64,000 bases of DNA from Thermomicrobiales bacterium (lineage in GTDB: Bacteria; Chloroflexota; Chloroflexia; Thermomicrobiales; UBA6265), in the NCBI GenBank assembly GCA_020853615.1, contig JADYYO010000342.1, positions 3,172-67,171 of the forward strand. The letters run 5' to 3'. This document shows positions 1 through 64,000 of the stretch, piece after piece (position 1 is the first letter of the stretch; each line of letters begins with the position of its first letter). A model generated the notes under the pieces. It had not been told where the DNA came from. It worked only from the letters and a program-made list of their open reading frames with translations, and ran no database searches. Both the position numbers and the translations under genes were made by a program.

Positions 1-67
1 GGGCCGGGTCCGTGGCCTGCGTGGTCAGCTCGACGATGTCGCTGCCGGCGCGCCGGGCGGTGCTCAT
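1..67 (-). CDS. hypothetical protein, 5' end only (runs off left edge)
   Basis: ATG (cat 65-67) 10 nt after stop of 78-1055 gene with GAGG upstream; N-term MSTARRAGSDIVELTTQATDP. Confidence 0.4.
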   Translation of the reverse strand, partial: MSTARRAGSDIVELTTQATDPA

Positions 68-77
68 GGGCTAGGCC

Positions 78-1055
78 TCACGGGAGCCAGTCCAGGCCCT
101 GGTAGAACCGGATGAAGTCGATGTCGAACATCGTCGCGCCACCCGCGCCGTTGTTGCACCGGGCCCAGATCGCGACCGCGTTGATGCCCGCGAGGCCCGC
201 GTTCGTGTAGGTGCCCATGTAGATCTTGCCGCCGTCGTCGATGACCCAGGCCGCGTAGTCGGTCGAGTTGAGCTTCTGGAGCGCCAGGTACCCCGAGTAG
301 AACGCATAGTCGCTCCGGTTCGTCGTCGTCGCGTTCTGCCGCGTGCCCTCGCTGTTGTTGACGATCGTCGCGCCGTTGCGCCCCCAGAACAAGGGCTTGA
401 TCACGTTCGCGACCGCGCCCTCCTGCGTGTTGTTGAGGTTGATCGTCGCGTGCTTCGCGAAGCTGAAACCCGCGCCCGTGTCCTCGAAGAACGAGAGCCC
501 GATGTCGCTGTCGGCGGCCGCGGGCGCGGTCGCATTCTTCCAGCTGAAGCGGAACCGGCACCACGCGAGCAGCGCCGCGGGCGTCGCGCCGCCGAACGCG
601 GCGCTGTCGATCCGCTGCCAGATCCCGCCGAGACCTGCGGCGGGCTGCATCCGGAGCCACGTGTTCTGCGTGAGCGCGGCCGCGCTCGAGTTGTCCGGGT
701 CGCGCAGGTTCTCCCACGACGCGCGGTTCGTGACGATCGGGTTGACGTAGGGCGCCGGCCGGGTCGTGAAGTCCAGCGCGGTGAAGCCGGTCTGGAGCCA
801 GCTCGCGCTCAGCGCGTTCGTGTTGAACTCGTCGTCCGCGGCGTGCGGCGTGATCCGGGGCGCCCAGAGCTCGTTGAGCGTCGGCACCGGCGTGAGCTGC
901 GAGACCGTGCCGCCGCCGCCCATCGCAAAGAGCTGCGCGGTGCCGTTGACGCTTTTCGCGTAGAGCTGCGCCTGGCCCGCGACGACGCCGGGGTCGGCGA
1001 CGCGCGCGATCAGCTTGCCCAGCTTCGAGCCGGCCCGACGCAGGATCGAGCTCAT
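78..1055 (-). CDS. virion fibre/receptor-binding-like beta-sandwich protein (lectin/ConA-like?)
   Basis: Real start MSSILRRAGSKLG at 1055 (ATGA overlap with upstream stop). The first 117 codons of the tracked ORF are Arg/Gly junk. Beta-rich N/T/G-rich sequence at the end of the late operon. Confidence 0.65.
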   Translation of the reverse strand: MSSILRRAGSKLGKLIARVADPGVVAGQAQLYAKSVNGTAQLFAMGGGGTVSQLTPVPTLNELWAPRITPHAADDEFNTNALSASWLQTGFTALDFTTRPAPYVNPIVTNRASWENLRDPDNSSAAALTQNTWLRMQPAAGLGGIWQRIDSAAFGGATPAALLAWCRFRFSWKNATAPAAADSDIGLSFFEDTGAGFSFAKHATINLNNTQEGAVANVIKPLFWGRNGATIVNNSEGTRQNATTTNRSDYAFYSGYLALQKLNSTDYAAWVIDDGGKIYMGTYTNAGLAGINAVAIWARCNNGAGGATMFDIDFIRFYQGLDWLP

Positions 1056-1627
1056 GCCTCGTCCTGCACTTGGAGGTACGCCTCGACGTCCGTCGTGATC
1101 GGCGCGAACGCGCCGGTCGTGGTGATCGCGATGTCGAGCAGGTCGCCGGCGGCGTAGGTGTCGATGCCCGGCGCCTGCGTCACCTGCGTACCGCTGCCCG
1201 CGACGCTGGTCGCCGCCAGCGTCCCGGGCGCGCCGTTGACCCGCACGGTCAACGTCACCGAGCCCGCTGTGATGGCCTCGGAGAACCGGCTCACCAGCCC
1301 GACGATCGACCCCGCGCGCACCGCGCGCCAGGTCGCGAACAACTGCGACACGTTGGTCTCGAGCTGCACGTCGCTCTGCGAGGCCGCGACGTCCTGCTGG
1401 GCCCACATCTCGTTGGGCGTGTACCGAGCGCCGCCCAGCGCCATCCAGTCAGTGTCGGCCGCGCCGAACTTGACGTAGACCACGCCGGCGACGTTGTCCA
1501 TCGCCAGCGAGCCCAGGTCGGCCGCGAGCCCGCCGCCGGTGTTCGGCGCGGTCGCGACGCGCCGGACGTCGGCGCCGTCGGTCTTGGACCCGACGCGCAG
1601 ATGCCCGCTCGAGGCGTAGGCGGTCAT
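1052..1627 (-). CDS. fibre-associated beta-rich virion protein
   Basis: Start MTAYASSGHLRVGSK (cat 1625-1627), ATGA overlaps at both ends; only the last 191 aa of tracked ORF 1052-2902 look genuine. Confidence 0.65.
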   Translation of the reverse strand: MTAYASSGHLRVGSKTDGADVRRVATAPNTGGGLAADLGSLAMDNVAGVVYVKFGAADTDWMALGGARYTPNEMWAQQDVAASQSDVQLETNVSQLFATWRAVRAGSIVGLVSRFSEAITAGSVTLTVRVNGAPGTLAATSVAGSGTQVTQAPGIDTYAAGDLLDIAITTTGAFAPITTDVEAYLQVQDEA

Positions 1628-2943
1628 CAGATCCCTCCCTGGTGGAACACGCGGACGAGCTGCTCGGTGTCGGTGATCGGCAGGACCGGCGAGAAGTCGG
1701 TCCACGCGAACGTCCCGGCGTTGCCCAGCGACACGTCGCCCGAGCCGCCGGTGACGTCGGTCGAGCTGTCGGTCGTGACCGAGGCGTTGCGGATGCACTC
1801 GAGGCCGTAGTCGTTGCCGGTGCCGACCACGGTCGTCATGACCACCTCGAAGGAGCCCAGCACGTAGACGCCCGAGCCGGCGTTGTTGGTGCAGCGGACG
1901 CCGGCGATCGACCACGTGCCGAACCGGCACTGGATCGCGGCGCCGGTGCCGTTGCGCACCTCGGCTTGCGTGATCTCGGCCGCGAACTGGGACGTGCCCG
2001 AGCCGCCGCCGAGCGGCGAGCATGTGTCGAGCACGACCTGGTCGACGACCGCCCGGCCGCGCGTGCTGACGATGTTGAGATCGCGCCCGGCGACCTTCTG
2101 CAAGGTCGGGAACGCGCCCTCGAAGATCAGCCCGCCGTCGCGGATGACCGAGCCGTAGACCAGCACCTGCGCGCTGCCGCCGGCGAGGTGGAGCCCGTCG
2201 AGCTGGCACATCGTGAAGTCGACCGGCTGGTGCGCCCAGACCGTGAACGCCGCCGACTTGCTGGCGGCGGTCGACGCGAACGCCAGGCCCCGGAACGACC
2301 AGTCCGCCAGCGCGGCCAGGTGGATCGCGCCGTCGAGCCCCTGGGCCGGGTCGCCGTAGGTGATCGTCGCGCCCGGCGCGTAGGCCGTCGTCGCTGCCGC
2401 GAACGTCGTCGCGCTCGCGACGTAGATCGTGTTCGGCCCGGCGCCCGAGGTGTACCCGTTCTTGACGATCGGGCCCACGCCGCCGTCGACGTCGACCAGG
2501 ATCAGGTCGTCCAGAGCGCCGGGGGTGATCGCCTCGGCGACGGTGATCGTCGTCAGGTTCGTCGCCGGATCGGCGACCTGCGACGTGACCGTGAAGGCCT
2601 GCACGGGGGTCAGGTCGGCGCGGATCTGGACCTGGCGCCGGTTCGGCAGATCGGGCACGACGGGCGCGTTGTAGGTGTTGATCGTGCCGCCAAGGTCGGT
2701 GCCGCCCAGCTGCAGCAGTTCGGCGGCCGCGATCGTCATGCCGGTGACGTCGATGATCGACGGGCGGTTGGTCGCGTAGAGCGGCACCTCGCGCAGCGCG
2801 CGCTCGAGCGTCGCGAACGCGTCGAGCGCGCTCGTGCCGCTGTTGTTGTTGTCGCCGCCCGGCCGCACGTACCACGTGAGCGCGGCCTCGCCCACGGGCC
2901 ACGTGAGCGTGATGAGGCGGTTCGTCGCGAAGTCGCCTTGCAT
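1627..2943 (-). CDS. right-handed beta-helix (pectate-lyase-like) tailspike/fibre protein
   Basis: 438 aa with periodic short G/N/T/V-rich strands (NIVSTRG, VVLDTCS, IQCRFGT, VRCTNNAGSGVYV, IRNASVTT) typical of parallel beta-helix depolymerase spikes. Confidence 0.7.
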   Translation of the reverse strand: MQGDFATNRLITLTWPVGEAALTWYVRPGGDNNNSGTSALDAFATLERALREVPLYATNRPSIIDVTGMTIAAAELLQLGGTDLGGTINTYNAPVVPDLPNRRQVQIRADLTPVQAFTVTSQVADPATNLTTITVAEAITPGALDDLILVDVDGGVGPIVKNGYTSGAGPNTIYVASATTFAAATTAYAPGATITYGDPAQGLDGAIHLAALADWSFRGLAFASTAASKSAAFTVWAHQPVDFTMCQLDGLHLAGGSAQVLVYGSVIRDGGLIFEGAFPTLQKVAGRDLNIVSTRGRAVVDQVVLDTCSPLGGGSGTSQFAAEITQAEVRNGTGAAIQCRFGTWSIAGVRCTNNAGSGVYVLGSFEVVMTTVVGTGNDYGLECIRNASVTTDSSTDVTGGSGDVSLGNAGTFAWTDFSPVLPITDTEQLVRVFHQGGI

Positions 2944-2952
2944 GGAGATCCC

Positions 2953-4839
2953 CTACGGGCCGTTGAAGACGTCGAAGGTGATCACGTCGCCCAGCATGGG
3001 CGCCGTCGTGGTCTCGACGTCGAACGAGGCCGCGATCTTGGACGCGACGGCGATGCCGAACTGCCGGACGACCACGCCCAGCATGGAGCGCACCTGGTAG
3101 GTCGCGTCCGGCTGCGCGACAGGCAGCGTGACGGTGAACGCCTGGCCCTCGACGCCGGTCGCGGTGTACGTGAACGACTGCCAGTTCGTCGGCCCGGCGC
3201 CGACCGTCGCGACGATCGTCCAGTCCGAAACGCCGTCACTGACCAGCAGGAGCGCGCCGTTGGCCGGCACCCGGACCGCGCCGGCGGCGCCGCCGATCGT
3301 GTCGGCGCCGTTCGGCGTCACCGTCGCGACGCCGCCGCCGTGCTCCGAGACCAGGACGAAGCAGCCCGGGCCCGACAGGCCCTGCGCGGCCGCGCCGATC
3401 GCCGGGAGCGGTTGCGCGATCGCGCCGCCGCTCGCGTCGAGCCGCATCCAGAGGTTGAACGTCGCCGAGACCGGCGCCACCGCCGGCGCCAGCAGGTACG
3501 GCGTCGGCACCAGCGACGGCGCGACGTCGAGCCGGGGCGCGTCGATCGTGCCCAGCCAGTTCGGGTAGACGGTGTTGACCGTCGCCAGCGAGCTCGACGC
3601 CCGCTGCAGCGTCGCGCCGACCGCGCCCACCACCGCGGCCGGCACGGCGATCGCGCTCGCGCCCTCGGTACCGATGAAGACGGTCGCGCCTGCCGGCGCG
3701 TCGATCACCGGCCCGGCGACGAGCGCGCTCGCGCCGATCTGCGACGTCTCGTAGAGCTCGAAGACGACCGTGTCGCCCGGGCCCAGCGCCGCCAGGCCGA
3801 AGAACGGCTGGCCGCCGGTGACCGTCTCGAGGACGGCCCCGTGGAGCGTCACGATGCCGCCGTTCAGCAGGTCGATCACCGCTGGCGCCGTCGTGTTGAG
3901 GTTGGTGACCTGCAGGTAGCCCTGGAAGCGGCGCAGCCCGGCGAACGACGAGCCCTCGGCCAGCTCGACGAACGCGCCGAACCCGTCGGCGCGGCCCTCC
4001 CACGTCACGCCGGTCATGTTGTACGCGCCGGCGGGCACCACCGCTGGCGAGACGAACTGGTCGTCGAACTGGATCGTGTAGCAGCCGCCGCCGCTGGCGT
4101 CGGCGCGCAAGAGGCCCAGCGCCGTGATCAGGTCCGCCCACGTGTCGAACGTGCCCGGCCCGGCGCTGCCGCCGCCCGGCTGGTAGATCAGGCAGTTCGA
4201 GATGCCGGGCGTGCCGCCGCCACCGCCGCCACCGCCGGCGTCGTTGACCGCGCCCACGGCCGCCGTCGCGGTGAACGGGATGACCGCCTTGCGGCCGCTC
4301 ACGCGGACCCGCATGAAGTTGGCCGTGACGACCGCGCTCTGCTGGCCGCCGTAGTTGGCGAACGCGACGACCGGCGCGTACGCCACGCCGTCCTCGGACG
4401 CCTCGATCGTCAGCGTCACGCCCAGGAACGAGCCTGCCGTGATGAACGTGCAGTAGGAGCCCAGCGCGCTGACGTCGACGGCCGCGCCGACGCCGTTGTT
4501 GGCCGGCATCGGCAGCGCCGCGAACTGCGCGCCGATGTCGCTAGCGCCGACGTCGGCGTTGGCGGTGAACGTGACCGCGCTCTTGCGGCCCTCGACGTTC
4601 ACGCGCATGTAGCGCGCCGCCACCTCGAGCAGCCGGCGCTGGTCGCCGTTCTGGAACGTCGTCACCGGCGCGAAGCCGGTCGCGCCGCCGGCGTCCTGCG
4701 AGATCTCGATCGTGATCGTCGCGCCGGGGAAGTCGCCGCGCACCACCACGGTCTTGTCGCGGCCCATGCCGCTCACGTCCACGGCGGCGCCCGGCCCGTT
4801 GGCGACGGGCATCGGCAGGTCGGCGAACAGGTTGGCCAT
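2953..4839 (-). CDS. large fibre/spike protein with duplicated N-terminal domain
   Basis: Start MANLFADLPMP (cat 4837-4839); two ~98-aa homologous repeats, G8 linker, ~420-aa beta-rich C-terminal domain. Confidence 0.75.
   Translation of the reverse strand: MANLFADLPMPVANGPGAAVDVSGMGRDKTVVVRGDFPGATITIEISQDAGGATGFAPVTTFQNGDQRRLLEVAARYMRVNVEGRKSAVTFTANADVGASDIGAQFAALPMPANNGVGAAVDVSALGSYCTFITAGSFLGVTLTIEASEDGVAYAPVVAFANYGGQQSAVVTANFMRVRVSGRKAVIPFTATAAVGAVNDAGGGGGGGGTPGISNCLIYQPGGGSAGPGTFDTWADLITALGLLRADASGGGCYTIQFDDQFVSPAVVPAGAYNMTGVTWEGRADGFGAFVELAEGSSFAGLRRFQGYLQVTNLNTTAPAVIDLLNGGIVTLHGAVLETVTGGQPFFGLAALGPGDTVVFELYETSQIGASALVAGPVIDAPAGATVFIGTEGASAIAVPAAVVGAVGATLQRASSSLATVNTVYPNWLGTIDAPRLDVAPSLVPTPYLLAPAVAPVSATFNLWMRLDASGGAIAQPLPAIGAAAQGLSGPGCFVLVSEHGGGVATVTPNGADTIGGAAGAVRVPANGALLLVSDGVSDWTIVATVGAGPTNWQSFTYTATGVEGQAFTVTLPVAQPDATYQVRSMLGVVVRQFGIAVASKIAASFDVETTTAPMLGDVITFDVFNGP
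4246..4836 (-). repeat. in-frame tandem duplication of a ~98-aa domain (aa 2-99 / 101-198)
   Basis: FADLPMPVANGPGAAVDVS...YMRVNVEGRKSAVTFTANADVGA versus FAALPMPANNGVGAAVDVS...FMRVRVSGRKAVIPFTATAAVGA. Confidence 0.85.
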
Positions 4840-4843
4840 CGGG

Positions 4844-5161
4844 CTATCGCTTCTTCCGGTTCCGGCGGAGGATCGCACCGCCGACGAGCAACGCGACGCC
4901 GCCGAGCACGTACGGCAGCGCCCCGCGGCAGCAGCCGCCGGCCTGCGCGGTCAGGATCGCGCGGTTCTGGATCAGGTCGCCGCGGAACTGCATCGCCATC
5001 ATCTTGGGCGTCGCGATGACGTTGCCGGACTTGTCGACCGCGCCCAGCGACGCGCACGGCCGCCCCTGGGCGCAGGGCGCGCAGCACGCGCCCAACGACT
5101 CCTCCATCTGGCCGCGGGGTCCGACGTAGAGCCGGGCGCCCGGCGCGAGCATGTACGGCAT
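4844..5161 (-). CDS. small Cys-rich tail-anchored membrane protein
   Basis: Start MPYMLAPGARLY (ATGA overlap at 5161); ends GGCCRGALPYVLGGVALLVGGAILRRNRKKR. Confidence 0.65.
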   Translation of the reverse strand: MPYMLAPGARLYVGPRGQMEESLGACCAPCAQGRPCASLGAVDKSGNVIATPKMMAMQFRGDLIQNRAILTAQAGGCCRGALPYVLGGVALLVGGAILRRNRKKR

Positions 5162-6258
5162 CAGCGTGCTCCCTTCCGGCCGCGGGGCCGCGGGTTCGAC
5201 GTCGCCGCCTCGGCGCTGACGCGCCGCAGGTCGCGCACCAGCCGGTTCAGCGTCTGCGCGGCCGCGTTGGTGATCACGCGGCGGCGGTTGAGCGACGCGA
5301 TCCGCTCCTGGATCTCGGCGAAGTCGTGCGCGCCCTTGATCGCCTCGAGCATGTGCTCGGTGAGGCCGTTGGCGAGGCCCCGCCGGTTCTGGGCGTGGAC
5401 CTCGTCCTGCATCGCCACCATCTGGGCGTTCGTGAAGCCCGCGGGGTTGGCCATCGACCGCGGCGACCAGTCGACGCGCCACGCGTCCCGATCGTCGTCG
5501 GGCGAGGCGTCCAGCCATGCCTGGAAATGGATCCGCTTGAGCGGGAACGGCTTGTGGTTGTCGGTCCACGCGACGCCGGTGCCGAGCGCCTGCATCGCGA
5601 GCGCGTGCCCGAACAGGTCCGCGAGCCGGCTGGACGGCTTGCGCCCGTCGGCCTGGGCGGCCGTGCGGAACAGATCGGCGATCGGCTTGTCGTTGGCCTG
5701 CTCGTAGAGCTCGATCAGCGCCTGGCCGGCCTCAAGCGCCGAGCGCGGCGTCTCGCCGGCGGCGTCGTTCCAGTCGCCGCCGCCCGGCGCCAGCTCGCGC
5801 TGCTGGGCCTTGGGGAGCCCCTCGACCCAGTCGGCGAACGACGTCACCCAGATCGCCCGGGCCATGCCGTCCTTGATGTCGTCGTCGAAGTCGTCGGGGT
5901 TGTGGCGGGTCATCGGCTTGTTGCCCTTCCGGCGGGGATTGTCCTCGAGACGATCGCGCTCCATCTGCGGGCGCCAGTGCTTGATGTAGGCCAGCGCCCG
6001 GTCGCCCCATCCGCGCTGGTAGGACGCCCATGCCTTGTCGGGATCAAGCCCCTCGAAGTCGCCTTGATCGGCGATCCACCGCGCCTTCGTCGCTGGCGCC
6101 TTGACGTCGTAGGTCTGATCGAGGATGTCGTCCAGGAGCTGCGCGTCGGTGTAGCCAGGATGCTCGCGGAGCGCCTCACGCACGTCGTCCATATCGAAGA
6201 CGTTTTCTGCGTCGCGGACGCCGTCCTGATAGAAATGGTGGAGCGTGAGGCGGGCCAT
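5161..6258 (-). CDS. hypothetical virion-module protein (365 aa)
   Basis: Full tracked ORF with normal composition (W/D/E/K-rich, helical); C-terminus ...ATSNPRPRGRKGAR. Confidence 0.75.
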   Translation of the reverse strand: MARLTLHHFYQDGVRDAENVFDMDDVREALREHPGYTDAQLLDDILDQTYDVKAPATKARWIADQGDFEGLDPDKAWASYQRGWGDRALAYIKHWRPQMERDRLEDNPRRKGNKPMTRHNPDDFDDDIKDGMARAIWVTSFADWVEGLPKAQQRELAPGGGDWNDAAGETPRSALEAGQALIELYEQANDKPIADLFRTAAQADGRKPSSRLADLFGHALAMQALGTGVAWTDNHKPFPLKRIHFQAWLDASPDDDRDAWRVDWSPRSMANPAGFTNAQMVAMQDEVHAQNRRGLANGLTEHMLEAIKGAHDFAEIQERIASLNRRRVITNAAAQTLNRLVRDLRRVSAEAATSNPRPRGRKGAR

Positions 6259-6262
6259 GCTG

Positions 6263-6901
6263 CTAGCGCGCGAAGACGAGCGCGCCCCCCTGCCCGACCG
6301 GGCGGATCACGTTGTTCTCGATCACCACGTGGAAGTCGCAGATGTTGCCGAGGCGCTCGCGGTAGCGCGGGTCGATCTCCCACGTGCAGCGGAACGGCGT
6401 CGACACCGACAGCCGACCGCCGACGCCGGCCGGGAAGGCCTGCGCCATCTGCGCGTGCGTCCAGCCCGGGAACGCGGGCACGAACGGGCCCGGCTCGTAC
6501 GCCATCTGCTTCTGATCGGCGGTGACCCGGAGCGCGTTGCGCTCCGCGAACTCGCGCGCGAGGCAGTGCGGGCACAGCAGGTGGAGGTACATCGGCTGAT
6601 CGGGGAGCTGGTAGACGTCGATCTCGACGATCATCTCCTGCCCGCCGATCGCGTACAGGCACTTCGGGTGCCCGGCCGCGCTCTGGTTGAGCCGGTAGCC
6701 CGGCGCGACGCCGCGCGCGCTGCCACCGGTGGGGTCGGCGGCGTCGCCGGCGACGTGGAACGTCTCCTTGTAGCTGTCGGAAGGCTGCATGCGATCGACG
6801 GTACACCCGCGGGCGGACGCACGCACGGCGACGGCCGCGAGGGCCCAGGCGCTTGCCAGGGCCAGCAGCACGATCGTCACGAGGTGCGGACGCGCGGGCA
6901 T
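6263..6901 (-). CDS. secreted protein with N-terminal signal peptide
   Basis: MPARPHLVTIVLLALASAWALAAVAVRASARGC...; CPHC motif; 4-nt gap to the upstream gene. Confidence 0.75.
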   Translation of the reverse strand: MPARPHLVTIVLLALASAWALAAVAVRASARGCTVDRMQPSDSYKETFHVAGDAADPTGGSARGVAPGYRLNQSAAGHPKCLYAIGGQEMIVEIDVYQLPDQPMYLHLLCPHCLAREFAERNALRVTADQKQMAYEPGPFVPAFPGWTHAQMAQAFPAGVGGRLSVSTPFRCTWEIDPRYRERLGNICDFHVVIENNVIRPVGQGGALVFAR

Positions 6902-6909
6902 GGACGAGC

Positions 6910-7245
6910 TCAGCGGCGGCGGCGAGCCGGGTTCTTGCGCTTGCGCAGGAGCAGCGCGCCGGCGACGACCGCGACGCCGCCGACCGCGACGGGGACCACC
7001 CAGCCCGGCATGCCGCCGCGCTGCTGCAGCGCCGCCTGCTGCTGCGCCGCGATCTGCTGGTAGGCCTGCGCCTGGCCGGCCGACTGCTGGCCGGACGAGT
7101 ACACCGAGACGGCCGCCTTCGCGCCCGACTTGATGAAATCGCCGATCTTGTCCAGCACGCCGTCCAGCCCGGTGGGCGTGGGGCCGCCGTAGCCGCGCCG
7201 GGCGATCAGCTCGGTGGGGCCGTTGGTGGGTTGGAAGTAGGACAT
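6910..7245 (-). CDS. tail-anchored membrane protein with NPARRRR terminus
   Basis: Start MSYFQPTNGP (cat 7243-7245); Gln-rich middle; ends VAVGGVAVVAGALLLRKRKNPARRRR. Confidence 0.7.
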   Translation of the reverse strand: MSYFQPTNGPTELIARRGYGGPTPTGLDGVLDKIGDFIKSGAKAAVSVYSSGQQSAGQAQAYQQIAAQQQAALQQRGGMPGWVVPVAVGGVAVVAGALLLRKRKNPARRRR

Positions 7246-7261
7246 GGCCGAGCTCCTTCGA

Positions 7262-7825
7262 TCAGCGCTTGCGCTTGGTGATGGTGCGGTACAGCACGAC
7301 GCCGCCGGCGGCGGCGCCCGCCCAGATCCACCACGGCAGCTTCTTCGGTGCCGGGGCGGCGGGTTCGGCGCTGGCCTTCGTCGGGATCTCGTCGATCTCG
7401 TCGTAGAACCCGCCGCCGCCACCGCCGCCACCGCCGCCCGAGGCGGGACGCCCGGGCTGGGGCGCGACCGTGCCCGGCGTGACGCTGGTCGACGTCGACA
7501 GCGCCGGGCGGCCGGGCTGCGCCTTGACCGGCGTCAGGGTCTGGAGCGGCGGGAGCGTCGTCAGCCGAGGCGGCTTGGGCGCCGGGAGCGCGGGCATCCC
7601 GCGCGGCCGGGGCACCGGGAACGCGACGGTCACGAGCGTCCGCGGCCCCGTGCCCGAGCCGCCGCTGGCGCCCGAGCCCGAGTCCTGGCCCGGTCCGCCC
7701 TGGTTGATCGCGCCGAGCGCGCGCCGGCCGCGCAGCATCGGCGCCGGCGCCGAACGCGGGGCGGGTGCGTGCGCGGCGATCGCGCCAGCGCCCTGGGTGC
7801 GATCGAGGAAGTAGTCCTGGCTCAT
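7262..7825 (-). CDS. Pro/Gly-rich tail-anchored membrane protein
   Basis: Start MSQDYFLDRTQ (cat 7823-7825, ATGA overlap); G10 tract; ends LPWWIWAGAAAGGVVLYRTITKRKR. Confidence 0.65.
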   Translation of the reverse strand: MSQDYFLDRTQGAGAIAAHAPAPRSAPAPMLRGRRALGAINQGGPGQDSGSGASGGSGTGPRTLVTVAFPVPRPRGMPALPAPKPPRLTTLPPLQTLTPVKAQPGRPALSTSTSVTPGTVAPQPGRPASGGGGGGGGGGFYDEIDEIPTKASAEPAAPAPKKLPWWIWAGAAAGGVVLYRTITKRKR

Positions 7826-8160
7826 GCGCTCCTCCGTCGACGGCCGCTGGCGTAGCCCAGGGCGAACAGGCCGACCACGACCGCGGCGGCGCCGACGGGC
7901 ACGACCCACGGCCGCTCCCGCACCCAGACGACGGCCTCGAGCGGCTTGACCGCCGAGCACAGCCCGATGCCCTTGGTGGGCGGCTTGGGCGGCGCCGGCG
8001 GCTGGCCCGGCCGGGCGGGCGCCTGCCCGCGCTGCTCCGCGGCGTGCAGGCGCAGCACGAGCGTCGCGACGCGATCGAGGCACGGATCGGTGACGATCGC
8101 GTTGGTCGCGCTCAGGACGTCGGCGATGCCGCTCATCGGCTGGTGGGTGACGTAGGGCAT
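7822..8160 (-). CDS. tail-anchored membrane protein
   Basis: Start MPYVTHQPMSG (cat 8158-8160); ends PWVVPVGAAAVVVGLFALGYASGRRRRSA. Confidence 0.65.
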   Translation of the reverse strand: MPYVTHQPMSGIADVLSATNAIVTDPCLDRVATLVLRLHAAEQRGQAPARPGQPPAPPKPPTKGIGLCSAVKPLEAVVWVRERPWVVPVGAAAVVVGLFALGYASGRRRRSA

Positions 8161-8288
8161 GGGCTGGTAGGCAGGGGCGCGGGCCGCTCGAGGCACCCGG
8201 CGACGATGAAGCGTTGGCAGCTCTCCCGTTCTGTTCAACGACCCGGCGTCGGCCGGTTGCCTCCAGGGGCCCCCGCGGGGGTCACGGT

Positions 8289-8978
8289 TCAGGGGAGGGC
8301 CTTCTTGGGCTTGAGCGCGCCGGTCAGGCGCTCGCGGGCGCCCAGCTTGTCCCAGACGAACCAGCCCACGGCGACGACGCCGCCGATCTTGAGCCAGAAC
8401 CCCGAGTCCGTACACTTGCCGCTCTTGATGCACTCGTAGTGCTCGCGCTCCTCGGCGGTCTGGGCGCGCGACCGGATCAGCGTCGTCAGCACGAGCGCGA
8501 TCGCGCCGACGACGATGACGGCCGGCCAGAGCCAGACGAAGCCGACGTCCTGGGGCTGCGTCGCCTCGCCGGGCAGGCGCCCGCTGATCGCGATCTGCGC
8601 CAGCTTGACCGCGGCCTCGGGATCCCGGCGGAGGTCCGGAGCCGGCAGTTGGCGGGCGTCGAAGACTTCGCCCAGGAGCTGGTAGAGGTGCTCGGCCAGC
8701 GGCTGCTCGTCGGCCATGCGCTCGCGCTGGAGCTTCGTGCGGAGCACCGGCGCCGGCGGCGCCACCGCGCCCGGCCGGCGCAGGAGCGCGTCGGGCACGG
8801 GCTGGCCGCTGGCGACGCGATCATTGATCCGCCGGTAGCGCAGCCACCGCTCGAGCCCGCGCCGCATCTGCTGGAGCTCGACGCGGGCGCGCTGCGCCTG
8901 CGCCGGCGTGACCGGGGTGGTCGCGTCGGCCGGGACGTCGAGTCCCATGGCGTAGGAGGGGGCCGCGTAGATCGACAT
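8289..8978 (-). CDS. two-TM membrane protein
   Basis: Start MSIYAAPSYAMG (cat 8976-8978); helices VGFVWLWPAVIVVGAIALVLTTLI and FWLKIGGVVAVGWFVW. Confidence 0.7.
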   Translation of the reverse strand: MSIYAAPSYAMGLDVPADATTPVTPAQAQRARVELQQMRRGLERWLRYRRINDRVASGQPVPDALLRRPGAVAPPAPVLRTKLQRERMADEQPLAEHLYQLLGEVFDARQLPAPDLRRDPEAAVKLAQIAISGRLPGEATQPQDVGFVWLWPAVIVVGAIALVLTTLIRSRAQTAEEREHYECIKSGKCTDSGFWLKIGGVVAVGWFVWDKLGARERLTGALKPKKALP

Positions 8979-9009
8979 GGCGAAGGCCTTGCTCGCGCGA
9001 ACGCGCGGG

Positions 9010-9648
9010 CTACAGGTTGACGATCTTGTAGCCGGGGAAGCCGACCCAGAGGACGCCGGCGGTGGTGGCCACCTCCTCGCCGCCGCCCGGGTTGAAGACG
9101 ATCCGCTCAAAGGTCGGCGTGAACCGCACGACCGAGTTGGGCGCGAACAGCGTCGGCACCGGCAGCGGAATCGCGTTGTCGGGCCGAGACAGGATCGGCG
9201 CGACCGGCGCGTTCTGGAACTCGCGCTGCGAGCCACCGTCGGTCACCTCGTAGCTGATGTCGATCAGGTCGGTGCCGAGCTCCTGGGTCGGCAGCGGCCA
9301 CGTCGAGACCGGCCGCCACGCGCCGAAGTTGGTCGCGTTCTCGGGCTCGGTCGGACGCCAGATCGCCATCGGGTAGTGCGTCGCGATGAACGGGCCGTCC
9401 TGCGAGATCTCGAAGCGCATCGCGGTGGCGCGCGTGCCGGCCACGTCATCGTTGAACGGGAGCACGGCGCAGAGCGTGTAGAAGATCCGCCGGCCCGGGA
9501 TCGAGTCGATCTGCTGCGTGATCGACTGGGGCTGGTTCTGCAGCGCGCTCACCAGCTCGTTGTAGCGAGCGGCGATCTGCGCCATCTGCTGCTGCTGCAC
9601 CTTCTGGCGCTGCAGCAACTGGCGGACGACAACTTCGACGTTGGCCAT
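9010..9648 (-). CDS. beta-rich virion protein, capsid candidate (N-terminal Gln-rich coiled coil)
   Basis: Start MANVEVVVRQLL (cat 9646-9648); strand-patterned sequence, no TM segment; adjacent to a second beta-rich protein. Confidence 0.75.
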   Translation of the reverse strand: MANVEVVVRQLLQRQKVQQQQMAQIAARYNELVSALQNQPQSITQQIDSIPGRRIFYTLCAVLPFNDDVAGTRATAMRFEISQDGPFIATHYPMAIWRPTEPENATNFGAWRPVSTWPLPTQELGTDLIDISYEVTDGGSQREFQNAPVAPILSRPDNAIPLPVPTLFAPNSVVRFTPTFERIVFNPGGGEEVATTAGVLWVGFPGYKIVNL

Positions 9649-9793
9649 CGGACACTCCCGGCAGGGGTTGGCAGGCGAACCTGCCCTCCGCACCGACACG
9701 GTGCGGGTGGGCGCCTGGACGCATCAGCGGCCGAGGCGCGGAAGATGGACGCCCGGGGCGTCGGCCAGATCGACCGACGCCCGGGCGGGTGCG

Positions 9794-10369
9794 CTACTGC
9801 GCGTCGCGGGTCTGCAGGCCGTCGATCAGGTACATGATGACCATCTGATCGTCGGTGGCCGCGCCGTTGATCAGGTCGAGCACGTTGGTCGTCCCGACCG
9901 CGAAGAACTCGGCGTTGACCGAGATGTTCTGGCGGACCGGGATGATGATCGGACGCGCCAGCTTGAGGATGGCGGTCTGGCTCGGGTCGCCGTTGTTGAG
10001 CACCGAGTCGGCGGCGTCGAAGCCCGCGATGCCACCGCCGGCCGGGAAGTACCAGCACGGCGCGACGAACTGCGGCTTGTCGCCGAGCGTCAGCGTGAAG
10101 TACAGCTGCGACACCGTCTGCAGGTACAGATCGCGGTGGTTGGTGCCGTCGAAGTACAGCCACGCGCGGAGCGCGAGGATGACGTAGGTCTGGTCGCTCG
10201 CGAGCTGACCGGGGACCTGGAGGTTGGTGCGGTCCAGCTGGCCGACGTTCGCGTTGCCGAACAGGCGGGTGCTGGGACCGACCGCGGGGGTGGGCGAGCC
10301 GGTGCTGCGGACCAGAGTGTCCCAGACGGGCTGGTGGCGGCGCTCGCGGACTCCGTGCAGGCGGGGCAT
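9794..10369 (-). CDS. beta-rich virion protein, capsid candidate
   Basis: Start MPRLHGVRERR (cat 10367-10369); alternating-hydrophobic strands (YVILALRAWLYFDG, LYFTLTLGDK, IIIPVRQNISVNAEFFAV). Confidence 0.75.
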   Translation of the reverse strand: MPRLHGVRERRHQPVWDTLVRSTGSPTPAVGPSTRLFGNANVGQLDRTNLQVPGQLASDQTYVILALRAWLYFDGTNHRDLYLQTVSQLYFTLTLGDKPQFVAPCWYFPAGGGIAGFDAADSVLNNGDPSQTAILKLARPIIIPVRQNISVNAEFFAVGTTNVLDLINGAATDDQMVIMYLIDGLQTRDAQ

Positions 10370-10527
10370 GACATTCTCCTCGTGACGAATCGGTGCCCGG
10401 GATGGGCGGGTGGCCCCGCACATGCGGGGCCGGTGGGCGAGGTGTCGACGAGGAGGAGCGAAGAAAGGCCGGGCGGAGCGTCACCGGCCGGCGCGCCCGG
10501 AGGCGCCGGCGGTCCGGGGGCGGCTGA

Positions 10528-11862
10528 TCAGCCGCCGAAGCCGCCGGCGAAGACGCCGCCGTACAGGTTGCGCGGGTTGTCGTAGGCGGCCGACGCGTTC
10601 GGGATCGCCTTGGTGAACGAGCGGGCCGGCACCGCCTCGAGCGCGGGCATCTGCTTGATCGGCGCGAGCAGGTTGCCCTGGCGCTGGCCGCCCAGGTACG
10701 CGTCGGCGCCCAGCTCCTCCTCGAGCCCCAGCTCCTCCTCGACCTGGCCCAGCTCCTCCTCGGCACCGACCTCGAGGTAGTCGCCCACCTCGACGTAGTC
10801 GCCCATCGTGATGTTGTCGTCGATCGGCGGCGCGCCGTTGACGCCGACGTAGTCGCCCAGGCCGTCCGCGTAGACGTCGCCCAGGCCGATCTTGGCCTTC
10901 ACCGAGGCCGGCGCGATCGCCGACAGCGCGTTGTCGAGCAGGTTGAGGCCGAGGCCGATCATCACCGAGGTGCGGTACTTGGCCAGCTTGGCCACCTTCT
11001 TGGTGGCGAAGTGACCGATCACGCCCAGGCCGATCGCCATCGCGGTGCCCTGCCACTGGCTCGGGAGCCGGTTGATGAGCGGCACGCGCGAGGCCAGCGT
11101 GTACGACGCCGCGCGGGCGCCGTACAGCGAGACCGCGATCGGCACCACCTGGGTCAGCGTGTCCATGAACACGCCGGCCGGGTTCGAGCGCATCCGGTAG
11201 CGCCGGATCGTCGCGCGGCCGAGCGCGGTCTTGTAGCGGTTGCGGATCGCCCGGCGGGCGCGGAGGATGCTCCGCTGCGTCGACGGCCGCGGGTTGCGGC
11301 GGTAGCGCCGGCGGCGGGCGTGGCTGCGCATCCGGCGCGCCGGGTTCCGCCGGCGGCGCCGGCGGGGCGCGTGGCTCGCGGCGGCGTTGTGGCGCCGGCG
11401 GCGGCGCCGGCGGGGCGCCGGGTTGGCGCGGCCCTCGGTCATCGCGACGGCGCGGCGGCGCCGGGCGCGGGTGCGGCGCGCGCGCCGGGCGTGCGGGCGG
11501 GTGCCGGGGCGGACGCGCCGGCGCGCCCGGGTGCGGGTCCGGCTGCGCCGGCGGCGCCGCTTCGGGGCGGACGTGCGGGCGGTCGCGCGCCGCTTGCGGC
11601 GGCGGCTGGTGGACGGGCGGCGCCGAGAGGCACCACGGCGCCGCTTCGTCTTGGCTCGCTTGCGGGCGTGCGCGAGAGCGGCAGCGCCATGGAGCTTCTT
11701 CCGGGCCATGTTCTTCTTCCTCCGAGGACGAGTGGGTGCGGCCGAGGTGGCCGCGCGCGACCGGCGGCCGTACCGGCCCCAGTCCTTGTGCGAGGTGGAC
11801 GCGCGCTTACCCCGTGCGTGCTTCCGGGGAGCCGGGGCGGGGTTCACGTAGGTGAGCGGCAT
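10528..11862 (-). CDS. protamine-like Arg-rich / membrane / acidic tripartite protein
   Basis: Full ORF. G/C third positions and AAG Lys codons persist through the Arg-rich half. Alternative start at 11709 (MARKKLHG, AGGAAG upstream). Confidence 0.75.
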   Translation of the reverse strand: MPLTYVNPAPAPRKHARGKRASTSHKDWGRYGRRSRAATSAAPTRPRRKKNMARKKLHGAAALAHARKRAKTKRRRGASRRRPSTSRRRKRRATARTSAPKRRRRRSRTRTRARRRVRPGTRPHARRARRTRARRRRAVAMTEGRANPAPRRRRRRRHNAAASHAPRRRRRRNPARRMRSHARRRRYRRNPRPSTQRSILRARRAIRNRYKTALGRATIRRYRMRSNPAGVFMDTLTQVVPIAVSLYGARAASYTLASRVPLINRLPSQWQGTAMAIGLGVIGHFATKKVAKLAKYRTSVMIGLGLNLLDNALSAIAPASVKAKIGLGDVYADGLGDYVGVNGAPPIDDNITMGDYVEVGDYLEVGAEEELGQVEEELGLEEELGADAYLGGQRQGNLLAPIKQMPALEAVPARSFTKAIPNASAAYDNPRNLYGGVFAGGFGG

Positions 11863-11921
11863 GGTTCTCTCTGGACCTCGAGACGCGGGTTGTCACCCGC
11901 ATCGACCGTGGGAGAGAACAC
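11863..11921 (-). promoter_or_regulatory. structured 5' leader (nested hairpins) abutting the start of the Arg-rich gene
   Basis: GTTCTCTC (11864-11871) pairs with GAGAGAAC (11912-11919); inner hairpin GCGGGT-TGTC-ACCCGC (11885-11900). Confidence 0.4.
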
Positions 11922-11981
11922 GGAGCGCGACGATGCACTGGGATGTTGATCTGATCTCCCCCAGCGTGTCAAGGCCCGCGC

Positions 11982-12215
11982 TCACGATGCGGCCAACTGC
12001 TGGATGCTGTCGCCCAGCGAGATGACCAGGCTGTCGCCGTCGTCGGCGACGTCGAGCACGATCCCGTCGTCGACGCTGTCGACCTCGGCGGCCAGCTCCT
12101 CGGCAGCCGCGCGCAGCTTGGCAGATTCGTCCATGCTCTGGCGACAGGCCTCGTCGTCGTCGTCGTAGACCGGCACGGCGGCCGGCGGTGGCGGCGGTGG
12201 CGGCAGCGGGATCAT
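11982..12215 (-). CDS. small highly acidic protein
   Basis: 77 aa with P7 then a D/E-rich sequence (VYDDDDEACRQSMDES...DVADDGDS); ATGA overlap with the upstream gene. Confidence 0.6.
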   Translation of the reverse strand: MIPLPPPPPPPAAVPVYDDDDEACRQSMDESAKLRAAAEELAAEVDSVDDGIVLDVADDGDSLVISLGDSIQQLAAS

Positions 12216-12616
12216 TCAGTGCCTCCTCGGATCTTGCGGACCAGCCCCTTGAAGGCCTCGAGCATCGCCTGCGACTGGCCCTGGAGCGCGTCGGCCTGCT
12301 GGCGCGACTGGGTGATGTGGCGCTCGAGCAGCTCCTGGTAGCGCTTGTCGTGCTTGTCCTGCTGATCGGCCAGGAGCTTGAGCGTCTCCTGGTGGCCGTC
12401 GCGAACCGCCTTGACCATCTGCGCGTGGAGATCGGCGATCTGGCGATCGTGCGCCTCTTGGCCCTTGGCCTGCGACGTCCGGTCCTCGCGCCGCTCGGCC
12501 AGGAACTGGCGCAGCCCGATGATGAGCGCCGCCAGCGCCAGCGCCGCGACGACGCCGATCGCGCCGTAGCGCTCCGCCCAGGACTCGGTCCCGGGCGGTG
12601 GAATCGTTGGGTTCAT
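12212..12616 (-). CDS. N-terminal TM + coiled-coil protein
   Basis: Start MNPTIPPPGTESW (cat 12614-12616); helix GAIGVVAALALAALIIGL followed by a Q/E/K-rich coiled coil. Confidence 0.7.
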   Translation of the reverse strand: MNPTIPPPGTESWAERYGAIGVVAALALAALIIGLRQFLAERREDRTSQAKGQEAHDRQIADLHAQMVKAVRDGHQETLKLLADQQDKHDKRYQELLERHITQSRQQADALQGQSQAMLEAFKGLVRKIRGGTE

Positions 12617-12669
12617 GGTGGCACGATCGCATGGCGTTAGGACGAGCGCGATGACCGTAGAAGGATGAG

Positions 12670-13158
12670 CTAGTGGACGATGCCGCGCCGCTCGACGCCG
12701 AGCCGGCCGCCCCAGATCAGCGCGAGCAGCCGGCGCTTGCTCTGGATGATCAGGAGCGCCTTGCCGGACGGCGTCGTGTAGAGCTCGGGCAGCGGCTCGG
12801 TGGCGCCGACCTTGCGAACGCGGCCGCCCTCGTCGCGGTACGCGAACCCCAGCGACTTGCCGAGCCACGTGAAGCTCTGCTGGCGCTGCAGCCAGCTCGG
12901 CACCGCCACCAGGTCGGCGTCGGCCGGCGGCCGCGCCTCGACGCGGTGGGCGATCACGCCGGCGCCGTGCTCGTGGATGTAGTCGATCCAGCCCTCGTCC
13001 TGGCCCGTCGTCGGGTTGAGCTTGTCCGAGCGGTAGAGCACGTGCTCGGCCGTGCCCAGCCGGATCACCTCCCGCGGGATCACCAGGTCGGCGTGGAAGT
13101 CCCCCTCGCCGCGCCAGTCGCGGGAGTGGAACGTCTTGAACATCCGGCGCGCGCTCAT
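12670..13158 (-). CDS. hypothetical protein (162 aa)
   Basis: Start MSARRMFKTFHSRDW (cat 13156-13158, ATGA overlap); only the tail of tracked 755-aa ORF 12670-14937 is genuine. Confidence 0.75.
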   Translation of the reverse strand: MSARRMFKTFHSRDWRGEGDFHADLVIPREVIRLGTAEHVLYRSDKLNPTTGQDEGWIDYIHEHGAGVIAHRVEARPPADADLVAVPSWLQRQQSFTWLGKSLGFAYRDEGGRVRKVGATEPLPELYTTPSGKALLIIQSKRRLLALIWGGRLGVERRGIVH

Positions 13159-13951
13159 CGGCGCCGCCGCCGGCGCCGGGCCGGGTTCGAGGTGGGCGCG
13201 GGCTTCTTGGGCTTCGCGAGGTAGTAGGCGGCGACGCCGAGCGCGCCCCACTTCGTCCACGTCCAGATCTTGCTGACCGTGTCGGGGATCGCGAGCACGG
13301 CCTCGCCGACCTCGACGACGACGCCGACGACCGTCCGCACGATCGCCGCGAGCTTCATGCACGCCGCCGACGCCGCCTGGAACATCGAGACGATGAACGG
13401 CTTGATGCACTCGAAGTACGCGACGGCCGTGTACCCGTTGCTGGTCGTCGTCATGCTCTCGAGCACCCACCGCCGCAGGCCGGGCGCCTCGATCACGCGG
13501 ATGTTCTTCGCCTGGGCTTCCTTGATCGCGCTCGTGTACTCGAGCGACGCGTTCATCTTCTTGTAGATCAGATCGAGGCGCCCGTAGAGGAACGTGCGCG
13601 CGTCGGCGGCGGCGCCCCGCTTGATCGACGCATCGATCGCGGCCGAGGCCCCCTTCAAGTAGGCGAACGTGGCGTCGCGCAGGCGGATCACCTCGTCGAC
13701 CGAGAACGTGTCGGGCGGGCGCCACGTCGCCGCGAGCCGGTTGGTCTCGCTGTCCAGGACGGCCGTGGCCGCCTTGGCCTTCGCCATGCACGCCTCGTCG
13801 GACGGCGCGCCGAACAGCGCGTTCGCCAGATCCTTCCACGGGTCGGTGATGAACGACAGCAACCCGTCGGTGGGCGTCGCGGTCACGAGCCCGGCGTGGG
13901 CCGGGGCCGTGTAGCGACCGCGGCTGATCGGCAACGTGCGGCGGTAGATCA
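13155..13951 (-). CDS. tail-anchored membrane protein with NPARRRRRRR terminus
   Basis: Start MIYRRTLPISRG (ATGA overlap at 13949-13951); C-terminal hydrophobic segments; ends WGALGVAAYYLAKPKKPAPTSNPARRRRRRR. Confidence 0.75.
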
Positions 13952-14275
13952 TCGCGACTTCCCTCCGAGGAGCACCTTGGCGCCGACGACGCCGGCGGCC
14001 ACCAGGAGCCCGATCTTGACCAGGCCCAGGCCGCCGCCGTCGTCGCTCGCGCCGAGCGCGCCCGCGCGATCGATCGCGACGCGCCCCTGGGCGTGAACAC
14101 CCGTGCCGACGAACCGCGCGCCGGCCGGCAGCGGCCACGCCGCCTGCTCGACGGTCGATCCGAGCGCCCGCGCGCGCAGGTGCGTCGGCTTCGGGGCGTG
14201 CGCGCCGACGTCGTCGCCGGCGGCGTCGTAGTAGTCGAACTGCCGCTGGCCGGGGTTCCAGACCGAGTAGCGCAT
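13949..14275 (-). CDS. tail-anchored membrane protein
   Basis: MRYSVWNPGQRQFDYYD...; ends GLGLVKIGLLVAAGVVGAKVLLGGKSR. Confidence 0.65.
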   Translation of the reverse strand: MRYSVWNPGQRQFDYYDAAGDDVGAHAPKPTHLRARALGSTVEQAAWPLPAGARFVGTGVHAQGRVAIDRAGALGASDDGGGLGLVKIGLLVAAGVVGAKVLLGGKSR

Positions 14276-14279
14276 CGGC

Positions 14280-14804
14280 TTAGAAGACCCAGTGGACGTG
14301 GTAGTTGACGCGATCGCGCCTGCCCCGGCCCTTGTTGCGGCGGCGCGCGAGCAGCACGAGCGCCGCCAGCCCGACCGCGCCCACGACCAGCGCCTTCTTC
14401 TCGCTGTCGCTCAGGTCGTCGACGAACCCGGCCGGGGCCTGGAAGTTGCGATCGCGGAGCGGCGGGTACGGGAGCTGGTAGGGCGAGAGCCCGCTCTCGT
14501 ACAGGTCGCCGCCCGAGAGCTCGCGCGTCTCGGCGGCCCGCTGGCCGCCGGGCACGCCGCCGGGCCAGCCGTGCCACTGGAACGGGTACGACCGCGCCTG
14601 CGCCGCGAAGCGGTAGTACGCGGTCGAGCCGGGCGGCTGACGCCGCCCGTTCGCGAGGTTGATCGCCGTGCGGATGATCGGGCCGGGTGCCGCGATGCTC
14701 CCCAGCGCAGGACGCCCTGGCGCGCAGCACGCCATCACGTGAACGACGTTGGGCGTGCGGTGGCACGCACACGGGCAGTTGTTGTAAGCAGGCGGCAACG
14801 GCAC
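14280..14804 (-). CDS. Cys-rich protein with C-proximal TM and basic tail
   Basis: GTG start at 14804 preceded by GAGGAG + 7 nt (VPLPPAYNNCPCACH...); ...ALVVGAVGLAALVLLARRRNKGRGRR... Confidence 0.6.
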   Translation of the reverse strand: MPLPPAYNNCPCACHRTPNVVHVMACCAPGRPALGSIAAPGPIIRTAINLANGRRQPPGSTAYYRFAAQARSYPFQWHGWPGGVPGGQRAAETRELSGGDLYESGLSPYQLPYPPLRDRNFQAPAGFVDDLSDSEKKALVVGAVGLAALVLLARRRNKGRGRRDRVNYHVHWVF

Positions 14805-14815
14805 GGGTGTTCTCC

Positions 14816-15523
14816 TCAGCGGCGACGGGTCCGGCGGACGCGGGTGCGGCGCGTCGGCGCGCGGCGACGCTTGCCCTTCGCCGGCGGGATCGCGAACTTG
14901 AACAGCGCGAGCCCGGCGACGCCGAGCGCGGCCGCACCCAGCGGCGACTGGAAGCCGCTTGGCAGGTACGTCAGCGCCGACACCGACGCGCTGCTCTGGA
15001 TCACCGACGGCGGCGGGTGGACGACGCCGCCCGAGCTCGAGGGCTGGGACGGCTGGCTGCTGCGCGGATCGGCGACCACCGGGTAGTTCATCTCGGCGGC
15101 GACCTGCTGGATCCGCGCGACGATCAGGTCCGCGGCCTGCGCGATCGTGTCGCACGGCTGGCCGCGGATGTTGGCCCACTGCAGGCCCATCGCCTGGGCC
15201 TCGGGCGTGATCGCCTTGCTGCCCAGCCACGCCATCGCGTCGGCGACGGCGTTCACCGTCGCGGGCCCGATCCGGCCGTCGACGGCGATCAGCTTCTTGC
15301 CGGCCTTGCTCAAGACACGGTTGGTCTGGCGCTGCAGCTCCTTGAACGTCGCGAGCGTCGCGGCGTTGGTCGGCAGGCAGATCCCCTTGAGCGGCGAGCA
15401 CGAGCCTTGCCGGTTCGCGGTGCTGCACCAGTTCGCGGCCGCGATCGACCCCAGCTCGGTGGGCGGCGCCAGCGGCGGCTCGAGGCTCACCATGTGATAG
15501 GCCATGCGGGGGACGTAGGGCAT
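14816..15523 (-). CDS. peptidoglycan-binding-domain protein, tail-anchored
   Basis: PG_binding_1-like LQRQTNRVLSKAGKKLIAVDGRIGPATVNAV; AGGAG RBS; ends GVAGLALFKFAIPPAKGKRRRAPTRRTRVRRTRRR. Confidence 0.8.
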   Translation of the reverse strand: MPYVPRMAYHMVSLEPPLAPPTELGSIAAANWCSTANRQGSCSPLKGICLPTNAATLATFKELQRQTNRVLSKAGKKLIAVDGRIGPATVNAVADAMAWLGSKAITPEAQAMGLQWANIRGQPCDTIAQAADLIVARIQQVAAEMNYPVVADPRSSQPSQPSSSGGVVHPPPSVIQSSASVSALTYLPSGFQSPLGAAALGVAGLALFKFAIPPAKGKRRRAPTRRTRVRRTRRR

Positions 15524-15535
15524 CTGGAGCTCCTG

Positions 15536-16009
15536 CTAGGACCGCTTGCGGCCCACGAAGTAGTAGAACGCGGCGCCACCCGCCAGCCACGCGAGCGGGT
15601 TGGACGCCAGGCTGATCACCGGATCGAGGACGTCGCCGGTGGCGGTGGCTCGGGCGGGCGGAAGCGTGGCCTGCGGCGCGCGCGCGACGACCTTGCCGGC
15701 CATCACGTCGCCGTAGATCTGCACCCAGGTCTTGTCCATCCACCGCGGCCCGGCGTAGACGCGCGTCGCGTCCATCGTGGCGCGGCCCATCCAGCCGTCG
15801 ACCGGCACGTGGTGGCCGCGCGCGGCGAGCATGTTCTGCAGCCCCTGGACGATCGCCTGCGTGGCCTGCGCGTACGGGTCGCAGGTCCGCGGCAGGAAGT
15901 ACATGTACGGGATCGCCATCTGGGCCAGGTACTGACCGATCCCGGCGTTGAGCACCATCTCGCGGACGTTCCACTGGTGCCCGCCGATCTGCTGGACGAG
16001 TTGGGCCAT
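15536..16009 (-). CDS. peptidoglycan-binding-like protein, tail-anchored
   Basis: Start MAQLVQQIGGH (cat 16007-16009); LQNMLAARGHHVPVDGWMGRATMDA; ends NPLAWLAGGAAFYYFVGRKRS. Confidence 0.7.
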   Translation of the reverse strand: MAQLVQQIGGHQWNVREMVLNAGIGQYLAQMAIPYMYFLPRTCDPYAQATQAIVQGLQNMLAARGHHVPVDGWMGRATMDATRVYAGPRWMDKTWVQIYGDVMAGKVVARAPQATLPPARATATGDVLDPVISLASNPLAWLAGGAAFYYFVGRKRS

Positions 16010-16013
16010 GGGA

Positions 16014-17051
16014 TCACCGCTTCTTCGTGGCGACGTAGAGGAGCCCCAGCCCGCCGACGACGGCCGCGCCGACCGCGACCGGCTTGACCCAGGTCGCGCG
16101 GGCCGGCGGCGGCGGCGGCGGCGGCATCGCGGGGAGCGCCGCCGCAGCGGCGCCACCGCCGCCACCGCGGTTGCAGACGCCCGAGGCGACGCTCGCGCCG
16201 GCGGCGCCGGCCGGGCCACCGGCGGCGGTCGCGGCCAGCTGGCCCGCGCCGGAGGTGACGACCGAGCAGGCCAGCCCGCCCAGCGCCGAGATGCCGCGGG
16301 TGACGAAGTTGCCGACCGACGAGGCCGCGCTCGAGGCCGCGCCGGCGACCGCGCCGGCCGCCGACTTGACGCCCGAGCCGATCGCCTGGCCGGCGCGCTT
16401 GACCGCCGAGACGGGGTTCAGATCGCTCAGACCGAAGCCCAGGCTCTCGAGCGCGTGGCTGGTCGCCCGGGGCACGGCGTCCGGGTAGACGCCGAGCGCG
16501 AGCTGGCCCTGCCGGCTCACCGGCTGGCGCTGGCCGCGCTGCGCGCGCCGCCCGGCCTCGACGATCTCGCGCAGCATGCCCTCGGACATGCTGGTGGCGA
16601 TCGCCTGCTGGAGCGCGTCGCGCGGGCTCGCGCCCTGGCTGCGGAGCTGCGTCGCGCGCGCCTCGACGGTCCGCCAGAGCGAGCGATCGATCGCGTCGAA
16701 CATCGCCCGGAGCGCCGCCGTCCGGTGCTCCGACGGCACGCTCCTGATCGAGTGCATGATCCACGACGCCGCCTTCTGGCCGTAGCCGGCGATCGCGTCG
16801 CCCTTGGCCGCACGCTGGGGCGCCTGCGCGCCCAGCGTGTCGTCGCCGAGCGAGCCCAGGCCCGCGTCCTTGCGGTCCAGGAGCGTCGTCCCGGCGCGCT
16901 GCGCCTGGAACTCCGGCACCAGCTCGCTGATCGTGCCGCGGGGCAGCCACGCGGTCGTGAACGTCCCCCGGCCCGGCGGCTCCGCCATGACGTAGGCCGG
17001 GATCGCGTAGCCGGGATCCCACGCGGACGGAAGGTTGTAGAAGTTCGACAT
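16014..17051 (-). CDS. Gly/Ala-rich tail-anchored virion-module protein
   Basis: Start MSNFYNLPSAWDPG (cat 17049-17051); P8 tract then VKPVAVGAAVVGGLGLLYVATKKR. Confidence 0.7.
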   Translation of the reverse strand: MSNFYNLPSAWDPGYAIPAYVMAEPPGRGTFTTAWLPRGTISELVPEFQAQRAGTTLLDRKDAGLGSLGDDTLGAQAPQRAAKGDAIAGYGQKAASWIMHSIRSVPSEHRTAALRAMFDAIDRSLWRTVEARATQLRSQGASPRDALQQAIATSMSEGMLREIVEAGRRAQRGQRQPVSRQGQLALGVYPDAVPRATSHALESLGFGLSDLNPVSAVKRAGQAIGSGVKSAAGAVAGAASSAASSVGNFVTRGISALGGLACSVVTSGAGQLAATAAGGPAGAAGASVASGVCNRGGGGGAAAAALPAMPPPPPPPARATWVKPVAVGAAVVGGLGLLYVATKKR

Positions 17052-17070
17052 GCAGGGGCTCCTTCGGGGG

Positions 17071-17673
17071 TCAGGCGATCGGCCAGATATGGGCGGCACG
17101 CACGCGGGCGAGCATCTTGGCCGCGCCCTCGGCGGCGACCGGGTCGAGCACGATCCACTGGCCGGTCAGCGGCTCGCGGACGCGCACGAAGACGTGGCTG
17201 TACTGGCGCTGGCCGCGCACGAACGCGTCCCGGAACGCGACCGTCATGATCTGGACCTCGCGGCCCAGGATCAGCAGCAGCGCCACCAGCAGCGCCGTCA
17301 TGTCGTCGCAGTCGAGCGACGGCCGCCACCGGGCGTCGCCCGCCTCGGCGACCTGGCCGGTGCGCGCGATCTCGAGCAGCTGGGCGGTGTGCCGCTCGAG
17401 CCGCGCCAGCACTTCCGCCGGCGACCGGACGAGCTCGACCGACCGCGGGTCGTTCGCGTAGCGGCAGTTCGCCAGCACCCAGTAGTGGACCGCGCCGATC
17501 TCGGACAGGTAGTCCTTCGACGGCAGCCGCCCGACGATCTCCTCCGCCAGCTCGCGGAGCGCGTAGTTCAGCTGGGCCTTGACGGCCAGCCGGCGGATGT
17601 TGTCGACGGTGTGCGGCGCGCCGCGAAAGCGCTCCGTCGTGACCCGTCGGCTTGCATCGAACTGACCGCGCAA
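17071..17673 (-). CDS. transglutaminase-like cysteine protease fold protein
   Basis: Cys-His-Asp core pattern: LDCDDMTALLVALLLILG ... YSHVFVRV ... WIVLDPV. Start is probably TTG at 17673 (uncertain). Confidence 0.7.
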   Translation of the reverse strand: MRGQFDASRRVTTERFRGAPHTVDNIRRLAVKAQLNYALRELAEEIVGRLPSKDYLSEIGAVHYWVLANCRYANDPRSVELVRSPAEVLARLERHTAQLLEIARTGQVAEAGDARWRPSLDCDDMTALLVALLLILGREVQIMTVAFRDAFVRGQRQYSHVFVRVREPLTGQWIVLDPVAAEGAAKMLARVRAAHIWPIA

Positions 17674-17712
17674 CGCATGTTCGCTTCCCGGGAGAGGGAG
17701 GCCTGTAGCGTA

Positions 17713-19629
17713 TCAGGTCTGGGCGCGAAACAGTAGCTGCGCGACCTGGCGGATCCACGTGCGGCCGTGCTGCGTCACCAGCGGGCTGGACGGCTTCTCG
17801 GCCGCGACCGCCTGCAGGAAGCGATCGATCCCCACCTCCTTGATCCACTGCACCGTCGCCGGCGGGATGAGCTTCGCCGCCGACGTCGCCACCTGCTCGG
17901 GCTTCACGCCGCGTCCGAGCGCGTTCTCGAGGTACGCGACCGCCATCGCCACCTCCTTGGACTCCGGCGGCGGCGTCGCAGGCGCGGGACCGCCCTGGGC
18001 GGCGGGCGCGGCCAGCGCGGGCGCCGGGGTGGGGGTTGGTGCGGGCGCGCCGGCGGGCGCCGCCGCACCAGCACCAGCGGCGGGCGCGCTCGGCAGATCG
18101 CGCCGGCGGCGCTGGGCCAGCTGGGGCGCGGGCGCGGCCGGAGGCGTGCCACCGGCGCCGGGCTGCGCGATCTGCTGGCGCGCCCGCTGCTTGGTCGCCG
18201 CCAGCATCTGGCGGACCTGCGCTTCCTCGTAGGGGCCCTCGAACAAGGCCTCGCCGCGGTGGATGTACCACTTGCCGTCATCGGGGTTCTTGAACGGGCG
18301 GCCGATGGGCGGCAGCATCCGCGGCTGCGGGTGCGGCGCGGGGGCCGCCGCCGGCGGCGCGTCGTCGCCGGCATCGGCATCGCCGACGTCGCCATCGCCG
18401 CCGCCGGTGAGCCGCTCGACGATCTTGATCCCCACCTCGCTGTTGCCGACCGCGTCCAGCACCTGCGCGTACCACGGCTTGTTCTCGTCGCCGCCCCCGC
18501 CGCCGCCGGTGAGCGCGTCCATCTGTTCCTTGATGGTCGCCATCTCCTTGAGCAGCTCGACCGGGGTCTTGTCCTTCTTGTCGCGCAGCGCGCCGATCTC
18601 GCCCTTGCTCTCGGCGATCTGCGCCTGGAGCCGGGCCACCTCGCCCTTGAGCGACGCGATCTGCGTCTCGTAGGCGATCTTCAGCGCGGCGCTCTCGCCG
18701 GACTGGCTGCGCTCGACGTGCTTGAGCTCGCGCTCGTGCGCCTTCGTCAGATCGGCGTTGGTCCGCTCCATCTGCTTCTGGAGATCGGCCAGCGCGCGAT
18801 CGTGGCGGTCCTCGAGCCGCTTGACGTCCTGCGCGTGCCCCTCGCGGAGCTGGCGCAGTTCGGAGGCGTGGTTGTCGCGCAGCTGATCGAGGCGCTTCTC
18901 GTAGCGATCAGCCTGGGCCTGGAGCTTGGCGTTCTCGTCGTCGACGGCCTTCGCGAGCAGCTTGTCGCGGAACTCGTCGCGCGGCGGCTGGCGCGTCGTC
19001 GCCGCCAGTAGATCCTGCTGGAGCCGCTCGTTGGTCGTGCGCATCGCGGCCAGCTCGTCGCGGAGCGGCCGCATCAGCAGATCGATCTGCGCCAGGTCGC
19101 CGAGGCCGCCCTGCTGGCGCCCCGCGGCGATCTCGCGCTCGAGCCGGTCGGCGCGCTCGCGCTCCTTGTCGGCGAACTTCGTCGCGACGCCGATCGCCGT
19201 GGCCGAGACGTTCTCGTTCTCGATCGGAATCGCCGCCGCCGGCGCCGCCTCCGTCAACGGCCGTCCGTGCATCTTCGGCTCGCCCGCGAGCCGCAACTGG
19301 CGCGCCTTGCCGTACCGCCACCCGCCCGTGTCCTTGGGGAGTTGCAGTTGGAGCTGGAACGTCCCGCCGCCCCACATGTCGCGGATGTACTCCTCGAGAT
19401 CATCGGGGACATCCTCGATCGTCTCGAGCACGCCGCCGCAGTTCTCGCCGTTGCGCCCGGTCCGGGGCGCCTTGCGATCGACGCGCACCTTGCAGGCCAG
19501 GCCGTTCGTGTTGGCGTTGAACCACTCGGCTGTCGACAGATCGTCTTCGTCGCGATCGCGGCGCAGCGCGGCCGACTCGCGGCCCTTGGTCGGGCGCTCG
19601 TCCATCGTCTCGGCGTCGGGCGTCGACAT
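17713..19629 (-). CDS. long coiled-coil protein (scaffold-like?)
   Basis: 638 aa with a ~250-aa heptad-like E/R/K/L/Q region, Pro/Ala linkers and a globular C-terminus; TAGATG junction with the upstream gene. Confidence 0.8.
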   Translation of the reverse strand: MSTPDAETMDERPTKGRESAALRRDRDEDDLSTAEWFNANTNGLACKVRVDRKAPRTGRNGENCGGVLETIEDVPDDLEEYIRDMWGGGTFQLQLQLPKDTGGWRYGKARQLRLAGEPKMHGRPLTEAAPAAAIPIENENVSATAIGVATKFADKERERADRLEREIAAGRQQGGLGDLAQIDLLMRPLRDELAAMRTTNERLQQDLLAATTRQPPRDEFRDKLLAKAVDDENAKLQAQADRYEKRLDQLRDNHASELRQLREGHAQDVKRLEDRHDRALADLQKQMERTNADLTKAHERELKHVERSQSGESAALKIAYETQIASLKGEVARLQAQIAESKGEIGALRDKKDKTPVELLKEMATIKEQMDALTGGGGGGDENKPWYAQVLDAVGNSEVGIKIVERLTGGGDGDVGDADAGDDAPPAAAPAPHPQPRMLPPIGRPFKNPDDGKWYIHRGEALFEGPYEEAQVRQMLAATKQRARQQIAQPGAGGTPPAAPAPQLAQRRRRDLPSAPAAGAGAAAPAGAPAPTPTPAPALAAPAAQGGPAPATPPPESKEVAMAVAYLENALGRGVKPEQVATSAAKLIPPATVQWIKEVGIDRFLQAVAAEKPSSPLVTQHGRTWIRQVAQLLFRAQT

Positions 19630-20196
19630 CTAGCCCTCCTGCCCGGGCGTCGCGCCGCCACCCTCGACCGGATCGACGACGGGCTCGCCCTCAGCCGGCT
19701 CGGGGCCGGCGTCGTCGTCGGGTGCCTCGGGATCACCCTCGCCGTCGAGCGTCGGGATCGCCATCACGACGTCGCGCACCGCGCTCTCGGTCGCGCGGTA
19801 GGTCCGGATCGCGTTCTGGGCGCGCTTCCGGGTGGTCTGGTCCGCCGTCTTCACGGCGGCCTCGAGCAGCTGGCAGATCACCTTGCCCTGCTCGAAGACG
19901 GCCATGATCTGGCCGATCGTCTCCTCGTGCAGAAACTCGCTGTCCTCGGCGAGCGCGTCCAGTTCCTGGGCCAGCTCGGACACCTCCTGGACGACGTCCT
20001 CCTGGACGGCTTCGGCCACGGCCTCGACGAGCGGGTAGGCGTTCATCGCCAGCTCGCGCTTGAGCCACTCGAAGACGCTCTGGACCGTCGGGACGGTCTC
20101 GCCCTCGGCGAGCGTCGCCTCGAGCGGCGTGGCGAGGATGCGCTCGCGCGCGAGCGCGGCGTCGGTCTTGGTCTGCTGCAAACGGGTGACGGTCAT
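19630..20196 (-). CDS. acidic helical protein
   Basis: 188 aa, GGAG RBS 7 nt upstream, E/D-rich, ends DPEAPDDDAGPEPAEGEP. Confidence 0.75.
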   Translation of the reverse strand: MTVTRLQQTKTDAALARERILATPLEATLAEGETVPTVQSVFEWLKRELAMNAYPLVEAVAEAVQEDVVQEVSELAQELDALAEDSEFLHEETIGQIMAVFEQGKVICQLLEAAVKTADQTTRKRAQNAIRTYRATESAVRDVVMAIPTLDGEGDPEAPDDDAGPEPAEGEPVVDPVEGGGATPGQEG

Positions 20197-20208
20197 CGGG
20201 AGAGGCTC

Positions 20209-20892
20209 CTACGGGTTGACGACGAGATCGGGGTTGTTCTCGAGGAAGGTCTCGCGGCGCTTCTGGAGCTGGCGCAGCTCCTTCGGATCGCCGGGATCCC
20301 ACTGGTTGCACTCGTAGACCAGGGTCTCGGTGAGATCGGTCTCGCAGCCGGGCTGGCGCATGCACGTGCGGACGATCTGGCGCGGCGCCTTGACGGGCTT
20401 GCCATCGGGCAGCGGGACGACCTGGTTGCCCTCGCAGACCATGCACGGCACCCATCGCGGCGCCGGCTCGTCGATGACGTGGTGGTGCGCGCCCGCGTGA
20501 TTCGCCACCAGCCGGCACGGGATCTCGCGGTGGATGCCCTGGCTCGGGCGGTAGCCGCACGCCGCGTCGTCCGACGGGGCAAGATCGGGCGTCGCCATGA
20601 CCTGGCCGCGCCCCGCGCAGTTCGGGCACGGCGCCATGTCGCGCAACCCGTGGACCGGGTCGAAGGTCTGCGCCGGGTTGCCGATGTCCAGGTGGACCTT
20701 GAGCTCGCCGTAGTAGCGACACGGGCCCCGCAGGCAGATGAACGTCTGCGGCGTCGCCTCGGGCAGCGGCGCCGGCGCGCCCACGGTCCCGGCCGCGATG
20801 CCGCCGTCGGGCGCGATCGGCGGGAGCGGGGCGCTGTCGATGTTGGCGTAGACGTCGATCGGGCTCTTGTGGCGCGGGGGGAGAGTCGGCAC
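20209..20892 (-). CDS. Cys-rich protein, first gene of late operon
   Basis: GTG at 20892 (VPTLPPRHKSPIDVY...). Several CxxC-type pairs (CPNCAGRG, CMVCEG). The upstream part of tracked ORF 20209-21231 is low-GC3 noncoding. Confidence 0.6.
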   Translation of the reverse strand: MPTLPPRHKSPIDVYANIDSAPLPPIAPDGGIAAGTVGAPAPLPEATPQTFICLRGPCRYYGELKVHLDIGNPAQTFDPVHGLRDMAPCPNCAGRGQVMATPDLAPSDDAACGYRPSQGIHREIPCRLVANHAGAHHHVIDEPAPRWVPCMVCEGNQVVPLPDGKPVKAPRQIVRTCMRQPGCETDLTETLVYECNQWDPGDPKELRQLQKRRETFLENNPDLVVNP

Positions 20893-21464
20893 GGGTGGTG
20901 ACACTACGCGATCCACCGGGCGGGTTCTAGCGCCGTTCGTGCGGCGTTTTCGCGAGCCCCGATCGCGCACGGGCGCAGCTTTCGATCGCCACCAGGCCGA
21001 GACCGTTGTGGCGTTTGGGTGCCGCTCGAGCGCGCGGGCAACGCCAAACCGCCGCGCAACTGCGCTCGGGGCCCGGTTTGGCGTTAGCGGATCCTGTTGC
21101 CAAAACGCGGATCGCGGTGCCGTTCCGGAGCGATCGATGGCGCGCAAGCGCGATCTGCGGCCTGGTACCGCGGTGGCCCCGGTCCCGCGCTGGACCGGGC
21201 GCCGGATGGCCCCGGTGCGATGCGATGCCACACCAGCCTACAGTGTAGGTGTTGCGGCCCGCAACATGGTTAAAATCCCCCGCCAACCTGTCAGGTTCCC
21301 GGACACTTTCCGGTGGATTTTCACCACGTGCCCGGTCAAGTACCCGGAAACACTGCGCCTAGAACCCGGCATGCCGGATGCTTTGACCGGGAATGCGGCC
21401 GGAATCCTCCGGCGCCCCCGGCTGGACAACCGGGGCCCGTCAACCCTCACCGACAGGATACCCG
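20893..21464. promoter_or_regulatory. 572-bp divergent control region between late (-) and early (+) operons
   Basis: Lowest-GC stretch. TTTGGCG/CGCCAAA inverted repeats (21010-21108). Palindromes CCTACAgTGTAGG (21237-21249) and GTTGCGgccCGCAAC (21251-21265). TAAAAT box at 21271-21276. CCGGA-N4/5-TCCGG palindromes at 21299-21313 and 21399-21412. Confidence 0.6.
20901..20906 (-). promoter_or_regulatory. -10-like TAGTGT, 8 nt upstream of GTG 20892 (leaderless late-operon promoter candidate)
   Basis: Minus strand reads gatcgcgTAGTGTcaccacccGTG. Confidence 0.35.
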
Positions 21465-22160
21465 ATGCTGGCGACCGAAAGCCGCGCCCATGGCGCGGTG
21501 GTACAGTGCCCGTCCTGCGCCTGGACGGGGCCGCGCACCGCGCGGGGCCCCATCCCAGCGCACAAGGTGATTCGGCTGGCGGGCCCGGGCGATCGACTCG
21601 CCTCCCGCCACCGCGGGGCCGCTCCCGTGGGACCCCGTCCCGCGTGCGCGGGCCCCATGTCCGACCGGCAGATCGCCCGGGCCATCGCCCGGACGTTCGC
21701 TGCGGTGCGCATGCCGGACCTTGCGCGACTCTCGACCACGCTTCCCCCCGATCTCTGGGCTACCAGCGCGCTGTACCGCGCGCTGGCCCCGATGCCGTGG
21801 GCCCGCTACGTGGTGCGCGTGCTGGCGCCGCTGGACCACGACGGTTCGCGCCGGACCGTGGTGCAAGCGTTCCACGTCCGGGCCCATGCGGAAGCGTGGG
21901 CCCACGCGTGCGCGCTGGCGCTGGGCCCCGCGGGGACCAGCGCGCGCACCGCGGGCTACGTGACCGTGGGTGCGCTGGACACCCGCCCCAAGCGGTGGGC
22001 CACCATGGCGAGCTACTACGGGCGGGATCTGGGGCTCGAGTCCCCGGTCACGTACACCGCGATCGATCCGGGTGGCGTGGTGTTCCGGTACACGGATCCC
22101 GCGCACTACCCCGGCCATGGCGACGCACCGTCGCGTGACGCGTGGGATCGGATCTGGTGA
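21465..22160 (+). CDS. hypothetical early protein
   Basis: ATG 21465 (MLATESRAHGAVVQCPSCAW); alternative start 21657 (MSDRQIARAIAR); the C-terminal 160 aa clearly look like protein. Confidence 0.55.
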   Translation: MLATESRAHGAVVQCPSCAWTGPRTARGPIPAHKVIRLAGPGDRLASRHRGAAPVGPRPACAGPMSDRQIARAIARTFAAVRMPDLARLSTTLPPDLWATSALYRALAPMPWARYVVRVLAPLDHDGSRRTVVQAFHVRAHAEAWAHACALALGPAGTSARTAGYVTVGALDTRPKRWATMASYYGRDLGLESPVTYTAIDPGGVVFRYTDPAHYPGHGDAPSRDAWDRIW

Positions 22161-22444
22161 TGCTGGCCCCGGCCGCATACACCGTCGCGTCCGACGCGTA
22201 CGCCCGGGGCCGCTCCGGGAAGTCTCGCGACCCGCTCCCGGGCGAACGTCCGGACGCCCCGCTCCCGGCCACGGATCCGTGGCTCGCGGGTCACTTGGAT
22301 CGGTGGCTGGAGCGTTGCGCGCCGCATGGCGCGGACGTCGCCGAGCTACGGGCCCGGATCCTCGGGTACTACGCGACCGATCCCGAGGATGCCCACCGGA
22401 GCGATTACCCGACGATCCTCCGCCGGACCGGGGGCGCGCGATGA
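22160..22444 (+). CDS. hypothetical small protein
   Basis: MLAPAAYTVASDAYARG...; TGATG junction with the upstream gene. Confidence 0.55.
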   Translation: MLAPAAYTVASDAYARGRSGKSRDPLPGERPDAPLPATDPWLAGHLDRWLERCAPHGADVAELRARILGYYATDPEDAHRSDYPTILRRTGGAR

Positions 22445-22677
22445 TGCCGTGCGCGGTCATGGTGCGCCTCCCGGGCGGCCGGCGCATCCTGGACAGCTAC
22501 CGGCCCGGACGTCCGTACTACCCCGGCCCGGGCGCCGCATGGCGCCGGGCGATCGTGATCGCGCGCGCCACGCGTGGCGTGGTGGTCACGGTCGAGACCT
22601 GCAATGGCGCGCGCCTCGCATCGATCACCCGCGCCACCGACGGCGCGATCACGATCGACACCCGGAGAACCCCATGA
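22441..22677 (+). CDS. hypothetical small protein
   Basis: ATGA overlap; MMPCAVMVRLPGGRRILDSYRPG... Confidence 0.55.
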   Translation: MMPCAVMVRLPGGRRILDSYRPGRPYYPGPGAAWRRAIVIARATRGVVVTVETCNGARLASITRATDGAITIDTRRTP

Positions 22678-23012
22678 AGATCCAAGCGTACACGAGCGGT
22701 GGCCGGTCGGAGATCGCCGCGGGCGGGTTTGATGGCCCGTGGCGGTTCGATCGGTACCACCCGGCGCCCCCGGCCGACGGGTGCCGGACGTGCGCGCGCA
22801 TCGCCCCGGCCCAGTGCAGCGACCACCGGCCCGTCATGGAGCGGTGCATGATCCTCGGGCCGGGCGATCTCAGTCTCCGGTGCGTCGGGTACAGCGGCAA
22901 CGGGCCGGCCCGGCCCGAGGATCCCGCGTGGCGCGCGTACGATCCGCGCTGCGGAAGCTGCTACCTCGGGACGCCACACACGATCGCGCGCCACGATCAC
23001 GAGACCGCGTGA
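22674..23012 (+). CDS. Cys-rich small protein
   Basis: ATGA overlap; MKIQAYTSGGRSEIAAGG...CRTCARIAP...CGSCYLG. Confidence 0.6.
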   Translation: MKIQAYTSGGRSEIAAGGFDGPWRFDRYHPAPPADGCRTCARIAPAQCSDHRPVMERCMILGPGDLSLRCVGYSGNGPARPEDPAWRAYDPRCGSCYLGTPHTIARHDHETA

Positions 23013-23091
23013 TCCGGTCGCGGGGTCCGGGCCATCGCCCGGGCCGCCTCCCGACGCTGCGAACCCTTCCCCTTCCCTCTGGAGCATCACC
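23013..23091 (+). repeat. intergenic repeat element copy A (hairpin + conserved 21-mer + SD)
   Basis: CCGGTCGCGGGG, hairpin CCGGGCcatcGCCCGG (23027-23042), core GCCTCCCGACGCTGCGAACCC (23046-23066), CT-rich tract, GGAG. Confidence 0.8.
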
Positions 23092-23460
23092 ATGATCACG
23101 TTCGATCTGTACTGGACCGAATCCGCGCGCGCCTGGCACGCGGTCATGCCCGGCGCGTGCGGAAGCGGCGCCACGCCGTGGGAAGCGCTGGCGGAAGCGT
23201 TGACCGTCTGGGATCGCCGCGGACGCCCGGAGGCCGATCCCGCGGACGTCCGGCGCGGCGGCGCGGACTGGGTGATCGATCACGTGGTCGACCGCGGCCC
23301 CGGTCACTTCTACCGCTACCACGTGCGCGGCGTGAACCTGAACCAGCGGCCCGGCGGGTACGCCCGGATCATCGACTGGGACGTTCCGAGCATCGCCGAC
23401 CCGCGTTACGAGATCCTCCCGGGCGCGTGGGGTTCCGCTTGCTGGAAGTGTGCCGCGTGA
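23092..23460 (+). CDS. hypothetical protein (122 aa)
   Basis: Full ORF MITFDLYWTESARAWHAV..., GGAG RBS. Confidence 0.7.
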   Translation: MITFDLYWTESARAWHAVMPGACGSGATPWEALAEALTVWDRRGRPEADPADVRRGGADWVIDHVVDRGPGHFYRYHVRGVNLNQRPGGYARIIDWDVPSIADPRYEILPGAWGSACWKCAA

Positions 23461-23669
23461 GCGATCCCGCGATCTACCTATCGACGTCGGATGGGCGCTG
23501 GCGCGTGATCCACCACGGCGCGCAACTGTGTGCTGATACCGATCTGGCCGGTGCGCGACGGGTCGCCGAAAAGTACCGTCTCGATCTCTCTGGAGTTCCC
23601 GTGTGGAATGGCGATCTCGGAATCTGGGAGGATCGGCCCGGCGCCCACCGTGGCGGGGGTGGGCGGTGA
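23457..23669 (+). CDS. hypothetical small protein
   Basis: GTGA overlap; VSDPAIYLSTSDGRWRVIHHGAQLCAD... Confidence 0.55.
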   Translation: MSDPAIYLSTSDGRWRVIHHGAQLCADTDLAGARRVAEKYRLDLSGVPVWNGDLGIWEDRPGAHRGGGGR

Positions 23670-24034
23670 GCATCGCGATCGGGATCCGCTGGCACGTCTA
23701 CCAGGTGCGAGACGGCGCGGCCGATAAGCACGTGGGGACCGTGGTGGCCATGGACGCGGACGGCGCGCGCCGCAAGGCGTTCCTGCGGTTCGGCTCGGGC
23801 CGTACTGCGCCGGTCGGCGACCGGCCCGGCCGCGGGTTCGCGATCGGGTTCACCCTGCGGTGCGAGCGCTGGTGCGAGGTGCGGCCCGGCGCCCACCGTA
23901 CCGCGGCGGAATGCGCGCCGACGCTGCTACCGGATCGCACGTGCGCCGTGTGCGGCGTCGCGCACGCGAACCCGTGCCCGACCTGCGGCGCCGGCGGGTT
24001 CCACGCCGACGGATGCCCGGAGATCGACGCGTAG
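23666..24034 (+). CDS. Cys-rich small protein
   Basis: GTGA overlap; VSIAIGIRWHVYQVRDG...CAVCGVAHANPCPTCGAGGFHADGC. Confidence 0.6.
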   Translation: MSIAIGIRWHVYQVRDGAADKHVGTVVAMDADGARRKAFLRFGSGRTAPVGDRPGRGFAIGFTLRCERWCEVRPGAHRTAAECAPTLLPDRTCAVCGVAHANPCPTCGAGGFHADGCPEIDA

Positions 24035-24127
24035 CCCGGTCGCGGGGCCGGTAGACGGTCCGGGGCCCAGTGCCCCGGCGCGCCTCCCGACGCTGCGAAC
24101 CCCTTCCCTTGCCCGAGGATCAGCACC
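24035..24127 (+). repeat. intergenic repeat element copy B
   Basis: CCGGTCGCGGGG, hairpin CCGGGGCccagtGCCCCGG (24060-24078), identical core GCCTCCCGACGCTGCGAACCC (24082-24102), GAGGA. Confidence 0.8.
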
Positions 24128-24799
24128 ATGCGCCAGCGCTACGCGATCACCTACGTCTCGGATCGGTCCGGGCTGCGAACCCTGCGGTTCGCGAACCAGG
24201 GCCACAACCACTATGACGATCCGAAGCATGCCGCGGCCTGGCTGCGGGCCGCGCTCAAAAACTCGCCGACCGGGCTCGGCTCGGATCGCGAAAAGATCTC
24301 GCTCGCGGTGTCCCCGGTCGAGTGTTACGACCACGGCGACGCCACGGGCGTCTACGTCGACGCCGTGCTGATGACCCTGCCGGATTGCCTCTGGCTGGAT
24401 CTGGCGTCGATCCCCGACAGCCTCGCCGGGCGCGGTTTCTGGGACGAGATCAAGCGGTACTGGCCGACGCCGACCCGGCCCCAGTTGGCCACCGCGCGCC
24501 GCGTGTGCGCGCAGCTGGCGGCGCTGGCCCGGCCGTACGCCATGATCCAAGTCGCGGAGTGCAACGGGATCCCCGAGGCGGCCCGGCCCGCCCTGGCCGA
24601 GAGCGCGCGCAAGATCGAGGATCAGGCGCGCGCGCTGATCGCGGAGCTCCCGCCGCTCACCAGCGGCAAGCGCGCGGGCGTCAAGTTCACCGGCGACCCG
24701 CGCGGGTTCACGCTGCGGGTGGTGATCCCCGACGCGCCCCACGACGGCAACACGTGGGGCCGCGATGGGGAGTTTGGGATCGATCCCGGCTACGTGTGA
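24128..24799 (+). CDS. hypothetical protein (223 aa)
   Basis: Full ORF MRQRYAITYVSDRSGLRTLRFANQGHNHYDDPKH...; normal composition. Confidence 0.75.
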   Translation: MRQRYAITYVSDRSGLRTLRFANQGHNHYDDPKHAAAWLRAALKNSPTGLGSDREKISLAVSPVECYDHGDATGVYVDAVLMTLPDCLWLDLASIPDSLAGRGFWDEIKRYWPTPTRPQLATARRVCAQLAALARPYAMIQVAECNGIPEAARPALAESARKIEDQARALIAELPPLTSGKRAGVKFTGDPRGFTLRVVIPDAPHDGNTWGRDGEFGIDPGYV

Positions 24800-24810
24800 C
24801 GGCGCCGACG

Positions 24811-24835
24811 GATGGCCCGGGATGGCCCGGGCCAT
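24811..24835 (+). repeat. 10-bp perfect tandem repeat GATGGCCCGG x2 overlapping 14-bp palindrome ATGGCCCGGGCCAT
   Basis: Read directly at 24811-24835 in the gap between the 24128-24799 and 24873-25040 genes. Confidence 0.8.
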
Positions 24836-24872
24836 GCTTCGGAATCGTTCACCTCACCTTGAAAGGATCACC

Positions 24873-25040
24873 ATGCGACTCCGCCAGTACGTTCGGGACA
24901 ACCGCGATCACCTGACCGCCTACGTGCGCCAGGCGCTCGGCCGGCCCACCGTCAAGCTCACCACGTCCGATCTGGAAGACTGGATCCGGAACGATGAATC
25001 CCTGTATCTGGCGGCAAAGCGGGCGGGGGCGAACCCGTGA
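24873..25040 (+). CDS. hypothetical small protein (55 aa)
   Basis: AAGGA RBS; MRLRQYVRDNRDHLTAYVRQALGRPTVKL... Confidence 0.55.
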   Translation: MRLRQYVRDNRDHLTAYVRQALGRPTVKLTTSDLEDWIRNDESLYLAAKRAGANP

Positions 25041-25834
25041 TGCCCCCTTCCGTGACCGACCTTCCGGCCCGGCTCGAGCCTGCGGTTCGCGCGGTGATCG
25101 CCGCGCGCGATGCCGGCGAGCCTGGGATCCTGATGATCCGGAGCCCCGGGCTCGGGGCGAGCATGCTCGCGAGCCGGATCCCGACCATGATCGATCTCAC
25201 CGAGCACCAGCGGCGCTGGATCGCCGTCGAGCATGACGCGTCGACGTGGACGTGGGAGAGCAAGAGCCCCGCGCCGACCGGCGCGCCGTTCCAGGCGCCG
25301 CACTACACGATCAGCGCGCCCGCCATGGCCGCGCGCCCGCACCGGGCGCACGACGTGCGGTGTCTGAACCCGACCACGCCGCGGTGTCTCTGCGGGCTCG
25401 CGTCCGATCGCAGCGCCGGCGGGCACGTCGTGACGAAAGCGAGCGTGTGCGAGTTGGCGCGGTTTGGCGTCCTCTTGCTGGACGAGATCGAGGAATTCCA
25501 GCGGTCGACTCTCGAGGCCGCGCGCGAGCGGCTCACCCGGATGGGGCCCACCGCGCCGTTCGTCGTCGCGGCGGCGCGGCCCTGCCCGTGCGGATACGGC
25601 GCGCCGGAACCCGCGGGCTCGGCGTACTGGCGCGATTGCCAGTGCAGCGCCGACGCGATCGCGCGCCACGTCGCGCGCGTCCAGCGGCACGCCGGCATCC
25701 TGCGGCTGGTCCGGTCCGTGGTCCTGCCGACCAACGGGATCGCCAGCCGGCCCACCGAACCGGCCGGCGGCGGGCCCCGGTGCCCCGACCTGGCGACGAT
25801 CCGCGCCGCGATGGCGGCGGAGCGCGCGGCGTGA
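25037..25834 (+). CDS. ComM/YifB (Mg-chelatase-type) AAA+ -like protein, degenerate Walker A
   Basis: IRSPGLGASMLASRIP (vs GPPGSGKTMLA), APHYTIS (PHHTxS), FGVLLLDEIEEFQRSTLEAARERL, AARPCPCGY (NPCPCGY). Confidence 0.7.
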   Translation: MMPPSVTDLPARLEPAVRAVIAARDAGEPGILMIRSPGLGASMLASRIPTMIDLTEHQRRWIAVEHDASTWTWESKSPAPTGAPFQAPHYTISAPAMAARPHRAHDVRCLNPTTPRCLCGLASDRSAGGHVVTKASVCELARFGVLLLDEIEEFQRSTLEAARERLTRMGPTAPFVVAAARPCPCGYGAPEPAGSAYWRDCQCSADAIARHVARVQRHAGILRLVRSVVLPTNGIASRPTEPAGGGPRCPDLATIRAAMAAERAA

Positions 25835-26061
25835 CCCGCCGGGACCACTGTCCGGACTGCGGCGCCGCATACGCGGCGCTCCGGGTCGGCCTGACGTTCG
25901 CGGACGTGCGCCGGGAACTTCGGGCCGAGCCGGAACGCCGACGCGTCACCCGCCACACCGTCCTGGGCCGGCTGCACGAGCACAAGATGAACCTCTGGCG
26001 CTACTGGCACGGGCCGGGGCGCTGCGTTGCCGACACCCACCACGCCCGCGAGGCCGCATGA
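25831..26061 (+). CDS. small zinc-ribbon-like protein
   Basis: GTGA overlap; VTRRDHCPDCGAAYAALRVG... Confidence 0.55.
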   Translation: MTRRDHCPDCGAAYAALRVGLTFADVRRELRAEPERRRVTRHTVLGRLHEHKMNLWRYWHGPGRCVADTHHAREAA

Positions 26062-26606
26062 CCACCGCGACCATGACCGAACCGATCACCCCCACCCTGC
26101 CGCTCCGGAAGCTCCGCGAGATCCTCGTGAGCCTCCCGGTCGATCAGCGCTGCGATCCGCTCTGCCCGGGCTGGATCGTGTCCGAGGGCAACGGCGGGTT
26201 GCGCGTCGAGCGCTGCGACGACTGCGACGGCGAGCGGCGCGCGCTGGGGATGCCCCAGATCTACGATGAGGACGTGCGCCGGTTGCCCGAGGCGCGCCGC
26301 GAGCGGCTCCGCGTCCTGGCCGGCAAGCCGCTCCGCGTCCTAGGCGTCACGTGCGCGGCGATGCACTGGACCGACGGCACCGCCAGCCAGTGGCGGGTCT
26401 ACCGGGTGCCCGTCCGCGGCTACCCGCGCCCGATCAAGGCGCTGGATCTCAACAAGGGCACCGTCATCGCCACGCCGACGATGCGCGGCGACTACACCGC
26501 CAACCAGCGCGGCCTCGCCGCGCAGTACGCCACCCAGGAATGGCCCGCGTTCGCGTGGCCGTCCGCCGACGACGAGATCGCCACCCTCGACAGGAGCAAC
26601 GCATGA
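26058..26606 (+). CDS. hypothetical protein (182 aa)
   Basis: ATGA overlap; MTTATMTEPITPTLPLRKLREILV...CDPLCPGW...CDDCDG. Confidence 0.65.
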   Translation: MTTATMTEPITPTLPLRKLREILVSLPVDQRCDPLCPGWIVSEGNGGLRVERCDDCDGERRALGMPQIYDEDVRRLPEARRERLRVLAGKPLRVLGVTCAAMHWTDGTASQWRVYRVPVRGYPRPIKALDLNKGTVIATPTMRGDYTANQRGLAAQYATQEWPAFAWPSADDEIATLDRSNA

Positions 26607-27133
26607 GCCACGCCAAGCCTTCCCGCCCCGCCCCGCCGTTCTCGGCCGCCGTCCTGGCCTCCGCCCGCGACTACGTGCCGGCGCTGATCGAGGCGTGCGG
26701 CAACCTCAACCCGATTGAGGTGCTGCTCGAGACCGCGCACTACCAGGCGGTTCTCGATCGCCTCGACATGGCCGAGTTCGTCGTGGGGTGGTTCCACGGC
26801 GTCGCCGAGGCGGCCGGCGGCGACAACGTCCGCGAGACCTATCTGCGGCTGCTCGAGGCCACGCGCCCGACCGCGCCCGCGAAGCGCACGGCGCCCGCGA
26901 AGCCCAAGGCCAAGGCCCCCGCGCCGGGGAAGCGCCAGCGCGTGGCCGTGGTGCCGCCGGCCGAGCTCGCGCCCCCCGCGGCGCCGCCCGCGCCCGCGCC
27001 CGCGCTGCCGCCGCCCCCGGCCAGCAAGCGCCAGGTGATGGCGGCGATCTACGAACCGCCGACCGTCACGCCGGCCGCCAGCCCCCGCGGCCGGCGCCAG
27101 CGGGGCACCAACCAGGCGAGCCTCGCGCTCTAG
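26603..27133 (+). CDS. hypothetical protein with Pro/Ala/Lys-rich C-terminus
   Basis: ATGA overlap; MSHAKPSRPAPPFSAAVLASARDYVPALIEACG... Confidence 0.6.
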   Translation: MSHAKPSRPAPPFSAAVLASARDYVPALIEACGNLNPIEVLLETAHYQAVLDRLDMAEFVVGWFHGVAEAAGGDNVRETYLRLLEATRPTAPAKRTAPAKPKAKAPAPGKRQRVAVVPPAELAPPAAPPAPAPALPPPPASKRQVMAAIYEPPTVTPAASPRGRRQRGTNQASLAL

Positions 27134-27142
27134 GGGGCCGCC

Positions 27143-27304
27143 ATGCTGATCTGTCCCCGCTGCAAGACGCCCGTGCGGGCCTGTCACCGCCGCGATCCCG
27201 GATGCACCCATTGCGATGGGTGCGGCTGGTGCGGCACCACCGCGAAGGAAGCGCCCATGCCGAACAAAGCGATCAAGGATGTCGCGCCCGGGGTCGCGCC
27301 GTGA
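27143..27304 (+). CDS. 53-aa zinc-ribbon protein (below ORF-track cutoff)
   Basis: MLICPRCKTPVRACHRRDPGCTHCDGCGWCG...; stop overlaps the next GTG (GTGA). Confidence 0.5.
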   Translation: MLICPRCKTPVRACHRRDPGCTHCDGCGWCGTTAKEAPMPNKAIKDVAPGVAP

Positions 27305-27696
27305 CCCGCGCGCTGGACGTGCTGCCGGAGGCGGCGCGCCGAGCGATGGCCTTGCGCGCGTCGATGGAGTTGCTCGGCGTCGATCTCGAGCGTGTGATCC
27401 TGGCGCTCTCGAGCAGCGAGACGCCCGACCACGCGCGGATCGTCGTCGCCTACTGCGCCACCGAGGGGGATCTCACGAGCGCGCGCTACGTCGCGGTCTG
27501 CGGGGACGTGCCGGTGACGTGGTCGATCGACGAGATCCCGCGCGCCTGGAACGCGCTCACCCAACCCCAGCGCGGGCTCGAGCGGCAACGGTGGGTGTCG
27601 CCCGACGCGCTGACGCTGCTCGTGCTCGATCTCCACCGCGCCGGCGTGCCGATGCCGCGGCTCCCGCCCGGGCTGACGCCCCCACCCCCGAACTAG
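27301..27696 (+). CDS. hypothetical protein (131 aa)
   Basis: VTRALDVLPEAARRAMALRASMELLGVDLERV...; followed by hairpin CCCGGCccggcGCCGGG (27705-27721). Confidence 0.6.
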   Translation: MTRALDVLPEAARRAMALRASMELLGVDLERVILALSSSETPDHARIVVAYCATEGDLTSARYVAVCGDVPVTWSIDEIPRAWNALTQPQRGLERQRWVSPDALTLLVLDLHRAGVPMPRLPPGLTPPPPN

Positions 27697-27777
27697 CGGC
27701 GAAACCCGGCCCGGCGCCGGGTCGCGCGGACCACGCCCCACCGCGCCTGATGAGCCAGGGCACCCCAGGAGACCACC

Positions 27778-28365
27778 ATGATCGTGATCCACCCCGACCA
27801 CAGCCTGACCGACCTGCAAGGCACGCTGCACCGCTGCGCCACCCGGCGCGTGGCCGAGCTCGCCGCCGCGACCAGCGCGCTCCGCGCGGCCGGCTGGACG
27901 GTGCGCGGCCCCGACACGCGCGCCGGCTGGCGCCGCCCGCTGCTGCTCGCGGGCGAGCGGTGCGGTGAGCCGCTGGACGGCGCGCGGAGCGACGAGCGCT
28001 GCCAGGGGCTGGTGATCTTCCGTGGCGGCGGCGTCGACGCGACGTCGCCCGACGCGCTCGTGATCGACGCCTGCGCGGGCCTGCCGCTCGCGGTGATCGA
28101 GGATCGTGGCGTCACGACGGCCGCCCGCGCGATCGTCGCGCTCTACCTCGGGCCGCTGCCCGGCGAGCCCATCCTGTACACCACGCACGGAGACGTTCGC
28201 GGCCCCTGTGGCCACGCTCACAAGTCGATCGAGGCCGCGGTGCGGTGCTTGCGCTCCGATCTGCGCACGAATTCGGACCGCAATGTAATGCGGCTGATCA
28301 ACGGGGGGCGTCAGCCGCTCACGCTCGACGAGGCTCGACTGGTGGATCACTTGGTGGAGGCGTAG
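27778..28365 (+). CDS. hypothetical protein (195 aa)
   Basis: AGGAGA RBS; MIVIHPDHSLTDLQGTLHRC... Confidence 0.75.
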   Translation: MIVIHPDHSLTDLQGTLHRCATRRVAELAAATSALRAAGWTVRGPDTRAGWRRPLLLAGERCGEPLDGARSDERCQGLVIFRGGGVDATSPDALVIDACAGLPLAVIEDRGVTTAARAIVALYLGPLPGEPILYTTHGDVRGPCGHAHKSIEAAVRCLRSDLRTNSDRNVMRLINGGRQPLTLDEARLVDHLVEA

Positions 28366-28368
28366 CCC

Positions 28369-29037
28369 GTGCCCAAGCCTATTCGCCCGCCGGTCTTTTC
28401 ACGCCGCTCGCCGCTCGCGCCCGGGCGCGTCCAGAACGCGGCGGCCCGCTGGTCCGACGCCATGCGCTACCCGCGCGAGCTCACCGACGACGCCGCGACC
28501 GGCGCCGCCGACGCGTACGCCGCCGAGCACGCCGCGCCCGTCATGCCGACGCGCGAGGCGTTCGTGGCGGCGGCCGGCCGCGCGCGCCTTGCGATCGCCG
28601 CGCTGGCGCTGGTGGCGGGCTGCGCTGGCCCCGCGCCCGAGCCCGGCCCGGACGGCGGCGCCGACGCCGGCGCCGACGCCGCGGACGGCGGCGCGTGCGC
28701 CGATCAGTGCCTGCCGCCCGACGCCGGCGACGCCGGCGCGGGCCTGCCGATCAACGCGGCGTGCGAGCCGACGCTCGACGAGTGCGCGCCCGGCCTGACG
28801 TGCCGGATCGCGTCCGCGCACGTCGGCACGTGCCGGCCGATCGGCACGCTCGCGGCCGGCGCGATCTGCACGGCGAGCGATCAGTGCGGCGCCGCCCAGG
28901 CGTGCCTGCCGGCGGAGGCACCCAACCGGCTGCGCTGCCAGGTCGTCTGCGCGATCGCGCGCCCGCTCGAGCGCTGCCAGGCCGGCGAGACCTGCGCCCC
29001 CCAGTGGGGTGCGGACACCGGCGTCTGCATCCCCTGA
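28369..29037 (+). CDS. Cys-rich lipoprotein
   Basis: Lipobox LALVAGC then a D/G/A linker and a 12-Cys domain (CADQC, CEPTLDEC, CTASDQC). Start is GTG 28369, or more likely ATG 28543. Confidence 0.7.
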   Translation: MPKPIRPPVFSRRSPLAPGRVQNAAARWSDAMRYPRELTDDAATGAADAYAAEHAAPVMPTREAFVAAAGRARLAIAALALVAGCAGPAPEPGPDGGADAGADAADGGACADQCLPPDAGDAGAGLPINAACEPTLDECAPGLTCRIASAHVGTCRPIGTLAAGAICTASDQCGAAQACLPAEAPNRLRCQVVCAIARPLERCQAGETCAPQWGADTGVCIP

Positions 29038-29052
29038 TTCCCCAGGAGTCCC

Positions 29053-29853
29053 ATGGAGATCCAACACTTCCCATACGCCCACCTGCGCGTCGCCGCGTGC
29101 AACCCGCGCGTCCAGATCGATCCCGCCGAGCTGCGCCAGCTGGCGCTGCACGTCGCGCGCGACGGCCTCTTGACGCCGCTCCGGGTGACGCCCGGCGGCG
29201 ACATCCTGGCCGGCCAGCGGCGCTGGCGCGCGATCGGGCTCGTGATCGCGTGGCGCGAGCATTTGGTCGACGGCGAGGATGGCGCGCAGCCCGACGAGCA
29301 TGCGCTGTTCGACATGCGGGCCCAAGCGCTGATCGGCGCGGTGCCGTGCGTCGTCGACGACGCCGGCGCCGCCCAGGCGCCGGTCCGCGCGCTCGCCGAG
29401 AACCTGCACCACGAGCCGATGAGCAGCTACGACACGGCCATGGCCTACGCCGCGCTGGCGGGCCCCGTCAACGAGCCGCGCCGGACGATGACCGAGCTTG
29501 CCCGCGAGACCGGGCGCAGCAAGAGCACCGTCTCGCGCATGCTGACCGCGTGGCGTCAGGCCGGCCCCGAGCTCCACGCCGCGTGGCAGGCGGGCCTGGC
29601 GTTCGAGCGCGTGCTCGCGCTGGCGGCGCTGCCGCTCGAGGCGCAGCGCGACGCGCTCGCTGGCGGTCACAAGAGTCACGGCCGGCCTGGGATCGAGGCC
29701 ACCAAGGCGGTGCTGCGCGAACTGCGCGAGACGCATGGCGACAGCCACCCGTACTCTGACGGCGCGATCGCCGCGCTGCGGTTCGTCGCCGGCGAGTTGC
29801 CGATGGACCAGTTCATCTCGACCATCAAGGCGGAAGTCGACGTCTCGCCATGA
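29053..29853 (+). CDS. ParB/Srx-fold N-terminal domain + HTH protein (ParB-like)
   Basis: LLTPLRVTPGGDILAGQRRWRA (GxRRxxA box), ENLHHEPMSSYDTA, HTH MTELARETGRSKSTVSRML; AGGAG RBS. Confidence 0.75.
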   Translation: MEIQHFPYAHLRVAACNPRVQIDPAELRQLALHVARDGLLTPLRVTPGGDILAGQRRWRAIGLVIAWREHLVDGEDGAQPDEHALFDMRAQALIGAVPCVVDDAGAAQAPVRALAENLHHEPMSSYDTAMAYAALAGPVNEPRRTMTELARETGRSKSTVSRMLTAWRQAGPELHAAWQAGLAFERVLALAALPLEAQRDALAGGHKSHGRPGIEATKAVLRELRETHGDSHPYSDGAIAALRFVAGELPMDQFISTIKAEVDVSP

Positions 29854-29892
29854 CGTCCGCGACCGCGATCACCCCCAGCACGGAGAATCCCT

Positions 29893-30105
29893 GTGACCAC
29901 TGAGAACCGCCCCGAGTGGAAACCCCACCGCGCAATCATCGCCGACCTGACGCCGAACCGCGCCACCGTCGTGCGCGTGCTGCCGCGCGGCGCGAAGGAC
30001 GCCGAGCACCGCCCTGACCAGCGGATGGTCGCCTCCGATGAGCCGATGTTCGTCGGTGATAGAGTGTGGATAACCGGACCCCAGGCCGTTGATATCGTGG
30101 GCTGA
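29893..30105 (+). CDS. hypothetical small protein
   Basis: GTG start with GGAGA RBS; TTENRPEWKPHRAIIADL... Confidence 0.55.
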   Translation: MTTENRPEWKPHRAIIADLTPNRATVVRVLPRGAKDAEHRPDQRMVASDEPMFVGDRVWITGPQAVDIVG

Positions 30106-30119
30106 ACAAGGAGATCGTC

Positions 30120-30590
30120 ATGGGTAATACCACCGCATTGATCTGTGGCCGCGGCACCGCACCGGCAGGCCTCCAAGCTGTCGTCGCGCAGGCAGACGCG
30201 CGCTGCGTCGTCATCGACCACCGCGATCCCGACGGGCAACGCAGCTGGTGGATCGATGGGCCGAATCGCGGTGAGCCGTTCGACGGCCAGTTGCAGCGCC
30301 GAATCTGCGCCGCCGCCAAGGCGCAGGGGATTGCCGGGTTCGTCGACGAGAGCGAGGCGACGGTGCCGGTCGCGCCCGCGCCGCGGCGGCGGGGCGGCGT
30401 CCACCGCCACCGCCCCAAGCACACCGACGAGCGCGTGTACATGGGCGAGCACCCCGCCGGCGCCGCCTACGCCAAGGTCCAGTCCGCCCAAGGTGGCGTC
30501 GCCATCCGCGACACGTGCAGCTGCGGCGCGACTCGCCTGACGCTCGCCAATGGCGCCCACGTCGCCCGCGGCAGTTGGACCTCGCCGTGA
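30120..30590 (+). CDS. hypothetical protein (156 aa)
   Basis: AAGGAG RBS; MGNTTALICGRGTAPAGLQAVV... Confidence 0.7.
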   Translation: MGNTTALICGRGTAPAGLQAVVAQADARCVVIDHRDPDGQRSWWIDGPNRGEPFDGQLQRRICAAAKAQGIAGFVDESEATVPVAPAPRRRGGVHRHRPKHTDERVYMGEHPAGAAYAKVQSAQGGVAIRDTCSCGATRLTLANGAHVARGSWTSP

Positions 30591-30799
30591 GATTCTACCG
30601 CGTTCACTTCAAGGCCTTCGACGTCGGATCGGCTGGCTTCGAGTTCTTCACCAATGAAGCCGCCGCCCGGAAGGCGCTGCGGCGCGACGCGCGGATGGAG
30701 CACGACCCGAGCTCGCTCGAGGTGATCGACGTCGAGCCTACCAAGGCGGGGATCTTGCGCGCCCTGCAACGCTACGCGAGCCACCCGGACAACGGGTAG
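30587..30799 (+). CDS. hypothetical small protein
   Basis: GTGA overlap; VRFYRVHFKAFDVGSAGFEFFTNEAAARKAL... Confidence 0.6.
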   Translation: MRFYRVHFKAFDVGSAGFEFFTNEAAARKALRRDARMEHDPSSLEVIDVEPTKAGILRALQRYASHPDNG

Positions 30800-30802
30800 A
30801 CT
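30797..30802 (+). promoter_or_regulatory. TAGACT box, 7 nt upstream of ATG 30810
   Basis: gGTAGACTGgcgcggATG; the TAG is also the stop of the upstream gene. Confidence 0.45.
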
Positions 30803-30809
30803 GGCGCGG

Positions 30810-30929
30810 ATGCTAACGGTCATGCGGGTTTGTTTCGGGATTGCCTTGTTGGCGTTCATCATCTACGCGACGCTGGCTGTGGTCGCAGGCGTCCGCCTGC
30901 TTTGGTGGCGCCTTCATCGCCGTCGGTAG
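30810..30929 (+). CDS. 39-aa single-TM protein (not in ORF track)
   Basis: MLTVMRVCFGIALLAFIIYATLAVVAGVRLLWWRLHRRR; sits just upstream of the lysis genes. Confidence 0.45.
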   Translation: MLTVMRVCFGIALLAFIIYATLAVVAGVRLLWWRLHRRR

Positions 30930-30945
30930 TGGTAGCGTCGCTGGC

Positions 30946-31191
30946 ATGGGATCGCTCTTGCGGCGCTGCGCGCCGTTCGTCGCCGTGCTGGCCTCGCTCC
31001 TGATCGCCTGCGCCACCCACGGCTGGACGCCGTGGTGCTGGGCCTGCGCGTGCGTCTGGACGGGCGACGCCCCGGCCACCCGGGCCAACGTCGACGGGGC
31101 GCTCTGCGCCTACCACGAGGCGCACGACGACGACGCGATCGTGCCGACGTGCCAGCGGTGCCTGATCGAGCGGGGGCTGGTCGCGATCTGA
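30946..31191 (+). CDS. small Cys-rich membrane/secreted protein
   Basis: MGSLLRRCAPFVAVLASLLIACATHGW...; the upstream part of tracked ORF 30841-31191 overlaps the 39-aa gene in another frame. Confidence 0.5.
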   Translation: MGSLLRRCAPFVAVLASLLIACATHGWTPWCWACACVWTGDAPATRANVDGALCAYHEAHDDDAIVPTCQRCLIERGLVAI

Positions 31192-31197
31192 TAGGAT
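31192..31197 (+). promoter_or_regulatory. TAGGAT box, 7 nt upstream of ATG 31205
   Basis: ctgaTAGGATggcggccATG. Confidence 0.4.
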
Positions 31198-31204
31198 GGC
31201 GGCC

Positions 31205-31771
31205 ATGCGTTTCTTCCGCCCGTCCCTGTTGTTCCTGACCCTCTGTTGCTTTGCGCTGCTCACGATGCTCTCGGTGCCGTGGGCGCTGGCCCAGGTCGCG
31301 CCCGCGACGCCGACCGCGTCCGACGGTGGGATGTTCTGGCAGGTCACCGACGGCGTGCTCAGGATCGTCGGGCCGGCGCTGGCGATCGTCCTGACCGCCC
31401 TGGCTGCGTTGCTGGTCCGGACGTTCCAGCAGAAGACGCACGCGACCGTCACCGATCGGCAGATGGCGATGATTGACACGTGGGTGGACGAGGCGGTGCG
31501 CTGGGTGGAGGAGCAGGTCCACAAGCGCGCCAAGGCCGGCGCCGGCAAGCCCGGCCCCGAGAGCAAGCTCGAGATGGGCGTGCGCTACGTGCTCGACCTG
31601 GTGGAAGCGGCTGGCATCCCCGGGTGGACCGCCCAGAAGGTCCAGCAGAAGATCGAGGCGGCGCTCCAGCACGAGCGGGTGGTGAACCGATCGCGCAGCT
31701 CGCTTGCGGAGGCGTTCGGCATGGGTCCGGACGCGATCAAGCCGCCGCCCAGCACCGGCGACGCGCCGTGA
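31205..31771 (+). CDS. holin, LL-H-like family
   Basis: N-terminal hydrophobic segments, then WVDEAVRWVEEQVHKRAKAGAGKPGPESKLEMGVRYVLDLVEAAGIP...KIEAAL, matching the LL-H holin pattern. Alternative ATG at 31196. Confidence 0.6.
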   Translation: MRFFRPSLLFLTLCCFALLTMLSVPWALAQVAPATPTASDGGMFWQVTDGVLRIVGPALAIVLTALAALLVRTFQQKTHATVTDRQMAMIDTWVDEAVRWVEEQVHKRAKAGAGKPGPESKLEMGVRYVLDLVEAAGIPGWTAQKVQQKIEAALQHERVVNRSRSSLAEAFGMGPDAIKPPPSTGDAP

Positions 31772-32280
31772 GCATCGCGATCGGCCTCGCCGCGCTGGCG
31801 GTGATCGGGAGCCTGGTGGCGCTCGCGTTCTACGCGCTGCGCCAGGCGTTCAAGCGCACCGACCAGGCGCTCGAGGGGTGGGTGTCGGCGCTCAAGCACG
31901 CCGACCGCGCGCTCGCGCTCCAGGACCGCGTTGACGTGCTGGGGCGGGAGGTGGAGAGTCGAGATCATGCCCTGGCCGACGTCAACCGCGAGATCACCCA
32001 GCACCGAAGCGCCCTCGAAGTCGTCCGCCGCCAGCGCGACGCCGCGCGCGACGGGCTCCAGGATATCCTCGCGCGCGTCACCGCCGGCGGCGATCTCGCC
32101 GGGCCGGCGGCTGCGCCTCGCGTGGCTCAGCTGGTGCGCGCTCAGCTTGACCGCCTGCAAGCTCTGGGGGGGCGGAGCGCCAGCGGCACGTTGCCCGGAG
32201 CCCCTGCCCCCGCTGCCGGCGCCGCCGCCGACGCTCCAGGTAGTGGAGCGGACGTGCGCGGGCCCGGACCTGCCGGCTGA
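31768..32280 (+). CDS. i-spanin-like protein (N-terminal TM + coiled coil)
   Basis: GTGA overlap; VSIAIGLAALAVIGSLVALAFYAL followed by a R/E/D/L-rich coiled coil. Confidence 0.6.
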   Translation: MSIAIGLAALAVIGSLVALAFYALRQAFKRTDQALEGWVSALKHADRALALQDRVDVLGREVESRDHALADVNREITQHRSALEVVRRQRDAARDGLQDILARVTAGGDLAGPAAAPRVAQLVRAQLDRLQALGGRSASGTLPGAPAPAAGAAADAPGSGADVRGPGPAG

Positions 32281-32461
32281 CGCGCTGGCCTTCCTGGCGC
32301 GCGACTGGCCCGAGCCCGATGCCCAGGGCGGCACCTATCTCTCCCCGCTCGCGACGATCAAGTTCGTGACCGCGCTGACCGCGCTGAACGACTACATCGA
32401 GGACGACCATGCCCAGTGCCACGCGCCGGCGCCCGCCCCAGCCGCAGCCCCAGACCCGTAG
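31967..32461 (+). CDS. o-spanin-like lipoprotein overlapping the i-spanin gene in another frame (start unresolved)
   Basis: RLRLAWLSWCALSLTAC (lipobox Cys codon 32156-32158) then Pro-rich CPEPLPPLPAPPP. No ATG/GTG lies close upstream (CTG at 32111; first ATG at 31967). Confidence 0.4.
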   Translation: MPWPTSTARSPSTEAPSKSSAASATPRATGSRISSRASPPAAISPGRRLRLAWLSWCALSLTACKLWGGGAPAARCPEPLPPLPAPPPTLQVVERTCAGPDLPADALAFLARDWPEPDAQGGTYLSPLATIKFVTALTALNDYIEDDHAQCHAPAPAPAAAPDP

Positions 32462-32999
32462 GTGCCGGTTCGAGGGCCGCCACGGCCGCTGCACCAGCAT
32501 CGCCACCAGCGACGGTTTTTGCGGTCGCCATCTCGAGGAGATCGCCGCCGACGTCGCGACGCCGACCCTGGGCGAGTCGATCCTGAACCTGTTTGCCGGC
32601 ACGCCGCGCCAGCAGCGCAAGGCCCAGGAGCACGTCGTGGCGGGGCTCGGCCAGTTCTTCCAGCAGACGATCGATCGGCGCTTCCCGCCGCCCGGCGCGC
32701 CGCCGGCTGGTGGCCAGGTCGGGCCCGGCCCGGCGGGGCCGGCGCGGCCACGCGTCTCGCCCGAGGCGATCGAGCGGCGCAAGCGGCAGATCGCGGCGCG
32801 CGCGACGATCGGGTTCGAGCCCGACGAGCCGCTGACCGTCGACGCGATCCGCAAGCGCCGCCATGAGCTCATGCGGGTCTGGCACACCGACAAGGCGGCC
32901 GGCGCGCCGGACCCGACGCGCGAGAAGATGGTCCGCCAGATCAACGCCGCCACCGAGTTCCTGCTGGCGCACGTCGCGCCCCCTCCGCCCCAACCGTAG
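32409..32999 (+). CDS. J-domain-like protein (HTD instead of HPD) with N-terminal Cys/His cluster
   Basis: LTVDAIRKRRHELMRVWHTDKAAG...REKMVRQINAATEFLL; N-terminal CRFEGRHGRCTSIATSDGFCGRH. Confidence 0.65.
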   Translation: MPSATRRRPPQPQPQTRRCRFEGRHGRCTSIATSDGFCGRHLEEIAADVATPTLGESILNLFAGTPRQQRKAQEHVVAGLGQFFQQTIDRRFPPPGAPPAGGQVGPGPAGPARPRVSPEAIERRKRQIAARATIGFEPDEPLTVDAIRKRRHELMRVWHTDKAAGAPDPTREKMVRQINAATEFLLAHVAPPPPQP

Positions 33000-33017
33000 C
33001 GGCGCCCCCCGGGGCGG

Positions 33018-33026
33018 TGGTAGCAT
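33018..33026 (+). promoter_or_regulatory. extended -10-like TGGTAGCAT upstream of the SLT gene
   Basis: Identical 9-mer to 40208-40216. Confidence 0.3.
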
Positions 33027-33058
33027 GACCCCCAGCTTTCCCAGGCTGGGGCCCCGCG

Positions 33059-33679
33059 TTGCTGCCCACGACCTACGATCCGCTGTTCCGCCGCTACGCG
33101 GGTTCGATCCCGGTCGCCTACCTGCGCGCGCTCACGCAGCGCGAGAGCGGCTTCAACCCCCGCGCCAACGCCGGCAAGGCGGCCGCGCAGGGCCTGCTGC
33201 AGATCACGACCGTGGCGCGCGACGCCTTCAACCGCGCCCAGGGCACGAGCTACACGCGGGACGACACGCTCGATCCCGAGGTGAACATCCGGATCGCGAC
33301 CAACCTGCTCCAGCGCATCATCGCCAGCTACCGCGCGCACCCGAGCGCCAACATGCGCGAGGACTGGAGCAACCCGGCGTTCGTCCAACTGCTGACCGCC
33401 GGCTGGAACGCCGGCTACTCCGAGGGCGGCGGCGTCGGCAAGGTCGCGCGCTACCTCGAGCAGCGCAACCTGCCGGTCACGCCCGCCACGGTCTACCAGC
33501 ACGCCGGCGCGGCCGGCGCGGTCGCGTTCTTGTCCGATCCGGCCCGGGCCCGCTGGCACCAGTCGGTGGCCGAGCTCTACCTGGCGCAGCCCGATCGCGC
33601 CTCCGCCGCCACGCCGGCGCTGGGCCTGCTGGCCATGGCGCTGCTCGCGTGGGGCGGCTACACCCTGCTGACGAGGTGA
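33059..33679 (+). CDS. lytic transglycosylase (SLT domain) with C-terminal TM anchor; endolysin candidate
   Basis: LTQRESGFNPRANAGKAAAQGLLQIT (catalytic-Glu motif ES-GLLQI); TTG start; ends LGLLAMALLAWGGYTLLTR. Confidence 0.75.
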   Translation: MLPTTYDPLFRRYAGSIPVAYLRALTQRESGFNPRANAGKAAAQGLLQITTVARDAFNRAQGTSYTRDDTLDPEVNIRIATNLLQRIIASYRAHPSANMREDWSNPAFVQLLTAGWNAGYSEGGGVGKVARYLEQRNLPVTPATVYQHAGAAGAVAFLSDPARARWHQSVAELYLAQPDRASAATPALGLLAMALLAWGGYTLLTR

Positions 33680-33683
33680 TCCG

Positions 33684-34310
33684 ATGGCCCCCAGCCTGCG
33701 CAACCTGACCCTGGGGCTGCCCCAGCAATTCGTGGAGACGGTCGCCGACCGGCTCCGCCAGACCGGCGGCCGGATGTCGCCCGAGGTGGCGCGCGCGCTG
33801 CCGAACGGGCCTGCCGGCGCCGACGCCAAGGATCTGCAGCGGTGGCGGACCGAGATGTCGGTCATCTTCACGACGCAGCTCGGCGTCTCGCAGCAGTTCT
33901 ACCAGGCCGAGCAGTGGCAGATCGTCCAGGTCATGCTCGAGACCGCGGGCCCGGTCGCGATCTCGACGCGGACCGACGTGCTGCCGGTGCTGTCGGGCAA
34001 GGGCCGGCTGCTCACGACGAACATCAACTACAAGTTCGTGCTGCCGCGGGGCGCGCGCCTCTACTACGCCGCCGAGTCGGTCAACCGGATCGCGTTCTCG
34101 GTGGAGCCGATCCCGTGGCTCGAGCAGCTCGCGATGGAGATCCGCCGCGTCAGCGCGGGCGGACTCGCGGGCGCGAAGGAGATCGTCAAGGCCGTCCTGC
34201 GCGGCCAGCCGGCGCGCGACGAGCTGCCCGCGATGCCCGAGCCGCCGCCGCCGGCGAGCGCGCCGCCGCCGCTCCGCCAGCTCAAGCGCCTCCCCAACTT
34301 CCGCGGATAG
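33684..34310 (+). CDS. hypothetical beta-rich protein (208 aa)
   Basis: Full ORF; WQIVQVMLETAGPVAISTRTDVLPVL...YKFVLPRGARLYYAAESVNRIAFSVEP. Confidence 0.7.
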   Translation: MAPSLRNLTLGLPQQFVETVADRLRQTGGRMSPEVARALPNGPAGADAKDLQRWRTEMSVIFTTQLGVSQQFYQAEQWQIVQVMLETAGPVAISTRTDVLPVLSGKGRLLTTNINYKFVLPRGARLYYAAESVNRIAFSVEPIPWLEQLAMEIRRVSAGGLAGAKEIVKAVLRGQPARDELPAMPEPPPPASAPPPLRQLKRLPNFRG

Positions 34311-34319
34311 CGAGCCCCC

Positions 34320-35237
34320 ATGACCCTGCCCAACCAGCCCAGCTCCGTCGACGCGGTCCTCGCCAACCAGGACTTCTTCCGGATCTTCCAGCCCGTCACG
34401 AGCCCCGGGGACATCTGGGAGATCGACAACGGCGCGCACGCGGTCTACATCGGCCCCAACAGCGATCTCGCGAAGGTCCGGCTGGCCTACTACCAGCGCG
34501 CGGCCGCGCTGAACCAGCAGGAGATCGCCGACGTCTCGGTCAACGGCCCGTTCGCGACGCGGATCGACGCGCTCAACGTCACGCCCTACCAGGGCCTGGG
34601 CGGCCAGAAGGGGCGGATCCTCGCCTACCCCGACGACATCGTGGATCTGGCCTACGAGCGCCCGACGTCGGCGCTCTCGGTGCCGCAGCGGCGCTACAAC
34701 GTCGTCCCGCGGATCGACCTGATCACCGCGCTCAAGCAGATCCCGGACATCCCGCAGGTCCGCGCCGATCGGACGCTCCGCTTCCCGCGGGTGCCGTTCC
34801 AGAACCTGGGCGAGACCGACACCAACGGCTCGACCGACATCGTGATTCCGATCTACGGCCGCCGCATGGTGACCGTCCAGATCGTCACGCCGGCGCTGGT
34901 CGCGCACGAGACCTCGTTCTTCCTGGCCGCGCTGCAGCCGGGCACGACGCAGCCGTTCGCCAAGTTCCTGGGCTCGGTGCTCAAGCCAGCGATCGCGGTC
35001 CAGGACACCGACTCCGTCGTCTACCGCGCCTCCGACCAGGTCAGCCAGATCACCGGCACTGGCACCACCGACGCGCCGTCGACGTTCGACTACACGCAGG
35101 AGTCGCAGCCGCTGCCGAGCGCCAAGGGCCAGGCCGACCTGCTGATCATCAACGTGCGCCCGGCGTACGGCGAGACCCCGCCGCCCGGCTACTCGATGAT
35201 CTCGCTGTTCATCCAGGTCTCCGACCGTGAGGCGTAG
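34320..35237 (+). CDS. hypothetical beta-rich virion-like protein (305 aa)
   Basis: Full ORF with normal composition, ends ADLLIINVRPAYGETPPPGYSMISLFIQVSDREA. Confidence 0.75.
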   Translation: MTLPNQPSSVDAVLANQDFFRIFQPVTSPGDIWEIDNGAHAVYIGPNSDLAKVRLAYYQRAAALNQQEIADVSVNGPFATRIDALNVTPYQGLGGQKGRILAYPDDIVDLAYERPTSALSVPQRRYNVVPRIDLITALKQIPDIPQVRADRTLRFPRVPFQNLGETDTNGSTDIVIPIYGRRMVTVQIVTPALVAHETSFFLAALQPGTTQPFAKFLGSVLKPAIAVQDTDSVVYRASDQVSQITGTGTTDAPSTFDYTQESQPLPSAKGQADLLIINVRPAYGETPPPGYSMISLFIQVSDREA

Positions 35238-35621
35238 ATGACGACCCCCGCGACCACCATCCAAGAGGCGATCGACCTGGCCGCCGACAACATCGCGGAG
35301 CTGTCCTACGACGGCGTCGTGTCGCTGGCCAGCCGGATGAACGACTGGGTCGACGGCATGTTCGTCGCCCCGGCCGGGATCTACATCGACGTCGACAGCA
35401 CGTCCCAGCGCCGGGTGCTGGACTGGTTCGGGCCGACGCGCCGGGCGCAGGCCGAGATCGAGGGCCCGAACCCCGGCGACAGCGGGCTGATCGGCACGTC
35501 GGCGGTGATCGACGCCGTCACGCGCGCGCTCTGCGCGGTGCGCGACTCGGCGCTGGCCGGCGCGATCACGGCGACGCAGGAGACCGACACGGTGACGCTG
35601 TTCAACACGGCGTGGACCTGA
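35238..35621 (+). CDS. hypothetical protein (127 aa)
   Basis: TAGATG junction; MTTPATTIQEAIDLAADNIAEL... Confidence 0.7.
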   Translation: MTTPATTIQEAIDLAADNIAELSYDGVVSLASRMNDWVDGMFVAPAGIYIDVDSTSQRRVLDWFGPTRRAQAEIEGPNPGDSGLIGTSAVIDAVTRALCAVRDSALAGAITATQETDTVTLFNTAWT

Positions 35622-35623
35622 CG

Positions 35624-35878
35624 ATGAAGATCGTCGACGCCCGCTCGGGCAAGGCCGTCCAGATCGGCCAGACGATCAAGTACCCGTGGACCCCGGAGTT
35701 CCAACCCCACGGGCCAGAGTGGATCAGGCTGGTCGACGTCCGTCCCGGCATCTGGAGCGCGAGCGCCATCATCCAGCGCGGCAACGGGGTGCGGTCCGAG
35801 ACCCTCGAGATCCCGCTGGTCGTGCGCTGGACGCACCCGAGCTACTTTCTGCAGCACGTCGCGTTTCTGCCGACGTAG
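35624..35878 (+). CDS. hypothetical small protein (84 aa)
   Basis: MKIVDARSGKAVQIGQTIKYPWTPEF... Confidence 0.65.
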   Translation: MKIVDARSGKAVQIGQTIKYPWTPEFQPHGPEWIRLVDVRPGIWSASAIIQRGNGVRSETLEIPLVVRWTHPSYFLQHVAFLPT

Positions 35879-35881
35879 ACT
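35876..35881 (+). promoter_or_regulatory. TAGACT box, 7 nt upstream of ATG 35889
   Basis: cGTAGACTGcggcgcATG; the TAG is the stop of the upstream gene. Confidence 0.45.
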
Positions 35882-35888
35882 GCGGCGC

Positions 35889-36452
35889 ATGCGCTCTCCC
35901 ACGAACCTCGAACGCCGCCCGATCAACCGCTGGGACTCCTTCGCCACCGACGAGTTTCGCCACCGCGCCTACCTGTTCGGGAGCGGGAACATCGGACGCA
36001 TGGACCACTGCAACATGGACGTGCCGGGCTCGCTGTCGCCGGACCTGACGACGGTGATCGAGCACGTCTACGCGCGGACCGAGGCGGCCCCGCGCGATCT
36101 GGTGGCGACCCTCGATCTCCATCGGTGGGCCAGCCACGCGGTCGTCCGCTTGCTCGTCGGCGACAAGCCGCGCCGCGTGTTCGCCCTGGCGGATCTGCTG
36201 CAGGAACGTCCGTGGGAGCCGGCGGCCATCGCGATCGCGCGCGAGATGGAGGCCGGCGAGCCCGCGGCGGCAGGAGTGGTCGCGGCCTACAAGGAGCGTC
36301 TCGGACAGCGGCGCGGCGACGGGCCGCCGGGGGTGGAGGTGCCGGTGCGCCAGTACGTCGCCGTCGACATCGATGCTCCGGACTGGCCGCCCGGGCCGCC
36401 GACCCGGATCTGGATCCATCTCGAGGGCTTCCAGGTCTGGCCGCAGTGCTGA
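35889..36452 (+). CDS. hypothetical protein (187 aa)
   Basis: Full ORF MRSPTNLERRPINRWDSFATDEFRHRAYLFG... Confidence 0.7.
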   Translation: MRSPTNLERRPINRWDSFATDEFRHRAYLFGSGNIGRMDHCNMDVPGSLSPDLTTVIEHVYARTEAAPRDLVATLDLHRWASHAVVRLLVGDKPRRVFALADLLQERPWEPAAIAIAREMEAGEPAAAGVVAAYKERLGQRRGDGPPGVEVPVRQYVAVDIDAPDWPPGPPTRIWIHLEGFQVWPQC

Positions 36453-36643
36453 TCGGCTTCGACCGCACGAGCGGCGAGATCCTGATCGACCGTCACGGTC
36501 GCCGCATCACCGATGTTGGTCTCGCGGCGTTGTGGTTGCGCTGGGACGCTGGCACGCCACCCGAGACGCGGGTTGCCGAGACGCTCGTGATCGACAACTA
36601 CACCCGGGGGCGCGACGACGGGATCCCGAGTGCCTTCGGGTAA
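36446..36643 (+). CDS. hypothetical small protein (65 aa)
   Basis: GTG overlapping the upstream stop (GTGCTGA); VLIGFDRTSGEILIDRHGRRITDVGLAALW... Confidence 0.5.
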   Translation: MLIGFDRTSGEILIDRHGRRITDVGLAALWLRWDAGTPPETRVAETLVIDNYTRGRDDGIPSAFG

Positions 36644-36653
36644 GGGCTACGTG

Positions 36654-36659
36654 TAGACT
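36654..36659 (+). promoter_or_regulatory. TAGACT box, 7 nt upstream of ATG 36667
   Basis: gtGTAGACTGcggcccATG. Confidence 0.45.
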
Positions 36660-36666
36660 GCGGCCC

Positions 36667-37687
36667 ATGAAGCTCTCCGTCATCACTCCGACCTGTCGCT
36701 CCAACCCGCGGTTCGCGGAGATGGCGGCGACGCTCCTGCAGTCGTTCATGCGCGCGCCGGCGACGACGCTGCTCGAGTGGCTCATCGTCGACGAGGTGCT
36801 CTGGCGCGATCCGCCCGAGGAGCGCCTGGCGCCGATCACCGAGGCGCTCGCGACACTGCCGCTCGAGGTGCGCCAGCGGATCCACGTCGATCACTTCGCG
36901 CCGCCGCCCGGCCAGCACCGCGGCCCCGACATCGCCGACCCGCTGCCCGCCCACAACACCGCGCGCAACGCCGGCCTGGCCGCGGTCGCGCCGGACAGCC
37001 GCTACGTCATCATCCTGTCGGACTGCTCGCTCGTCACGTCCGACTGGGTCACCGTCGCGTGCGAGCTGGCGCAGCAGCACGTGGGCTGGAAGTGCCGGCT
37101 GGCGCAGGTCCACGACATGGTCGTGCCCCACCACCAGCCGCTCCGCTACCAGGACGCGTGGGACACGTTCCACCCGGTCGCAGCGACGACGGTGGCCGGG
37201 CCGTGCTGGGGCGCGCCGCTCGACGCGTTCCTCGCGGTGGGCGGCTTCGACGCCGACTACGACGGCGAGGACGACTACTACGACCACGAGATCCTGCTGC
37301 GCCTCAGCCGCGTCGGGATCCAGTTCCACACCACCAAGCGCGCCGGCGTCGTCCGGCTCCGCCGCACCCTCGTCAAGCACGAGGTGACCAACCACCGCGA
37401 GGTGCTCCATGCGAAGCGCAACGTCGCCTTCTACCGCGCCCTGGCCGCCGACCGCGATCGTCTCCTGCCGGGTGGCAACGCCACCGGAGGTGCCCAGCTT
37501 GGCCGAGGCGCCCCCCACCAGCCGCCGCGTCCCGCTCCGGCTCCGGCTCCGGCTCGCGTGGCGCCGCCTGTGGCGGCCGGAACGCGTCGGGTTCCGGGCG
37601 CTGGCGTTCCGCCGGCGCGACCTGCACCGGCGCGTCCTGCGGCTGCACCTGCTGCAGACCACCGGCTCGCGGTGGGATCCGCCGTGA
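36667..37687 (+). CDS. family-2 (GT-A) glycosyltransferase; reading frame switches +1 near 37450-37500
   Basis: MKLSVITPTCRSNPRF..., GGFDADYDGEDDYYDHEILLRL. GC3 collapses in the starting frame after ~37455 while the +1 frame has high GC3 and stops at 37685-37687. Confidence 0.6.
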
Positions 37688-39309
37688 CGGCCGCGCCGCC
37701 GGTCGCGCGCAGGAACGATCCCCTGACGCCGGCGGCGCACGCGAGCGAGATCTGCGGCTACGTCCACGACGGCACCGCCTGCAAGCTGGTCACCGGCCAC
37801 GCCGGCGCGCACGTCTTCGGGACGCCCGAGTGGGTGTTCGGCGTCGACCCGGCGACGTACGTGCCGCGGTACCGGGAGCTCGAGGCCGCGATGGCCGAGC
37901 GCCGCCTCGCGATCGCCGATCCCCAGACGCCGGCCGAGCGGATCGAGCCGCTCAAGGCGGAGATCGCGGGGCTGGCCGACGAGCAGTCCGATCTCTGGTA
38001 TGCGCTCAGCCCGGCGCAGAAGGACGAGGTGGACCCCGAGGGCGCGCAGGCGCGCGCCTACGCCCGCGAGGCGGGCTCGATCCCGCAGGAGGCCCCGCTG
38101 TCGCTCCACGAGCGCGCCCAGCAGGCGAAGGCGGCCAAGGCGGCCCGGGTGGCGGCCGAGCAGGCCGGGACCGCGCCACCGCTGGCGGACGACGAGCGCT
38201 GCCCGTACACGCCCACCCAGGGGAGCTACGCCGGCATGCGTTGCCGCCACCGCGCGCGCCACGGCGGGCCGCACGCCTACATCGGCCAGACGCCGGCGGC
38301 GCCGGCGGCGCCCGCGGCCAAGAAGCCCGCGCCCACCGTGCCCCGCACGCCGCCGCAGCCCACCGCGGCGATCCAGCAGACGATGACCGCGCTGGCGGAC
38401 CACGGCCAGGTCGTGGTCGGCGAGCTCGCGCTCCTGCCCAAGAACCGCGCCCGGATCGCGGTGGCGATGGCGGTCGCGCTCCGCCAAGACGGGCTGCTCA
38501 CGCTCGAGGCCGACTACCGGCAGTTGCTGACCGAGATCGCCGCGGTCGAGTTCGGGCCGGCCGGCAACGCGCGGTCGGCTCTCGACGAGACGCCCGAGGG
38601 CTGGCTCGCCCAGCGGATGTCGACCTACGCCGGCGCCGAGCTCGACGCCGACCTGGCCGGCGTGGCCGAGATCTGCCAGATGCTCCCGGCGATCCCGGTC
38701 TCGCAGGTCGCGTTCCGCGCGCTCCACGACCACGCGCTGCAGGTCGACCGCTGGCGGGCCGCGAGCGGGCTGTCGCCCCGGGCCGAGATGAAGCTGATCG
38801 ATCGCGCCTACGCCTGCGCCGCCGACCACGGGATCGCGCTGACGCCGCCCGACGACTTTGGGGACTACGCGCTCGACGAGCTGGCCGAGCTCGAGCGCGC
38901 CAACGCCGAGGTGGGCCAGGACGAGATCGCGTCGGTCGAGCCGCTCTCGGCGGCGGCCGCCGCGTGGGAGGCGATGGGCCCGGTCCGGGCGATCGTCCAC
39001 ACCGACGCCTACCTGCAGGCGATCGCGCACGCCAACGGCATCACCGTCGACGAGGCGCAGCGCCGGCGGGACCAGCCGGTGACGCCCGCCGATCAGCCGC
39101 ACGACGACTACGCGACGATCGTGCGCTGGGTGGCGCCTGCCGACGTCACCGGGTTGCTGGCGAAGAACTGGGTGCTGGTCAACGAGGACGACCAGGATCA
39201 GCTCCGCACCTGCTGGCCGCTGCCGGAGCCCGAGTGGCCCGAGGAGCGCCAGCTGGCGTGGGTGCCCGACGCCGACGCGGTCGCGATGCTGACGCTCGAT
39301 CCGCTGTAG
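37684..39309 (+). CDS. hypothetical protein (541 aa) with two Cys/His motifs
   Basis: GTG 37684 in a GTGA overlap with the +1-frame stop; CGYVHDGTACKLVTGHAGAHVF and CPYTPTQGSYAGMRCRHRARHGGPHAY; GC3 high again from here. Confidence 0.6.
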   Translation: MTAAPPVARRNDPLTPAAHASEICGYVHDGTACKLVTGHAGAHVFGTPEWVFGVDPATYVPRYRELEAAMAERRLAIADPQTPAERIEPLKAEIAGLADEQSDLWYALSPAQKDEVDPEGAQARAYAREAGSIPQEAPLSLHERAQQAKAAKAARVAAEQAGTAPPLADDERCPYTPTQGSYAGMRCRHRARHGGPHAYIGQTPAAPAAPAAKKPAPTVPRTPPQPTAAIQQTMTALADHGQVVVGELALLPKNRARIAVAMAVALRQDGLLTLEADYRQLLTEIAAVEFGPAGNARSALDETPEGWLAQRMSTYAGAELDADLAGVAEICQMLPAIPVSQVAFRALHDHALQVDRWRAASGLSPRAEMKLIDRAYACAADHGIALTPPDDFGDYALDELAELERANAEVGQDEIASVEPLSAAAAAWEAMGPVRAIVHTDAYLQAIAHANGITVDEAQRRRDQPVTPADQPHDDYATIVRWVAPADVTGLLAKNWVLVNEDDQDQLRTCWPLPEPEWPEERQLAWVPDADAVAMLTLDPL

Positions 39310-39312
39310 ACT
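39307..39312 (+). promoter_or_regulatory. TAGACT box, 7 nt upstream of ATG 39320
   Basis: ctGTAGACTGgagcgcATG; the TAG is the stop of the upstream gene. Confidence 0.45.
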
Positions 39313-39319
39313 GGAGCGC

Positions 39320-39937
39320 ATGGCGCTCGACCTCGGCTTCCGGAAGCCCGTCCCCGACAACGTCTTTGCCGAGGTGATGAGCGGGTGGGGCCGGCCGCGC
39401 GCCGGCGGCAAGGAGCACTCGGGGCTCGACATCCTCCTGCCGATCGGCAAGCCGGTCGTGGCGATGGCGGACGGGCAGGTGATCCGCGTCCAGGCCACCG
39501 ACGACGGCGGCTCGGCCGGCATCTTCCTCGTGATCCGCCACCCGTCGGGGATCTCGAGCCGCTACATCCACCTGGGCCGGGCCGACGTGCGGCTCAACCA
39601 GCAGGTCGCCAAGGGCCAGGTGATCGGCGCGTCGGGCAACACCGCGATCAAGAACAGCCCGCCGCACATGCACGTCGACATCAAGGTGCCGGCGGCGCTC
39701 TTGCCGCAGATCGAGGCGGCCGCCGGCAAGCCGCCGGGCGGGTGGCACCCGCTGGTCAACCCCTGGGGCTACGGCGTGCCGGCCGAGCCGTGGATCCCGG
39801 TCGACCGCTACTCGGCCCGGACGCTCGAGGACGCGCAGCGCAACGGGATCCCGCTCTACCGGGGCGGGGCCGCGAAGGCGGTCGGGCTCGCCGCGCTGCT
39901 GCTCTTGGGCTGGGGGCTCTACCGCCTGACGCGCTAG
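39320..39937 (+). CDS. M23/LytM metallopeptidase with C-terminal TM anchor
   Basis: HSGLDILLPIGKPVVAMADGQV, RYIHLGRADVRLNQQVAKGQVIGASGNT, PPHMHVDI; ends AVGLAALLLLGWGLYRLTR. Confidence 0.8.
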   Translation: MALDLGFRKPVPDNVFAEVMSGWGRPRAGGKEHSGLDILLPIGKPVVAMADGQVIRVQATDDGGSAGIFLVIRHPSGISSRYIHLGRADVRLNQQVAKGQVIGASGNTAIKNSPPHMHVDIKVPAALLPQIEAAAGKPPGGWHPLVNPWGYGVPAEPWIPVDRYSARTLEDAQRNGIPLYRGGAAKAVGLAALLLLGWGLYRLTR

Positions 39938-40200
39938 ATGCGCTCGCGGATCTGCTGCGGCTGGGCCGGCCCGTCGATGCGGGGTTGCGCCGGGGCCAAC
40001 GGGAAGTCGCGCAGGGCCTCGGCGCGCGCCGCGTCGTTCATGCGGAGGAGCTCGTCGTTGTGCGCCTTGCACAACCGCGGCTCGAGGCCCTCGGCAAAGA
40101 CGCCCAGGGCGATGTCGTAGAGGACGGTGTACTCGGCCGGGCTCGCGCACCGGCAGCACGTGGCCGGCGCGGGTGGTTCGACAACGTCGGTGTTCGGCAT
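39934..40200 (-). CDS. hypothetical small protein (88 aa)
   Basis: Full ORF MPNTDVVEPPAPATCCRCASPAEYTVLYDIALGVF...; convergent overlap with the M23 gene stop. Confidence 0.65.
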   Translation of the reverse strand: MPNTDVVEPPAPATCCRCASPAEYTVLYDIALGVFAEGLEPRLCKAHNDELLRMNDAARAEALRDFPLAPAQPRIDGPAQPQQIRERI

Positions 40201-40206
40201 CCGACG

Positions 40207-40216
40207 ATGGTAGCAT
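40207..40216. promoter_or_regulatory. overlapping divergent -10 boxes in a 23-bp intergenic gap
   Basis: Plus strand TAGCAT (40211-40216) + 7 nt + ATG 40224. Minus strand TACCAT (40212-40207) + 6 nt + ATG 40200. Confidence 0.45.
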
Positions 40217-40223
40217 CGGCCCC

Positions 40224-40571
40224 ATGTACGCGTGGCCCGACGATGCCCCCCGGATCAGCCCCACCCCCGCGCTCGAGGCGCACTACCGCGCGGCGATCGC
40301 CGCGTCGGTCGCGTGGCTCGAGGCCAACGCCGCGCCGGCGCCGACGTGGAGCGGCGGCCACCACGCCAGCCCGGCGGATCCCGCCGCGCAGGCGCACCAC
40401 GCCGCGATCGTGGCGGCGATCGCGGCGCAGCCCGGGCCGACGCCGCAGGGCCTCGCGCTCCGGACGATCGTCACCGTCGCGGCGCGCTGCGCGTTCGTCG
40501 CGCGCGCCGGCGGCTTTGGCGAGGCGGGCTGGGCCAAGGTGCGGGCGACCTTCCAGAGCCCGCGGTCGTAG
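40224..40571 (+). CDS. hypothetical Ala-rich protein (115 aa)
   Basis: MYAWPDDAPRISPTPALEAHYRAAIAASVAWLEAN... Confidence 0.6.
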   Translation: MYAWPDDAPRISPTPALEAHYRAAIAASVAWLEANAAPAPTWSGGHHASPADPAAQAHHAAIVAAIAAQPGPTPQGLALRTIVTVAARCAFVARAGGFGEAGWAKVRATFQSPRS

Positions 40572-40573
40572 CC

Positions 40574-41188
40574 GTGCCGATCCGCGGCCAGCGCGTCGTG
40601 ATCGTCGGGGACAGCCTGTCGGCCGGGCCGCACACGCCCGGCCAGGTGCTGGCCGATCGGCTCGCCGCCGCCGGCGCCGACGTTCGCGTGAACGCGCGCG
40701 TCGGGCGCAGCGCCAACAACTTCTACGGCCGCGAGGACTGGCGGGGCCAGCTGCAGCAGATCGCGGCGACGCACCCCGACGTCGCGATCGTCGTGCTCGG
40801 CACCAACGACATCGGCCTGTCGATGACCGTCGACGCCCAGCGCATGACGCAGCTCCGCGACGCGCTCGCCGGCGCCGGCGCCGACGTCTACGCGTTCGGG
40901 CCGCCGACGTTCCCGCCCGGCACCCGGCTGGTCGCCGGCCAGCCCCAGGTCGTGCGGATGATGCGCGACGTGTTCGGCGGTGATCGCTTCATCGACCTGA
41001 CGCCGCTGACCGCCGACCTGGTGACGAGCCAGCACCGGACCGGAGACCAGGTTCACTTCACCGCCGCCGGCGGCGACGTCGCCGGGCAGCGCATGGCCGA
41101 CGCGTTCCTGCGGGCCTCGAGCGCGCCGGGCGGCGGCTGGCCGGTCGCGGTCGCGCTGCTCGTGGCCGGCTGGTTCCTGCTGCGGTAG
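40574..41188 (+). CDS. SGNH/GDSL hydrolase (esterase) with C-terminal TM anchor
   Basis: GTG start; VVIVGDSLSAG (block I), VLGTNDIG (block III), GDQVHFT (block V DxxH); ends GGWPVAVALLVAGWFLLR. Confidence 0.75.
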   Translation: MPIRGQRVVIVGDSLSAGPHTPGQVLADRLAAAGADVRVNARVGRSANNFYGREDWRGQLQQIAATHPDVAIVVLGTNDIGLSMTVDAQRMTQLRDALAGAGADVYAFGPPTFPPGTRLVAGQPQVVRMMRDVFGGDRFIDLTPLTADLVTSQHRTGDQVHFTAAGGDVAGQRMADAFLRASSAPGGGWPVAVALLVAGWFLLR

Positions 41189-42118
41189 CTACGGCTGGAG
41201 GCCGTAGGCGTAGTTCATCGGGATGCGCTGCTCGATCCCGTCGAACCAGACGTGGGCGCGGCCCGGGATCCGGACCTGCTTGCCCCAGCCCTTGGTGCCG
41301 GTGAAGACGTCGAAGTGCGCGCCGAAGATGCCGCCGCCGGTGTCGTTCACGGTCACCCAGCCGTCGTGGACGTCGCCGCCCGGCAGGCGGAGCCCGACGA
41401 GCTCGAGCACCCAGACCCGGGTGCCGGCCGGCACGACGCCGCCCAGGCTCGCGTAGCGATCGTCGTGCCGCGGCAGCCGGCCGTTGTCGGCGGCGACCGT
41501 GCGGAACGGCCGGCACTCGATCCCCTTGGCGCAGATCGGCCAGCCGCCGGGCCCGGGCCGCTTCACCGCGAACGTGCGGACCTGCGTCACCTGCTGGCCG
41601 CTGACCCGCAGCCCGGCGTACCCCGGCTTGTTGGGCAGCCAGCCGTTGCGCTGCGCCAGCGCCAGCACCGGCTTGTAGAGCGGGGCGTCGGCGCCGGCGT
41701 CGCGCCAGCCGCTCACGTTGATCAGCCGCCCGTCCGCGAGGATGCTCGAGCCCTCGAGCGAGGCCTCGACGAACGCGTGGGCGTTGACCGGCGCGAGCAC
41801 GTGCCCGTCGGCGCCGTAGAGCGGCACCTGGCCCGGGCCCCACGGCTGGACCATGCCCACGTGGTAGTAGGTCAACTGCCAGCGGCGCATCGACTGGATC
41901 TGCGCCGGCGCGCTGCGCTGCAGGGCCTGCGCGATCGGCGCGAGGACGTGGTCCGTCTTGGCGCCGAACCACCCGTCGGCCTCGCCGCACGCCGGGTAGT
42001 CGCGCTGGAAGCGCCGCAGGTCGTCGCGCCAGTTCTCGCCCTCGTAGTCGCCGTCCACCTCGCCGTCGTAGTAGCCCAGCTTCTGGAGTGCGGCCTGTGC
42101 CTCGGGGATGCTCAGCAT
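41189..42118 (-). CDS. peptidoglycan-binding domain + 3D (MltA/RlpA-like) domain muralytic protein
   Basis: LQKLGYYDGEVDGDYEGENWRDDLRRFQ...ADGWFGAKT; C-terminal VNDTGGGIFGAHFDVFTG. Confidence 0.75.
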   Translation of the reverse strand: MLSIPEAQAALQKLGYYDGEVDGDYEGENWRDDLRRFQRDYPACGEADGWFGAKTDHVLAPIAQALQRSAPAQIQSMRRWQLTYYHVGMVQPWGPGQVPLYGADGHVLAPVNAHAFVEASLEGSSILADGRLINVSGWRDAGADAPLYKPVLALAQRNGWLPNKPGYAGLRVSGQQVTQVRTFAVKRPGPGGWPICAKGIECRPFRTVAADNGRLPRHDDRYASLGGVVPAGTRVWVLELVGLRLPGGDVHDGWVTVNDTGGGIFGAHFDVFTGTKGWGKQVRIPGRAHVWFDGIEQRIPMNYAYGLQP

Positions 42119-42149
42119 GGCCGCGAGCGTACCCCGGGCCGGCCCGGCG

Positions 42150-42554
42150 TCACCAGTCGAACGGGAACGCGCCCTCGGCGTTGCCGTGGCGCTCGCGACC
42201 GCCGGCGGCGACGTAGCGCTCGACGTCGGCCGCCAGGTGCGCGGGCACGTCCGCCGGCGCGGCGCCTTGGCCGAGCTGGTAGGCCCAGACCCGCACCGCG
42301 CGCTCGTGCGCCGCGATCGCCGCCGGCGTCGGCGGGATCCACGGGATGCGCGACGCGGGCGCTGACGACCACCGCGGAAGCGCCAGTGGCACCGGCGGGG
42401 GAGGCTCGGGCCGGCGGGTCAGGGCGACGTACGCGGCGGCGCCGGCAAAGCCGCCCACGACCGCGGTGGCGATCGGGTGGCGGCGAAAGAAGCCGCCTAC
42501 GGCCCGGGCGACGTCGGGATCGTTCAAGAGCCCGAGCAACCCCGGCCCGCTCAT
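42150..42554 (-). CDS. membrane protein (134 aa)
   Basis: Start MSGPGLLGLLNDPDVARAV (ATGA overlap at 42551-42554); helix HPIATAVVGGFAGAAAYVAL. Confidence 0.6.
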   Translation of the reverse strand: MSGPGLLGLLNDPDVARAVGGFFRRHPIATAVVGGFAGAAAYVALTRRPEPPPPVPLALPRWSSAPASRIPWIPPTPAAIAAHERAVRVWAYQLGQGAAPADVPAHLAADVERYVAAGGRERHGNAEGAFPFDW

Positions 42555-42853
42555 CGCCGCTGGGCCGCCGCGGCCTGCGCGTTGGTGATGCGCGTGCTCC
42601 GCGCCTGCTGCTCGAGCGGCTCGATCCGGCGCGAGATCTCGGTCAGGAGCCGGATGTACGCGGGGATGTGCCCGACGTTCTTGTAGATCGAGCGCTCGGT
42701 CTTGCCGTTGCGGGTCCACTCGCGGAACACCGCGAACGAGTGCTTGCCGTCGACGGCGCGTTCGGTGATCACGCCCACCAGGCCATCGGGGTCGCGGATC
42801 TCGGCCACCACGATGAACGCGGGCGAGGGATCGTCGGGGAGAGCGTCGGGCAT
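42551..42853 (-). CDS. hypothetical protein (100 aa)
   Basis: Full ORF MPDALPDDPSPAFIVVAEIRDPDGLVGVITERAVDGKHSF... Confidence 0.7.
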   Translation of the reverse strand: MPDALPDDPSPAFIVVAEIRDPDGLVGVITERAVDGKHSFAVFREWTRNGKTERSIYKNVGHIPAYIRLLTEISRRIEPLEQQARSTRITNAQAAAAQRR

Positions 42854-42859
42854 GGTGGG

Positions 42860-43048
42860 CTACATCACCTTGTAGTGCGTCCAGTCGCCGTGGTTGCGCG
42901 GCTTGACCGAGAAGTTGTCGCCGCGCTTGAGCTTGCGCTTGCGCGGCATCTCCAGGTAGGCGCGCTTGGCGCCGTCCAGCGAGCGGGCGTTCACGGTGCT
43001 CATGCGGCCGTCGGGGCCGCGCACCAGGTACATCTCGACGGCCGACAT
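42860..43048 (-). CDS. small basic protein (62 aa)
   Basis: MSAVEMYLVRGPDGRMSTVNARSLDGAKRAYLEMPRKRKLKRGDNF...; first gene of a 3-gene minus-strand operon. Confidence 0.65.
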   Translation of the reverse strand: MSAVEMYLVRGPDGRMSTVNARSLDGAKRAYLEMPRKRKLKRGDNFSVKPRNHGDWTHYKVM

Positions 43049-43120
43049 CGGGCCATCATCCTACCACCACGTGGCGATTGCTGTCAGGTCGCACCTCGGG
43101 CCCGGGTACGATGCGCCCGC
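43049..43120. promoter_or_regulatory. 72-bp divergent promoter region (candidate genetic switch)
   Basis: Minus strand CTGACA-N18-TAGGAT (43063-43058) + 9 nt + ATG 43048. Plus strand TACGAT (43107-43112) + 8 nt + ATG 43121. Palindromes CCACGTGG (43067-43074) and CGGGCCCG. Confidence 0.45.
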
Positions 43121-43324
43121 ATGCTGTCTCCCTCCGCCAAGGCCTTCCGGCTCCAGCTCATCGCCGCCGCCCACTGCAAGGGCCTCGCGAGCGGCGTCCA
43201 CCTGTGGGTCGCCGACGACATCCCCGGCGGGGTGATCTGCGCCGGCTGCGTCGAGCGGCGCGCGCGGGCCGACGTGATCGCCAGCCCCAGCGACGACGAG
43301 CCGCTCGAGGCGACCGCGCCCTAG
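43121..43324 (+). CDS. small protein (67 aa) with CxxC
   Basis: MLSPSAKAFRLQLIAAAHCKGLASGVHLWVADDIPGGVICAGCVERR...; only the tail of tracked 690-aa ORF 41252-43324 is genuine. Confidence 0.6.
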   Translation: MLSPSAKAFRLQLIAAAHCKGLASGVHLWVADDIPGGVICAGCVERRARADVIASPSDDEPLEATAP

Positions 43325-43860
43325 CCCTCGTTCGCCGGCGCGGCCGCCGGCGGCGGCAGCTCCGGCGCCATCGACTCGCCGGTCAGCGCGACCGCGATGC
43401 AGTCGAGCCACGAGCCGTCGGTCAGCGCGCCGGCGGCGCGCGCCTCGGTCAGCCGGGTGTGCGCGAGCCGGTAGCCGCGGATCATCTTCTGATGATCGGC
43501 GACGATCGCCTCCTGCACGTAGCGGACGTCCTGCGAGGCCCCGCGGCCGGGGCGTTCGATCGTCAGCACCAGGTGGTTGGGCGCGCCGTCCGTCGATTCC
43601 GCGCCGCCGGCCATCGTCGAACACACGTACGAGGTGCCGTCGTCGAGCAGCATCGGGATCAGCGAGTTGCCGCGCAGCTCGCGCACCCGCTGCAGATCCT
43701 GCTGGTGCTTGGTGTGCTCGTCGGCCCGCGCCGCCTGCATCGCGTTCTTGAACCATGTCTCGAGCATCTCGGGGCCGAGGCCCCGGCGCAGGAACTCCTT
43801 GGCCCACGCGTGGTGGTCGGTGCAGTTGACGGTCCAGTCGGGAGTGGGAGAGGCAGTCAT
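43321..43860 (-). CDS. hypothetical protein (179 aa), last gene of integrase operon
   Basis: Full ORF MTASPTPDWTVNCTDHHAWAKEFLRRGLGPEMLETWFKN... Confidence 0.75.
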   Translation of the reverse strand: MTASPTPDWTVNCTDHHAWAKEFLRRGLGPEMLETWFKNAMQAARADEHTKHQQDLQRVRELRGNSLIPMLLDDGTSYVCSTMAGGAESTDGAPNHLVLTIERPGRGASQDVRYVQEAIVADHQKMIRGYRLAHTRLTEARAAGALTDGSWLDCIAVALTGESMAPELPPPAAAPANEG

Positions 43861-43979
43861 CGTGGCGTCCTTCGGTTGAGAGTCCAGTTTCGGTCACGCG
43901 GGCGTTCCTCGAGCTCGGCCAGCGCGACGGTTCCACAGGTCATCCACACCCTGTGGACAACCGCGATCATCACGTTCAT
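43857..43979 (-). CDS. 40-aa ORF coupled by ATGA overlaps on both sides (excisionase/RDF-sized)
   Basis: MNVMIAVVHRVWMTCGTVALAELEERPRDRNWTLNRRTPR; its ATG overlaps the int stop and its stop overlaps the next ATG. Confidence 0.4.
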   Translation of the reverse strand: MNVMIAVVHRVWMTCGTVALAELEERPRDRNWTLNRRTPR

Positions 43980-44833
43980 CGACGTTCCTCGACCGGCGGC
44001 TCGAACATGGATTCGGCGACCCGGTCGATCGCCTCGCCGCGGACGTGGTCGACGTACTGCATCGCCGTCGACAGGTTGGCCCACTGCATGTGCTCCATCA
44101 GCTTCGGGAGCGCCTCGGCGTCGCCGGCGTGGGCGCGCAGGAACGTCACCGCGTAGGTTCGACGCAGCCGGTGCGGGTGCAGCCCGTCGATCCCACACCG
44201 TCCTCCCAGCCGCTTGAGTTGGCGCTGGACCTTCCGGGCCGCGCTCTGCAGCCGCACCTCCTCGTCCTTGGACGTCGGAACGAGCAGGTGCGCGACGGTA
44301 TCCCAGCCGCGCTCGTGCGCGAGCAGCTCGAGCCACGGCTTGAACGTCTTGAGCACGGTGAACTCGAGGTAGCGCCGCCCCTTCGCAACGAACGAGAGCC
44401 GGCCCGTAACGAGCGCGCTGACGATCTGCGCGCGCTGCATCCTCAGCACGTCGGCGTCGCGGAACCCGCGGTATGCCATCAACCCGATCACCGCGCGCAT
44501 CGGCGGTGTAAGATCCTTCGCCGCCCGCACCTCGAGCATGAGCCGCTGCAGCGGCTGGGCGTCGACCGGCACTTTCTCTTTCGCGCGCCGGGGCGGCGGC
44601 AAGCGGAACTCGCCCAACGCCTCGCGCAGCGCAGGGTCCACGGCGTAGTCCGCCCAGCGGCGGGCGGCCGCCCGCACCAACCGGCGCGTCTTCGGCGCGC
44701 CCCGCTTGAGCCGCTCGATCCAGCCGCCGTCCTCGGTCGCGCGCTTCGCGTGGTGGACGTAGATCGCGACCGTGCCGGGCTGGAGCCCGAACCGCCCCAG
44801 GTAGGTGCGGAAGCCGTCGAGCGTGGTGGCCAT
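43976..44833 (-). CDS. int: tyrosine recombinase / phage integrase
   Basis: C-terminal catalytic motifs GLHPHRLRRTYAVTFL (HxLRHT-type) and LMEHMQWANLSTAMQYV (GH..x..T..Y); start MATTLDGFRTYL (a GTG at 44845 is also possible). Confidence 0.85.
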   Translation of the reverse strand: MATTLDGFRTYLGRFGLQPGTVAIYVHHAKRATEDGGWIERLKRGAPKTRRLVRAAARRWADYAVDPALREALGEFRLPPPRRAKEKVPVDAQPLQRLMLEVRAAKDLTPPMRAVIGLMAYRGFRDADVLRMQRAQIVSALVTGRLSFVAKGRRYLEFTVLKTFKPWLELLAHERGWDTVAHLLVPTSKDEEVRLQSAARKVQRQLKRLGGRCGIDGLHPHRLRRTYAVTFLRAHAGDAEALPKLMEHMQWANLSTAMQYVDHVRGEAIDRVAESMFEPPVEERR

Positions 44834-44845
44834 GTCCGAAAACAC

Positions 44846-45125
44846 CGTGCGCCGGTCTCCATGCGCTGGTCAAGGCGAGATCCCGGTCTTGACGCGGGGC
44901 GCGGACGTTGGCAGGATGACCGGGTAAGGACATCGGCTGGTCGCCATTGTCCCTGTCGCAACGCTGGCCCGGGATGTCCCCCCGGGCCAGCGCCCTTTTC
45001 GGGCCACCGTTGGCAGATCACTGAACACGCGCACCGTGCCGATCTCCCCGGGAGTGGCGACGGTTGCAGAGTTTCGGTCCGAAAAGGTTGCAACCCCGAC
45101 CCGGCTTCCGCAGGATGCGAGGCCG
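44846..45125. promoter_or_regulatory. int-adjacent noncoding region, attP/regulatory candidate
   Basis: IR GTCAAG-N13-CTTGAC (44869-44893). Direct repeats GTTGGCAG (44907, 45009) and GTTGCA (45063, 45087). Palindrome TTTCGGtCCGAAA (45072-45084). Confidence 0.45.
44964..45000 (+). terminator. 10-bp GC stem-loop followed by CGCCCTTTTC
   Basis: CTGGCCCGGG-atgtccc-CCCGGGCCAG then a T4 run. Its orientation does not match any upstream plus-strand gene, so the function is uncertain. Confidence 0.35.
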
Positions 45126-45353
45126 ATGACCGACTTCACGATCGAGACGTGGGTGGGCGGCCACCGTTGTCCGTGCGGCGGGACGGTGGAGATCGGCGTG
45201 CTCGCCGACGACACCCCGGTCCCGCCGGGCTGCCTACCGATCGTCGTTACCCACACTCTCCCGGCCTGCGACAAGTTCACGCAGCTCGAGGCGGCCGACT
45301 TCGTCTCGTACCTGGTGCGGCACCTGACCGCGCCAGCGCCGGTGCCGGCGTGA
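45126..45353 (+). CDS. small Cys-containing protein (75 aa)
   Basis: MTDFTIETWVGGHRCPCGGTVEIGVLADD... Confidence 0.6.
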   Translation: MTDFTIETWVGGHRCPCGGTVEIGVLADDTPVPPGCLPIVVTHTLPACDKFTQLEAADFVSYLVRHLTAPAPVPA

Positions 45354-45568
45354 GCGCGCCCCTGCGCGGCGTGCCGCTGCTCGTGTCGGTGGTGACGTCG
45401 ATGTTTGCGCCACCGCCGCTGCGCGAGGCATTGCTGCAGCGCTCGGCGTGCAAACGCCTGCAGGAGATGGCGGAGGGCAATCCTGCGCTCGTCACGCTCC
45501 TTGGCGGCGTGATCGCCGAGCATCTGGCCGCGCACCACCTCGACGAGATCGGACTGCCCCGATGGTGA
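45350..45568 (+). CDS. hypothetical small protein (72 aa)
   Basis: GTGA overlap; VSAPLRGVPLLVSVVTSMFAPPPLREALLQRS... Confidence 0.5.
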   Translation: MSAPLRGVPLLVSVVTSMFAPPPLREALLQRSACKRLQEMAEGNPALVTLLGGVIAEHLAAHHLDEIGLPRW

Positions 45569-45993
45569 ACATGAACGCGATGATGAGCGCGATGACGGTG
45601 CTTGGGATGGTTGACGGCCCCGAGTTGCTGGTGACGTACGACGGCCACCGCCCGCTCGCGGTGGTCGCGCCGCTTTGCCCGATCACGACCACGACCCGCG
45701 CGCTCTACGACCGCACGCTCTACGACCGCACGCTCGTGGTCGACGCGATCGCGCGCCCCCGGCCGCAGGTGCTGCCCACCGCCGTGCTGATGGCGGCCGC
45801 GTTGGCGTCGACGCCGACCGACATCCTGCCTCGGCGGCAGGGCGGGCTCGATCCGCACCTTGATCGCCGCCACGCGATCGAGGCGGCACGCAAGGCCGAG
45901 GCGCCGGCTCAGCCGAGCGCGCCTGGCGCCGGCGTGGGCGTCAGCGAGGCGCGCCGGCGGCGCCGGGCCGCGAAGCGCAAGAGGGGGTTCTAG
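45565..45993 (+). CDS. hypothetical protein (142 aa) with basic C-terminus
   Basis: GTGA overlap; VNMNAMMSAMTVLGMVDGPELLVTYDG...; ends EARRRRRAAKRKRGF. Confidence 0.55.
   Translation: MNMNAMMSAMTVLGMVDGPELLVTYDGHRPLAVVAPLCPITTTTRALYDRTLYDRTLVVDAIARPRPQVLPTAVLMAAALASTPTDILPRRQGGLDPHLDRRHAIEAARKAEAPAQPSAPGAGVGVSEARRRRRAAKRKRGF
45702..45735 (+). repeat. 15-bp tandem repeat GCTCTACGACCGCAC x2.3 (encodes LYDRT-LYDRT)
   Basis: Read directly at 45702-45735. Confidence 0.85.
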
Positions 45994-46301
45994 TGGAGTC
46001 GCTTGCCCAGCAGCTGCGGGACACCGTCCGCAAGGGCCTCCCCATCCACCAGCGGATCGAGCTCGAGCGCCACCTGGCCGGGCTGTCGGGCTCGCACTGC
46101 GCGCGCGCGATCGGCTGGTCGCACACGCTCTGGCAAGAGCTCGAGGCCGGCCAGCGGGAGCCCCGCCACGAGGAGCTGCCGCGGATCGCCAAGATCCTAG
46201 GGATCAGCGTCCGCCGGCTGACCGGCGGCCACGCCAAGAAGACGCCCGGCTGGAAGCCGATCGGCCGGCCCCGCACCCGCAAGGCGATCACCGCGGCATG
46301 A
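45993..46301 (+). CDS. XRE/Cro-CI-type helix-turn-helix regulator
   Basis: GTG overlapping the TAG stop; LSGSHCARAIGWSHTLWQELEAGQREPRHEELPRIAKILGISVRRL. Confidence 0.7.
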   Translation: MESLAQQLRDTVRKGLPIHQRIELERHLAGLSGSHCARAIGWSHTLWQELEAGQREPRHEELPRIAKILGISVRRLTGGHAKKTPGWKPIGRPRTRKAITAA

Positions 46302-47203
46302 GCGAAGGCAAGTACACCAAGGTGGGCACCGCGCTGTTCGCGTGGGAGCCCTACCTGGCCGTCCGGCGCGAGAGTTCGGATGCCGCGCACCTGTGGCTCG
46401 CGCTCTACGCGTCCGCGCCCGCGAAGCTGCTCATCCCCGGCCTCTGGATGGGCGGCGTGGGCACGATGGCCGACGCGAGCCGCCTGACGTTCCACGAGTG
46501 CGTCCACGCGCTCGACCTGCTGTGCGAGCGCGGTCTGGCCGAGTTCGACCCCAAGACCCAGTTGCTGCGCCTGACGGCCCTGCCCGACAAGAGCGAGGCC
46601 GCGCCCAACCAGGCCTGCCTGCTCGGCTGGTGGAGCCGCCGGCAGGGCCTGCCCGACTGCGGTGTCCGCGAACGCCACCTCGACCTGATGGCGTGGTTGA
46701 CCCTGCCGATCAAGCCCTCGAAGCGCTCCACCGGGCTCGAGATGCAGCGCGCCTGGGACAACACCTGGGGCGCGGCACTGCACGCTCGTGCAGGTCTTTC
46801 CTTCCCAGCTTCTCAGGTTCCGGTTCTGGGTGCCGCAAAACCAAACCAGCTCGACCTGTTGTCCAGCCCACCAAATCGAGACGGTGGGGGGGACCGTCAG
46901 GGGGACGGTCGGGGGGACCGTCCGGAAGAGGTAGAGGTATTGGTAGAGGAGAGAGGGAGAGGTGCAGGAGAGGGAGACCCGGACCACCGGCTCTGGGCGG
47001 CCGTCCTGGCGTCCGCCTCGGAGGGCATCACGGTCCAGAACTTCGACATGTGGCTGGCGCCGCTCCAGTGCCAGCGCGAGGACACCCAGCTCCGGGTGAT
47101 CGCCCCGTCCGAGTTCCACGCGCAGTGGGTGAAGAACAACTACCTGCGCCAGCTGCAAGCCGCCGTCGACCAGCAGGCCCCGGGCCTGCGCATCGCCATC
47201 TGA
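46298..47203 (+). CDS. replication initiator-like protein with DnaA-domain-I-like C-terminus
   Basis: ATGA overlap. C-terminus LWAAVLASASEGITVQNFDMWLAPLQCQREDTQLRVIAPSEFHAQWVKNNYLRQLQAAV matches the DnaA N-terminal domain pattern. Low-GC3 linker carries DNA repeats. Confidence 0.65.
   Translation: MSEGKYTKVGTALFAWEPYLAVRRESSDAAHLWLALYASAPAKLLIPGLWMGGVGTMADASRLTFHECVHALDLLCERGLAEFDPKTQLLRLTALPDKSEAAPNQACLLGWWSRRQGLPDCGVRERHLDLMAWLTLPIKPSKRSTGLEMQRAWDNTWGAALHARAGLSFPASQVPVLGAAKPNQLDLLSSPPNRDGGGDRQGDGRGDRPEEVEVLVEERGRGAGEGDPDHRLWAAVLASASEGITVQNFDMWLAPLQCQREDTQLRVIAPSEFHAQWVKNNYLRQLQAAVDQQAPGLRIAI
46885..46922 (+). repeat. three tandem ~12-bp iteron-like repeats GGGGG(G)ACSGTC, followed by purine-rich lower-GC tract to ~46975
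   Basis: GGGGGGGACCGTC A GGGGGACGGTC GGGGGGACCGTC, then GAAGAGGTAGAGGTATTGGTAGAGGAGAGAGGGAGAGG. Confidence 0.7.
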
Positions 47204-47225
47204 CCAGCCACGAAAGGGACATCCA

Positions 47226-48293
47226 ATGAACGAGACCGACCAGCGCCATCCCGTCAACAGCATCGTCGCGACCGACCACGAGATCCACATCCGCCTCGGC
47301 GGGCTGGCGGTGGCGATCCGCCTTGGCGCAGACGCCACCGACACCGCGGTGATCAACGAGGATCTGTACCTGCCGCTCTACAGCGTGGTTTCGCGCGAGA
47401 TCGCGAAGCGCATCAAGCTTGATGGCAAGTGGCCACAGCGCTTCCGTGAGTTCTTCGAGGCCGACCCCGAGTTCATCAGGAGCTTCGGCGGCGCCATCGA
47501 CGCCTCGATCGCCACCGCTGCCGCGAATGCGCCAGCGACCGACGATGAGCTTGCGGCGCTGTTGCGCGGCGAGAGCCTTCCGCGCGGACGGCGCGTGCTG
47601 GTGATGCAGGCGGCGCTGATCCGGCTCGAGTGGCGGCTCGGGGAGCAGTTGCCGCCGCAGATGCGCGAGATCGGGGCGCGCCTCGAGTCGCTGGAGCGCA
47701 ACATCCAGCAGCTCCGGTCGAACGTCGACGCCAACCTGACGACGCGGATCAGCAAGCTCGAGAGCGACATCACGGCGCTCAAGGTGCAGAAGGGCCACCA
47801 AGGCGACGTCAACGCCGAGCACAAAAAGGCCATCTCCGAGCTCTCGGTCGCGGTCGCCGGCCTCGATCGGGCGGCGCCGCCCGAGCTGGCGTCGCTCGTC
47901 GAGCTGGTGACCGGCCAGCAGGACCAGATCGACAAGCTGCAGGCGATGCTCGAGCCGCGCATCCCCGCCGGTGTGGTCGACGGGCGCCCGGTCGCCGGCC
48001 CGGAGATCGGGATCGCGCTCGACGGCGAGATCGCGCGGGCGATCGACCGCCAGGATCTCGCGACCCGCACGCACGTCGACGAGGCGGTCCGCAGGCTGGC
48101 CGCGACGATCCGCCAGTACGTCCGCGACCAGGTCCAGCAGGCGCTGCGCCGCCGGCCCTCGGCGCTCCGCCGCGTCTGGGACGCGCTCGCCGATCGCGGC
48201 GCGCCGTCCGCGCCCGCACCCGCGCAGGAGCCGGCGGCGGTTCCGCCGGCGATCGCCGAGCTGGCCGAGCAGGCGCTCCGGCGGGGGCGGTGA
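47226..48293 (+). CDS. coiled-coil protein (355 aa)
   Basis: Full ORF MNETDQRHPVNSIVATDHEIHIRLGG...; central heptad-like region (LESLERNIQQLRSNVDANLTTRISKLESDITALK). Confidence 0.75.
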   Translation: MNETDQRHPVNSIVATDHEIHIRLGGLAVAIRLGADATDTAVINEDLYLPLYSVVSREIAKRIKLDGKWPQRFREFFEADPEFIRSFGGAIDASIATAAANAPATDDELAALLRGESLPRGRRVLVMQAALIRLEWRLGEQLPPQMREIGARLESLERNIQQLRSNVDANLTTRISKLESDITALKVQKGHQGDVNAEHKKAISELSVAVAGLDRAAPPELASLVELVTGQQDQIDKLQAMLEPRIPAGVVDGRPVAGPEIGIALDGEIARAIDRQDLATRTHVDEAVRRLAATIRQYVRDQVQQALRRRPSALRRVWDALADRGAPSAPAPAQEPAAVPPAIAELAEQALRRGR

Positions 48294-48298
48294 CCCCG

Positions 48299-49888
48299 AT
48301 GGACGCGTTGCCCGACGGGCCGATCGACGTCGAGATCTTCTCGTGCGCCGGCGGCATGGCCGAGGGGTTCCGGCGCGCCGGGATCACGTTCCACATGGCC
48401 GTCGACATGGCCAAGGACCACTGCGACAGCTACGAGCGCAACCTCGGCCATCGGCCGGTGCAGATGGACGCCCGCGACCTGCTGCGGATGGCGCGCCTGG
48501 GCTGGCGCGTGCCCGTGCGGCTGCTCGTCGCCGATCCGCCCTGCACGCCGTGGTCGCGCGCCGGCAAGCGCCAGGGCGTCAGCGACGACCGCGACATGCT
48601 CCGGCAGACCGCCGAGATCATCGGGCTGCTCCGGCCCCGGGCCTACCTGATCGGCAACGTGCCGGGGCTCGAGGACGCCAACAACCTGGCGGTCGTGCAG
48701 GACGTGATCGGCGGGCTCGCGCGGTGGGGATACTGCGTCAGCGACTTCGCCGCGCTCGACGCGGCCGACTACGGCGTGCCCCAGCACCGCGTGCGGCCGT
48801 TCTGGTTCGGGCACCGCCACGGCCCGTGCCTGCGGTGGCCGTTGCCGACGCACGGCGACCCGTGCGACATCAAGGACACGCTGCCCGGCCTGCCGATGCC
48901 CGCGCCGTGGGTGACGTGCGGGCAGGCGCTCGGTCACCTGTCGCCGCGCGAGCTGGGGCGCATGGTCTGGCTGCGGAAGCGGCCGGCGGCGCCGGCGTCG
49001 GCGCTCCGCGCGAGCGTACCCGAGCGCCCGGCCCGGACCGTCTGCGCCTCGAGCTTGGGCGACGGGAACGTGATCAACTACAGCCGCAAGCACGCGCCGT
49101 CCGCCGGCAACCAGCCCGCCAAGACCGTGCGGACCGGCGGCCGAGGCGGCCACCAGGCCGTCGTCCTCGAGAACACCAACGACTCGGACCCGGGCCAGCC
49201 GGCCAAGACGATCGTCGCGGCCCGGCGAGGCACGCAGGCGATGACGCTGCACGACACGCCCAACCACCCGCCCGCGATGGCGTTTGGCGGCCGCGATGGC
49301 GGCGTCGACCGCACGCACCAGCAAAACAAGCCCGCGCGCGCGATCACGACGCAGACCGGCGACCATGGTGTGCTGGTGCTCGCGATCGAGGGCGCCCGGC
49401 GGCGGGTGCCGCAGTCGGAGCGCGTCGTCGCGACCGATGGCCCGGCGACGACGCTCCAGGCGCGGGAGGATCGGCAGGGCACCGGCATGGTGATGGAGTG
49501 GCCGTGGGCGCGGCCGTCGACGGCGATCATGGCCGATCCCCGGCTGGGCCAGCCGGGCCACAAGGACAAGGCCTGGAAGGGCAAGGGCGGCCAGCGCGCG
49601 CGCGCGAAGCAGCGCGGCGTGCTCTTAAGCGAGCGCGCCGGCGCGATCCTGCAGGGGTTCCCCGAGACCTGGGTGTTCTCGGGCGTCACGAAGAAGACGC
49701 GGTGGAGCCAGATCGGCCAAGCGATGCCGCCGCCCCTCGCGCACGCGGTCGCGCAGAGCATCGTCGCGCAGCTTGCCGCCACCGTCGACGACGGGCCGCC
49801 CGAGAACTACGTGGGCTGGGTGCCCCCGGTCGCGCGCACCGAGTCCGAGGCGCGCGAGCAGCTCGTGCTGGTCGGGGGATCGCCATGA
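48299..49888 (+). CDS. dcm: DNA (cytosine-5) methyltransferase-like, long repeat-containing target-recognition region
   Basis: Motif I IFSCAGGMAEGF, IV DPPCTPWSRAG, VI IGNVPGL (ENV Glu replaced by Gly), VIII QHRVRPFWFG, IX/X LQGFPETWVF...GQAMPPPLA. Confidence 0.8.
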   Translation: MDALPDGPIDVEIFSCAGGMAEGFRRAGITFHMAVDMAKDHCDSYERNLGHRPVQMDARDLLRMARLGWRVPVRLLVADPPCTPWSRAGKRQGVSDDRDMLRQTAEIIGLLRPRAYLIGNVPGLEDANNLAVVQDVIGGLARWGYCVSDFAALDAADYGVPQHRVRPFWFGHRHGPCLRWPLPTHGDPCDIKDTLPGLPMPAPWVTCGQALGHLSPRELGRMVWLRKRPAAPASALRASVPERPARTVCASSLGDGNVINYSRKHAPSAGNQPAKTVRTGGRGGHQAVVLENTNDSDPGQPAKTIVAARRGTQAMTLHDTPNHPPAMAFGGRDGGVDRTHQQNKPARAITTQTGDHGVLVLAIEGARRRVPQSERVVATDGPATTLQAREDRQGTGMVMEWPWARPSTAIMADPRLGQPGHKDKAWKGKGGQRARAKQRGVLLSERAGAILQGFPETWVFSGVTKKTRWSQIGQAMPPPLAHAVAQSIVAQLAATVDDGPPENYVGWVPPVARTESEAREQLVLVGGSP

Positions 49889-50790
49889 CCGACCTGCACA
49901 CGTGGGATCCGGCGAAGCTCGCGGCGGTGCCGCTGCTCAAGTGGGTCGGCGGCAAGAGCGCGCTCCTGCCCGAGCTCCGCAAGCGCCTCCCGACGCGGTT
50001 CGGGACGTACTACGAGCCGTTCGCCGGCGGCGCCGCCCTGTTCTTCGCGCTGGCGGCCGCGGTCGTGCGCCGGGATGCTTATCCGTGGAGCCACATCTCG
50101 GATCTGAACCCGCACCTGATCGGCGCGTACCGCCTCGTGCGCGACCATCCGTCGGAGGTGTTGGCCGCACTGGTCGACTACGAACGGCGCCACGCCACCG
50201 TGCGTCCATCGAAGCGATACCCGGCGCCCGCGCTCTACTACCAGGTCCGCGAGATCTGGAATGCCGGGGCGTTCACGACCGATCACCAGCACGCGGCCGC
50301 GTTCCTGTACCTCAACCGGACGTGCTTCAACGGCATCTGGCGGGTCAACAAGGAGGGCAAGTTCAACGTGCCGGCCGGGCGCTACAAGCGGCCGCGGATC
50401 GCGGACGAACGGCGGCTCCGGGTGTGCGCCGCCGCGCTTGCGGGCGCGCGCGTGGCGGTCGAGCGGTGGCAGGACGCGATCGAGGGCATCACCAAGAACG
50501 ATCTGGTCTACTTCGATCCGCCGTACGTGCCGCTGTCCGAGACCGCGAACTTCACGGCGTACACGCAGCAGGGCTTCGGGAAAGACGACCACGCGGAGCT
50601 GGCGGAGGCTGCGCACGCGCTCGTCCGCAAGGGCGTCCACGTGATCATCAGCAACAGCGACACGCCGGCGGTCCGCAAGCTCTACAAGGGCATGCGGATC
50701 AGCCGGGTGAAGATGGCGCGCTCGCTCTCGTGCAAGGGTGACCGGCGCCAGCCCGTGGGGGAGCTGCTGATCGTCGGAGGCCGACGGTGA
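49885..50790 (+). CDS. dam: Dam-family DNA N6-adenine methyltransferase
   Basis: ATGA overlap; LLKWVGGKSALLPEL, YYEPFAGGAALFF, CFNGIWRVN, VYFDPPYVPLS. Confidence 0.85.
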   Translation: MTDLHTWDPAKLAAVPLLKWVGGKSALLPELRKRLPTRFGTYYEPFAGGAALFFALAAAVVRRDAYPWSHISDLNPHLIGAYRLVRDHPSEVLAALVDYERRHATVRPSKRYPAPALYYQVREIWNAGAFTTDHQHAAAFLYLNRTCFNGIWRVNKEGKFNVPAGRYKRPRIADERRLRVCAAALAGARVAVERWQDAIEGITKNDLVYFDPPYVPLSETANFTAYTQQGFGKDDHAELAEAAHALVRKGVHVIISNSDTPAVRKLYKGMRISRVKMARSLSCKGDRRQPVGELLIVGGRR

Positions 50791-51419
50791 TCCTGCGAGC
50801 GGCCGCACGCGACGAGGTGCTCTCACTGTTCGAGCGGCACCATGCCTACGCGGGCATTTCACGCTCGACGACGTACCTGTTTGCTGTGGAGGAACCGTGC
50901 GGCATCGTCGCAGCGTTCGCGTGGCAGCCCCCCCCGCCCGGCGCCGCCAAGAGCGTCTGCGCCGAGGCACCTCATGGCGTGCTGGCCCTGTCCCGCATGG
51001 TCGCGGTGCCAAGGACGGATCGGGCGCTGCGGCACATCTCGAAGCCGCTTCGCCAGCAGATGCGCCGCATGATCGATCGGACGCGATGGCCTGTGCTCGT
51101 GACCTACTCCGACGAGGGACTGGGGCACACGGGCCACGTCTACAAGTGCTCTGGCTGGCAGCCGACGATCCGGAGCCAGCGACCGCAGTTCGTGGATGCT
51201 GATGGCGTTCGCCGGTCAGCTTACGCGAACGGCCGTAGCGGCCACGCTCATCTCCGGTCGATCGGCACGGCCACGATTCAGCGCTGGGAGCACTGGTCGT
51301 GCGAACGCGGTGACGCCGCCCGCTGGATGGAAGCGCATGGGTGGCAGCGCGTGGCCGTGCCCGGCAAGCAATGGCGCTCGGGCAGTCCCGCGTTCACGTG
51401 GGTGCGGAGCCTCGCATGA
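50787..51419 (+). CDS. Mom-like / GNAT-fold DNA-modification protein candidate
   Basis: GTGA overlap; ERHHAYAG, VLALSRMVAVP, VLVTYSDEGLGHTGHVYKCSGWQPT resembles the Mom-family YaD..GH.G.iY.a.gW core. Confidence 0.45.
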   Translation: MILRAAARDEVLSLFERHHAYAGISRSTTYLFAVEEPCGIVAAFAWQPPPPGAAKSVCAEAPHGVLALSRMVAVPRTDRALRHISKPLRQQMRRMIDRTRWPVLVTYSDEGLGHTGHVYKCSGWQPTIRSQRPQFVDADGVRRSAYANGRSGHAHLRSIGTATIQRWEHWSCERGDAARWMEAHGWQRVAVPGKQWRSGSPAFTWVRSLA

Positions 51420-52099
51420 GCGACGCGGTCGACGAACTGGCGATCGCGCGCAAGGCCCGGGCGGCTGCCGACGAGTTGGCGGACCTGCGCGCGCAGAACG
51501 CGCGGCTGGTCGAGCTGCTCGACGTGCTGCGGGCCCAGTCGGCCGGCATCGCCGAGACGCCGCGCCCCCACGCCGAGCAGAAGTGCTACCGCTGCGCCGC
51601 GGTCTACGTCGACAACAAGCGGCGCGTCGTCGAGTGCCAGCGGTGCGGCGCGGAGCTCGACCCGATCGAGGTGCTGCACGAGTTCGCGGTGCGCGAGCGG
51701 CGGTTCCTGGCCAGCAACGATCTGGCCAAGCGCGAGCTCGCCCGGCTGCACGCCGAGATCGAGGCGCTCAAGGGCGACCTGCAGACGGCCCGCCGGCCGC
51801 CCACGCGCGTCGAGTGCCCGCGGGGCTGCGGGAAGTTCGTCGCGGCCAGCGACGTCCACCCGCGGGGCGTGGCGCCGCACGCCTGCTACGCGGCCCGCGC
51901 CAAGCGCCACCTGGTGCCGCGCGTCATCCAGGAGCGCTGGCGCGTCGTCACCGACGCCGGCGGGGGACGGTGGACCGACATGGTGACCGCCACGCGCGCC
52001 GCCGCCGTCACCGCCGGCGCGCGCGTCGAAGAATACCTCGGCCCGATCGGCGACGCGGCCGAGCGCGCGACCGAGCGGCGCGCGCTCGAGCGGCGATGA
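51416..52099 (+). CDS. zinc-ribbon + coiled-coil protein (227 aa)
   Basis: ATGA overlap; MSDAVDELAIARKARAAADEL...CYRCAAVYVDNKRRVVECQRCGAEL. Confidence 0.7.
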   Translation: MSDAVDELAIARKARAAADELADLRAQNARLVELLDVLRAQSAGIAETPRPHAEQKCYRCAAVYVDNKRRVVECQRCGAELDPIEVLHEFAVRERRFLASNDLAKRELARLHAEIEALKGDLQTARRPPTRVECPRGCGKFVAASDVHPRGVAPHACYAARAKRHLVPRVIQERWRVVTDAGGGRWTDMVTATRAAAVTAGARVEEYLGPIGDAAERATERRALERR

Positions 52100-52621
52100 T
52101 CAGGCGGGGTCGGGGGCGTCGGGGCCGCCGACCGCGCCGGGGATGTCCTCGGCCAGCGCGACGTTCGGCTGCGGGTGGCGCGCGCAGAAGTGGTAGGTCT
52201 CGAAGGTCGGGGTCTCGGGCTCGTCGGTCTTCATCAGCAGCACCGAGACCGCGTCCATGACCGCGCCGTCCTCGACGTTGCCCTTCTTGAGCACGTCTCG
52301 GACCACCTGCAGGTCGGCGCGCAGCTTGTCGCACTCGTCATCGGCGTGGCCGATCTTGGTCATCAACTCGTCGACCAACGCGATCGCCCGCTGGCGCTCC
52401 TGCCCGTTGGCCTTGAGCATCTCGGACAGCGAGGCCCAGAGCGGCGCGATCGCCTTGCGGAGCCGGCCGCCGGCGGTGACGCCGTGGACCTCGGGCAGCT
52501 TTGCCGCCCACCACCCCTCCGGCAACTCGGCCCCGCAGAGGGCCGGCGCCTCGACCTGCTGATCGCAGGCCTGCTTGGTGGCGGGGTCGATGCCGTCGCA
52601 GAACAGGAAAGCCTTGTGCAT
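52100..52621 (-). CDS. hypothetical protein (173 aa)
   Basis: Full ORF MHKAFLFCDGIDPATKQACDQQVEAPALCG...; convergent with the upstream gene. Confidence 0.75.
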   Translation of the reverse strand: MHKAFLFCDGIDPATKQACDQQVEAPALCGAELPEGWWAAKLPEVHGVTAGGRLRKAIAPLWASLSEMLKANGQERQRAIALVDELMTKIGHADDECDKLRADLQVVRDVLKKGNVEDGAVMDAVSVLLMKTDEPETPTFETYHFCARHPQPNVALAEDIPGAVGGPDAPDPA

Positions 52622-52726
52622 GCGGGTACGATAAGCCCGCTCGGTTGACGGTCAATGGCGAGGCTGCATATACTTCCGAACACCTACGGGCGCGACCTCC
52701 CTCAGCGCACAAGTCGGAGCCCCAGC
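52622..52726. promoter_or_regulatory. back-to-back divergent promoters sharing a palindromic -35
   Basis: Plus strand TTGACG (52645-52650)-N18-TATACT (52669-52674), then GGAG + 7 nt + ATG 52727. Minus strand TTGACC-N16-TATCGT (52633-52628) + 6 nt + ATG 52621. Core TTGACgGTCAA. Confidence 0.6.
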
Positions 52727-53434
52727 ATGCCCAAGCCCGCCGCGTCGAAGTCGCCCGCCAAGCCCACCAAGACGCGCCCCGGCGCCGTGCGGCGCCGGCG
52801 GGCCCGCGCGACGGCCCGGGCGGTCATCCAGCGCAGCAACCCGGCCGGCGGCGGCTGGGGCGAGCTGGGCGCGATCGCCAAGCAGGTGGGCGCCGGCGCC
52901 GCCGGCTACGCGGGGACGCGGGTGGTCCAGCGGATCGCGTGGACGCTCACCCACAAGCGCCGGCCGACGTGGAGCAAGCACGTCCAGGCGCTGGCGGGCG
53001 TCGCGACGTTCGGCGCCGTGCTCTACGGGGCCTCCAAGATCCGGGCGCTCGACGGCTACCACGAGGCGGTCCTGGTCGGCTCGGGCGTCGCGGCGGCGCA
53101 GGGCGTCGTGCAGGCCTACGTGCCGAAGTACGCGTGGCTGCTCCAGGACCCGCGCGGCGACGCGGGGCGTGCGTTGCCGGCGGCGGCGCCCGAGGCGCCG
53201 GCCGCGCAGGGCGACGACGATCTCCTCGAGCAGCAGATCCAGCAGATGGAGCGGCTGCCGCAGCGGCCGCCGCAGCAGCGGCGCGCGCCGGTCGCGCAGG
53301 CGCTGCAGACGGCCGCCGCCGCAAGCGGCGACGGGATCGACCTCGACGAGAAGCTGCTCGAGGAGCTCGGCGACGAGGACGTCGACGACCTCTACGCCGG
53401 CACGTTCGAGAACCCCACCCTGTTCGCGAACTGA
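52727..53434 (+). CDS. paralog of the 10528-11862 protein (basic N-term / hydrophobic core / acidic C-term)
   Basis: MPKPAASKSPAKPTKTRPGAVRRRRARATARAVIQRSNPAGG...; WSKHVQALAGVATFGAVLYGASKIRALDGYHEAVLVGSGV aligns with QWQGTAMAIGLGVIGHFATKKVAKLAKYRTSVMIGLGL; ends LEELGDEDVDDLYAGTFENPTLFAN. Confidence 0.75.
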   Translation: MPKPAASKSPAKPTKTRPGAVRRRRARATARAVIQRSNPAGGGWGELGAIAKQVGAGAAGYAGTRVVQRIAWTLTHKRRPTWSKHVQALAGVATFGAVLYGASKIRALDGYHEAVLVGSGVAAAQGVVQAYVPKYAWLLQDPRGDAGRALPAAAPEAPAAQGDDDLLEQQIQQMERLPQRPPQQRRAPVAQALQTAAAASGDGIDLDEKLLEELGDEDVDDLYAGTFENPTLFAN

Positions 53435-53441
53435 GGCCCCG

Positions 53442-53735
53442 ATGCCCTACCTCGCCGCGAGCAGCCTGGGCGCCGACGAGACGACGGGATCGACCGTCGG
53501 GCTTGAGGTGCTCAACCGGGTCGACCTGCGCACCCAGCAGATCCTGGCCGGCCAGCGGCGCGCCGAGGCGCGCTGGAAGTGGCAGACGATCGCCGCGGTC
53601 GCCGGCGCCGTGTTCGCGGCGGTCCGCCTGGGCATCATCGCCGTGCCGCACGTGCGGGCGCGCCGCCAGCAGCGCCTGGGGCAGCTGGGCGAGGCCACGC
53701 CGAACCCGGCGCGCCGGCGCCGCCGGCGACGGTGA
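53442..53735 (+). CDS. small membrane protein with NPARRRRRRR terminus
   Basis: MPYLAASSLGADETTG...WQTIAAVAGAVFAAVRLGIIAV...GEATPNPARRRRRRR. Confidence 0.7.
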   Translation: MPYLAASSLGADETTGSTVGLEVLNRVDLRTQQILAGQRRAEARWKWQTIAAVAGAVFAAVRLGIIAVPHVRARRQQRLGQLGEATPNPARRRRRRR

Positions 53736-53935
53736 GCGCCACGCGGCCCCGGGCCGCCGTCGCCGCGCTCCTGGCGGTGGCCGGCCACCAGCCCAACCAC
53801 GGCTCCGTCCAGTGCGAGCGGTGCCGGCGGTGGACGCCGGCGCTCTCCGCCGAGGGGAGCTACCACTGCGCGTGCGGCGACGCCTGCTACGTCGAGCCCG
53901 CCCGCGCCGCCGATCAGTCGCGGAACTCGATGTAG
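53732..53935 (+). CDS. small zinc-ribbon-like protein (67 aa)
   Basis: GTGA overlap; ...VQCERCRRWTPALSAEGSYHCACGDAC. Confidence 0.5.
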   Translation: MSATRPRAAVAALLAVAGHQPNHGSVQCERCRRWTPALSAEGSYHCACGDACYVEPARAADQSRNSM

Positions 53936-54273
53936 AACTCGATCTCCGGGGTTGCGGCCGCGCCGTCTTCGTTGGTGACCTCGATCTGGAACGCGAGGCC
54001 GGTGCCGCTCTTGACGATGCGCAGCGGCACGGCGGTCGCCGGCGCGTCGCCGACGAAGTTCCATGTGACGCGGACCGACTCGGTCAGCGGGATCGTGTCG
54101 CCCTGGTAGGCGTACGGCTTGGGGTTGAACCCGTCGGGCAGCGCCTCGGCGCCGACGACGGTGGAGCCGAACAAACCGAACAGGCCGCTCGCAGCGGCGG
54201 CGAGCGAGAGGCCGGTGACGCGCACGCAGCGGTCGCTGATCTGGGTCTTGACGGCGGTTCCGGTGAAAGCCAT
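53914..54273 (-). CDS. small beta-sandwich-like protein (119 aa)
   Basis: GGAGA RBS + 7 nt; MAFTGTAVKTQISDRCVRVTGLSL...LAFQIEVTNEDGAAATPEIEFYIEFRD. Confidence 0.7.
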   Translation of the reverse strand: MAFTGTAVKTQISDRCVRVTGLSLAAAASGLFGLFGSTVVGAEALPDGFNPKPYAYQGDTIPLTESVRVTWNFVGDAPATAVPLRIVKSGTGLAFQIEVTNEDGAAATPEIEFYIEFRD

Positions 54274-54366
54274 GACGAAATCTCCTGCAGGGGCTGGCGG
54301 GGAGCTACCCGGCGAGGATAGGCGAAATCGGGATCGGCCGCCAGCGCGTGATACCGTGACCGGCGG

Positions 54367-55206
54367 ATGACCCTCATGATCCGCTACTTCTGCCTCGTGG
54401 CGCGAGGCGCCGCCGGCGACGCCGCCCACGCCTACCTGGTCGCCCTCGCGCAGACCGGCCGGCCGCTCCGGGCGCAGCCGATCGGCCTGGCCCAGTTCGA
54501 CTGCGAGCCCCGCTGGTGGCAGGTGACCCGGCTGTTCACGCGCCCGATGGGGACGCGCTTCGTCAACGTCGTCTGCGCCCGGCCCGGGCTGGCGCTGGGC
54601 GTGCGCCTGCCGGCGCGCGCGCTCCGCCCGCAGGGCGCGGACGACCCGCTGCGCGAGCTCGAGCGCGCGATCGGTCCGCTGCCCGACGCGCCCGACGACG
54701 TCTACCAGCCCGAGCTGGCGCTGGCCGGGCTCTACACCGTGGGCTGCCGGAACGTCGCGATCACGAGCGCGACGCCGCCGCCCAGCGACGTCGAGCTCGC
54801 CGCGCTCCACCGCTACGACCTGGTGATCGCCACCAGCCCGGACGACCGGGATCGGCTCCGGGATCTGCTGGGTCATCGTCACCCCCGCGTGGTACACGTG
54901 CCACCCGACGCCTCCCTCCTGGGCGCCTTCCTCGACGAACTATGCGGATCATCTACTTCGGCCACTACTCCGCCCTCACCGGCTACGGGCGCGCCTGCCG
55001 CGACTACTGCGCCGCCCTCCACCGCGCCGGCCACGATCTCCGGATCGTCGACTGGCAGTCGATCCCCGGCAACCAGGAGCGCGCCCTCAGCGCTCCGGAG
55101 CCGCGGTTCCGGGCGCTGGATGATCTCCTGGTGCCGTGGCCTCTGGCGCTGGGCGACGACGACGTGGCGATCGTTCACGGCACGCCGAAGCTCCTCGCGG
55201 CGGTGA
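54367..55206 (+). CDS. truncated paralog of the GT1 N-terminal half; ORF tail (after ~54945) is out-of-frame read-through of the GT1 gene
   Basis: MIRYFCLVARGAAGDAAHAYLVALAQTGRPLR parallels MRIIYFGHYSALTGYGRACRDYCAALHRAGHDLR; no stop codon until 55206. Confidence 0.5.
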   Translation: MTLMIRYFCLVARGAAGDAAHAYLVALAQTGRPLRAQPIGLAQFDCEPRWWQVTRLFTRPMGTRFVNVVCARPGLALGVRLPARALRPQGADDPLRELERAIGPLPDAPDDVYQPELALAGLYTVGCRNVAITSATPPPSDVELAALHRYDLVIATSPDDRDRLRDLLGHRHPRVVHVPPDASLLGAFLDELCGSSTSATTPPSPATGAPAATTAPPSTAPATISGSSTGSRSPATRSAPSALRSRGSGRWMISWCRGLWRWATTTWRSFTARRSSSRR

Positions 55207-56171
55207 TGGTGCAGGGCGCGCTGCCGCGCGGTGGCCGCCGCGTCGCGATGACGACGTGGGAGACCGACACGTTCCCCGGCGAGTTCATCGCTCCGCTCGG
55301 CTGCTACGACCGGATCCTCGTGCCGTCGGTGTTCTGCCGCAACGCGATCCTGGCCGCGCGTGATCGTCGCGAGGAGCCGTGGGTCGACGACGTCGTGGCG
55401 GTCGTGCCCCACACCTTCGATCCTGACTGGTGGACGCCGGCGCCGGTGTCGACGTTCCCGCCGGTCAACTTCTACAGCGTCGGCACGTGGAGCGAGCGCA
55501 AGAACCACGAGGCCGTGATCAAGGCGTACCTGCACGCGTTCACGCCTGACGATCCGGTCCACCTGACGATCATCAGCTCGGCGAGCGAGGGCCAGCGCGT
55601 CACGCACGCGTTCCAGTCGGTGCTGGGGCGCAGCGGCCTCGCGCCGGCTCAGATCCCGTCGATCGAGCTCGTCCACGCTCCGCTGGGTGACGCCGAGATG
55701 CGGGAGCTGCTGCAGCGCCAGCACGTCTACGTCAACGCCTCGCGTGGTGAGGGCTGGGGCCTGTCGGTGTTCGAGGCCGCGCTCCTGGGCCACGAGATCC
55801 TGACGCCTAACGAGGCGAGCGGCGAGGCGCAGTTCCTCGCGCGCTACGACAACCAGATGGAGATCGACAGCTGGATGACGCCGTGCTTCGCCGGCCCGGG
55901 CCTGCCGATCGTCCAGAACAACCAGGTCATGGGCGAGAAGACGCTGACCGTGCCCGGCATGAGCGCCCGCGGGATCTGGATCGACATCAACGTTCACGAT
56001 CTGGCCCACACGATGCGCGAGTCGCTCGTCTGTCGACTGTCGAAGTGCGGGCGCCACGCGAACACCCCGCGCGATGTCGCGCTTGCGGCCGAGACCCACG
56101 CGCGCCTGGTCGATCACTTCGGCTACGCGGCCGTGGCGGCGACGTTGACCGAGGCGCTGCAGCCGCTGTAG
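54942..56171 (+). CDS. family-1 (GT-B, GT4-like) glycosyltransferase
   Basis: MRIIYFGHYSALTGYG...; nucleotide-sugar half HVYVNASRGEGWGLSVFEAALLGHEILTP (E-x7-E region). Confidence 0.8.
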   Translation: MRIIYFGHYSALTGYGRACRDYCAALHRAGHDLRIVDWQSIPGNQERALSAPEPRFRALDDLLVPWPLALGDDDVAIVHGTPKLLAAVMVQGALPRGGRRVAMTTWETDTFPGEFIAPLGCYDRILVPSVFCRNAILAARDRREEPWVDDVVAVVPHTFDPDWWTPAPVSTFPPVNFYSVGTWSERKNHEAVIKAYLHAFTPDDPVHLTIISSASEGQRVTHAFQSVLGRSGLAPAQIPSIELVHAPLGDAEMRELLQRQHVYVNASRGEGWGLSVFEAALLGHEILTPNEASGEAQFLARYDNQMEIDSWMTPCFAGPGLPIVQNNQVMGEKTLTVPGMSARGIWIDINVHDLAHTMRESLVCRLSKCGRHANTPRDVALAAETHARLVDHFGYAAVAATLTEALQPL

Positions 56172-56211
56172 AAGCGGGACGTTCTCCACCCCAGCACGAG
56201 GTACATCGACC

Positions 56212-56544
56212 ATGTCCACGTTCACCGCCGCCGAATCGCTCGCCATGATGTTCCACCACGCCGTCAAGGCCGAGCCGACCCGGCCGCTCCAGATCTGCCT
56301 GCCCTACACGGGCCCCATCGGGCCCGGCATCGTCCGCGTCGCCGGCGAGGCGGTCGGCGCGGAGGGCATCTACACGATCGAGACCCAGGCCCAGATGGGC
56401 CAGGGGCCGAAGGCACGGATCCTCACGCTGCCGATCACCTTCGCCGCCGAGGATCTCGTCTGGTTCTCGACGGGCGCGGTCGAGCAGGAGCAGCCGCTGG
56501 TGGTGCCGCTCAACGGCGGCGGCCTGATCGTCCCCCGCAGCTAG
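56212..56544 (+). CDS. hypothetical protein (110 aa)
   Basis: Full ORF MSTFTAAESLAMMFHHAVKAEPTRPLQICLPYTGPIG... Confidence 0.7.
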   Translation: MSTFTAAESLAMMFHHAVKAEPTRPLQICLPYTGPIGPGIVRVAGEAVGAEGIYTIETQAQMGQGPKARILTLPITFAAEDLVWFSTGAVEQEQPLVVPLNGGGLIVPRS

Positions 56545-56576
56545 GACGCAGCCGGGGGGCGGGATCTGCCCGCGCG

Positions 56577-56623
56577 CGACAAACAGTTGACATGCGGCGG
56601 ACGTTTGTCGTAGAGGTGGGGGC
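56577..56623 (+). promoter_or_regulatory. sigma70-type promoter with flanking operator-like inverted repeat, leaderless GTG
   Basis: CGACAAAC (56577-56584) ag TTGACA (56587-56592) ... GTTTGTCG (56603-56610) TAGAGG (56611-56616) + 7 nt + GTG 56624; 18-nt spacer. Confidence 0.55.
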
Positions 56624-56815
56624 GTGCGTTGGGAACACATCGACGGCGTGGGCACGGTCTGCTTCCAGCCCGACGGATCGGTCTCGATCCTCGTGGCGGA
56701 CGGCGACGGGCTGCCCGAGACGGTCACGGACGCCATCGCGGCGACCGGGCTGTCCGCGGATGCGTTGATCCAGCGTATGCTGGATGCCGCCCATGCCCCC
56801 GACCCGCAGCGGACC
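56624..56815 (+). CDS. N-terminal segment of a split/frameshifted gene (continues in frame of 56784-57125?)
   Basis: VRWEHIDGVGTVCFQPDGSVSILVADGDGLPETVTDAIAATGLSADALIQRMLDAA is protein-like. Beyond ~56850 this frame loses GC3 and has no stop until 57241. Confidence 0.35.
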
Positions 56816-57125
56816 CCCCGTGCAACGCCCAGCGCAACGCCCGGCCACGCCGGGCCGCCCGACGCCCCGGACGGGGCCGCTGGGTGCGGTGCCGTGCCCG
56901 CACTGCGGCCACAAGCTGGACATGCGGCCGATGGCCGGCGTCGCGATGGGTGGGGTGGGGGAGGGGGACGTCGGGATCGAGGTGGGCGCGGTCTGGAGCT
57001 GCGACCACTGCCGGCAGAAGTTCAAGATCACGGCGCTGGACCGGATCGTCGTGGTGAAGGTCGCGCCGATGGCGCCGGCGGTTGCGGCGCCGCGACCGGG
57101 CGCGCCGCCGCCCCGGCGCCGCTAG
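56784..57125 (+). CDS. zinc-ribbon protein (113 aa)
   Basis: Pro-rich N-terminus then CPHCGHKL...CDHCRQKFKITALDRIVVVKV; high GC3. Confidence 0.6.
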   Translation: MPPMPPTRSGPPVQRPAQRPATPGRPTPRTGPLGAVPCPHCGHKLDMRPMAGVAMGGVGEGDVGIEVGAVWSCDHCRQKFKITALDRIVVVKVAPMAPAVAAPRPGAPPPRRR

Positions 57126-57251
57126 GTTCGCCCGCAGAGGGCTGTGACCGGGGCGGCGCCCCAACGCGACGGTGCTCGGCCGAGACGCGCCACAGGCGTG
57201 CGCGTCGTCCGTACGGCTCGGCCCCGATCGGGCGTGCATAGCGCAAGTCTC

Positions 57252-57273
57252 GGGGCCCGCTGCAGCGGGCCCC
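57252..57273 (+). terminator. 22-nt perfect GC palindrome (11-bp stem) followed by weak T tract
   Basis: GGGGCCCGCTG/CAGCGGGCCCC then ggggcggaTCTTTC; lies between two operons. Confidence 0.45.
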
Positions 57274-57311
57274 GGGGCGGATCTTTCACCACCAACCGAG
57301 GATGCTCTCCC

Positions 57312-57695
57312 ATGGGTTCTGAGTCGAAAGCCGAAGCCGCCGCCGCCCAAGCCACGCTGGCTCGCGACTTCGTGATGGCGCGCTGCGCGGCCGCTCGCGC
57401 GTCGCTGCAAGCCGCGCTCGAGTCGATCGACCAGGTGCTGCTCGCGTTCGTCGCACCCGACACCGACCCGAAGGGCAAGGATCGCACGCAGGCGCTCGAG
57501 GACGCCGACGCCGCGCTGGGCGACGCGGCCAGCTCGATCCACGCGGCGATGTCCGAGTTCGGCGAGATCGATCCCGCGGAGGGCGAGCCGGAGGCCGACG
57601 ACGACGACGACGACGACGACGAGGACGAGGACGAGGACGACGACGACGACGAGGACGACGAGGAGCAACCGCGCCGGCGCGGAGGCCGTCGGTGA
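57312..57695 (+). CDS. helical protein with extreme poly-Asp/Glu tail
   Basis: GAGGA RBS; MGSESKAEAAAAQATLARDFVMARC...EADDDDDDDDEDEDEDDDDDEDDEEQPRRRGGRR. Confidence 0.7.
   Translation: MGSESKAEAAAAQATLARDFVMARCAAARASLQAALESIDQVLLAFVAPDTDPKGKDRTQALEDADAALGDAASSIHAAMSEFGEIDPAEGEPEADDDDDDDDEDEDEDDDDDEDDEEQPRRRGGRR
57597..57665 (+). repeat. GAC/GAG trinucleotide repeat tract (23 acidic codons)
   Basis: gacgacgacgacgacgacgacgacgaggacgaggacgaggacgacgac... Confidence 0.85.
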
Positions 57696-57982
57696 GCGAA
57701 GGCCTCGTGCTCCGCGTGGAGCGCGTGGAGGCGCCGCCGATGCTCGGCGATCGGGTGATCTACACCCGCGCCCAGGGCGACGAGTACGCCGCGATCATCG
57801 TGAAGGTGGTCGTCTCCCGACCCGACGACAAGCGGGTCCAGCTCGCCGTCTTCATGCCGGGCGCGATCGCCACCGGATCGCCGGACGTGTTCGAGTCGAA
57901 GACGTGGTACTCGCGCTGGGTCGGCTTCGACGCTCACGGCGCGCAGAACACCTGGCGCTGGCGCCCGGACGGGTCGCGGTGA
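57692..57982 (+). CDS. hypothetical small protein (96 aa)
   Basis: GTGA overlap; SEGLVLRVERVEAPPMLGDRVIYTRAQGDEYAAIIVKVV... Confidence 0.65.
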   Translation: MSEGLVLRVERVEAPPMLGDRVIYTRAQGDEYAAIIVKVVVSRPDDKRVQLAVFMPGAIATGSPDVFESKTWYSRWVGFDAHGAQNTWRWRPDGSR

Positions 57983-58581
57983 GCTCCGCGCGCGTCGTCA
58001 CGCCGCCCGGCACGCGCACGTCGCGGGCCATGCCGGGGGCGTTGCCCGGGCCGCTCGTGACCGTCGAGCACGGCGAGCGCGTGGTCTGGGGCGACGACAA
58101 GGAGCTCGAGGCGGTGCTCGCGGACGCGCTGGCGTCGCGGCAGATGAGCTTCCACCCGACCGTTGGCGGCAAGCTGCTGGTGCGCGTCCAGGCCGCGACG
58201 ATCGTGCCGATGGTGCGCTGGGTGATCCAGTGGCGGACGCTGCCGCCCAGCCAGAACGAGATCATGCGGCGCTTCCGCACGCCGCAGGCGTACGACCGGC
58301 TGCTGGCCAGCTGGCGCCAGGTGTTCGGCGCGGCCGCCACCACCATTCCGAAGGCGACCGGCCGCCGGCGCCTCGAGATCACGCGGTTCGTCCGCGACAA
58401 GAACTACCGGCTGGATCGAGGGAACCTCGTCGGAGGGTGCAAGCCACTCCTCGACGCTGCGGTCCACGCCGGGTTGCTGATCGACGACAGGGAGGACCAC
58501 CTCGATGACCACTACGACCAACGGATCGACCCCGTCGAGCGGGTCCGGATCGCCATCTCCGACCTGCCCGCCAGCGGGTGA
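57979..58581 (+). CDS. rusA: RusA-like Holliday-junction resolvase
   Basis: GTGA overlap; ...PPSQNEIMRRFRTPQAY...RRRLEITRFVRDKNYRLDRGNLVGGCKPLLDAAVHAGLLIDDRE (D-x-x-N...K..lDal...g...DD pattern). Confidence 0.55.
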   Translation: MSSARVVTPPGTRTSRAMPGALPGPLVTVEHGERVVWGDDKELEAVLADALASRQMSFHPTVGGKLLVRVQAATIVPMVRWVIQWRTLPPSQNEIMRRFRTPQAYDRLLASWRQVFGAAATTIPKATGRRRLEITRFVRDKNYRLDRGNLVGGCKPLLDAAVHAGLLIDDREDHLDDHYDQRIDPVERVRIAISDLPASG

Positions 58582-58717
58582 CGCCGACCGCTGCGCCTGC
58601 GGCGCGGACGCGTGGGCGACGTCGGCGACGCTGATCGCCTGTCTCGCGTGCGGTCGGCTCTGGGGCCGCGTCAACGGCGCGTGGGTGCTCGACCCCGACA
58701 CGGTGCGTCGTGGCTGA
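58505..58717 (+). CDS. small Cys-rich protein (70 aa), 77-nt overlap with the rusA-like gene
   Basis: High GC3 downstream of 58581 (DADRCACGADAWATSATLIACLACGRLWG); the only in-frame start is ATG 58505. Confidence 0.45.
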   Translation: MTTTTNGSTPSSGSGSPSPTCPPAGDADRCACGADAWATSATLIACLACGRLWGRVNGAWVLDPDTVRRG

Positions 58718-59207
58718 TGATCTGGGCCAGGCCCGGCGCGAGAGCACGCTCACGCCCGAGCAACTGCTCGCGCAGGCGCTCAAGGACAAGGCGTTCCCGA
58801 CGCACCGCTTCCGGCTCGAGAGCCCGAAGGCGGGCGCGTCGCGGCTGCTGACGCAGAAGGCGGCCGCGCGCGCCCAGGCGCGCTACGGCGGCGACGTCGT
58901 GGAGCTCGTCACGATGAAGGACTGGCTGACCGCGACCGCGCAGTCCCTGCCGACGTGCGAGCGCGCGTCGTGCCAGGCGCCGGCGGGTCTCCCGTGCCGC
59001 GACGTTCACGGCATCCGCAAGCCGCACCCGAACCGGCTCGGCAAGCGCGAGTCGACGCGGATCGCGCTCGAGGAGTACCTGCGGTGCGAGACGTGCGGGG
59101 CGTGGCCCGGCAAGTCGTGCGTGACCGAGAGCGGCATGGTCCGGCGCGCGCACAAGGATCGGCCGATGCTGGCGCCGCCGGCGCCGGTCGCGGAGCCCGC
59201 GCCGTGA
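58710..59207 (+). CDS. hypothetical Cys-containing protein (165 aa)
   Basis: GTG start; ADDLGQARRESTLTPEQLLAQALKDKAFP...CERASCQAPAGLPCRD...CETCGAWPGKSC. Confidence 0.6.
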   Translation: MADDLGQARRESTLTPEQLLAQALKDKAFPTHRFRLESPKAGASRLLTQKAAARAQARYGGDVVELVTMKDWLTATAQSLPTCERASCQAPAGLPCRDVHGIRKPHPNRLGKRESTRIALEEYLRCETCGAWPGKSCVTESGMVRRAHKDRPMLAPPAPVAEPAP

Positions 59208-59485
59208 CCCGGACCCGCTACTTCACGCCAGCGGCGAAGGTCGCGCGGCCCGAGCACGTCCGCGAGGCGCGGCCCAGCACGATCCCGTGGTCGTCCAACC
59301 CCGCCGACTCGATCGCCGTCTTCCGCCCGGCGCGCTGCACGGTCGCGCGCTGCGCCGAGAAGCCGATGATCTGGCGGCGCTGCCGCCGCTGCCGCCAGCC
59401 GATCGCCCGCTGCTACCAGCACGAGGCGCCCGACCCGATCGCCACCGCCCACGCCACCCACGAGGCCGCATGTCCAGCACGATGA
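59204..59485 (+). CDS. small Cys-rich protein (93 aa)
   Basis: GTGA overlap; VTRTRYFTPAAKVARPEHV...CTVARCAEKPMIWRRCRRCRQPIARC. Confidence 0.5.
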   Translation: MTRTRYFTPAAKVARPEHVREARPSTIPWSSNPADSIAVFRPARCTVARCAEKPMIWRRCRRCRQPIARCYQHEAPDPIATAHATHEAACPAR

Positions 59486-60210
59486 GCACCGAGACGCGCG
59501 TCTACCTGCGCGAGCGCCGCCGCCAGCAGCGGATCGAGCGGTCGTCCGAGACCGCGGCGGCCACCGAGACCCAGATCGCCCGGCTGGCCGAGCCGGCGTT
59601 CAAGGATCACGTCTTGACCGCCGAGGGCCCGCACTGGCGGTGTGGGCGGCCGGACACCGGCGTCTACGGCTTCTGGCTCTACGCGCCGGCCGGCGCGATC
59701 ATGGTGTGGGGCGACATCGGTTCGTTCATGCTGCGCCACGGCTCCAAGGACAGCCTCGCCTGGCTAGCGGGCGCCGTCCGCAACGGCGACCCGGACTACC
59801 TGCTGGGCAAGCTCTGCGCGGCCGACGGGGCGATCAGCGAGTTCAAGCGCGGCGACGCGTTCCGGTACATCGACGAGATGGTCCGCGGGAGCGGCAACGC
59901 CGCGCGGTGGCGCGCGGTGCGCCAGCGCTTCCACGAGCGGCTGCCGCACACCTACGGCAACTCCGAGGAGGCGAACGCCTTTTACGCGGCCTGCCACGAG
60001 CATCGCGCCGATCCGTGCGGGGCGATGGGGTGGGCCAGCGGGCCGCTCTACCTCTGGCATGCGCTCCGCGTCTTCGCGCGCCTCCATCGCCGGGCGACGC
60101 ACTGCGGGGTCTGCGATCGGCAGACCACGAACCAGAACCACGCGCCGGTCGGCGCCGGGCTGCCGCCGGAGCCGACGTGCGATGCGTGCATCACCCCCAA
60201 CCAGGACTAG
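59470..60210 (+). CDS. hypothetical protein (246 aa)
   Basis: MSSTMSTETRVYLRERRRQQRIERS...GVYGFWLYAPAGAIMVWGDIGSFMLRHG... Confidence 0.7.
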   Translation: MSSTMSTETRVYLRERRRQQRIERSSETAAATETQIARLAEPAFKDHVLTAEGPHWRCGRPDTGVYGFWLYAPAGAIMVWGDIGSFMLRHGSKDSLAWLAGAVRNGDPDYLLGKLCAADGAISEFKRGDAFRYIDEMVRGSGNAARWRAVRQRFHERLPHTYGNSEEANAFYAACHEHRADPCGAMGWASGPLYLWHALRVFARLHRRATHCGVCDRQTTNQNHAPVGAGLPPEPTCDACITPNQD

Positions 60211-60214
60211 CGAC

Positions 60215-60763
60215 ATGACCAGCCGAGCCGAGTCCGATCGAGCCACGTCCGAGGGCGTGCCCCAACCGCTCCTCACCTCCCGCCCCGACGATCACACGCT
60301 CCGCGTGGGCGTCGTCGGCCAGATCGACGACGAGCCCACGTCGGACGGGATCTGCGACGACTCCTACGACGGGCCGACGACGTCCGCCAAGGCCAACCAG
60401 ACCGCGATGGTGCGGTTGCCCTCGGGGGCGACCGCGGTGGTCAAGGCCGGCCAGGTGCCGCCGGCCGGCGCGCGGACGATCACGCCCGCGCCGACGTCGC
60501 CGCGCGTGCGGCGCGACGGGCTGGGCCAGCCGATCGACCCGCGCCAGCACTACTTCATCCAGGACAGCCGGCAGTGCGTCGGCAACATGATGCTGTTCTG
60601 GGGGCCGGAGCGCAGCGGCTACCTGTGCTGCATCGACGACGCCGGGCGCTACCGCGGCGACGCCCTGCCCGGCAGTCGCGAGACCGACGTGGCGTGGCCC
60701 GTGGGCTACATCGAAGCCAAGGCGGCCCGCTACGTCGACGTCCAGCGCGTGGGGAAGCCGTGA
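60215..60763 (+). CDS. hypothetical protein (182 aa)
   Basis: MTSRAESDRATSEGVPQPLL...QHYFIQDSRQCVGNMMLFWGPERSGYLCCIDDAGRY. Confidence 0.65.
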   Translation: MTSRAESDRATSEGVPQPLLTSRPDDHTLRVGVVGQIDDEPTSDGICDDSYDGPTTSAKANQTAMVRLPSGATAVVKAGQVPPAGARTITPAPTSPRVRRDGLGQPIDPRQHYFIQDSRQCVGNMMLFWGPERSGYLCCIDDAGRYRGDALPGSRETDVAWPVGYIEAKAARYVDVQRVGKP

Positions 60764-61035
60764 CGCCCGCGCAGAAAACCATCATCGCCATCGCCGCCGG
60801 GGTGGCGTGCGGCGCGGCGTTCACGTTTGCCACCGGCTGCGAGGCTCCGCCTGAGCGCCGGGCGCGCCACCTGGTCGAGCAGGCCGGCGGCGGCCCGACG
60901 ACGTGCGTCACCGCCGACAGCGGCGAGAACGGCGACGACATCTCGTTCTGCACCAACGGCGTCACCCTGACGATCTGCGTCCAGGGTGGCGGCTGCATCA
61001 CCGTCGCCGCGCCGGCGGAAAGGCTCTCCCCATGA
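60760..61035 (+). CDS. small lipoprotein (91 aa)
   Basis: GTGA overlap; VTPAQKTIIAIAAGVACGAAFTFATGC (lipobox) then a Cys-containing domain. Confidence 0.6.
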   Translation: MTPAQKTIIAIAAGVACGAAFTFATGCEAPPERRARHLVEQAGGGPTTCVTADSGENGDDISFCTNGVTLTICVQGGGCITVAAPAERLSP

Positions 61036-62222
61036 CCTGGCACCACGACCACGATCACGCCACCGCGGCGACGACATCGCCCGCGCCCGCCGCCGGCGGC
61101 ACGCCCGGCAAGCGCACGCTCACGAGCCGCCTGCCGGCCCGCCGGGCGGCGCCGTCGCCGGCGGCAGACGACGCGAACGAGATCGAGATGACCGGCGTGC
61201 CGCTCATCGACGATGGCCTGTTCTGCGACGATCAGCCCTCGGGGACGCCGGGGTGCCCGCTCAACGGCACCGAGGCCGGCTACCTGCTGTTCGCGATCCA
61301 GACCCGCGCCCTCGAGTACGCCAGCGTCGTGATGACCCAGATCGGGCGCGTCCGGCTCGAGCTGGTGACGAAGCGGACGGCGCACTGGGACGCCTGGAGC
61401 GAGGCGATCTTCATGGCGATCACGACCGCGATGATCGGCCCGCTCGCCGGCGCGGTCGCGACGGCCGCCGCCCGGACGGCGGTGGCGGTGGCGGTCCGGG
61501 GCGCGACCAAGGCGGCGTGGACGCTGGCCTCGGTCGACCCGAAGCGGATCGCCGGCGCGCTGCAGATGGTCAGCAAGATGGTCCGCACCTCGCTGGCGCA
61601 CCGCAAGGACGCGCCGCCGACGACGCAGCAGGAGTTCCTCGACTACATGGAGACGCTGGCCGCGCCATCGGCCAGCGCGCTGCTCGACGGCATCGCCGAG
61701 CAGCAGCTCGACCAGCGCGAGATGCTCGAGTTGCTGGCCCGGCTCTCCGATCCGGCGCTGACCGGCCCGGCCGCCGTCCGCGATCGTCTGCGGACGCTGG
61801 TCGGGCAGTTCGAGCTCAACCGCGTCGGCCGGATCGGCGATCGGCGCGAGGGCATCGGCGACGAGGCGGAGCTGGCCGAGCCCGTCTGGGCGACGCTCCG
61901 CAAGCAGCGCTACCTCGTGCTCTGCGAGAGCTTCGGGGCGGCGCACCTGGGCGTCGAGCTCAACGGCGCGAACCTGCCCGATCGGACGCTGGGCGACGCC
62001 TTCACCGGCGCGCCGGCGCCGGCGCGCGAGCCGCTCGCGATGGCCAGCCGGACGTTCGTCCGGATCATCGAACCCGCGTTCCACGACCTGGTGCTGGCCG
62101 AGTACACCGCCAAGCGCAAGCGCGCGCCCGATCACGTCGACTTCAACGAGCCCGACCAGCGCCAGGCGCGTTGGTTCGCCGCCTTCTACGCCGCCACCAA
62201 GCAGCTCGCGCCCCAGGAGTAG
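61032..62222 (+). CDS. hypothetical protein (396 aa) with N-terminal PGKRTLT motif
   Basis: ATGA overlap; MTWHHDHDHATAATTSPAPAAGGTPGKRTLTSRLPARR...; internal hydrophobic segment IFMAITTAMIGPLAGAVATAAA. Confidence 0.7.
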   Translation: MTWHHDHDHATAATTSPAPAAGGTPGKRTLTSRLPARRAAPSPAADDANEIEMTGVPLIDDGLFCDDQPSGTPGCPLNGTEAGYLLFAIQTRALEYASVVMTQIGRVRLELVTKRTAHWDAWSEAIFMAITTAMIGPLAGAVATAAARTAVAVAVRGATKAAWTLASVDPKRIAGALQMVSKMVRTSLAHRKDAPPTTQQEFLDYMETLAAPSASALLDGIAEQQLDQREMLELLARLSDPALTGPAAVRDRLRTLVGQFELNRVGRIGDRREGIGDEAELAEPVWATLRKQRYLVLCESFGAAHLGVELNGANLPDRTLGDAFTGAPAPAREPLAMASRTFVRIIEPAFHDLVLAEYTAKRKRAPDHVDFNEPDQRQARWFAAFYAATKQLAPQE

Positions 62223-62226
62223 CCCG

Positions 62227-62679
62227 ATGCGCACCTCCCACCTCCGCCAGCGGATCGTCCCGCTCACCACCGGCGCCATCTTCGTCGCGGCGTTCGTGAT
62301 CGCCGTGGCGATCGCCGCCCGCGCGATCCGCGACAAGGACCGGCTCGCCCAGCGGGTCCAGGCGCTCGAGGCCTCGCGCGCCCAGGCCTGCCTGATGGTC
62401 GAAGCCCGGCTCGCGCTGGGCCGCTCGATCGCCGATCAGTGGCTGGCCGGCCGGGCACCGCACCTCGAGCCAGATCGCGTCCGGCTGCGCGAGGATCTCG
62501 TGCTGATCACCGTCCAGTCCGACCCGTGCCTCTACCCGCTCCCCGAGGCCACCACCCGGGCGCTCGACGCGATGTTCGCCGGCACGCTCGAGGACGAGGT
62601 GCTGGCCCAGGGCGTCCAGTCGCTCGACGACGCACTGATCCGGCAGGCCTACAAGGGCTGGCCGCTCCGCACCGACTGA
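62227..62679 (+). CDS. N-terminally anchored membrane protein (150 aa)
   Basis: MRTSHLRQRIVPLTTGAIFVAAFVIAVAIAARAI... Confidence 0.7.
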   Translation: MRTSHLRQRIVPLTTGAIFVAAFVIAVAIAARAIRDKDRLAQRVQALEASRAQACLMVEARLALGRSIADQWLAGRAPHLEPDRVRLREDLVLITVQSDPCLYPLPEATTRALDAMFAGTLEDEVLAQGVQSLDDALIRQAYKGWPLRTD

Positions 62680-62717
62680 CCCGAACCACCTCACCCCACT
62701 CCGAAGGACTCTCCCCG

Positions 62718-63272
62718 ATGAAGATCTACGCCGCCTCCTCGTGGCGCAACCCGTGGCAGCAGCCCGTGGTCGCGCACCTCCGCTCGCTCGGCCACGACGT
62801 CTACGACTTCCGCAACCCGCCCACCGGGAGCGGGTTTGGCTGGCGTGAGCTCGATCCGAACTGGCAGCGGTGGTCGCCCACCGAGTACCGCCAGAACCTC
62901 GAGAAGCCCCGGGCCCGCGAGGGGTTCGAGAGCGACTTCAAGGCGATGCGCGAGTGCGACGCCTGCGTGCTGATCCAGCCGTGCGGCACCAGCGCCCACC
63001 TCGAGCTGGGCTGGTGCGCCGGCGCCGGCCGCCACACCGCGGTCTACTTCCCGCTCGACACCCGGGCCGACCTGGCCAGCGTCGGGCACACGGGCTCGGC
63101 CACCGGCGGAACCACCGGGATCCCCTGCGGCGCCTGCGGCGACATGGAGGGGTGCCACCTGCCGGCCAAGCTCCACCGGATCGAGCCCGAGCTGATGGTC
63201 AAGCTGGCCGACGCGCTGCTCCTGGGCCGCGTCGAGCTCGAGGACTGGCTCAAGAAGGTCGACCGGCGGTGA
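62718..63272 (+). CDS. nucleoside 2-deoxyribosyltransferase-like (Rossmann-like) protein
   Basis: MKIYAASSWRNPWQQ..., MRECDACVLIQPCGTSAHLELGWCAGAGRHTAVYF (sD..v...p...s.G...ElG.a pattern) with a Cys-containing insertion. Confidence 0.5.
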   Translation: MKIYAASSWRNPWQQPVVAHLRSLGHDVYDFRNPPTGSGFGWRELDPNWQRWSPTEYRQNLEKPRAREGFESDFKAMRECDACVLIQPCGTSAHLELGWCAGAGRHTAVYFPLDTRADLASVGHTGSATGGTTGIPCGACGDMEGCHLPAKLHRIEPELMVKLADALLLGRVELEDWLKKVDRR

Positions 63273-63691
63273 ACTGCTGCGCGATCCACGGCGGCGACGC
63301 GGACCCGGCCACGCTGGCCCGGGTCGAGCACCCGCGTGCGGCGAAGCCGTACCGCTGTTGCGAGTGCGCCGCCGTGATCGATCGCGGCGAGCGCCACGAG
63401 CACTACACGCTGCTGTCGGAAGGCGGTTGGGACACGTACCGGACGTGCCTGTCGTGCGTCGAGATCCGGACGCACTTCGCCTGCGACGGATGGCTGTTCG
63501 GCGAGATCTGGAACGATCTGGCCGACGAGTTCCTCCCCAACCTGCGCGCCGGCGGCCCGTGTCTCGAGGGCCTGAGCCCCGCGGCCCGCGCCCGGCTGTT
63601 CGAGCTGCACCTCGCGCTCAAGGCCGAGGTGCCGCACTGGACGCGCGCCCACAAGCCCGATCCGGGCGACAAGCACTGGAGCCACCGATGA
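63269..63691 (+). CDS. Cys-rich protein (140 aa)
   Basis: GTGA overlap; VNCCAIHGGDADPATLARVEHPRAAKPYRCCECAAVIDRGERHEHY...CLSCVEIRTHFACDG. Confidence 0.6.
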   Translation: MNCCAIHGGDADPATLARVEHPRAAKPYRCCECAAVIDRGERHEHYTLLSEGGWDTYRTCLSCVEIRTHFACDGWLFGEIWNDLADEFLPNLRAGGPCLEGLSPAARARLFELHLALKAEVPHWTRAHKPDPGDKHWSHR

Positions 63692-64000
63692 CCACGCACA
63701 CGATCCCACCCCGCGATCCGCTCGCCGACGAGGCGACGATCGCCGCGCTCCGCGACCTGCACGCCGCCCTGGTCGGGCGGACCGCGCTCCTCGAGCGCAA
63801 GATCGCCGACGCCGACCAGCGGCACGTCGTCGAGCGCGCCAACGCCGAGCTCTGGGGCATCATGCGGGTGCTGCAGGCGGCCAACGCGCTGCGCACCTAC
63901 CCCGACCAGCCCGCGGGGGAGCCGCCCGGCTACAACATGGGCGTCGTCCAGTGGCAGCACCTCGCGCACGAGGGCTACGCGATGATGCGCGAGCTGCTCG
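63688..64000 (+). CDS. hypothetical protein, 5' part only (runs off right edge)
   Basis: ATGA overlap; MTTHTIPPRDPLADEATIAALRDLHAALVGRTALLERKIADADQRH...; no stop before the window end. Confidence 0.6.
   Translation, partial: MTTHTIPPRDPLADEATIAALRDLHAALVGRTALLERKIADADQRHVVERANAELWGIMRVLQAANALRTYPDQPAGEPPGYNMGVVQWQHLAHEGYAMMRELL

Follow-up and report, generated by a model that had tools for sequence, protein, structure and literature searches.

Three translationally coupled DNA-modification genes, one of them of the Mom family, in a phage-like element of a Thermomicrobiales bacterium

The stretch of DNA analysed here (64 kb, called the window in the following) comes from a Thermomicrobiales MAG, where it lies on an 80-kb contig, and carries a phage-like element in which three DNA-modification genes lie side by side. 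They belong to a rightward operon that starts with the gene for an HTH_31 regulator (45993..46301, +; PHROG matches to transcriptional repressors and regulators), followed by the genes for a DnaA_N-domain protein (46298..47203, +) and for a 355-aa protein (47226..48293, +), which is syntenic in relatives and gave no match in Pfam and PHROG searches. The domain labels of the regulator and the DnaA_N protein follow the Pfam labels of the syntenic genes in the related loci L002-L006. After a gap of 5 nt, the operon continues with a C5-cytosine-methyltransferase-like gene (48299..49888, +; 529 aa, MCC7024627.1, 'DNA cytosine methyltransferase' in the NCBI annotation), a gene for a Dam-family N6-adenine DNA methyltransferase (49885..50790, +; 301 aa, MCC7024628.1) and a gene for a Mom-family GNAT protein (50787..51419, +; 210 aa, MCC7024629.1, 'hypothetical protein' in the NCBI annotation). 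A fourth coupled gene (51416..52099, +; MCC7024630.1), syntenic in L002-L006, codes for a 227-aa protein with coiled-coil and CxxC...CxxC features, which is without a Pfam match and matches only families of unknown function in PHROG. A convergent gene and a divergent promoter-like pair (52628-52674) are located 3' of the operon, and a tyrosine recombinase gene (phage integrase; 43976..44845, -; phrog_216 and phrog_1 integrase, 3e-10; PF00589) diverges from it on the other side. The coding character of the three modification genes is supported by GC3 values of 0.96 (C5-like), 0.92 (Dam) and 0.81 (Mom-like). A Pfam overview of the window showed phage-type genes for a holin, an M23 peptidase, SLT and 3D/PG-binding domains, an integrase and ParB_N. 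Because no terminase, portal or capsid genes were recognisable in searches of the window, what justifies the label 'phage' is the presence of genes for lysis, an integrase and regulators, together with relatives that the Mom-like gene has in IMG/VR.

The stop codon of the C5-like gene overlaps the start of the Dam gene in the sequence ATGA (49885..49888, +), and the Dam stop codon overlaps the start of the Mom-like gene in the sequence GTGA (50787..50790, +). Both overlaps are kept in L002-L006, the first one also in L036. A sequence-only reading of this DNA had already claimed three same-strand genes over positions 48299-51419, their ATGA and GTGA overlaps and a set of peptide motifs, and we confirmed all of these observations by reading the sequence and its translations, while the interpretation attached to them was borne out in part (see below). 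A further ATGA overlap joins the Mom-like gene to the fourth gene, and the upstream gene ends only 5 nt away from the C5-like start, so that the coupled string extends beyond the trio. Located 6-10 nt 5' of the starts are purine-rich stretches that resemble Shine-Dalgarno sequences (GGGGGA, GGAGG), and homologues with matching N-termini back GTG as the start codon of the Mom-like gene. Since at least 11 further same-strand gene pairs in the window share a 4-nt overlap, as judged from crude gene calls, such coupling is usual for this genome and does not set the trio apart. The proposed physical fusion of Dam with the Mom-like protein was not found, as the two are encoded by separate ORFs with the same 4-nt overlap as many other pairs in the window. 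A hairpin with an 8-bp stem and a 3-nt loop (50770..50788, +) contains the GGAGG Shine-Dalgarno sequence and reaches to the second base of the Mom-like GTG codon; its free energy is -11 kcal/mol (z = -1.9, with 10 of 200 shuffles folding equally well). It is kept in L002 and, with one A-to-G change resulting in a G-U pair, in L006 and is absent in L036, but its conservation is confounded because the same bases encode the C-terminus of Dam. At most tentatively, the hairpin may enforce the coupling of the Mom-like gene to Dam translation. We looked for a separate promoter 5' of the Mom-like gene and found none, nor does a com gene accompany it at this locus.

Each of the three proteins is homologous to enzymes that modify DNA bases, with matches far beyond chance (PF00145/TIGR00675, PF02086/TIGR00571 and PF25680/phrog_1384, respectively), as the earlier reading had it. 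The Dam protein matches PF02086 with 7e-53 and TIGR00571 with 256 bits (cut-off 114.85), and its best matches in the PDB are M.DpnIIA (1.4e-52) and EcoDam (4e-42). It shares with the GATC-specific alpha-class D12 enzymes EcoDam, T4 Dam and M.DpnIIA the FxGxG and DPPY motifs (the latter at 50515..50526, +), and the EcoDam GATC-contact residues K9, N120, R124, P134, R137 and Y138 align with K19, N149, R153, P163, R166 and Y167, while EcoDam L122 corresponds to I151. From these retained contacts, the enzyme looks canonical and GATC-specific. It differs from EcoDam in not being an orthologue (177 bits with NF008152 vs. a cut-off of 441 bits) and from the whole group in being phage-borne without a partner endonuclease. 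The window contains 796 GATC sites (observed/expected 1.08), showing no avoidance. Because the C5-like and Dam proteins align one after the other to a single fused profile, phrog_116 (positions 211-498 and 513-773, in the same order), they represent a recurrent phage pairing. We take this fused type to be that of Dmt from phage P1; in contrast to it, we find two ORFs joined by the ATGA overlap instead of one polypeptide, and the C5 part has non-canonical motifs IV, VI and X as well as a repeat array.

The C5-like protein matches PF00145 (1.4e-37), TIGR00675 (105.2 bits, cut-off 100.65) and phrog_116 (1.4e-53), and its best sequence matches in the PDB, M.HaeIII and M.HhaI, cover only motifs I-VIII and IX-X. 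Motifs I, IV, VIII and X are present as previously claimed, but motifs IV and X are non-canonical and motif VI reads GNV instead of ENV. Alignment to M.HhaI and a Burkholderia phage homologue identified motif IV as ADPPCTPWS with the catalytic Cys82 (48533..48559, +), in which Gly78 and Gln82 of HhaI are changed to Asp and Thr; PPCTPWS recurs in 109 of the 120 top homologues. In motif VI (48653..48661, +), Gly119 takes the place of HhaI Glu119 in a HMMER alignment to M.HaeIII, with which a MAFFT alignment including HhaI concurs, and the homologues carry G (109 of 120) or S (2 of 120) at this position. Motif X (49715..49720, +) reads GQ(AMPPP) and not GN(AVP), with Gln474 as the equivalent of HhaI Asn304 (Gln in 111 of 120). 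The clade signature thus consists of DPPCTPWS, GNV and GQ in place of PCQ, ENV and GN, whereas the nearest homologue from a cultured phage retains the canonical motifs. Conserved features are the catalytic Cys, motif I, both motif VIII arginines, motif IX and QxRxR. Because the Glu of ENV, the Gln of PCQ and the Asn of motif X are missing throughout the clade, canonical methyl transfer is not assured. Between motifs VIII and IX lies a variable region of tandem 'xxPA(R/K)T(V/I)...G...hVL' units (48983..49558, +), which resemble the TL-containing core of the HhaI target-recognition domain. The array holds seven units vs. 0.29 expected (none of 5000 shuffles reached 7), and unit number correlates with protein length among the 120 homologues (r = 0.69). 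The variants of the window, L002 and L006 (529, 577 and 497 aa) differ by insertions or deletions of whole units between conserved flanks, even though the flanking DNA of these phages is 92-97% identical. The Bacillus phages SPR, phi3T and rho11s encode multispecific C5-methyltransferases with several target-recognition domains in tandem. Their long, repeat-built variable region is matched here by an array that gains and loses whole units between relatives, but its units, at about 22-45 aa, are shorter and predicted by AlphaFold to be unstructured, and the catalytic motifs differ. Because AlphaFold leaves the array unfolded (pLDDT < 50 at residues 249-256, 262-374 and 380-435), its reading as a target-recognition region is based on sequence resemblance and indel behaviour.

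Judging from profile matches and a structural model, the third product is a Mom-family GNAT and not the unrelated acetyltransferase considered as an alternative beforehand. It passes the cut-off of PF25680 'Mom' (1.1e-8; 35.4 bits vs. 27.1) and matches phrog_1384 'Mom-like DNA modification protein' (4.6e-7). The top Foldseek match of its AF2 model (pLDDT 91.5) and nearest solved fold is Mom of phage Mu (8BV8; E 1e-8, TM 0.61-0.64), ordinary GNATs rank below it (E >= 3e-5), and the beta4-alpha3 loop shows no Gly-rich acyl-CoA P-loop. With 851 homologues at about 60% identity and PF25680 present in 118 of the 120 listed, the protein belongs to a large, uncharacterised metagenomic clade, which aligns to the Mu-Mom clade with an E of 2e-4 and only about 19% identity (hhalign). 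Mu Mom is a tRNA(Gly)-dependent adenine-N6 glycyltransferase producing N6-carbamoylmethyl-adenine, whose mechanism and key residues have been described (PMC13219725). Both proteins are phage-borne single-gene modules (210 vs. 241 aa in Mu) and share the LxRM arginine, D149-E150 and GxxG: the clade-invariant residues H19, R70, D109, G113, G116 and Y119 align to Mu H58, R111, D149, G153, G156 and Y159, and the near-invariant P75 to Mu P119. The loss of R111 (numbered R101 in PMC7261163) kills Mu Mom most completely (PMC7261163; bioRxiv 10.1101/2023.03.24.534169). In contrast, the position of Mu R151 is occupied by Gly in 96% of the clade, no Ser aligns with S124 (the positions there are A80/L81 or R79), and about 14 residues including W181, i.e. 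half of the HTH-like insertion, are missing. In Mu Mom, an R151A exchange inactivates the enzyme, and removing the HTH-like insertion abolishes activity (PMC13219725), so the chemistry of Mu Mom cannot be assumed for this clade. The clade has its own beta-rich C-terminal extension of about 25 residues and further invariant residues without Mu counterparts (C58, E60, R79, H83, S85, H114, C121, R142, S144, Y146 and C172). Homologues are found within replication modules of phages, where DnaB, SNF2 helicases, PolA and Pol III alpha are their neighbours, and some are fused to N-terminal HTH arrays; both findings fit a DNA substrate.

As phage gene islands go, the three-gene arrangement is ordinary, but two of the enzymes are without residues needed by their studied relatives. 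We consider it reasonably probable, as a joint statement, that three independent enzymes acting after replication form a DNA-modification island here, located at the distal end of a temperate phage-like element's rightward early operon. The enzymes would be co-produced from a single mRNA via the stop/start overlaps. The C5-like enzyme would probably methylate cytosine at one or several short, fast-changing sites, with the tandem units acting as a target-recognition region gained or lost unit by unit, and Dam would methylate the roughly 800 GATC sites of the window. By analogy to Mu Mom, the Mom-like protein would flip an adenine out of the double helix and load an activated acyl group onto its N6, with glycine from Gly-tRNA(Gly) as the most likely donor. 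Three marks on different bases or sites would jointly blunt several restriction systems, and such a combined role, most likely in hiding the DNA from restriction enzymes, is the most economical reading. Of the layered modification postulated earlier, the presence of three enzyme families in one island stands, and a functional Dam-Mom link is not supported.

The chemistry of two of the enzymes may deviate from this scheme. It is possible, if on balance doubtful, that the Mom-like clade acylates DNA or another nucleic acid in a manner other than Mu Mom, using a different donor, base or position or leaving a product without the rearrangement to ncm6A, in which case the DNA of the element would carry a modification so far undescribed. 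This would agree with the near-invariant Gly in place of the essential R151, the S124 column without Ser, the halved insertion, the added C-terminal extension, the eleven clade-specific invariant residues, the weak match to Mu Mom (only 8 bits over the Pfam cut-off) and the fact that Mom substrates are not predictable from structure (PMC13219725). Yet the retained H58, R111, D149 and Y159 make up most of the mapped Mu active site, the invariant S85, which caps the predicted alpha3 helix 4-5 residues off the S124 column, could substitute for the serine, and the invariant H114 aligns to Mu R154, close to the missing R151. Moreover, randomly picked metagenomic Mom homologues, not placed relative to this clade, were reported to be active in an in vivo assay (Silva et al., PMC13219725). 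That the C5-like protein is no conventional 5mC methyltransferase, but transfers another group, acts on another substrate or is catalytically weak, seems unlikely to us, even with three pocket residues altered throughout the clade and a TIGR00675 score barely above the cut-off. The altered positions correspond to HhaI Q82 and N304, which line the methyl-transfer pocket, and to E119, the general acid in cytosine activation. In CmoX, which carries SPPC, an exchange of the motif X Asn for Arg switches the cofactor to carboxy-SAM, resulting in carboxymethyl transfer (PMC12783734), but this signature Arg is absent here, and Pfam searches of the window found no gene for CmoA or other cofactor synthesis. 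The retained catalytic Cys, motifs I and IX and motif VIII arginines as well as the broad conservation of the clade favour an active enzyme, in which a conserved acid (D79 in ADPPC or the (E/D)D after GNVPGL) could stand in for the Glu.

Instead of countering restriction, the methyltransferases might work for the element itself, for example in the timing of replication, the recognition of packaging sites or the regulation of genes, an option we regard as quite improbable. The genes do lie in an early replication operon near that for the DnaA_N-domain protein, GATC is frequent, and Dam methylation controls pac cleavage in phage P1; against this, three modification chemistries in one block, the fast turnover of the C5 recognition region and gene mobility between related elements are hallmarks of an arms race, and the sole known role of Mom is restriction evasion (PMC13219725). 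Least credible of all is a dependent pathway, in which the Mom-like enzyme relies on Dam or C5 methylation for its substrate or a signal, or on Dam for control of its expression as in Mu. Tight adjacency, translational coupling and a gene order kept in close relatives would suit it, as would the precedent of Mu, where transcription from Pmom is controlled by C and Com as well as by host Dam and OxyR (PMC3378877). We find no counterpart of this Mu-type dependence, invoked by the sequence-only reading, at the present locus: the Mom-like gene stands at the end of an early operon under translational coupling, with neither com nor a C-, Dam- and OxyR-controlled late promoter of its own on which Dam could act. 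A functional link is not supported either. The C5/Dam/Mom-like block is kept only in the close relatives L002-L006 and L036, in the last of which a PAPS-reductase-like gene separates Dam from the Mom-like gene; in L037/L038, a 70%-identical Mom-like gene stands alone beside an integrase with no methyltransferase nearby, and tblastn detected no Dam within 8 kb of the Mom-like gene in 27 more distant loci. Among 117 ORFs neighbouring Mom-like homologues, a Pfam scan showed N6_N4_Mtase in three and PF00145 in one, and the 25 families listed of 58 did not include MethyltransfD12. C5-clade members also occur without Dam or Mom, Mu Mom alone is enough for modification (PMC13219725), and because Dam and Mom would share the adenine N6, methylation would be expected to compete with acylation at the same site and not to prepare it. 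With no fusion, common overlaps, no Mu-type control and Dam missing at the 27 loci, the trio is better described as a lineage-specific island of independent enzymes than as a pathway. In the Mu-like prophages FluMu and Pnme1, non-specific adenine methyltransferases occupy the mom position, which illustrates that adenine methylation can be exchanged for Mom-type modification as anti-restriction cargo of phages (PMC3299994); while the methyltransferase replaces mom in these prophages, a Dam that looks GATC-specific coexists with the Mom-like gene here.

The C5-cytosine-methyltransferase-like gene (C5-like; 48299-49888, plus strand, 529 amino acids), the gene for a Dam-family N6-adenine methyltransferase (Dam; 49885-50790, plus strand, 301 amino acids) and the Mom-like gene (50787-51419, plus strand, 210 amino acids) were found exactly at the positions and on the strand given in the sequence-only reading. 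They correspond to the NCBI entries MCC7024627 ('cytosine methyltransferase'), MCC7024628 ('Dam family methyltransferase') and MCC7024629 ('hypothetical'). By reading the junctions directly, we confirmed the ATGA overlap of C5-like and Dam at 49885 (...GGGGGATCGCC-ATGA-CC) and the GTGA overlap of Dam and Mom-like at 50787 (...GGAGGCCGACG-GTGA-TC), each of them preceded by a purine-rich ribosome-binding stretch. The coupled string exceeds these three genes, as a fourth gene (51416-52099; MCC7024630, 'hypothetical') starts in an ATGA overlap with the Mom-like gene and 5 nt separate the end of the upstream gene (47226-48293) from the C5-like start. At least 11 further same-strand 4-nt overlaps were counted within the window from crude GC3-based gene calls. 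The stop/start coupling of the trio is real, yet it represents the normal style of this genome, and the description of Dam and Mom-like as a physically fused pair was not borne out: the Mom-like start sits inside the Dam stop, as in many other overlaps of the window. The unit ends at a gene of convergent orientation and, at 52628-52674, a divergent pair of promoter-like sequences, which marks the boundary of the modification operon. This pair consists of back-to-back sigma-70-like matches (10/12 and 9/12 positions) between the minus-strand gene at 52100-52621 and the next plus-strand gene; in the scanned 11-kb region, chance would account for only 0.2 such matches.

The G+C content of the window is 70-75% along its whole length, and the GC3 values of C5-like, Dam and Mom-like are 0.96, 0.92 and 0.81, respectively, compared to 0.93-0.97 for the neighbouring genes. 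The Mom-like gene (50787-51419) lies below all its own neighbours in GC3 (0.92-0.97), and it was missed by a composition-based gene caller. As a family-wide trait, low GC3 is a weak trend, being lower in 14 of 22 other loci (Wilcoxon p = 0.03, with crude neighbour ORFs); recent transfer or deliberately poor codons for a toxic enzyme are possible reasons for the low value. The Mom-like gene's Shine-Dalgarno sequence and GTG start both lie in an 8-bp hairpin at 50770-50788, which would tie translation of the gene to ribosomes finishing Dam. The hairpin only marginally beats shuffled sequence (z = -1.9), with a conservation that is confounded by coding, and the 70-nt junction regions contained no more structure than shuffled versions.

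The Mom-like protein was assigned by profile and fold comparisons. It scored 35.4 bits against the PF25680 'Mom' profile (gathering cut-off 27.1; E 1.1e-8), with residues 9-142 matching profile positions 10-143 of 202, and it also matched phrog_1384, 'Mom-like DNA modification protein'. Using an AF2 model based on 28 homologues (pLDDT 91.5), a Foldseek search against the PDB returned 8bv8_B first (E 1.2e-8) and 8bv8_A next (E 2.6e-7), with TM values of 0.60-0.64. This entry is the crystal structure of the S124A variant of phage Mu Mom, and the GNATs ranked after it showed E values of 3e-5 or higher and TMq values of 0.52 or lower. Because 8BV8 ranks ahead of the generic GNATs and the PF25680 cut-off is passed, the third protein belongs to the Mom family, as suggested from the sequence alone, and is not an unrelated acetyltransferase. 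PDB sequence searches with either the Mom-like protein alone or a profile of its clade gave nothing meaningful, and Mu Mom was recovered by the fold search only. The glycine-rich CoA-binding loop is absent from the beta4-alpha3 loop of the protein (VPRTDRALRH). The profile match formally places the protein in the Mom family, and it is most likely a DNA-directed acyltransferase.

We found 851 relatives of the Mom-like protein at about 55-70% identity, nearly all of 205-240 amino acids. Among the matches listed, PF25680 was pre-annotated on 118 of 120, all sources were metagenome or MAG assemblies, and no name was informative. Clustered at 90% identity, the clade amounts to at least 850 clusters; when 1.84 billion representatives of 50%-identity clusters were searched with its profile, 416 clusters matched at E <= 1e-3, 56 of them at E <= 1e-30. 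A tblastn search of phage records with the Mom-like protein returned distant matches only (25-28% identity, in Listeria and Ralstonia phages), and the collection of species-representative genomes contained only three related loci, all from MAGs. Some clade members among the profile-search matches P0372, P0374 and P0442 have several HTH domains arrayed at the N-terminus, an arrangement that fits with a DNA substrate, and one of them also has a LAGLIDADG-like domain; in one ORF of this set, a C5 methyltransferase domain is attached to a Mom-like N-terminal fragment. Apparent Mom fusions in four of the distant Mom-like loci (L013, L017, L019 and L027) turned out to be products of crude ORF calling, with neighbouring HNH or Pol III alpha domains or nothing. 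In another distant locus (L033, 8494-12000), a large-terminase gene beside the Mom-like gene is interrupted by intein/homing-endonuclease domains (Hint, LAGLIDADG).

To relate the protein to its prototype, the clades of Mu Mom and of the window protein were aligned by profile comparison with hhalign (E 2e-4), and an independent joint MAFFT alignment agreed in the core. Mu residues H58, R111, P119 and D149-E150 correspond to H19, R70, P75 and D109-E110 of the Mom-like protein, and G153, G156 and Y159 to G113, G116 and Y119. In the 28-sequence clade alignment, H19, R70, D109, G113, G116 and Y119 are 100% conserved, and P75 (93%) and E110 (96%) nearly so. R111 of Mu Mom is catalytic, and its loss abolishes activity (PMC13219725, PMC7261163). 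Mu R151, the exchange of which to Ala leaves no detectable activity (PMC13219725), aligns to G111, a position with Gly in 96% of the clade and anchored by the matches of D149-E150 and G153. Mu Ser124 is located at the start of alpha3, and the S124A variant is inactive or much reduced in activity (PMC13219725); in both alignments, it falls opposite A80 or L81, beside the invariant R79, and no Ser is aligned. An invariant Ser85 opens the predicted alpha3 helix (85-95) of the AF2 model, 4-5 residues from the S124 column. The HTH-like insertion of Mu Mom (residues 175-209) is needed, as its deletion kills activity (PMC13219725), whereas about 14 of its residues (Mu 177-190, including W181) are deleted in the Mom-like clade according to the joint alignment, and residues 137-156 of the AF2 model show low pLDDT and no helices. 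The clade contains invariant Cys, His and Arg residues of its own and a C-terminal extension. Mu Mom produces N6-carbamoylmethyl-adenine (ncm6A) with Gly-tRNA(Gly) on adenine N6 of double-stranded DNA; this tRNA-dependent mechanism was published in 2026, and the authors urge the exploration of Mom-like GNATs (PMC13219725). In the study of Silva et al. on the mechanism of Mu Mom, the homologues 'Homolog A/B' were active. The core arginine, H58, D149 and Y159 are common to Mu Mom and the Mom-like protein, whereas the clade lacks R151 and half of the HTH-like insertion and has no Ser aligned to S124, and it therefore offers a natural test of the determinants of donor and product.

The Dam protein matched TIGR00571 'Dam family' with 256 bits (cut-off 114.85) and PF02086 with 180 bits (7e-53), and its translation contains the FxGxG/DPPY motifs as EPFAGGAA and FDPPYV. 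Among proteins of solved structure, its closest sequence matches are M.DpnIIA (1.4e-52) and E. coli Dam (4e-42). Residues K9, N120, L122, R124, P134, R137 and Y138 of E. coli Dam, which we take from its DNA-bound structures to be the GATC contacts, align to K19, N149, I151, R153, P163, R166 and Y167, the only change being the conservative replacement of L122 by I151. Because these contact residues are kept, the enzyme is likely specific for GATC. The window contains 796 GATC sites at an observed/expected ratio of 1.08, indicating that GATC is not avoided. The enzyme shares the contact residues with E. coli Dam but is not its orthologue, as it reached only 177 bits against the NF008152 equivalog (cut-off 441). 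The C5-like and Dam products match consecutive stretches of phrog_116 (211-498, then 513-773), so the C5-then-Dam pairing also occurs in other phages, there as a single fused protein.

The C5-like protein is the least ordinary of the trio. It matched PF00145 with 130 bits (cut-off 22; 1.4e-37) and TIGR00675 only marginally (105.2 bits, cut-off 100.65). Motif I (FSCAGG), the PPC containing the Pro-Cys nucleophile and motif VIII (QHRVR) are conserved through the clade, and motif IX is kept. Motif IV reads ADPPCTPWS in place of GxPCQxFS, motif VI GNV in place of ENV, and motif X GQAMPP in place of GNAVP. Among the 120 closest database relatives, PPCT occurs in 109 and GQ in 111, and the motif VI position is G in 109 and S in 2, while the search pattern was unmatched in the other 9. 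The altered positions align with Q82, E119 and N304 of M.HhaI, the canonical C5 reference (HhaI), where they line the methyl-transfer pocket and supply the acid activating the cytosine. The canonical motifs are present in the nearest cultured-phage homologue, that of Burkholderia phage vB_SR4 (35% identity), and a literature search for C5 enzymes without ENV gave nothing relevant. In CmoX, a C5-carboxymethyltransferase using carboxy-SAM, the position equivalent to HhaI N304 decides on the cofactor, and the type is marked by an Arg at this position, an SPPC motif and a linked CmoA gene (PMC12783734). The same Asn position is altered in both, but the C5-like clade carries Gln instead of Arg there and DPPC instead of SPPC, and the Pfam search of the window gave no CmoA-like gene; the protein was therefore rejected as a CmoX-type enzyme.

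Between motifs VIII and IX, the C5-like protein contains seven units of the type 'xxPA(R/K)T(V/I)...G...hVL', compared to 0.29 expected from shuffling; a count of seven was not reached in any of 5000 shuffled sequences. They bear a resemblance to two elements found in the recognition domain of HhaI, 'TPKTVRLG...GGQG' and 'TL'. Their number scales with protein length across the homologues (r = 0.69), averaging about 3 to 7 by length class and reaching up to 9 in single cases, and the 529-, 577- and 497-amino acid versions differ by clean indels of whole units in proteins otherwise 89-94% identical. Multispecific phage C5-methyltransferases carry several independent target-recognition domains in tandem, each conferring one specificity. 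The gain and loss of whole units recalls the modular recognition domains of the multispecific Bacillus-phage enzymes, and we regard the units as putative target-recognition modules, but AlphaFold leaves the array unfolded (residues 249-435 essentially unstructured with pLDDT < 50).

In phage Mu, Dam and Mom are linked through regulation: Pmom responds to methylation by host Dam and to OxyR, the activator C and the translational activator Com take part as well, and the reason for this control is that Mom is toxic (PMC3378877). None of this architecture of com and a C/Dam/OxyR-dependent late promoter was seen around the Mom-like gene, which has no separate upstream ORF or promoter and belongs to an early operon, its start lying in the Dam stop. 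The gene order of the window (integrase, small ORFs, HTH_31 regulator, DnaA_N-domain protein, unknown protein, C5, Dam, Mom-like, unknown protein) recurs, with every 4-nt overlap retained, in five metagenomic contigs, four of them near-identical and one at about 83% Mom identity. A Mom-like gene of 70% identity stands alone in a related element (L037/L038), between a PolB-exonuclease-like gene and an integrase, and in L036 a 65%-identical one is split from Dam by a PAPS-reductase-like gene. Around 27 more distant Mom-like copies (24 IMG/VR and 3 MAG loci), no Dam was detected by tblastn at distances up to 8 kb, and just 3 of the fetched loci had a C5 enzyme. A Pfam scan of 117 ORFs neighbouring distant Mom-like genes recorded replication genes (DnaB, SNF2 helicases, PolA and Pol III alpha), the only methylases among the families listed being three N6_N4 and one C5 enzyme; neither search gave a conserved Dam or C5 partner. 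C5-clade genes, too, are found in places that have neither Dam nor Mom. The Mu-style dependence on Dam proposed earlier thus found no support, either in promoter architecture or in the neighbourhoods of distant Mom-like genes. Based on these lone, separated and Dam-less copies, the trio is a lineage-specific collection of independently mobile modification genes. The order and overlaps kept in the close relatives could be read as a true dependent pathway, but Mom-like genes without adjacent Dam and C5-clade genes without Dam or Mom speak against it, and we consider it extremely unlikely. The PAPS-reductase-family (PF01507) gene in L036 (6045-7004, between Dam and Mom-like) has a counterpart in another locus, L040 (6854-8110), directly after a GNV-clade C5 gene and with a QueD/PTPS gene of the 7-deazaguanine pathway nearby; such genes are recurrent extra cargo of the same modification hot-spot.

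Layered anti-restriction modification is the best candidate explanation of the observed gene structure, coupling, homology, fold, residue conservation and limits of synteny. For the activities, specificities, acyl donor and biological purpose, we infer that a single early transcript would yield near-stoichiometric amounts of three enzymes acting after replication and on different targets. The C5 enzyme would modify cytosines with a fast-changing repertoire of sites, Dam would methylate adenine at GATC, and the Mom-type enzyme would flip out adenine and acylate its N6 from an activated ester, the donor most likely being Gly-tRNA(Gly). The combined marks would protect the element DNA against several restriction systems, and such a co-made modification island of three enzymes shielding the element DNA appears moderately probable. 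The rival readings partly overlap and are not all mutually exclusive. A chemistry of the Mom-like clade other than that of Mu Mom is favoured by the lack of R151, of an aligned S124 and of half of the HTH-like insertion and by the clade's own invariant Cys, His and Arg residues, whereas the shared core points back to Mu Mom; we regard it as conceivable, if rather unlikely. A non-canonical C5-like enzyme, suggested by the altered cofactor/target pocket positions and the missing ENV glutamate in a protein that keeps its nucleophile motif, seems clearly improbable. A mainly housekeeping role of the methylases is highly doubtful.

Phage multi-enzyme modification islands are already well known, as is each of the three families. 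What makes the trio a novel variant is that two of its three enzymes come from large clades, uncharacterised so far, without residues held to be essential in the prototypes, and its value lies in these two divergent enzymes and not in the arrangement. We tentatively propose, while judging it unlikely on balance, that at least one of them installs a previously undescribed DNA modification. The Mom-like clade could transfer an aminoacyl or acyl group different from that of Mu Mom or act at a different position, and the C5-like 'DPPC/GNV/GQ' clade could use an altered mechanism or add a non-methyl group, with a specificity reprogrammed by gain and loss of tandem units. The latter clade challenges the indispensability of the ENV glutamate, and its 529-, 577- and 497-residue versions form a natural series of recognition arrays in an almost constant background, which is informative on how specificity is built and changed. 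If both enzymes produced ordinary 5mC and ncm6A, the trio would simply be another multi-layered anti-restriction cassette.

Pfam matches across the window included a holin, M23 peptidase, SLT, 3D/PG-binding domains, an integrase, ParB_N and a phage zinc-finger domain, which points to a temperate phage-like element. Among the 87 ORFs of the window, Pfam recognised no terminase, portal or capsid, and none of the ten largest ORFs (246-880 amino acids), which lie at 1-21000 on the minus strand and 24000-41000 on the plus strand, had a PHROG match at 1e-5, leaving no structural genes; the particle genes, if the element is a virus, are beyond the current reach of profiles. The window contains neither tRNA genes nor terminal repeats, and the only blastn match of the 3.1-kb trio region among 50,697 phage records was a trivial one of 58 nt in Dam. 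Flanking DNA is 92-97% identical between the window element and four of its close relatives (L002-L005). In L002, a segment of about 1.9 kb with the tyrosine recombinase (2266-4232) is inverted relative to the window (43437-45356) and L003, within collinear flanks of 95-97% identity and with no convincing flanking inverted repeats; it may be a truly invertible or reshuffled segment or an assembly artefact.

A 409-amino acid protein encoded 3.5 kb downstream of the Mom-like gene (54942-56171, plus strand) matches phrog_2170 'glycosyltransferase' (9e-16) and, weakly and below threshold, GT4 families including PF20706 'GT4 in conflict systems'. The gene is syntenic in three of the close relatives (L002, L004 and L006), no TET/JBP or hydroxymethylase gene was seen near it, and its product could add sugars to DNA, virion proteins or host surface structures. 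Several palindromes of the window fall below Markov expectation, namely CTAG (19 vs. 77 expected), GTAC (122 vs. 179), ACCGGT (1 vs. 13.4) and GTGCAC (0 vs. 8.5), while CCGG and GATC are not depleted. This depletion may reflect restriction avoidance at sites that the encoded enzymes leave unprotected.

Follow-up and report, generated by a model that had tools for sequence, protein, structure and literature searches.

Does a cytosine-C5 DNA methyltransferase (C5-MTase) in which the glutamate of motif VI is replaced, and in which a target-recognition-like element is repeated several times, still methylate cytosine, and does it read more than one target? The question is raised by a gene in a 64,000-nucleotide stretch of DNA assigned to a Thermomicrobiales bacterium (contig JADYYO010000342.1 of assembly GCA_020853615.1, hereafter the window, to which all coordinates refer). 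An annotation made from the sequence alone, here called the original prediction, had proposed either a multispecific enzyme or one with altered chemistry. The motif VI Glu has been treated as indispensable for cytosine-C5 methylation.

The window gene encodes a C5-MTase with intact core motifs

The protein is 100% identical to P0001, which comes from an NCBI MAG labelled Thermomicrobiales. It is placed among the C5-MTases by PF00145 (130.3 bits against a cut-off of 22) and TIGR00675 (105.2 bits against a cut-off of 100.65), and phmmer matched it to M.HaeIII (E 2.5e-17). Foldseek gave a probability of 1.0 to 1dct and to HhaI structures, which confirms the C5-MTase fold only. The window enzyme shares this fold, and the order of its motifs I-X, with the canonical PF00145 enzymes M.HaeIII and M.HhaI:

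48299..49888, + strand: C5 DNA methyltransferase gene, 529 aa (PF00145, E 1.4e-37; TIGR00675)
48338..48370, + strand: motif I, FSCAGGMAEGF, AdoMet binding (FxGxG), kept in 118 homologues and aligned to M.HaeIII
48530..48556, + strand: motif IV, A-D79-P-P-C82-T-P-W-S, with C82 as the catalytic Cys (118-homologue alignment; HhaI G78 alignment)
48644..48670, + strand: motif VI, YLIG119NVPGL, with ggc at 48653-48655 (alignments to canonical enzymes)
48782..48814, + strand: motif VIII, QHRVRPFWFGH (QxRxR), with Q162, R164 and R166 invariant
49622..49672, + strand: motif IX, LLSERAGAILQGFPETW (M.HaeIII alignment)
49706..49762, + strand: motif X, SQIGQAMPPPL, with GQAMP where canonical enzymes have GNAVP

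The AdoMet-site residues F14, G18, G19, G23 and D57 are conserved, and D36 is Asp or Glu in all homologues. P81-C82 is invariant, the Cys being found in 118 of the 118 closest homologues. After the variable region the protein returns to motifs IX and X, where aa 442-490 align to M.HaeIII 276-322. The core showed dN/dS values of 0.29, 0.39 and 0.20 in three comparisons. From these sequence features we infer that the window C5-MTase is catalytically competent. A private inactivating mutation or a pseudogene is ruled out by the intact ORF, the core dN/dS of 0.2-0.4 and the presence of the motif VI Gly throughout the clade.

Loss of the motif VI glutamate is coupled to an aspartate in motif IV

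As originally predicted, motif VI reads Gly-Asn-Val in place of the canonical Glu-Asn-Val (ggc aac gtg at 48653-48661, in the frame of the ORF at 48299-49888), with G119 at the Glu position. This residue was aligned to the catalytic Glu of the M.HaeIII ENV by phmmer, and the alignment that the prediction had suggested, run with MAFFT on M.HhaI and four phage C5-MTases, likewise put G119 opposite the Glu. The substitution is thus real, but it is not private to the window enzyme: it is the conserved [G/A/S/C]NVPG state of a clade, is never E or D there, and is always coupled to an Asp in motif IV. Among the 118 closest homologues, position 119 is G in 114, S in 2 and C in 2, and position 79, which is Gly or Ser in canonical enzymes, is Asp in all 118. 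The [G/A/S/C]-N-V-P-G motif is common to ~100 clusters at 50% identity, all with the motif IV Asp (A-D-P-P-C-T-P-W).

We then looked at how the two positions are paired in an exhaustive search that covered 1.84 billion representatives and returned 100 proteins at E<=1e-30. Among its best 150 sequences, 85 pair a motif IV D with a motif VI G, A, C, S or T (the single T belonging to P0196, a frameshifted fragment), 39 outgroup sequences pair a motif IV G or S with a motif VI E, and none combines the Asp with the Glu; because the D/E exchange is one phylogenetic event, this covariation is not independent statistical evidence. Only two sequences fall outside both groups, one pairing A with G and the other A with A; these are P0140 and P0158, which are both disrupted by inteins. 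The nearest outgroups all have a motif IV of the G-x-P-C-Q type (G, or S) together with E-N-V. Two clade members carry Hint+LAGLIDADG inteins precisely at ADPP|C, and sites occupied by inteins are typically functionally conserved. We also considered D126 (GNVPGL-E-D) as the substitute acid and rejected it: it is invariant only in close homologues and reads T, A, K, H, N, G and others across the wider family, where D79, unlike D126, does not vary.

The motif VI Glu is regarded as essential in M.HhaI, and an account of its role has been published (PMC4802922). Structures of the M.HhaI mutants E119A and E119Q are available. In both AlphaFold2 models of the clade, D79 lies directly past strand 73-78 and G119 ends strand 115-119, at pLDDT >90. 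The amino-MTases with a (D/N/S)PP(Y/F/W) motif IV, such as Dam and M.TaqI, have their D-P-P at the end of strand beta4, as does the window enzyme, and their motif IV Asp/Asn makes contact with the exocyclic amine of the flipped base. The likeness is limited to this one motif and does not make the window enzyme a member of that class: the fourth residue of motif IV, aromatic in amino-MTases, is the Cys nucleophile C82 in the window enzyme, and all else is C5-MTase.

From the alignments and the models, we infer that the catalytic acid of the clade has been relocated from the motif VI Glu to D79. The enzyme retains C82 as its Cys nucleophile, together with the AdoMet motifs and the arginines of QxRxR, and a small residue, G119, ends strand beta5 instead of Glu. 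The invariant D79, which closes the adjacent strand beta4 in the position of the Asp/Asn of the amino-MTase (D/N)PPY, would make the N3/N4 contact and carry out the protonation otherwise done by the Glu, perhaps assisted by a water molecule and R164.

Six repeated elements form a cassette array between motifs VIII and IX

The original prediction had described six reiterated elements spaced by 25-38 aa in a variable region of ~290 aa. All six (ERPARTV, NQPAKTV, GQPAKTI, NKPARAI, DGPATTL and ARPSTAI) are present between motifs VIII and IX, with their Pro residues at aa 244, 273, 301, 345, 382 and 406 (nt 49022-49528), but the measured spacings are 29, 28, 44, 37 and 24 aa and the region is 269 aa long (aa 173-441). 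The repetition is real: P-[AS]-[KRT]-[TA]-[VIL] occurs six times, compared with 0.04 on average and at most 2 in composition-preserving shuffles, of which 0/20,000 reached six. The elements match the 'P-x-x-T-[LIV]...G' block of C5-MTase target-recognition domains (TRDs), which agrees with their proposed identity. At the level of sequence, six TRD-core elements and one remnant, where at least two units would make a tandem TRD, are thus carried by one catalytic core:

49010..49078, + strand: module 1 (ERPARTV...), type C, the near-constant first module (30.1 bits to a type-C HMM built without close relatives)
49085..49174, + strand: module 2 (NQPAKTV...), variable cassette, F-like (17.8 bits to the type-F HMM)
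49184..49258, + strand: module 3 (GQPAKTI...), divergent variable cassette, weakly K/D-like (cassette typing)
49259..49309, + strand: B-type cassette remnant (NHPP|AMAFGGRDGG) (alignment; DNA junction)
49313..49390, + strand: module 4 (NKPARAI...), variable cassette, H/J-like (alignment; typing; DNA junction)
49412..49501, + strand: module 5 (DGPATTL...), type E, a common penultimate module (52.3 bits)
49502..49570, + strand: module 6 (ARPSTAI...), type A, the near-universal last module (52.9 bits)

The six are not equivalent, and in this respect the original description needs qualification: only elements 2-4 are variable cassettes, while elements 1, 5 and 6 form a near-constant scaffold of the family. 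These three constant modules may not give separate specificities. Module 6 corresponds to the 'PxPT[IL]...HP' block of canonical enzymes, which occurs in them once, ahead of motif IX, and to the conserved 'TL' block of M.HaeIII and M.HhaI. The latter two enzymes differ from the window enzyme in that their TRD block is not multiplied, their motif VI Glu is present and they have no motif IV Asp.

Comparison with relatives showed that the array is rearranged in whole units. Between relatives 93-94% identical, cassettes differ cleanly and in frame, by indels of 20 and 28 aa at cassette borders, with a GGTGCT microhomology at one of the junctions. In P0004 another cassette occupies the position of module 2, and module 3 is missing from both P0004 and P0014. 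P0002 corresponds to the window enzyme with a B and a D cassette in addition, and P0010 has no cassette 4. The remnant of a seventh module spans aa 321-337, where five relatives have 20 additional residues, SYSEEPAMVIRGGSGGGAVR, and the 28-aa D-type cassette that relatives carry is absent directly after module 4 of the window enzyme. Tandem Repeats Finder reported no DNA-level tandem repeat for the array, and the only DNA repeat joining two elements is that between modules 2 and 3, whose QPAKT codons share a match of 15 nt; a recent tandem duplication of DNA is thereby ruled out. The repeat of the array exists solely at the protein level.

Across the family, the cassettes are of 25-35 aa and of recurring types, and each protein has 1-11 of them (median 6), a number that correlates with protein length (r = 0.79). 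The family median of TRD blocks per protein is 4 by the strict pattern or 6 by typing, versus 1 in the canonical ENV outgroup, most of whose enzymes have zero to two; a single TRD element is the usual state of monospecific enzymes, as the original prediction held. Type C is the first module in 87/120 proteins, type A the last in 103/120 and type E the penultimate in 44/120, and the order in between varies (D before F in 15 proteins, F before D in 14). Cassette gain, loss and reordering thus occur as natural variation, as autonomous TRDs would allow, in variants that may have remained active. Because cassette arrays are also present in ENV relatives, the array and the Glu loss are independent traits.

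Each cassette follows the pattern [H-P-x(3-5)-D/E-x]-P-[AS]-x-T-[VIL]-x(3-6)-G-...-hydrophobic, which corresponds to the conserved core of the C5-MTase TRD. The type A cassette beside motif IX would be ancestral and the others would have been added upstream of it. Each variable cassette would offer a different DNA sequence to the one catalytic centre, and several unrelated motifs would be methylated. By analogy with known multispecific enzymes, the array suggests one specificity per cassette, and the family-wide cassette shuffling fits the multispecific reading well.

The array resembles those of Bacillus-phage enzymes in pattern

Multispecific C5-MTases of Bacillus phages (M.SPBetaI/mtbP, M.Phi3TI, M.SPRI, M.Rho11sI and M.H2I), and M.BssHII, resemble the window enzyme in having one core with several short tandem TRDs between motifs VIII and IX. 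The several TRDs to which the original prediction had pointed are seen in the SPβ enzyme mtbP, where two blocks of the P-x-x-T-[LIV]...G type, GLSPTLTTMGGGHREP and GEPAFTVNTIDRHG, lie 47 aa apart, against six in the window enzyme. The Bacillus-phage enzymes are phage-borne orphans and the window family probably is so too, presumably for self-protection in both. Addition, removal and reordering of TRDs have been shown experimentally in the Bacillus-phage enzymes, and in the window family such changes of the cassettes are seen as natural variation.

The two groups differ in other respects. The Bacillus-phage enzymes have the canonical FPC and ENV (seen in mtbP), whereas the window clade has DPPC and [GA]NV, and their arrays hold 2-4 TRDs, against up to ~11 cassettes in the window family. 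The cassettes, at ~25-35 aa, are shorter than the Bacillus-phage TRDs, which the 1996 work of Trautner et al. is said to put at ~40-50 aa. The hosts of the window family are uncultivated, the G+C content of the window is 72.5%, and the phage background is different. We found no sequence kinship with the multispecific Bacillus-phage enzymes: the best Bacillus-phage match, of 28.8% identity, covers only aa 6-204 (the N-terminal half) and is to an enzyme of the monospecific type. A pooled cassette HMM gave no match to mtbP, HhaI or the four phage enzymes, so the likeness to them is one of pattern, not of score. In Type I HsdS and phase-variable subunits, specificity also evolves by recombining recognition modules against a constant catalytic machine (PMC12707154), but these are separate subunits with two large TRDs, bipartite targets and adenine methylation, and have no homology to the window cassettes.

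The gene lies in an operon-like block of a probably viral element

The C5-MTase gene is flanked on both sides by genes of the same strand:

46298..47203, + strand: DnaA_N-domain protein, upstream, in the same operon-like block (domain match)
47226..48293, + strand: 355-aa protein of unknown function, upstream, in the same operon-like block
49885..50790, + strand: Dam-family N6-adenine MTase (PF02086, E 7e-53; TIGR00571, 256 bits)
50787..51419, + strand: Mom-family DNA-modification protein (PF25680, 35.4 bits against a cut-off of 27.1; phrog_1384)

The C5-MTase stop codon and the Dam-like start codon overlap (ATGA), as do the Dam-like stop codon and the Mom-like start codon. The upstream gene order is the same in the loci L001, L042 and L044, and close relatives retain the order integrase...HTH, DnaA_N, unknown, C5, Dam, Mom; this Dam/Mom linkage is limited to the window's own phage lineage and is not family-wide. 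No nuclease domain was found among the C5-MTase neighbours (DnaA_N, Dam, Mom, integrase). The family is present on 23 IMG/VR viral contigs, and no member was found in cultured phages, plasmids or isolate genomes. Pfam and PHROGs searches of 20 further ORFs of the window recognised no virion gene and yielded nothing beyond a lysin-like 3D/PG-binding protein, a ParB-like protein, an integrase and a glycosyltransferase. The carrier is an uncultivated, probably viral element, and would be a temperate phage-like one of ~80-90 kb. The C5-MTase would be an orphan enzyme, co-transcribed with the Dam-like and Mom-like genes, and the element would probably use all three enzymes to modify its own DNA against host restriction.

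Altogether, the comparisons and analogies described above somewhat favour an active multispecific anti-restriction C5-MTase, encoded in an operon with Dam-like and Mom-like genes, that would use D79 as its acid and the cassettes as TRDs.

Alternative explanations

An active C5-MTase could instead use the array as a flexible DNA-binding region of many weak contacts, giving relaxed, short-motif or near-nonspecific methylation, with the number of cassettes tuning affinity or processivity. AlphaFold2 predicted no stable fold for the cassettes in either of two runs (inputs were a 107-sequence alignment and, for P0036, a 36-sequence same-architecture alignment), with pLDDT <50 across the whole region and a confident core. 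The cassettes are moreover short and Gly/Pro/Arg-rich and any order of them is tolerated, all of which would suit such a role, and low-specificity methylases, for example M.EcoGII, are known in phages. However, the cassette types are sharply distinct and are conserved in distant proteins, as is type H (consensus PVHTSxxDxPARxITTQCRAPGHATTIVL) in 37 of them, which would not be expected of generic affinity repeats. Very close relatives differ in cassette content, which suggests selection on the identity of the cassettes and not just on their number, and the SPβ precedent ties one such element to one specificity. We therefore regard weak, generic contacts as an unlikely function of the array.

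The Glu loss could also mean a changed chemistry or a loss of catalysis, so that the protein acts on another base or substrate, uses another cofactor, or is only a sequence-specific DNA binder. In canonical enzymes the Glu is held to be catalytically required, the clade shows further near-invariant departures (PCT-P-W for PCQ, and GQAMP for GNAVP in motif X), and a radical-SAM-like gene adjoins the MTase gene in one relative. Yet across ~100 clusters at 50% identity there is no change in the Cys, the AdoMet motifs or the two arginines of motif VIII, a constancy that would be pointless for a mere binder, and inteins at the catalytic Cys and the core dN/dS of 0.2-0.4 speak against it as well. 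Apart from that one radical-SAM-like neighbour, a non-systematic look noticed no modification-pathway partner. D79 offers a simple compensation. Altered chemistry, the second possibility of the original prediction, is the weaker branch because the invariant Asp of motif IV (DPPC) would substitute for the Glu, and another acidic residue in place of the Glu is what the prediction itself had named as speaking against it. We consider this explanation improbable.

Finally, it is very improbable that the elements are duplication leftovers in a tolerant linker, with specificity residing only in the type A module and the conserved aa 173-237: the shortest family members do retain all catalytic motifs with one or two modules, a minimal member such as the L032 protein having about 350 aa, and the array is predicted to be unstructured, but purifying selection on the cassette region (dN/dS 0.27, 0.19 and 0.49) is as strong as on the core, the types stay conserved between proteins of only 40-50% overall identity, and the cassette indels are always in frame and at cassette borders.

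Discussion

The reading that we prefer is that of an active multispecific enzyme with a relocated acid. A wider version of it, which we put forward only tentatively, is that the family constitutes an undescribed viral C5-MTase clade in which a hybrid DPPC acid site is combined with hot-swappable cassettes of ~30 aa, with up to ~10 independent specificities per polypeptide and a repertoire that turns over faster than the rest of the protein diverges. In the literature searched, we came across neither a DPPC/GNV clade nor long TRD arrays.

If the relocation is true, a large conserved clade that has lost the Glu and carries an Asp at the amino-MTase position would indicate that the acid can sit on a neighbouring strand, and the DPPC clade would form a bridge between the C5 and amino classes at the level of the active site. 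The cassette arrays carry the idea of the multispecific methyltransferase past a few Bacillus phages with 2-4 TRDs to uncultivated viruses with up to ~11 very short modules, and since near-isogenic natural variants differ by single cassettes, a code relating cassettes to motifs can be tested directly. Should every 30-aa cassette specify a target, the cassettes would be the smallest known sequence-reading modules of a DNA methylase and the array a natural, minimal, programmable TRD system, which would be relevant both to phage-host arms races and to the engineering of targeted methylation.

The methyltransferase gene and its motifs

The cytosine-5 methyltransferase (C5-MTase) is encoded by an intact ORF, and its product is 100% identical to a 'DNA cytosine methyltransferase' of an NCBI MAG labelled Thermomicrobiales:

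Window 48299-49888 (+): C5-MTase, 529 aa

The C5-MTase profiles PF00145 and TIGR00675 matched this protein with 130 and 105 bits, respectively, and a phmmer search against PDB sequences aligned its residues 11-180 and 444-490 to M.HaeIII. LIGNVPG of the query lies over LAENVKG of M.HaeIII, which places a Gly at the position of the catalytic Glu of the ENV motif, as the original prediction had read from the codons ggc aac gtg (found at 48653-48661). The alignment to M.HhaI proposed there, performed with MAFFT and including four phage C5-MTases, returned the same register. The six repeated elements named in that prediction are all present (nt 49022-49528) and lie between motifs VIII and IX, but at intervals of 24-44 aa rather than ~25-38 aa, and the region between these motifs measures 269 aa instead of ~290 aa. 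The pattern P-[AS]-[KRT]-[TA]-[VIL] occurs 6 times in the query compared with a mean of 0.04 in shuffled sequences (6 or more in 0 of 20,000 shuffles). No tandem repeat was found at the DNA level in the array.

The residue at position 119 is coupled to a motif IV Asp

Among the 118 closest homologues that retain an intact motif IV, residue 119 is G (114 proteins), S (2) or C (2) within a nearly invariant L-I-G-N-V-P-G-L context. Their motif IV sequence is A-D-P-P-C-T-P-W-S-R-A-G-K-R, in which D79 and C82 are each conserved in 118 of 118. The IMG/VR and GTDB loci showed the same motif states, with A as an additional residue at position 119. The N-terminal 230 aa of the query were searched exhaustively with phmmer against 1.84 billion cluster representatives: 17,778 proteins reached E<=1e-3, of which only 100 also passed E<=1e-30. 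Residues 79 and 119 were scored in the best 150 matches, which span the edge of the family. Asp at 79 together with a small residue at 119 was present in 85 of these sequences, whereas all 39 outgroup sequences at 30-45% identity carried G or S plus E (GGPPCQ...ENV); mixed combinations were not found among the best 150 representatives. The G119 state is thus a character of the clade and is coupled to the motif IV Asp. Motif I, C82, Q162/R164/R166 and motifs IX and X are invariant in this DPPC/GNV clade, and the closest annotated phage enzymes (from Burkholderia, Thermus, Arthrobacter, Mycobacterium and Bacillus phages) are all canonical. A literature search found no description of the clade.

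The only apparent exceptions, the homologues P0140 and P0158 with 'AAHNC', are explained by inteins. Both contain a Hint plus LAGLIDADG intein (aa ~76-466 and ~73-451, respectively) inserted precisely at the junction of ADPP with the catalytic Cys, with ADPP joined to CFPxGT at the first border and AAHN to C(S/T)PWS at the second, so that the catalytic Cys is also the +1 extein residue. Other insertions were observed in the family: ~150-200 aa before motif VIII, between DAADYG and PQHRxRPFW (P0135, P0150, P0153, P0160 and P0172), and between motifs III and IV in P0130 (aa ~67-230), none of them with a Pfam match. In P0140 and P0150, insertions rich in Cys lie between motifs IX and X.

A candidate replacement for the catalytic Glu

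In the accepted mechanism, the ENV Glu donates a proton to N3 of the flipped cytosine and holds its N4, and the motif VIII arginines, possibly via water, have been proposed as further helpers (PMC4802922). Crystal structures exist of the E119A and E119Q variants of M.HhaI. In our alignment, D79 matches G78 of M.HhaI and also the second Gly of GGPPCQ. In the class-I MTase fold, this position is the final residue of beta4, beside the usual location of the Glu at the end of beta5. It is also the D/N site of the (D/N)PPY motif of amino-MTases, in which this residue binds the exocyclic amine of the base to be methylated. Both AlphaFold2 models contain strands at 73-78 and 115-119 with pLDDT above 90. 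Because the rest of the catalytic set is invariant and D79 is located beside the usual Glu site and at the (D/N)PPY position, alignment and fold topology suggest that the catalytic acid moved from motif VI to motif IV, where the small residue at 119 would leave space for the acid of D79. D126 was rejected as replacement acid, since it varies across the wider family. Altered chemistry, one of the two options originally proposed, is the less likely branch because another acidic residue, D79, probably substitutes for the Glu, a case that the original prediction had itself counted as refuting.

The region between motifs VIII and IX is a cassette array

Inspection of this region in 60 homologues revealed mosaics of ~25-35-aa units with the shape ..[KRN]-H-[PA]-P-x(3-5)-[DE]-x-P-[AS]-x-T-[IVL]-x(3-6)-G..hydrophobic, which appear as cassette-sized gap blocks in a 36-sequence alignment. 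When 715 units from 120 proteins were clustered in a fixed register, well-populated types emerged, each with a strong consensus, such as type H (PVHTSxxDxPARxITTQCRAPGHATTIVL, 37 proteins) and type D (RHxPAxxDAPAPTxGAKxRGQGAQVL, 65 proteins). The 120 proteins contain 1-11 units (median 6), and unit number correlates with protein length (r = 0.79). Type C is commonly first (87/120) and type A commonly last (103/120), and the intermediate types occur in many combinations and in either order (D before F in 15 proteins and F before D in 14; B before D in 16 and D before B in 30). The query elements were typed with type HMMs from which the query and its close relatives had been excluded:

Module 1: type C, 30 bits
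Module 2: F-like, 18 bits
Module 3: divergent K/D-like, 9/6 bits
Module 4: H-like, 13 bits
Module 5: type E, 52 bits
Module 6: type A, 53 bits

This typing assigns three of the six modules to the family scaffold and three to variable cassettes.

Over aligned columns, the query shares 88-94% identity with five proteins, from which it differs by clean in-frame blocks. A 20-aa B-type core (SYSEEPAMVIRGGSGGGAVR) is missing from the query, where a remnant is left (NHPP joined to AMAF), as is a 28-aa D-type cassette present in relatives. Modules 2-3 are replaced by another cassette in P0004, module 4 is missing in P0010, and module 3 and part of modules 5-6 are missing in P0014. One indel junction carries a GGTGCT microhomology in the 'VL' ends of the adjoining cassettes. 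Cassette turnover is recent. Nei-Gojobori dN/dS values, calculated from contig DNA of three of the five relatives, were 0.27, 0.19 and 0.49 in the aligned cassette region and 0.29, 0.39 and 0.20 in the catalytic core; this similarity indicates that the cassettes are under selection, as functional protein and not a drifting linker.

Relation to known target-recognition domains

The last cassette (WPWxRP-S-T-T-V...PPGHHDE, then ...LSExAAAILQGFP) sits where canonical C5-MTases have their single 'EPSPTI.A...G...H(P)...R.LT.RE.ARLQ.FPD' block. SPβ mtbP, the classical multispecific C5-MTase (targets GGCC and GCNGC), has two such blocks and no more, GLSPTLTTMGGGHREP and GEPAFTVNTIDRHGVAIG, at a spacing of 47 aa. 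Its motifs are canonical (FPC, ENV), unlike DPPC/GNV of the query. Counted with a strict pattern, the median number of elements is one in the canonical outgroup and four in the family. Together with the two blocks of mtbP, these medians identify the architecture, at the sequence level, as an enlarged version of the multispecific C5-MTase type. Two points weaken the comparison: a pooled cassette HMM gave no score on mtbP, and Bacillus TRDs are longer than the cassettes of this family. Three high-G+C metagenomic outgroup proteins with GPPCQ and ENV (P0248, P0261 and P0244) contain arrays of 4-7 [DE]xP[AS]xT[LIV]…G elements. Cassette arrays therefore occur independently of the DPPC/GNV site, and long TRD-like arrays may be more widespread than the clade.

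Operon and genomic context

The C5-MTase is the second of four genes in a tight block, after a 355-aa protein and before a Dam-family and a Mom-family protein. Annotated features of the window are:

29053-29853: ParB-like protein
41189-42118 (-): lysin-like protein (PG_binding and 3D domain)
43976-44845 (-): tyrosine integrase
46298-47203: DnaA_N-domain protein, upstream of the operon
49885-51419: Dam-family N6-adenine MTase and Mom-family protein, downstream of the C5-MTase
54942-56171: glycosyltransferase

The Dam ATG overlaps the C5-MTase stop codon and the Mom GTG overlaps the preceding stop codon, which places three DNA-modification enzymes in one operon-like block. The C5/Dam/Mom block is kept in loci L042 and L043 of close relatives and in L001, an 85-kb JGI contig with the same order and an MTase ~55% identical to the query; L044 has a 90-aa ORF at the Mom position, and the Dam/Mom linkage is limited to the lineage of the window. 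Between C5-MTase and Dam, L001 has a gene with a weak radical-SAM match (12217-13215) that is absent from the window. Only the N-terminal domain of DnaA is present in the DnaA_N protein, where it forms the C-terminal part (aa ~244-306 of the translated stretch). Its gene occupies the same position in L001, L042 and L044, beside an HTH protein, with which it possibly forms a replication-control module. In close relatives and on L001, the gene order of the window recurs behind genes for an HTH protein and a tyrosine integrase.

The window has 72.5% G+C. Pfam and PHROG searches recognised no virion protein in it, and ~20 other large ORFs had no match in either. Many family members are on 72-89-kb contigs and 23 on IMG/VR contigs. 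The nine GTDB genome matches (L002-L010) all come from MAG contigs, whose assignments fall in unrelated phyla (the taxa include Microbacterium, Byssovorax, Gemmatimonadaceae, Polyangiaceae, Dormibacteraceae and Patescibacteria), which suggests viral contigs swept into bins and makes the 'Thermomicrobiales' label of the window unreliable as host evidence. Among cultured phages and plasmids, nothing exceeded ~35% identity to the N-terminal half of the query. The lineage of the element is very poorly charted, and either a phage or a phage-plasmid is conceivable; most simply, it is read as an uncultivated temperate phage, or something phage-like, with a three-enzyme DNA-modification operon.

Function of the cassette array

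The sequence observation that initiated this analysis was confirmed, and its interpretation is supported in part. A credible alternative is that the cassettes form a flexible, low-specificity DNA-binding array, in favor of which AlphaFold2 left the cassette region unfolded in both runs (pLDDT below 50). We consider it most likely, with moderate confidence, that this C5-MTase is active and multispecific, acts in anti-restriction and has a relocated catalytic acid. The predicted multispecificity would be directly testable with the natural cassette variants.
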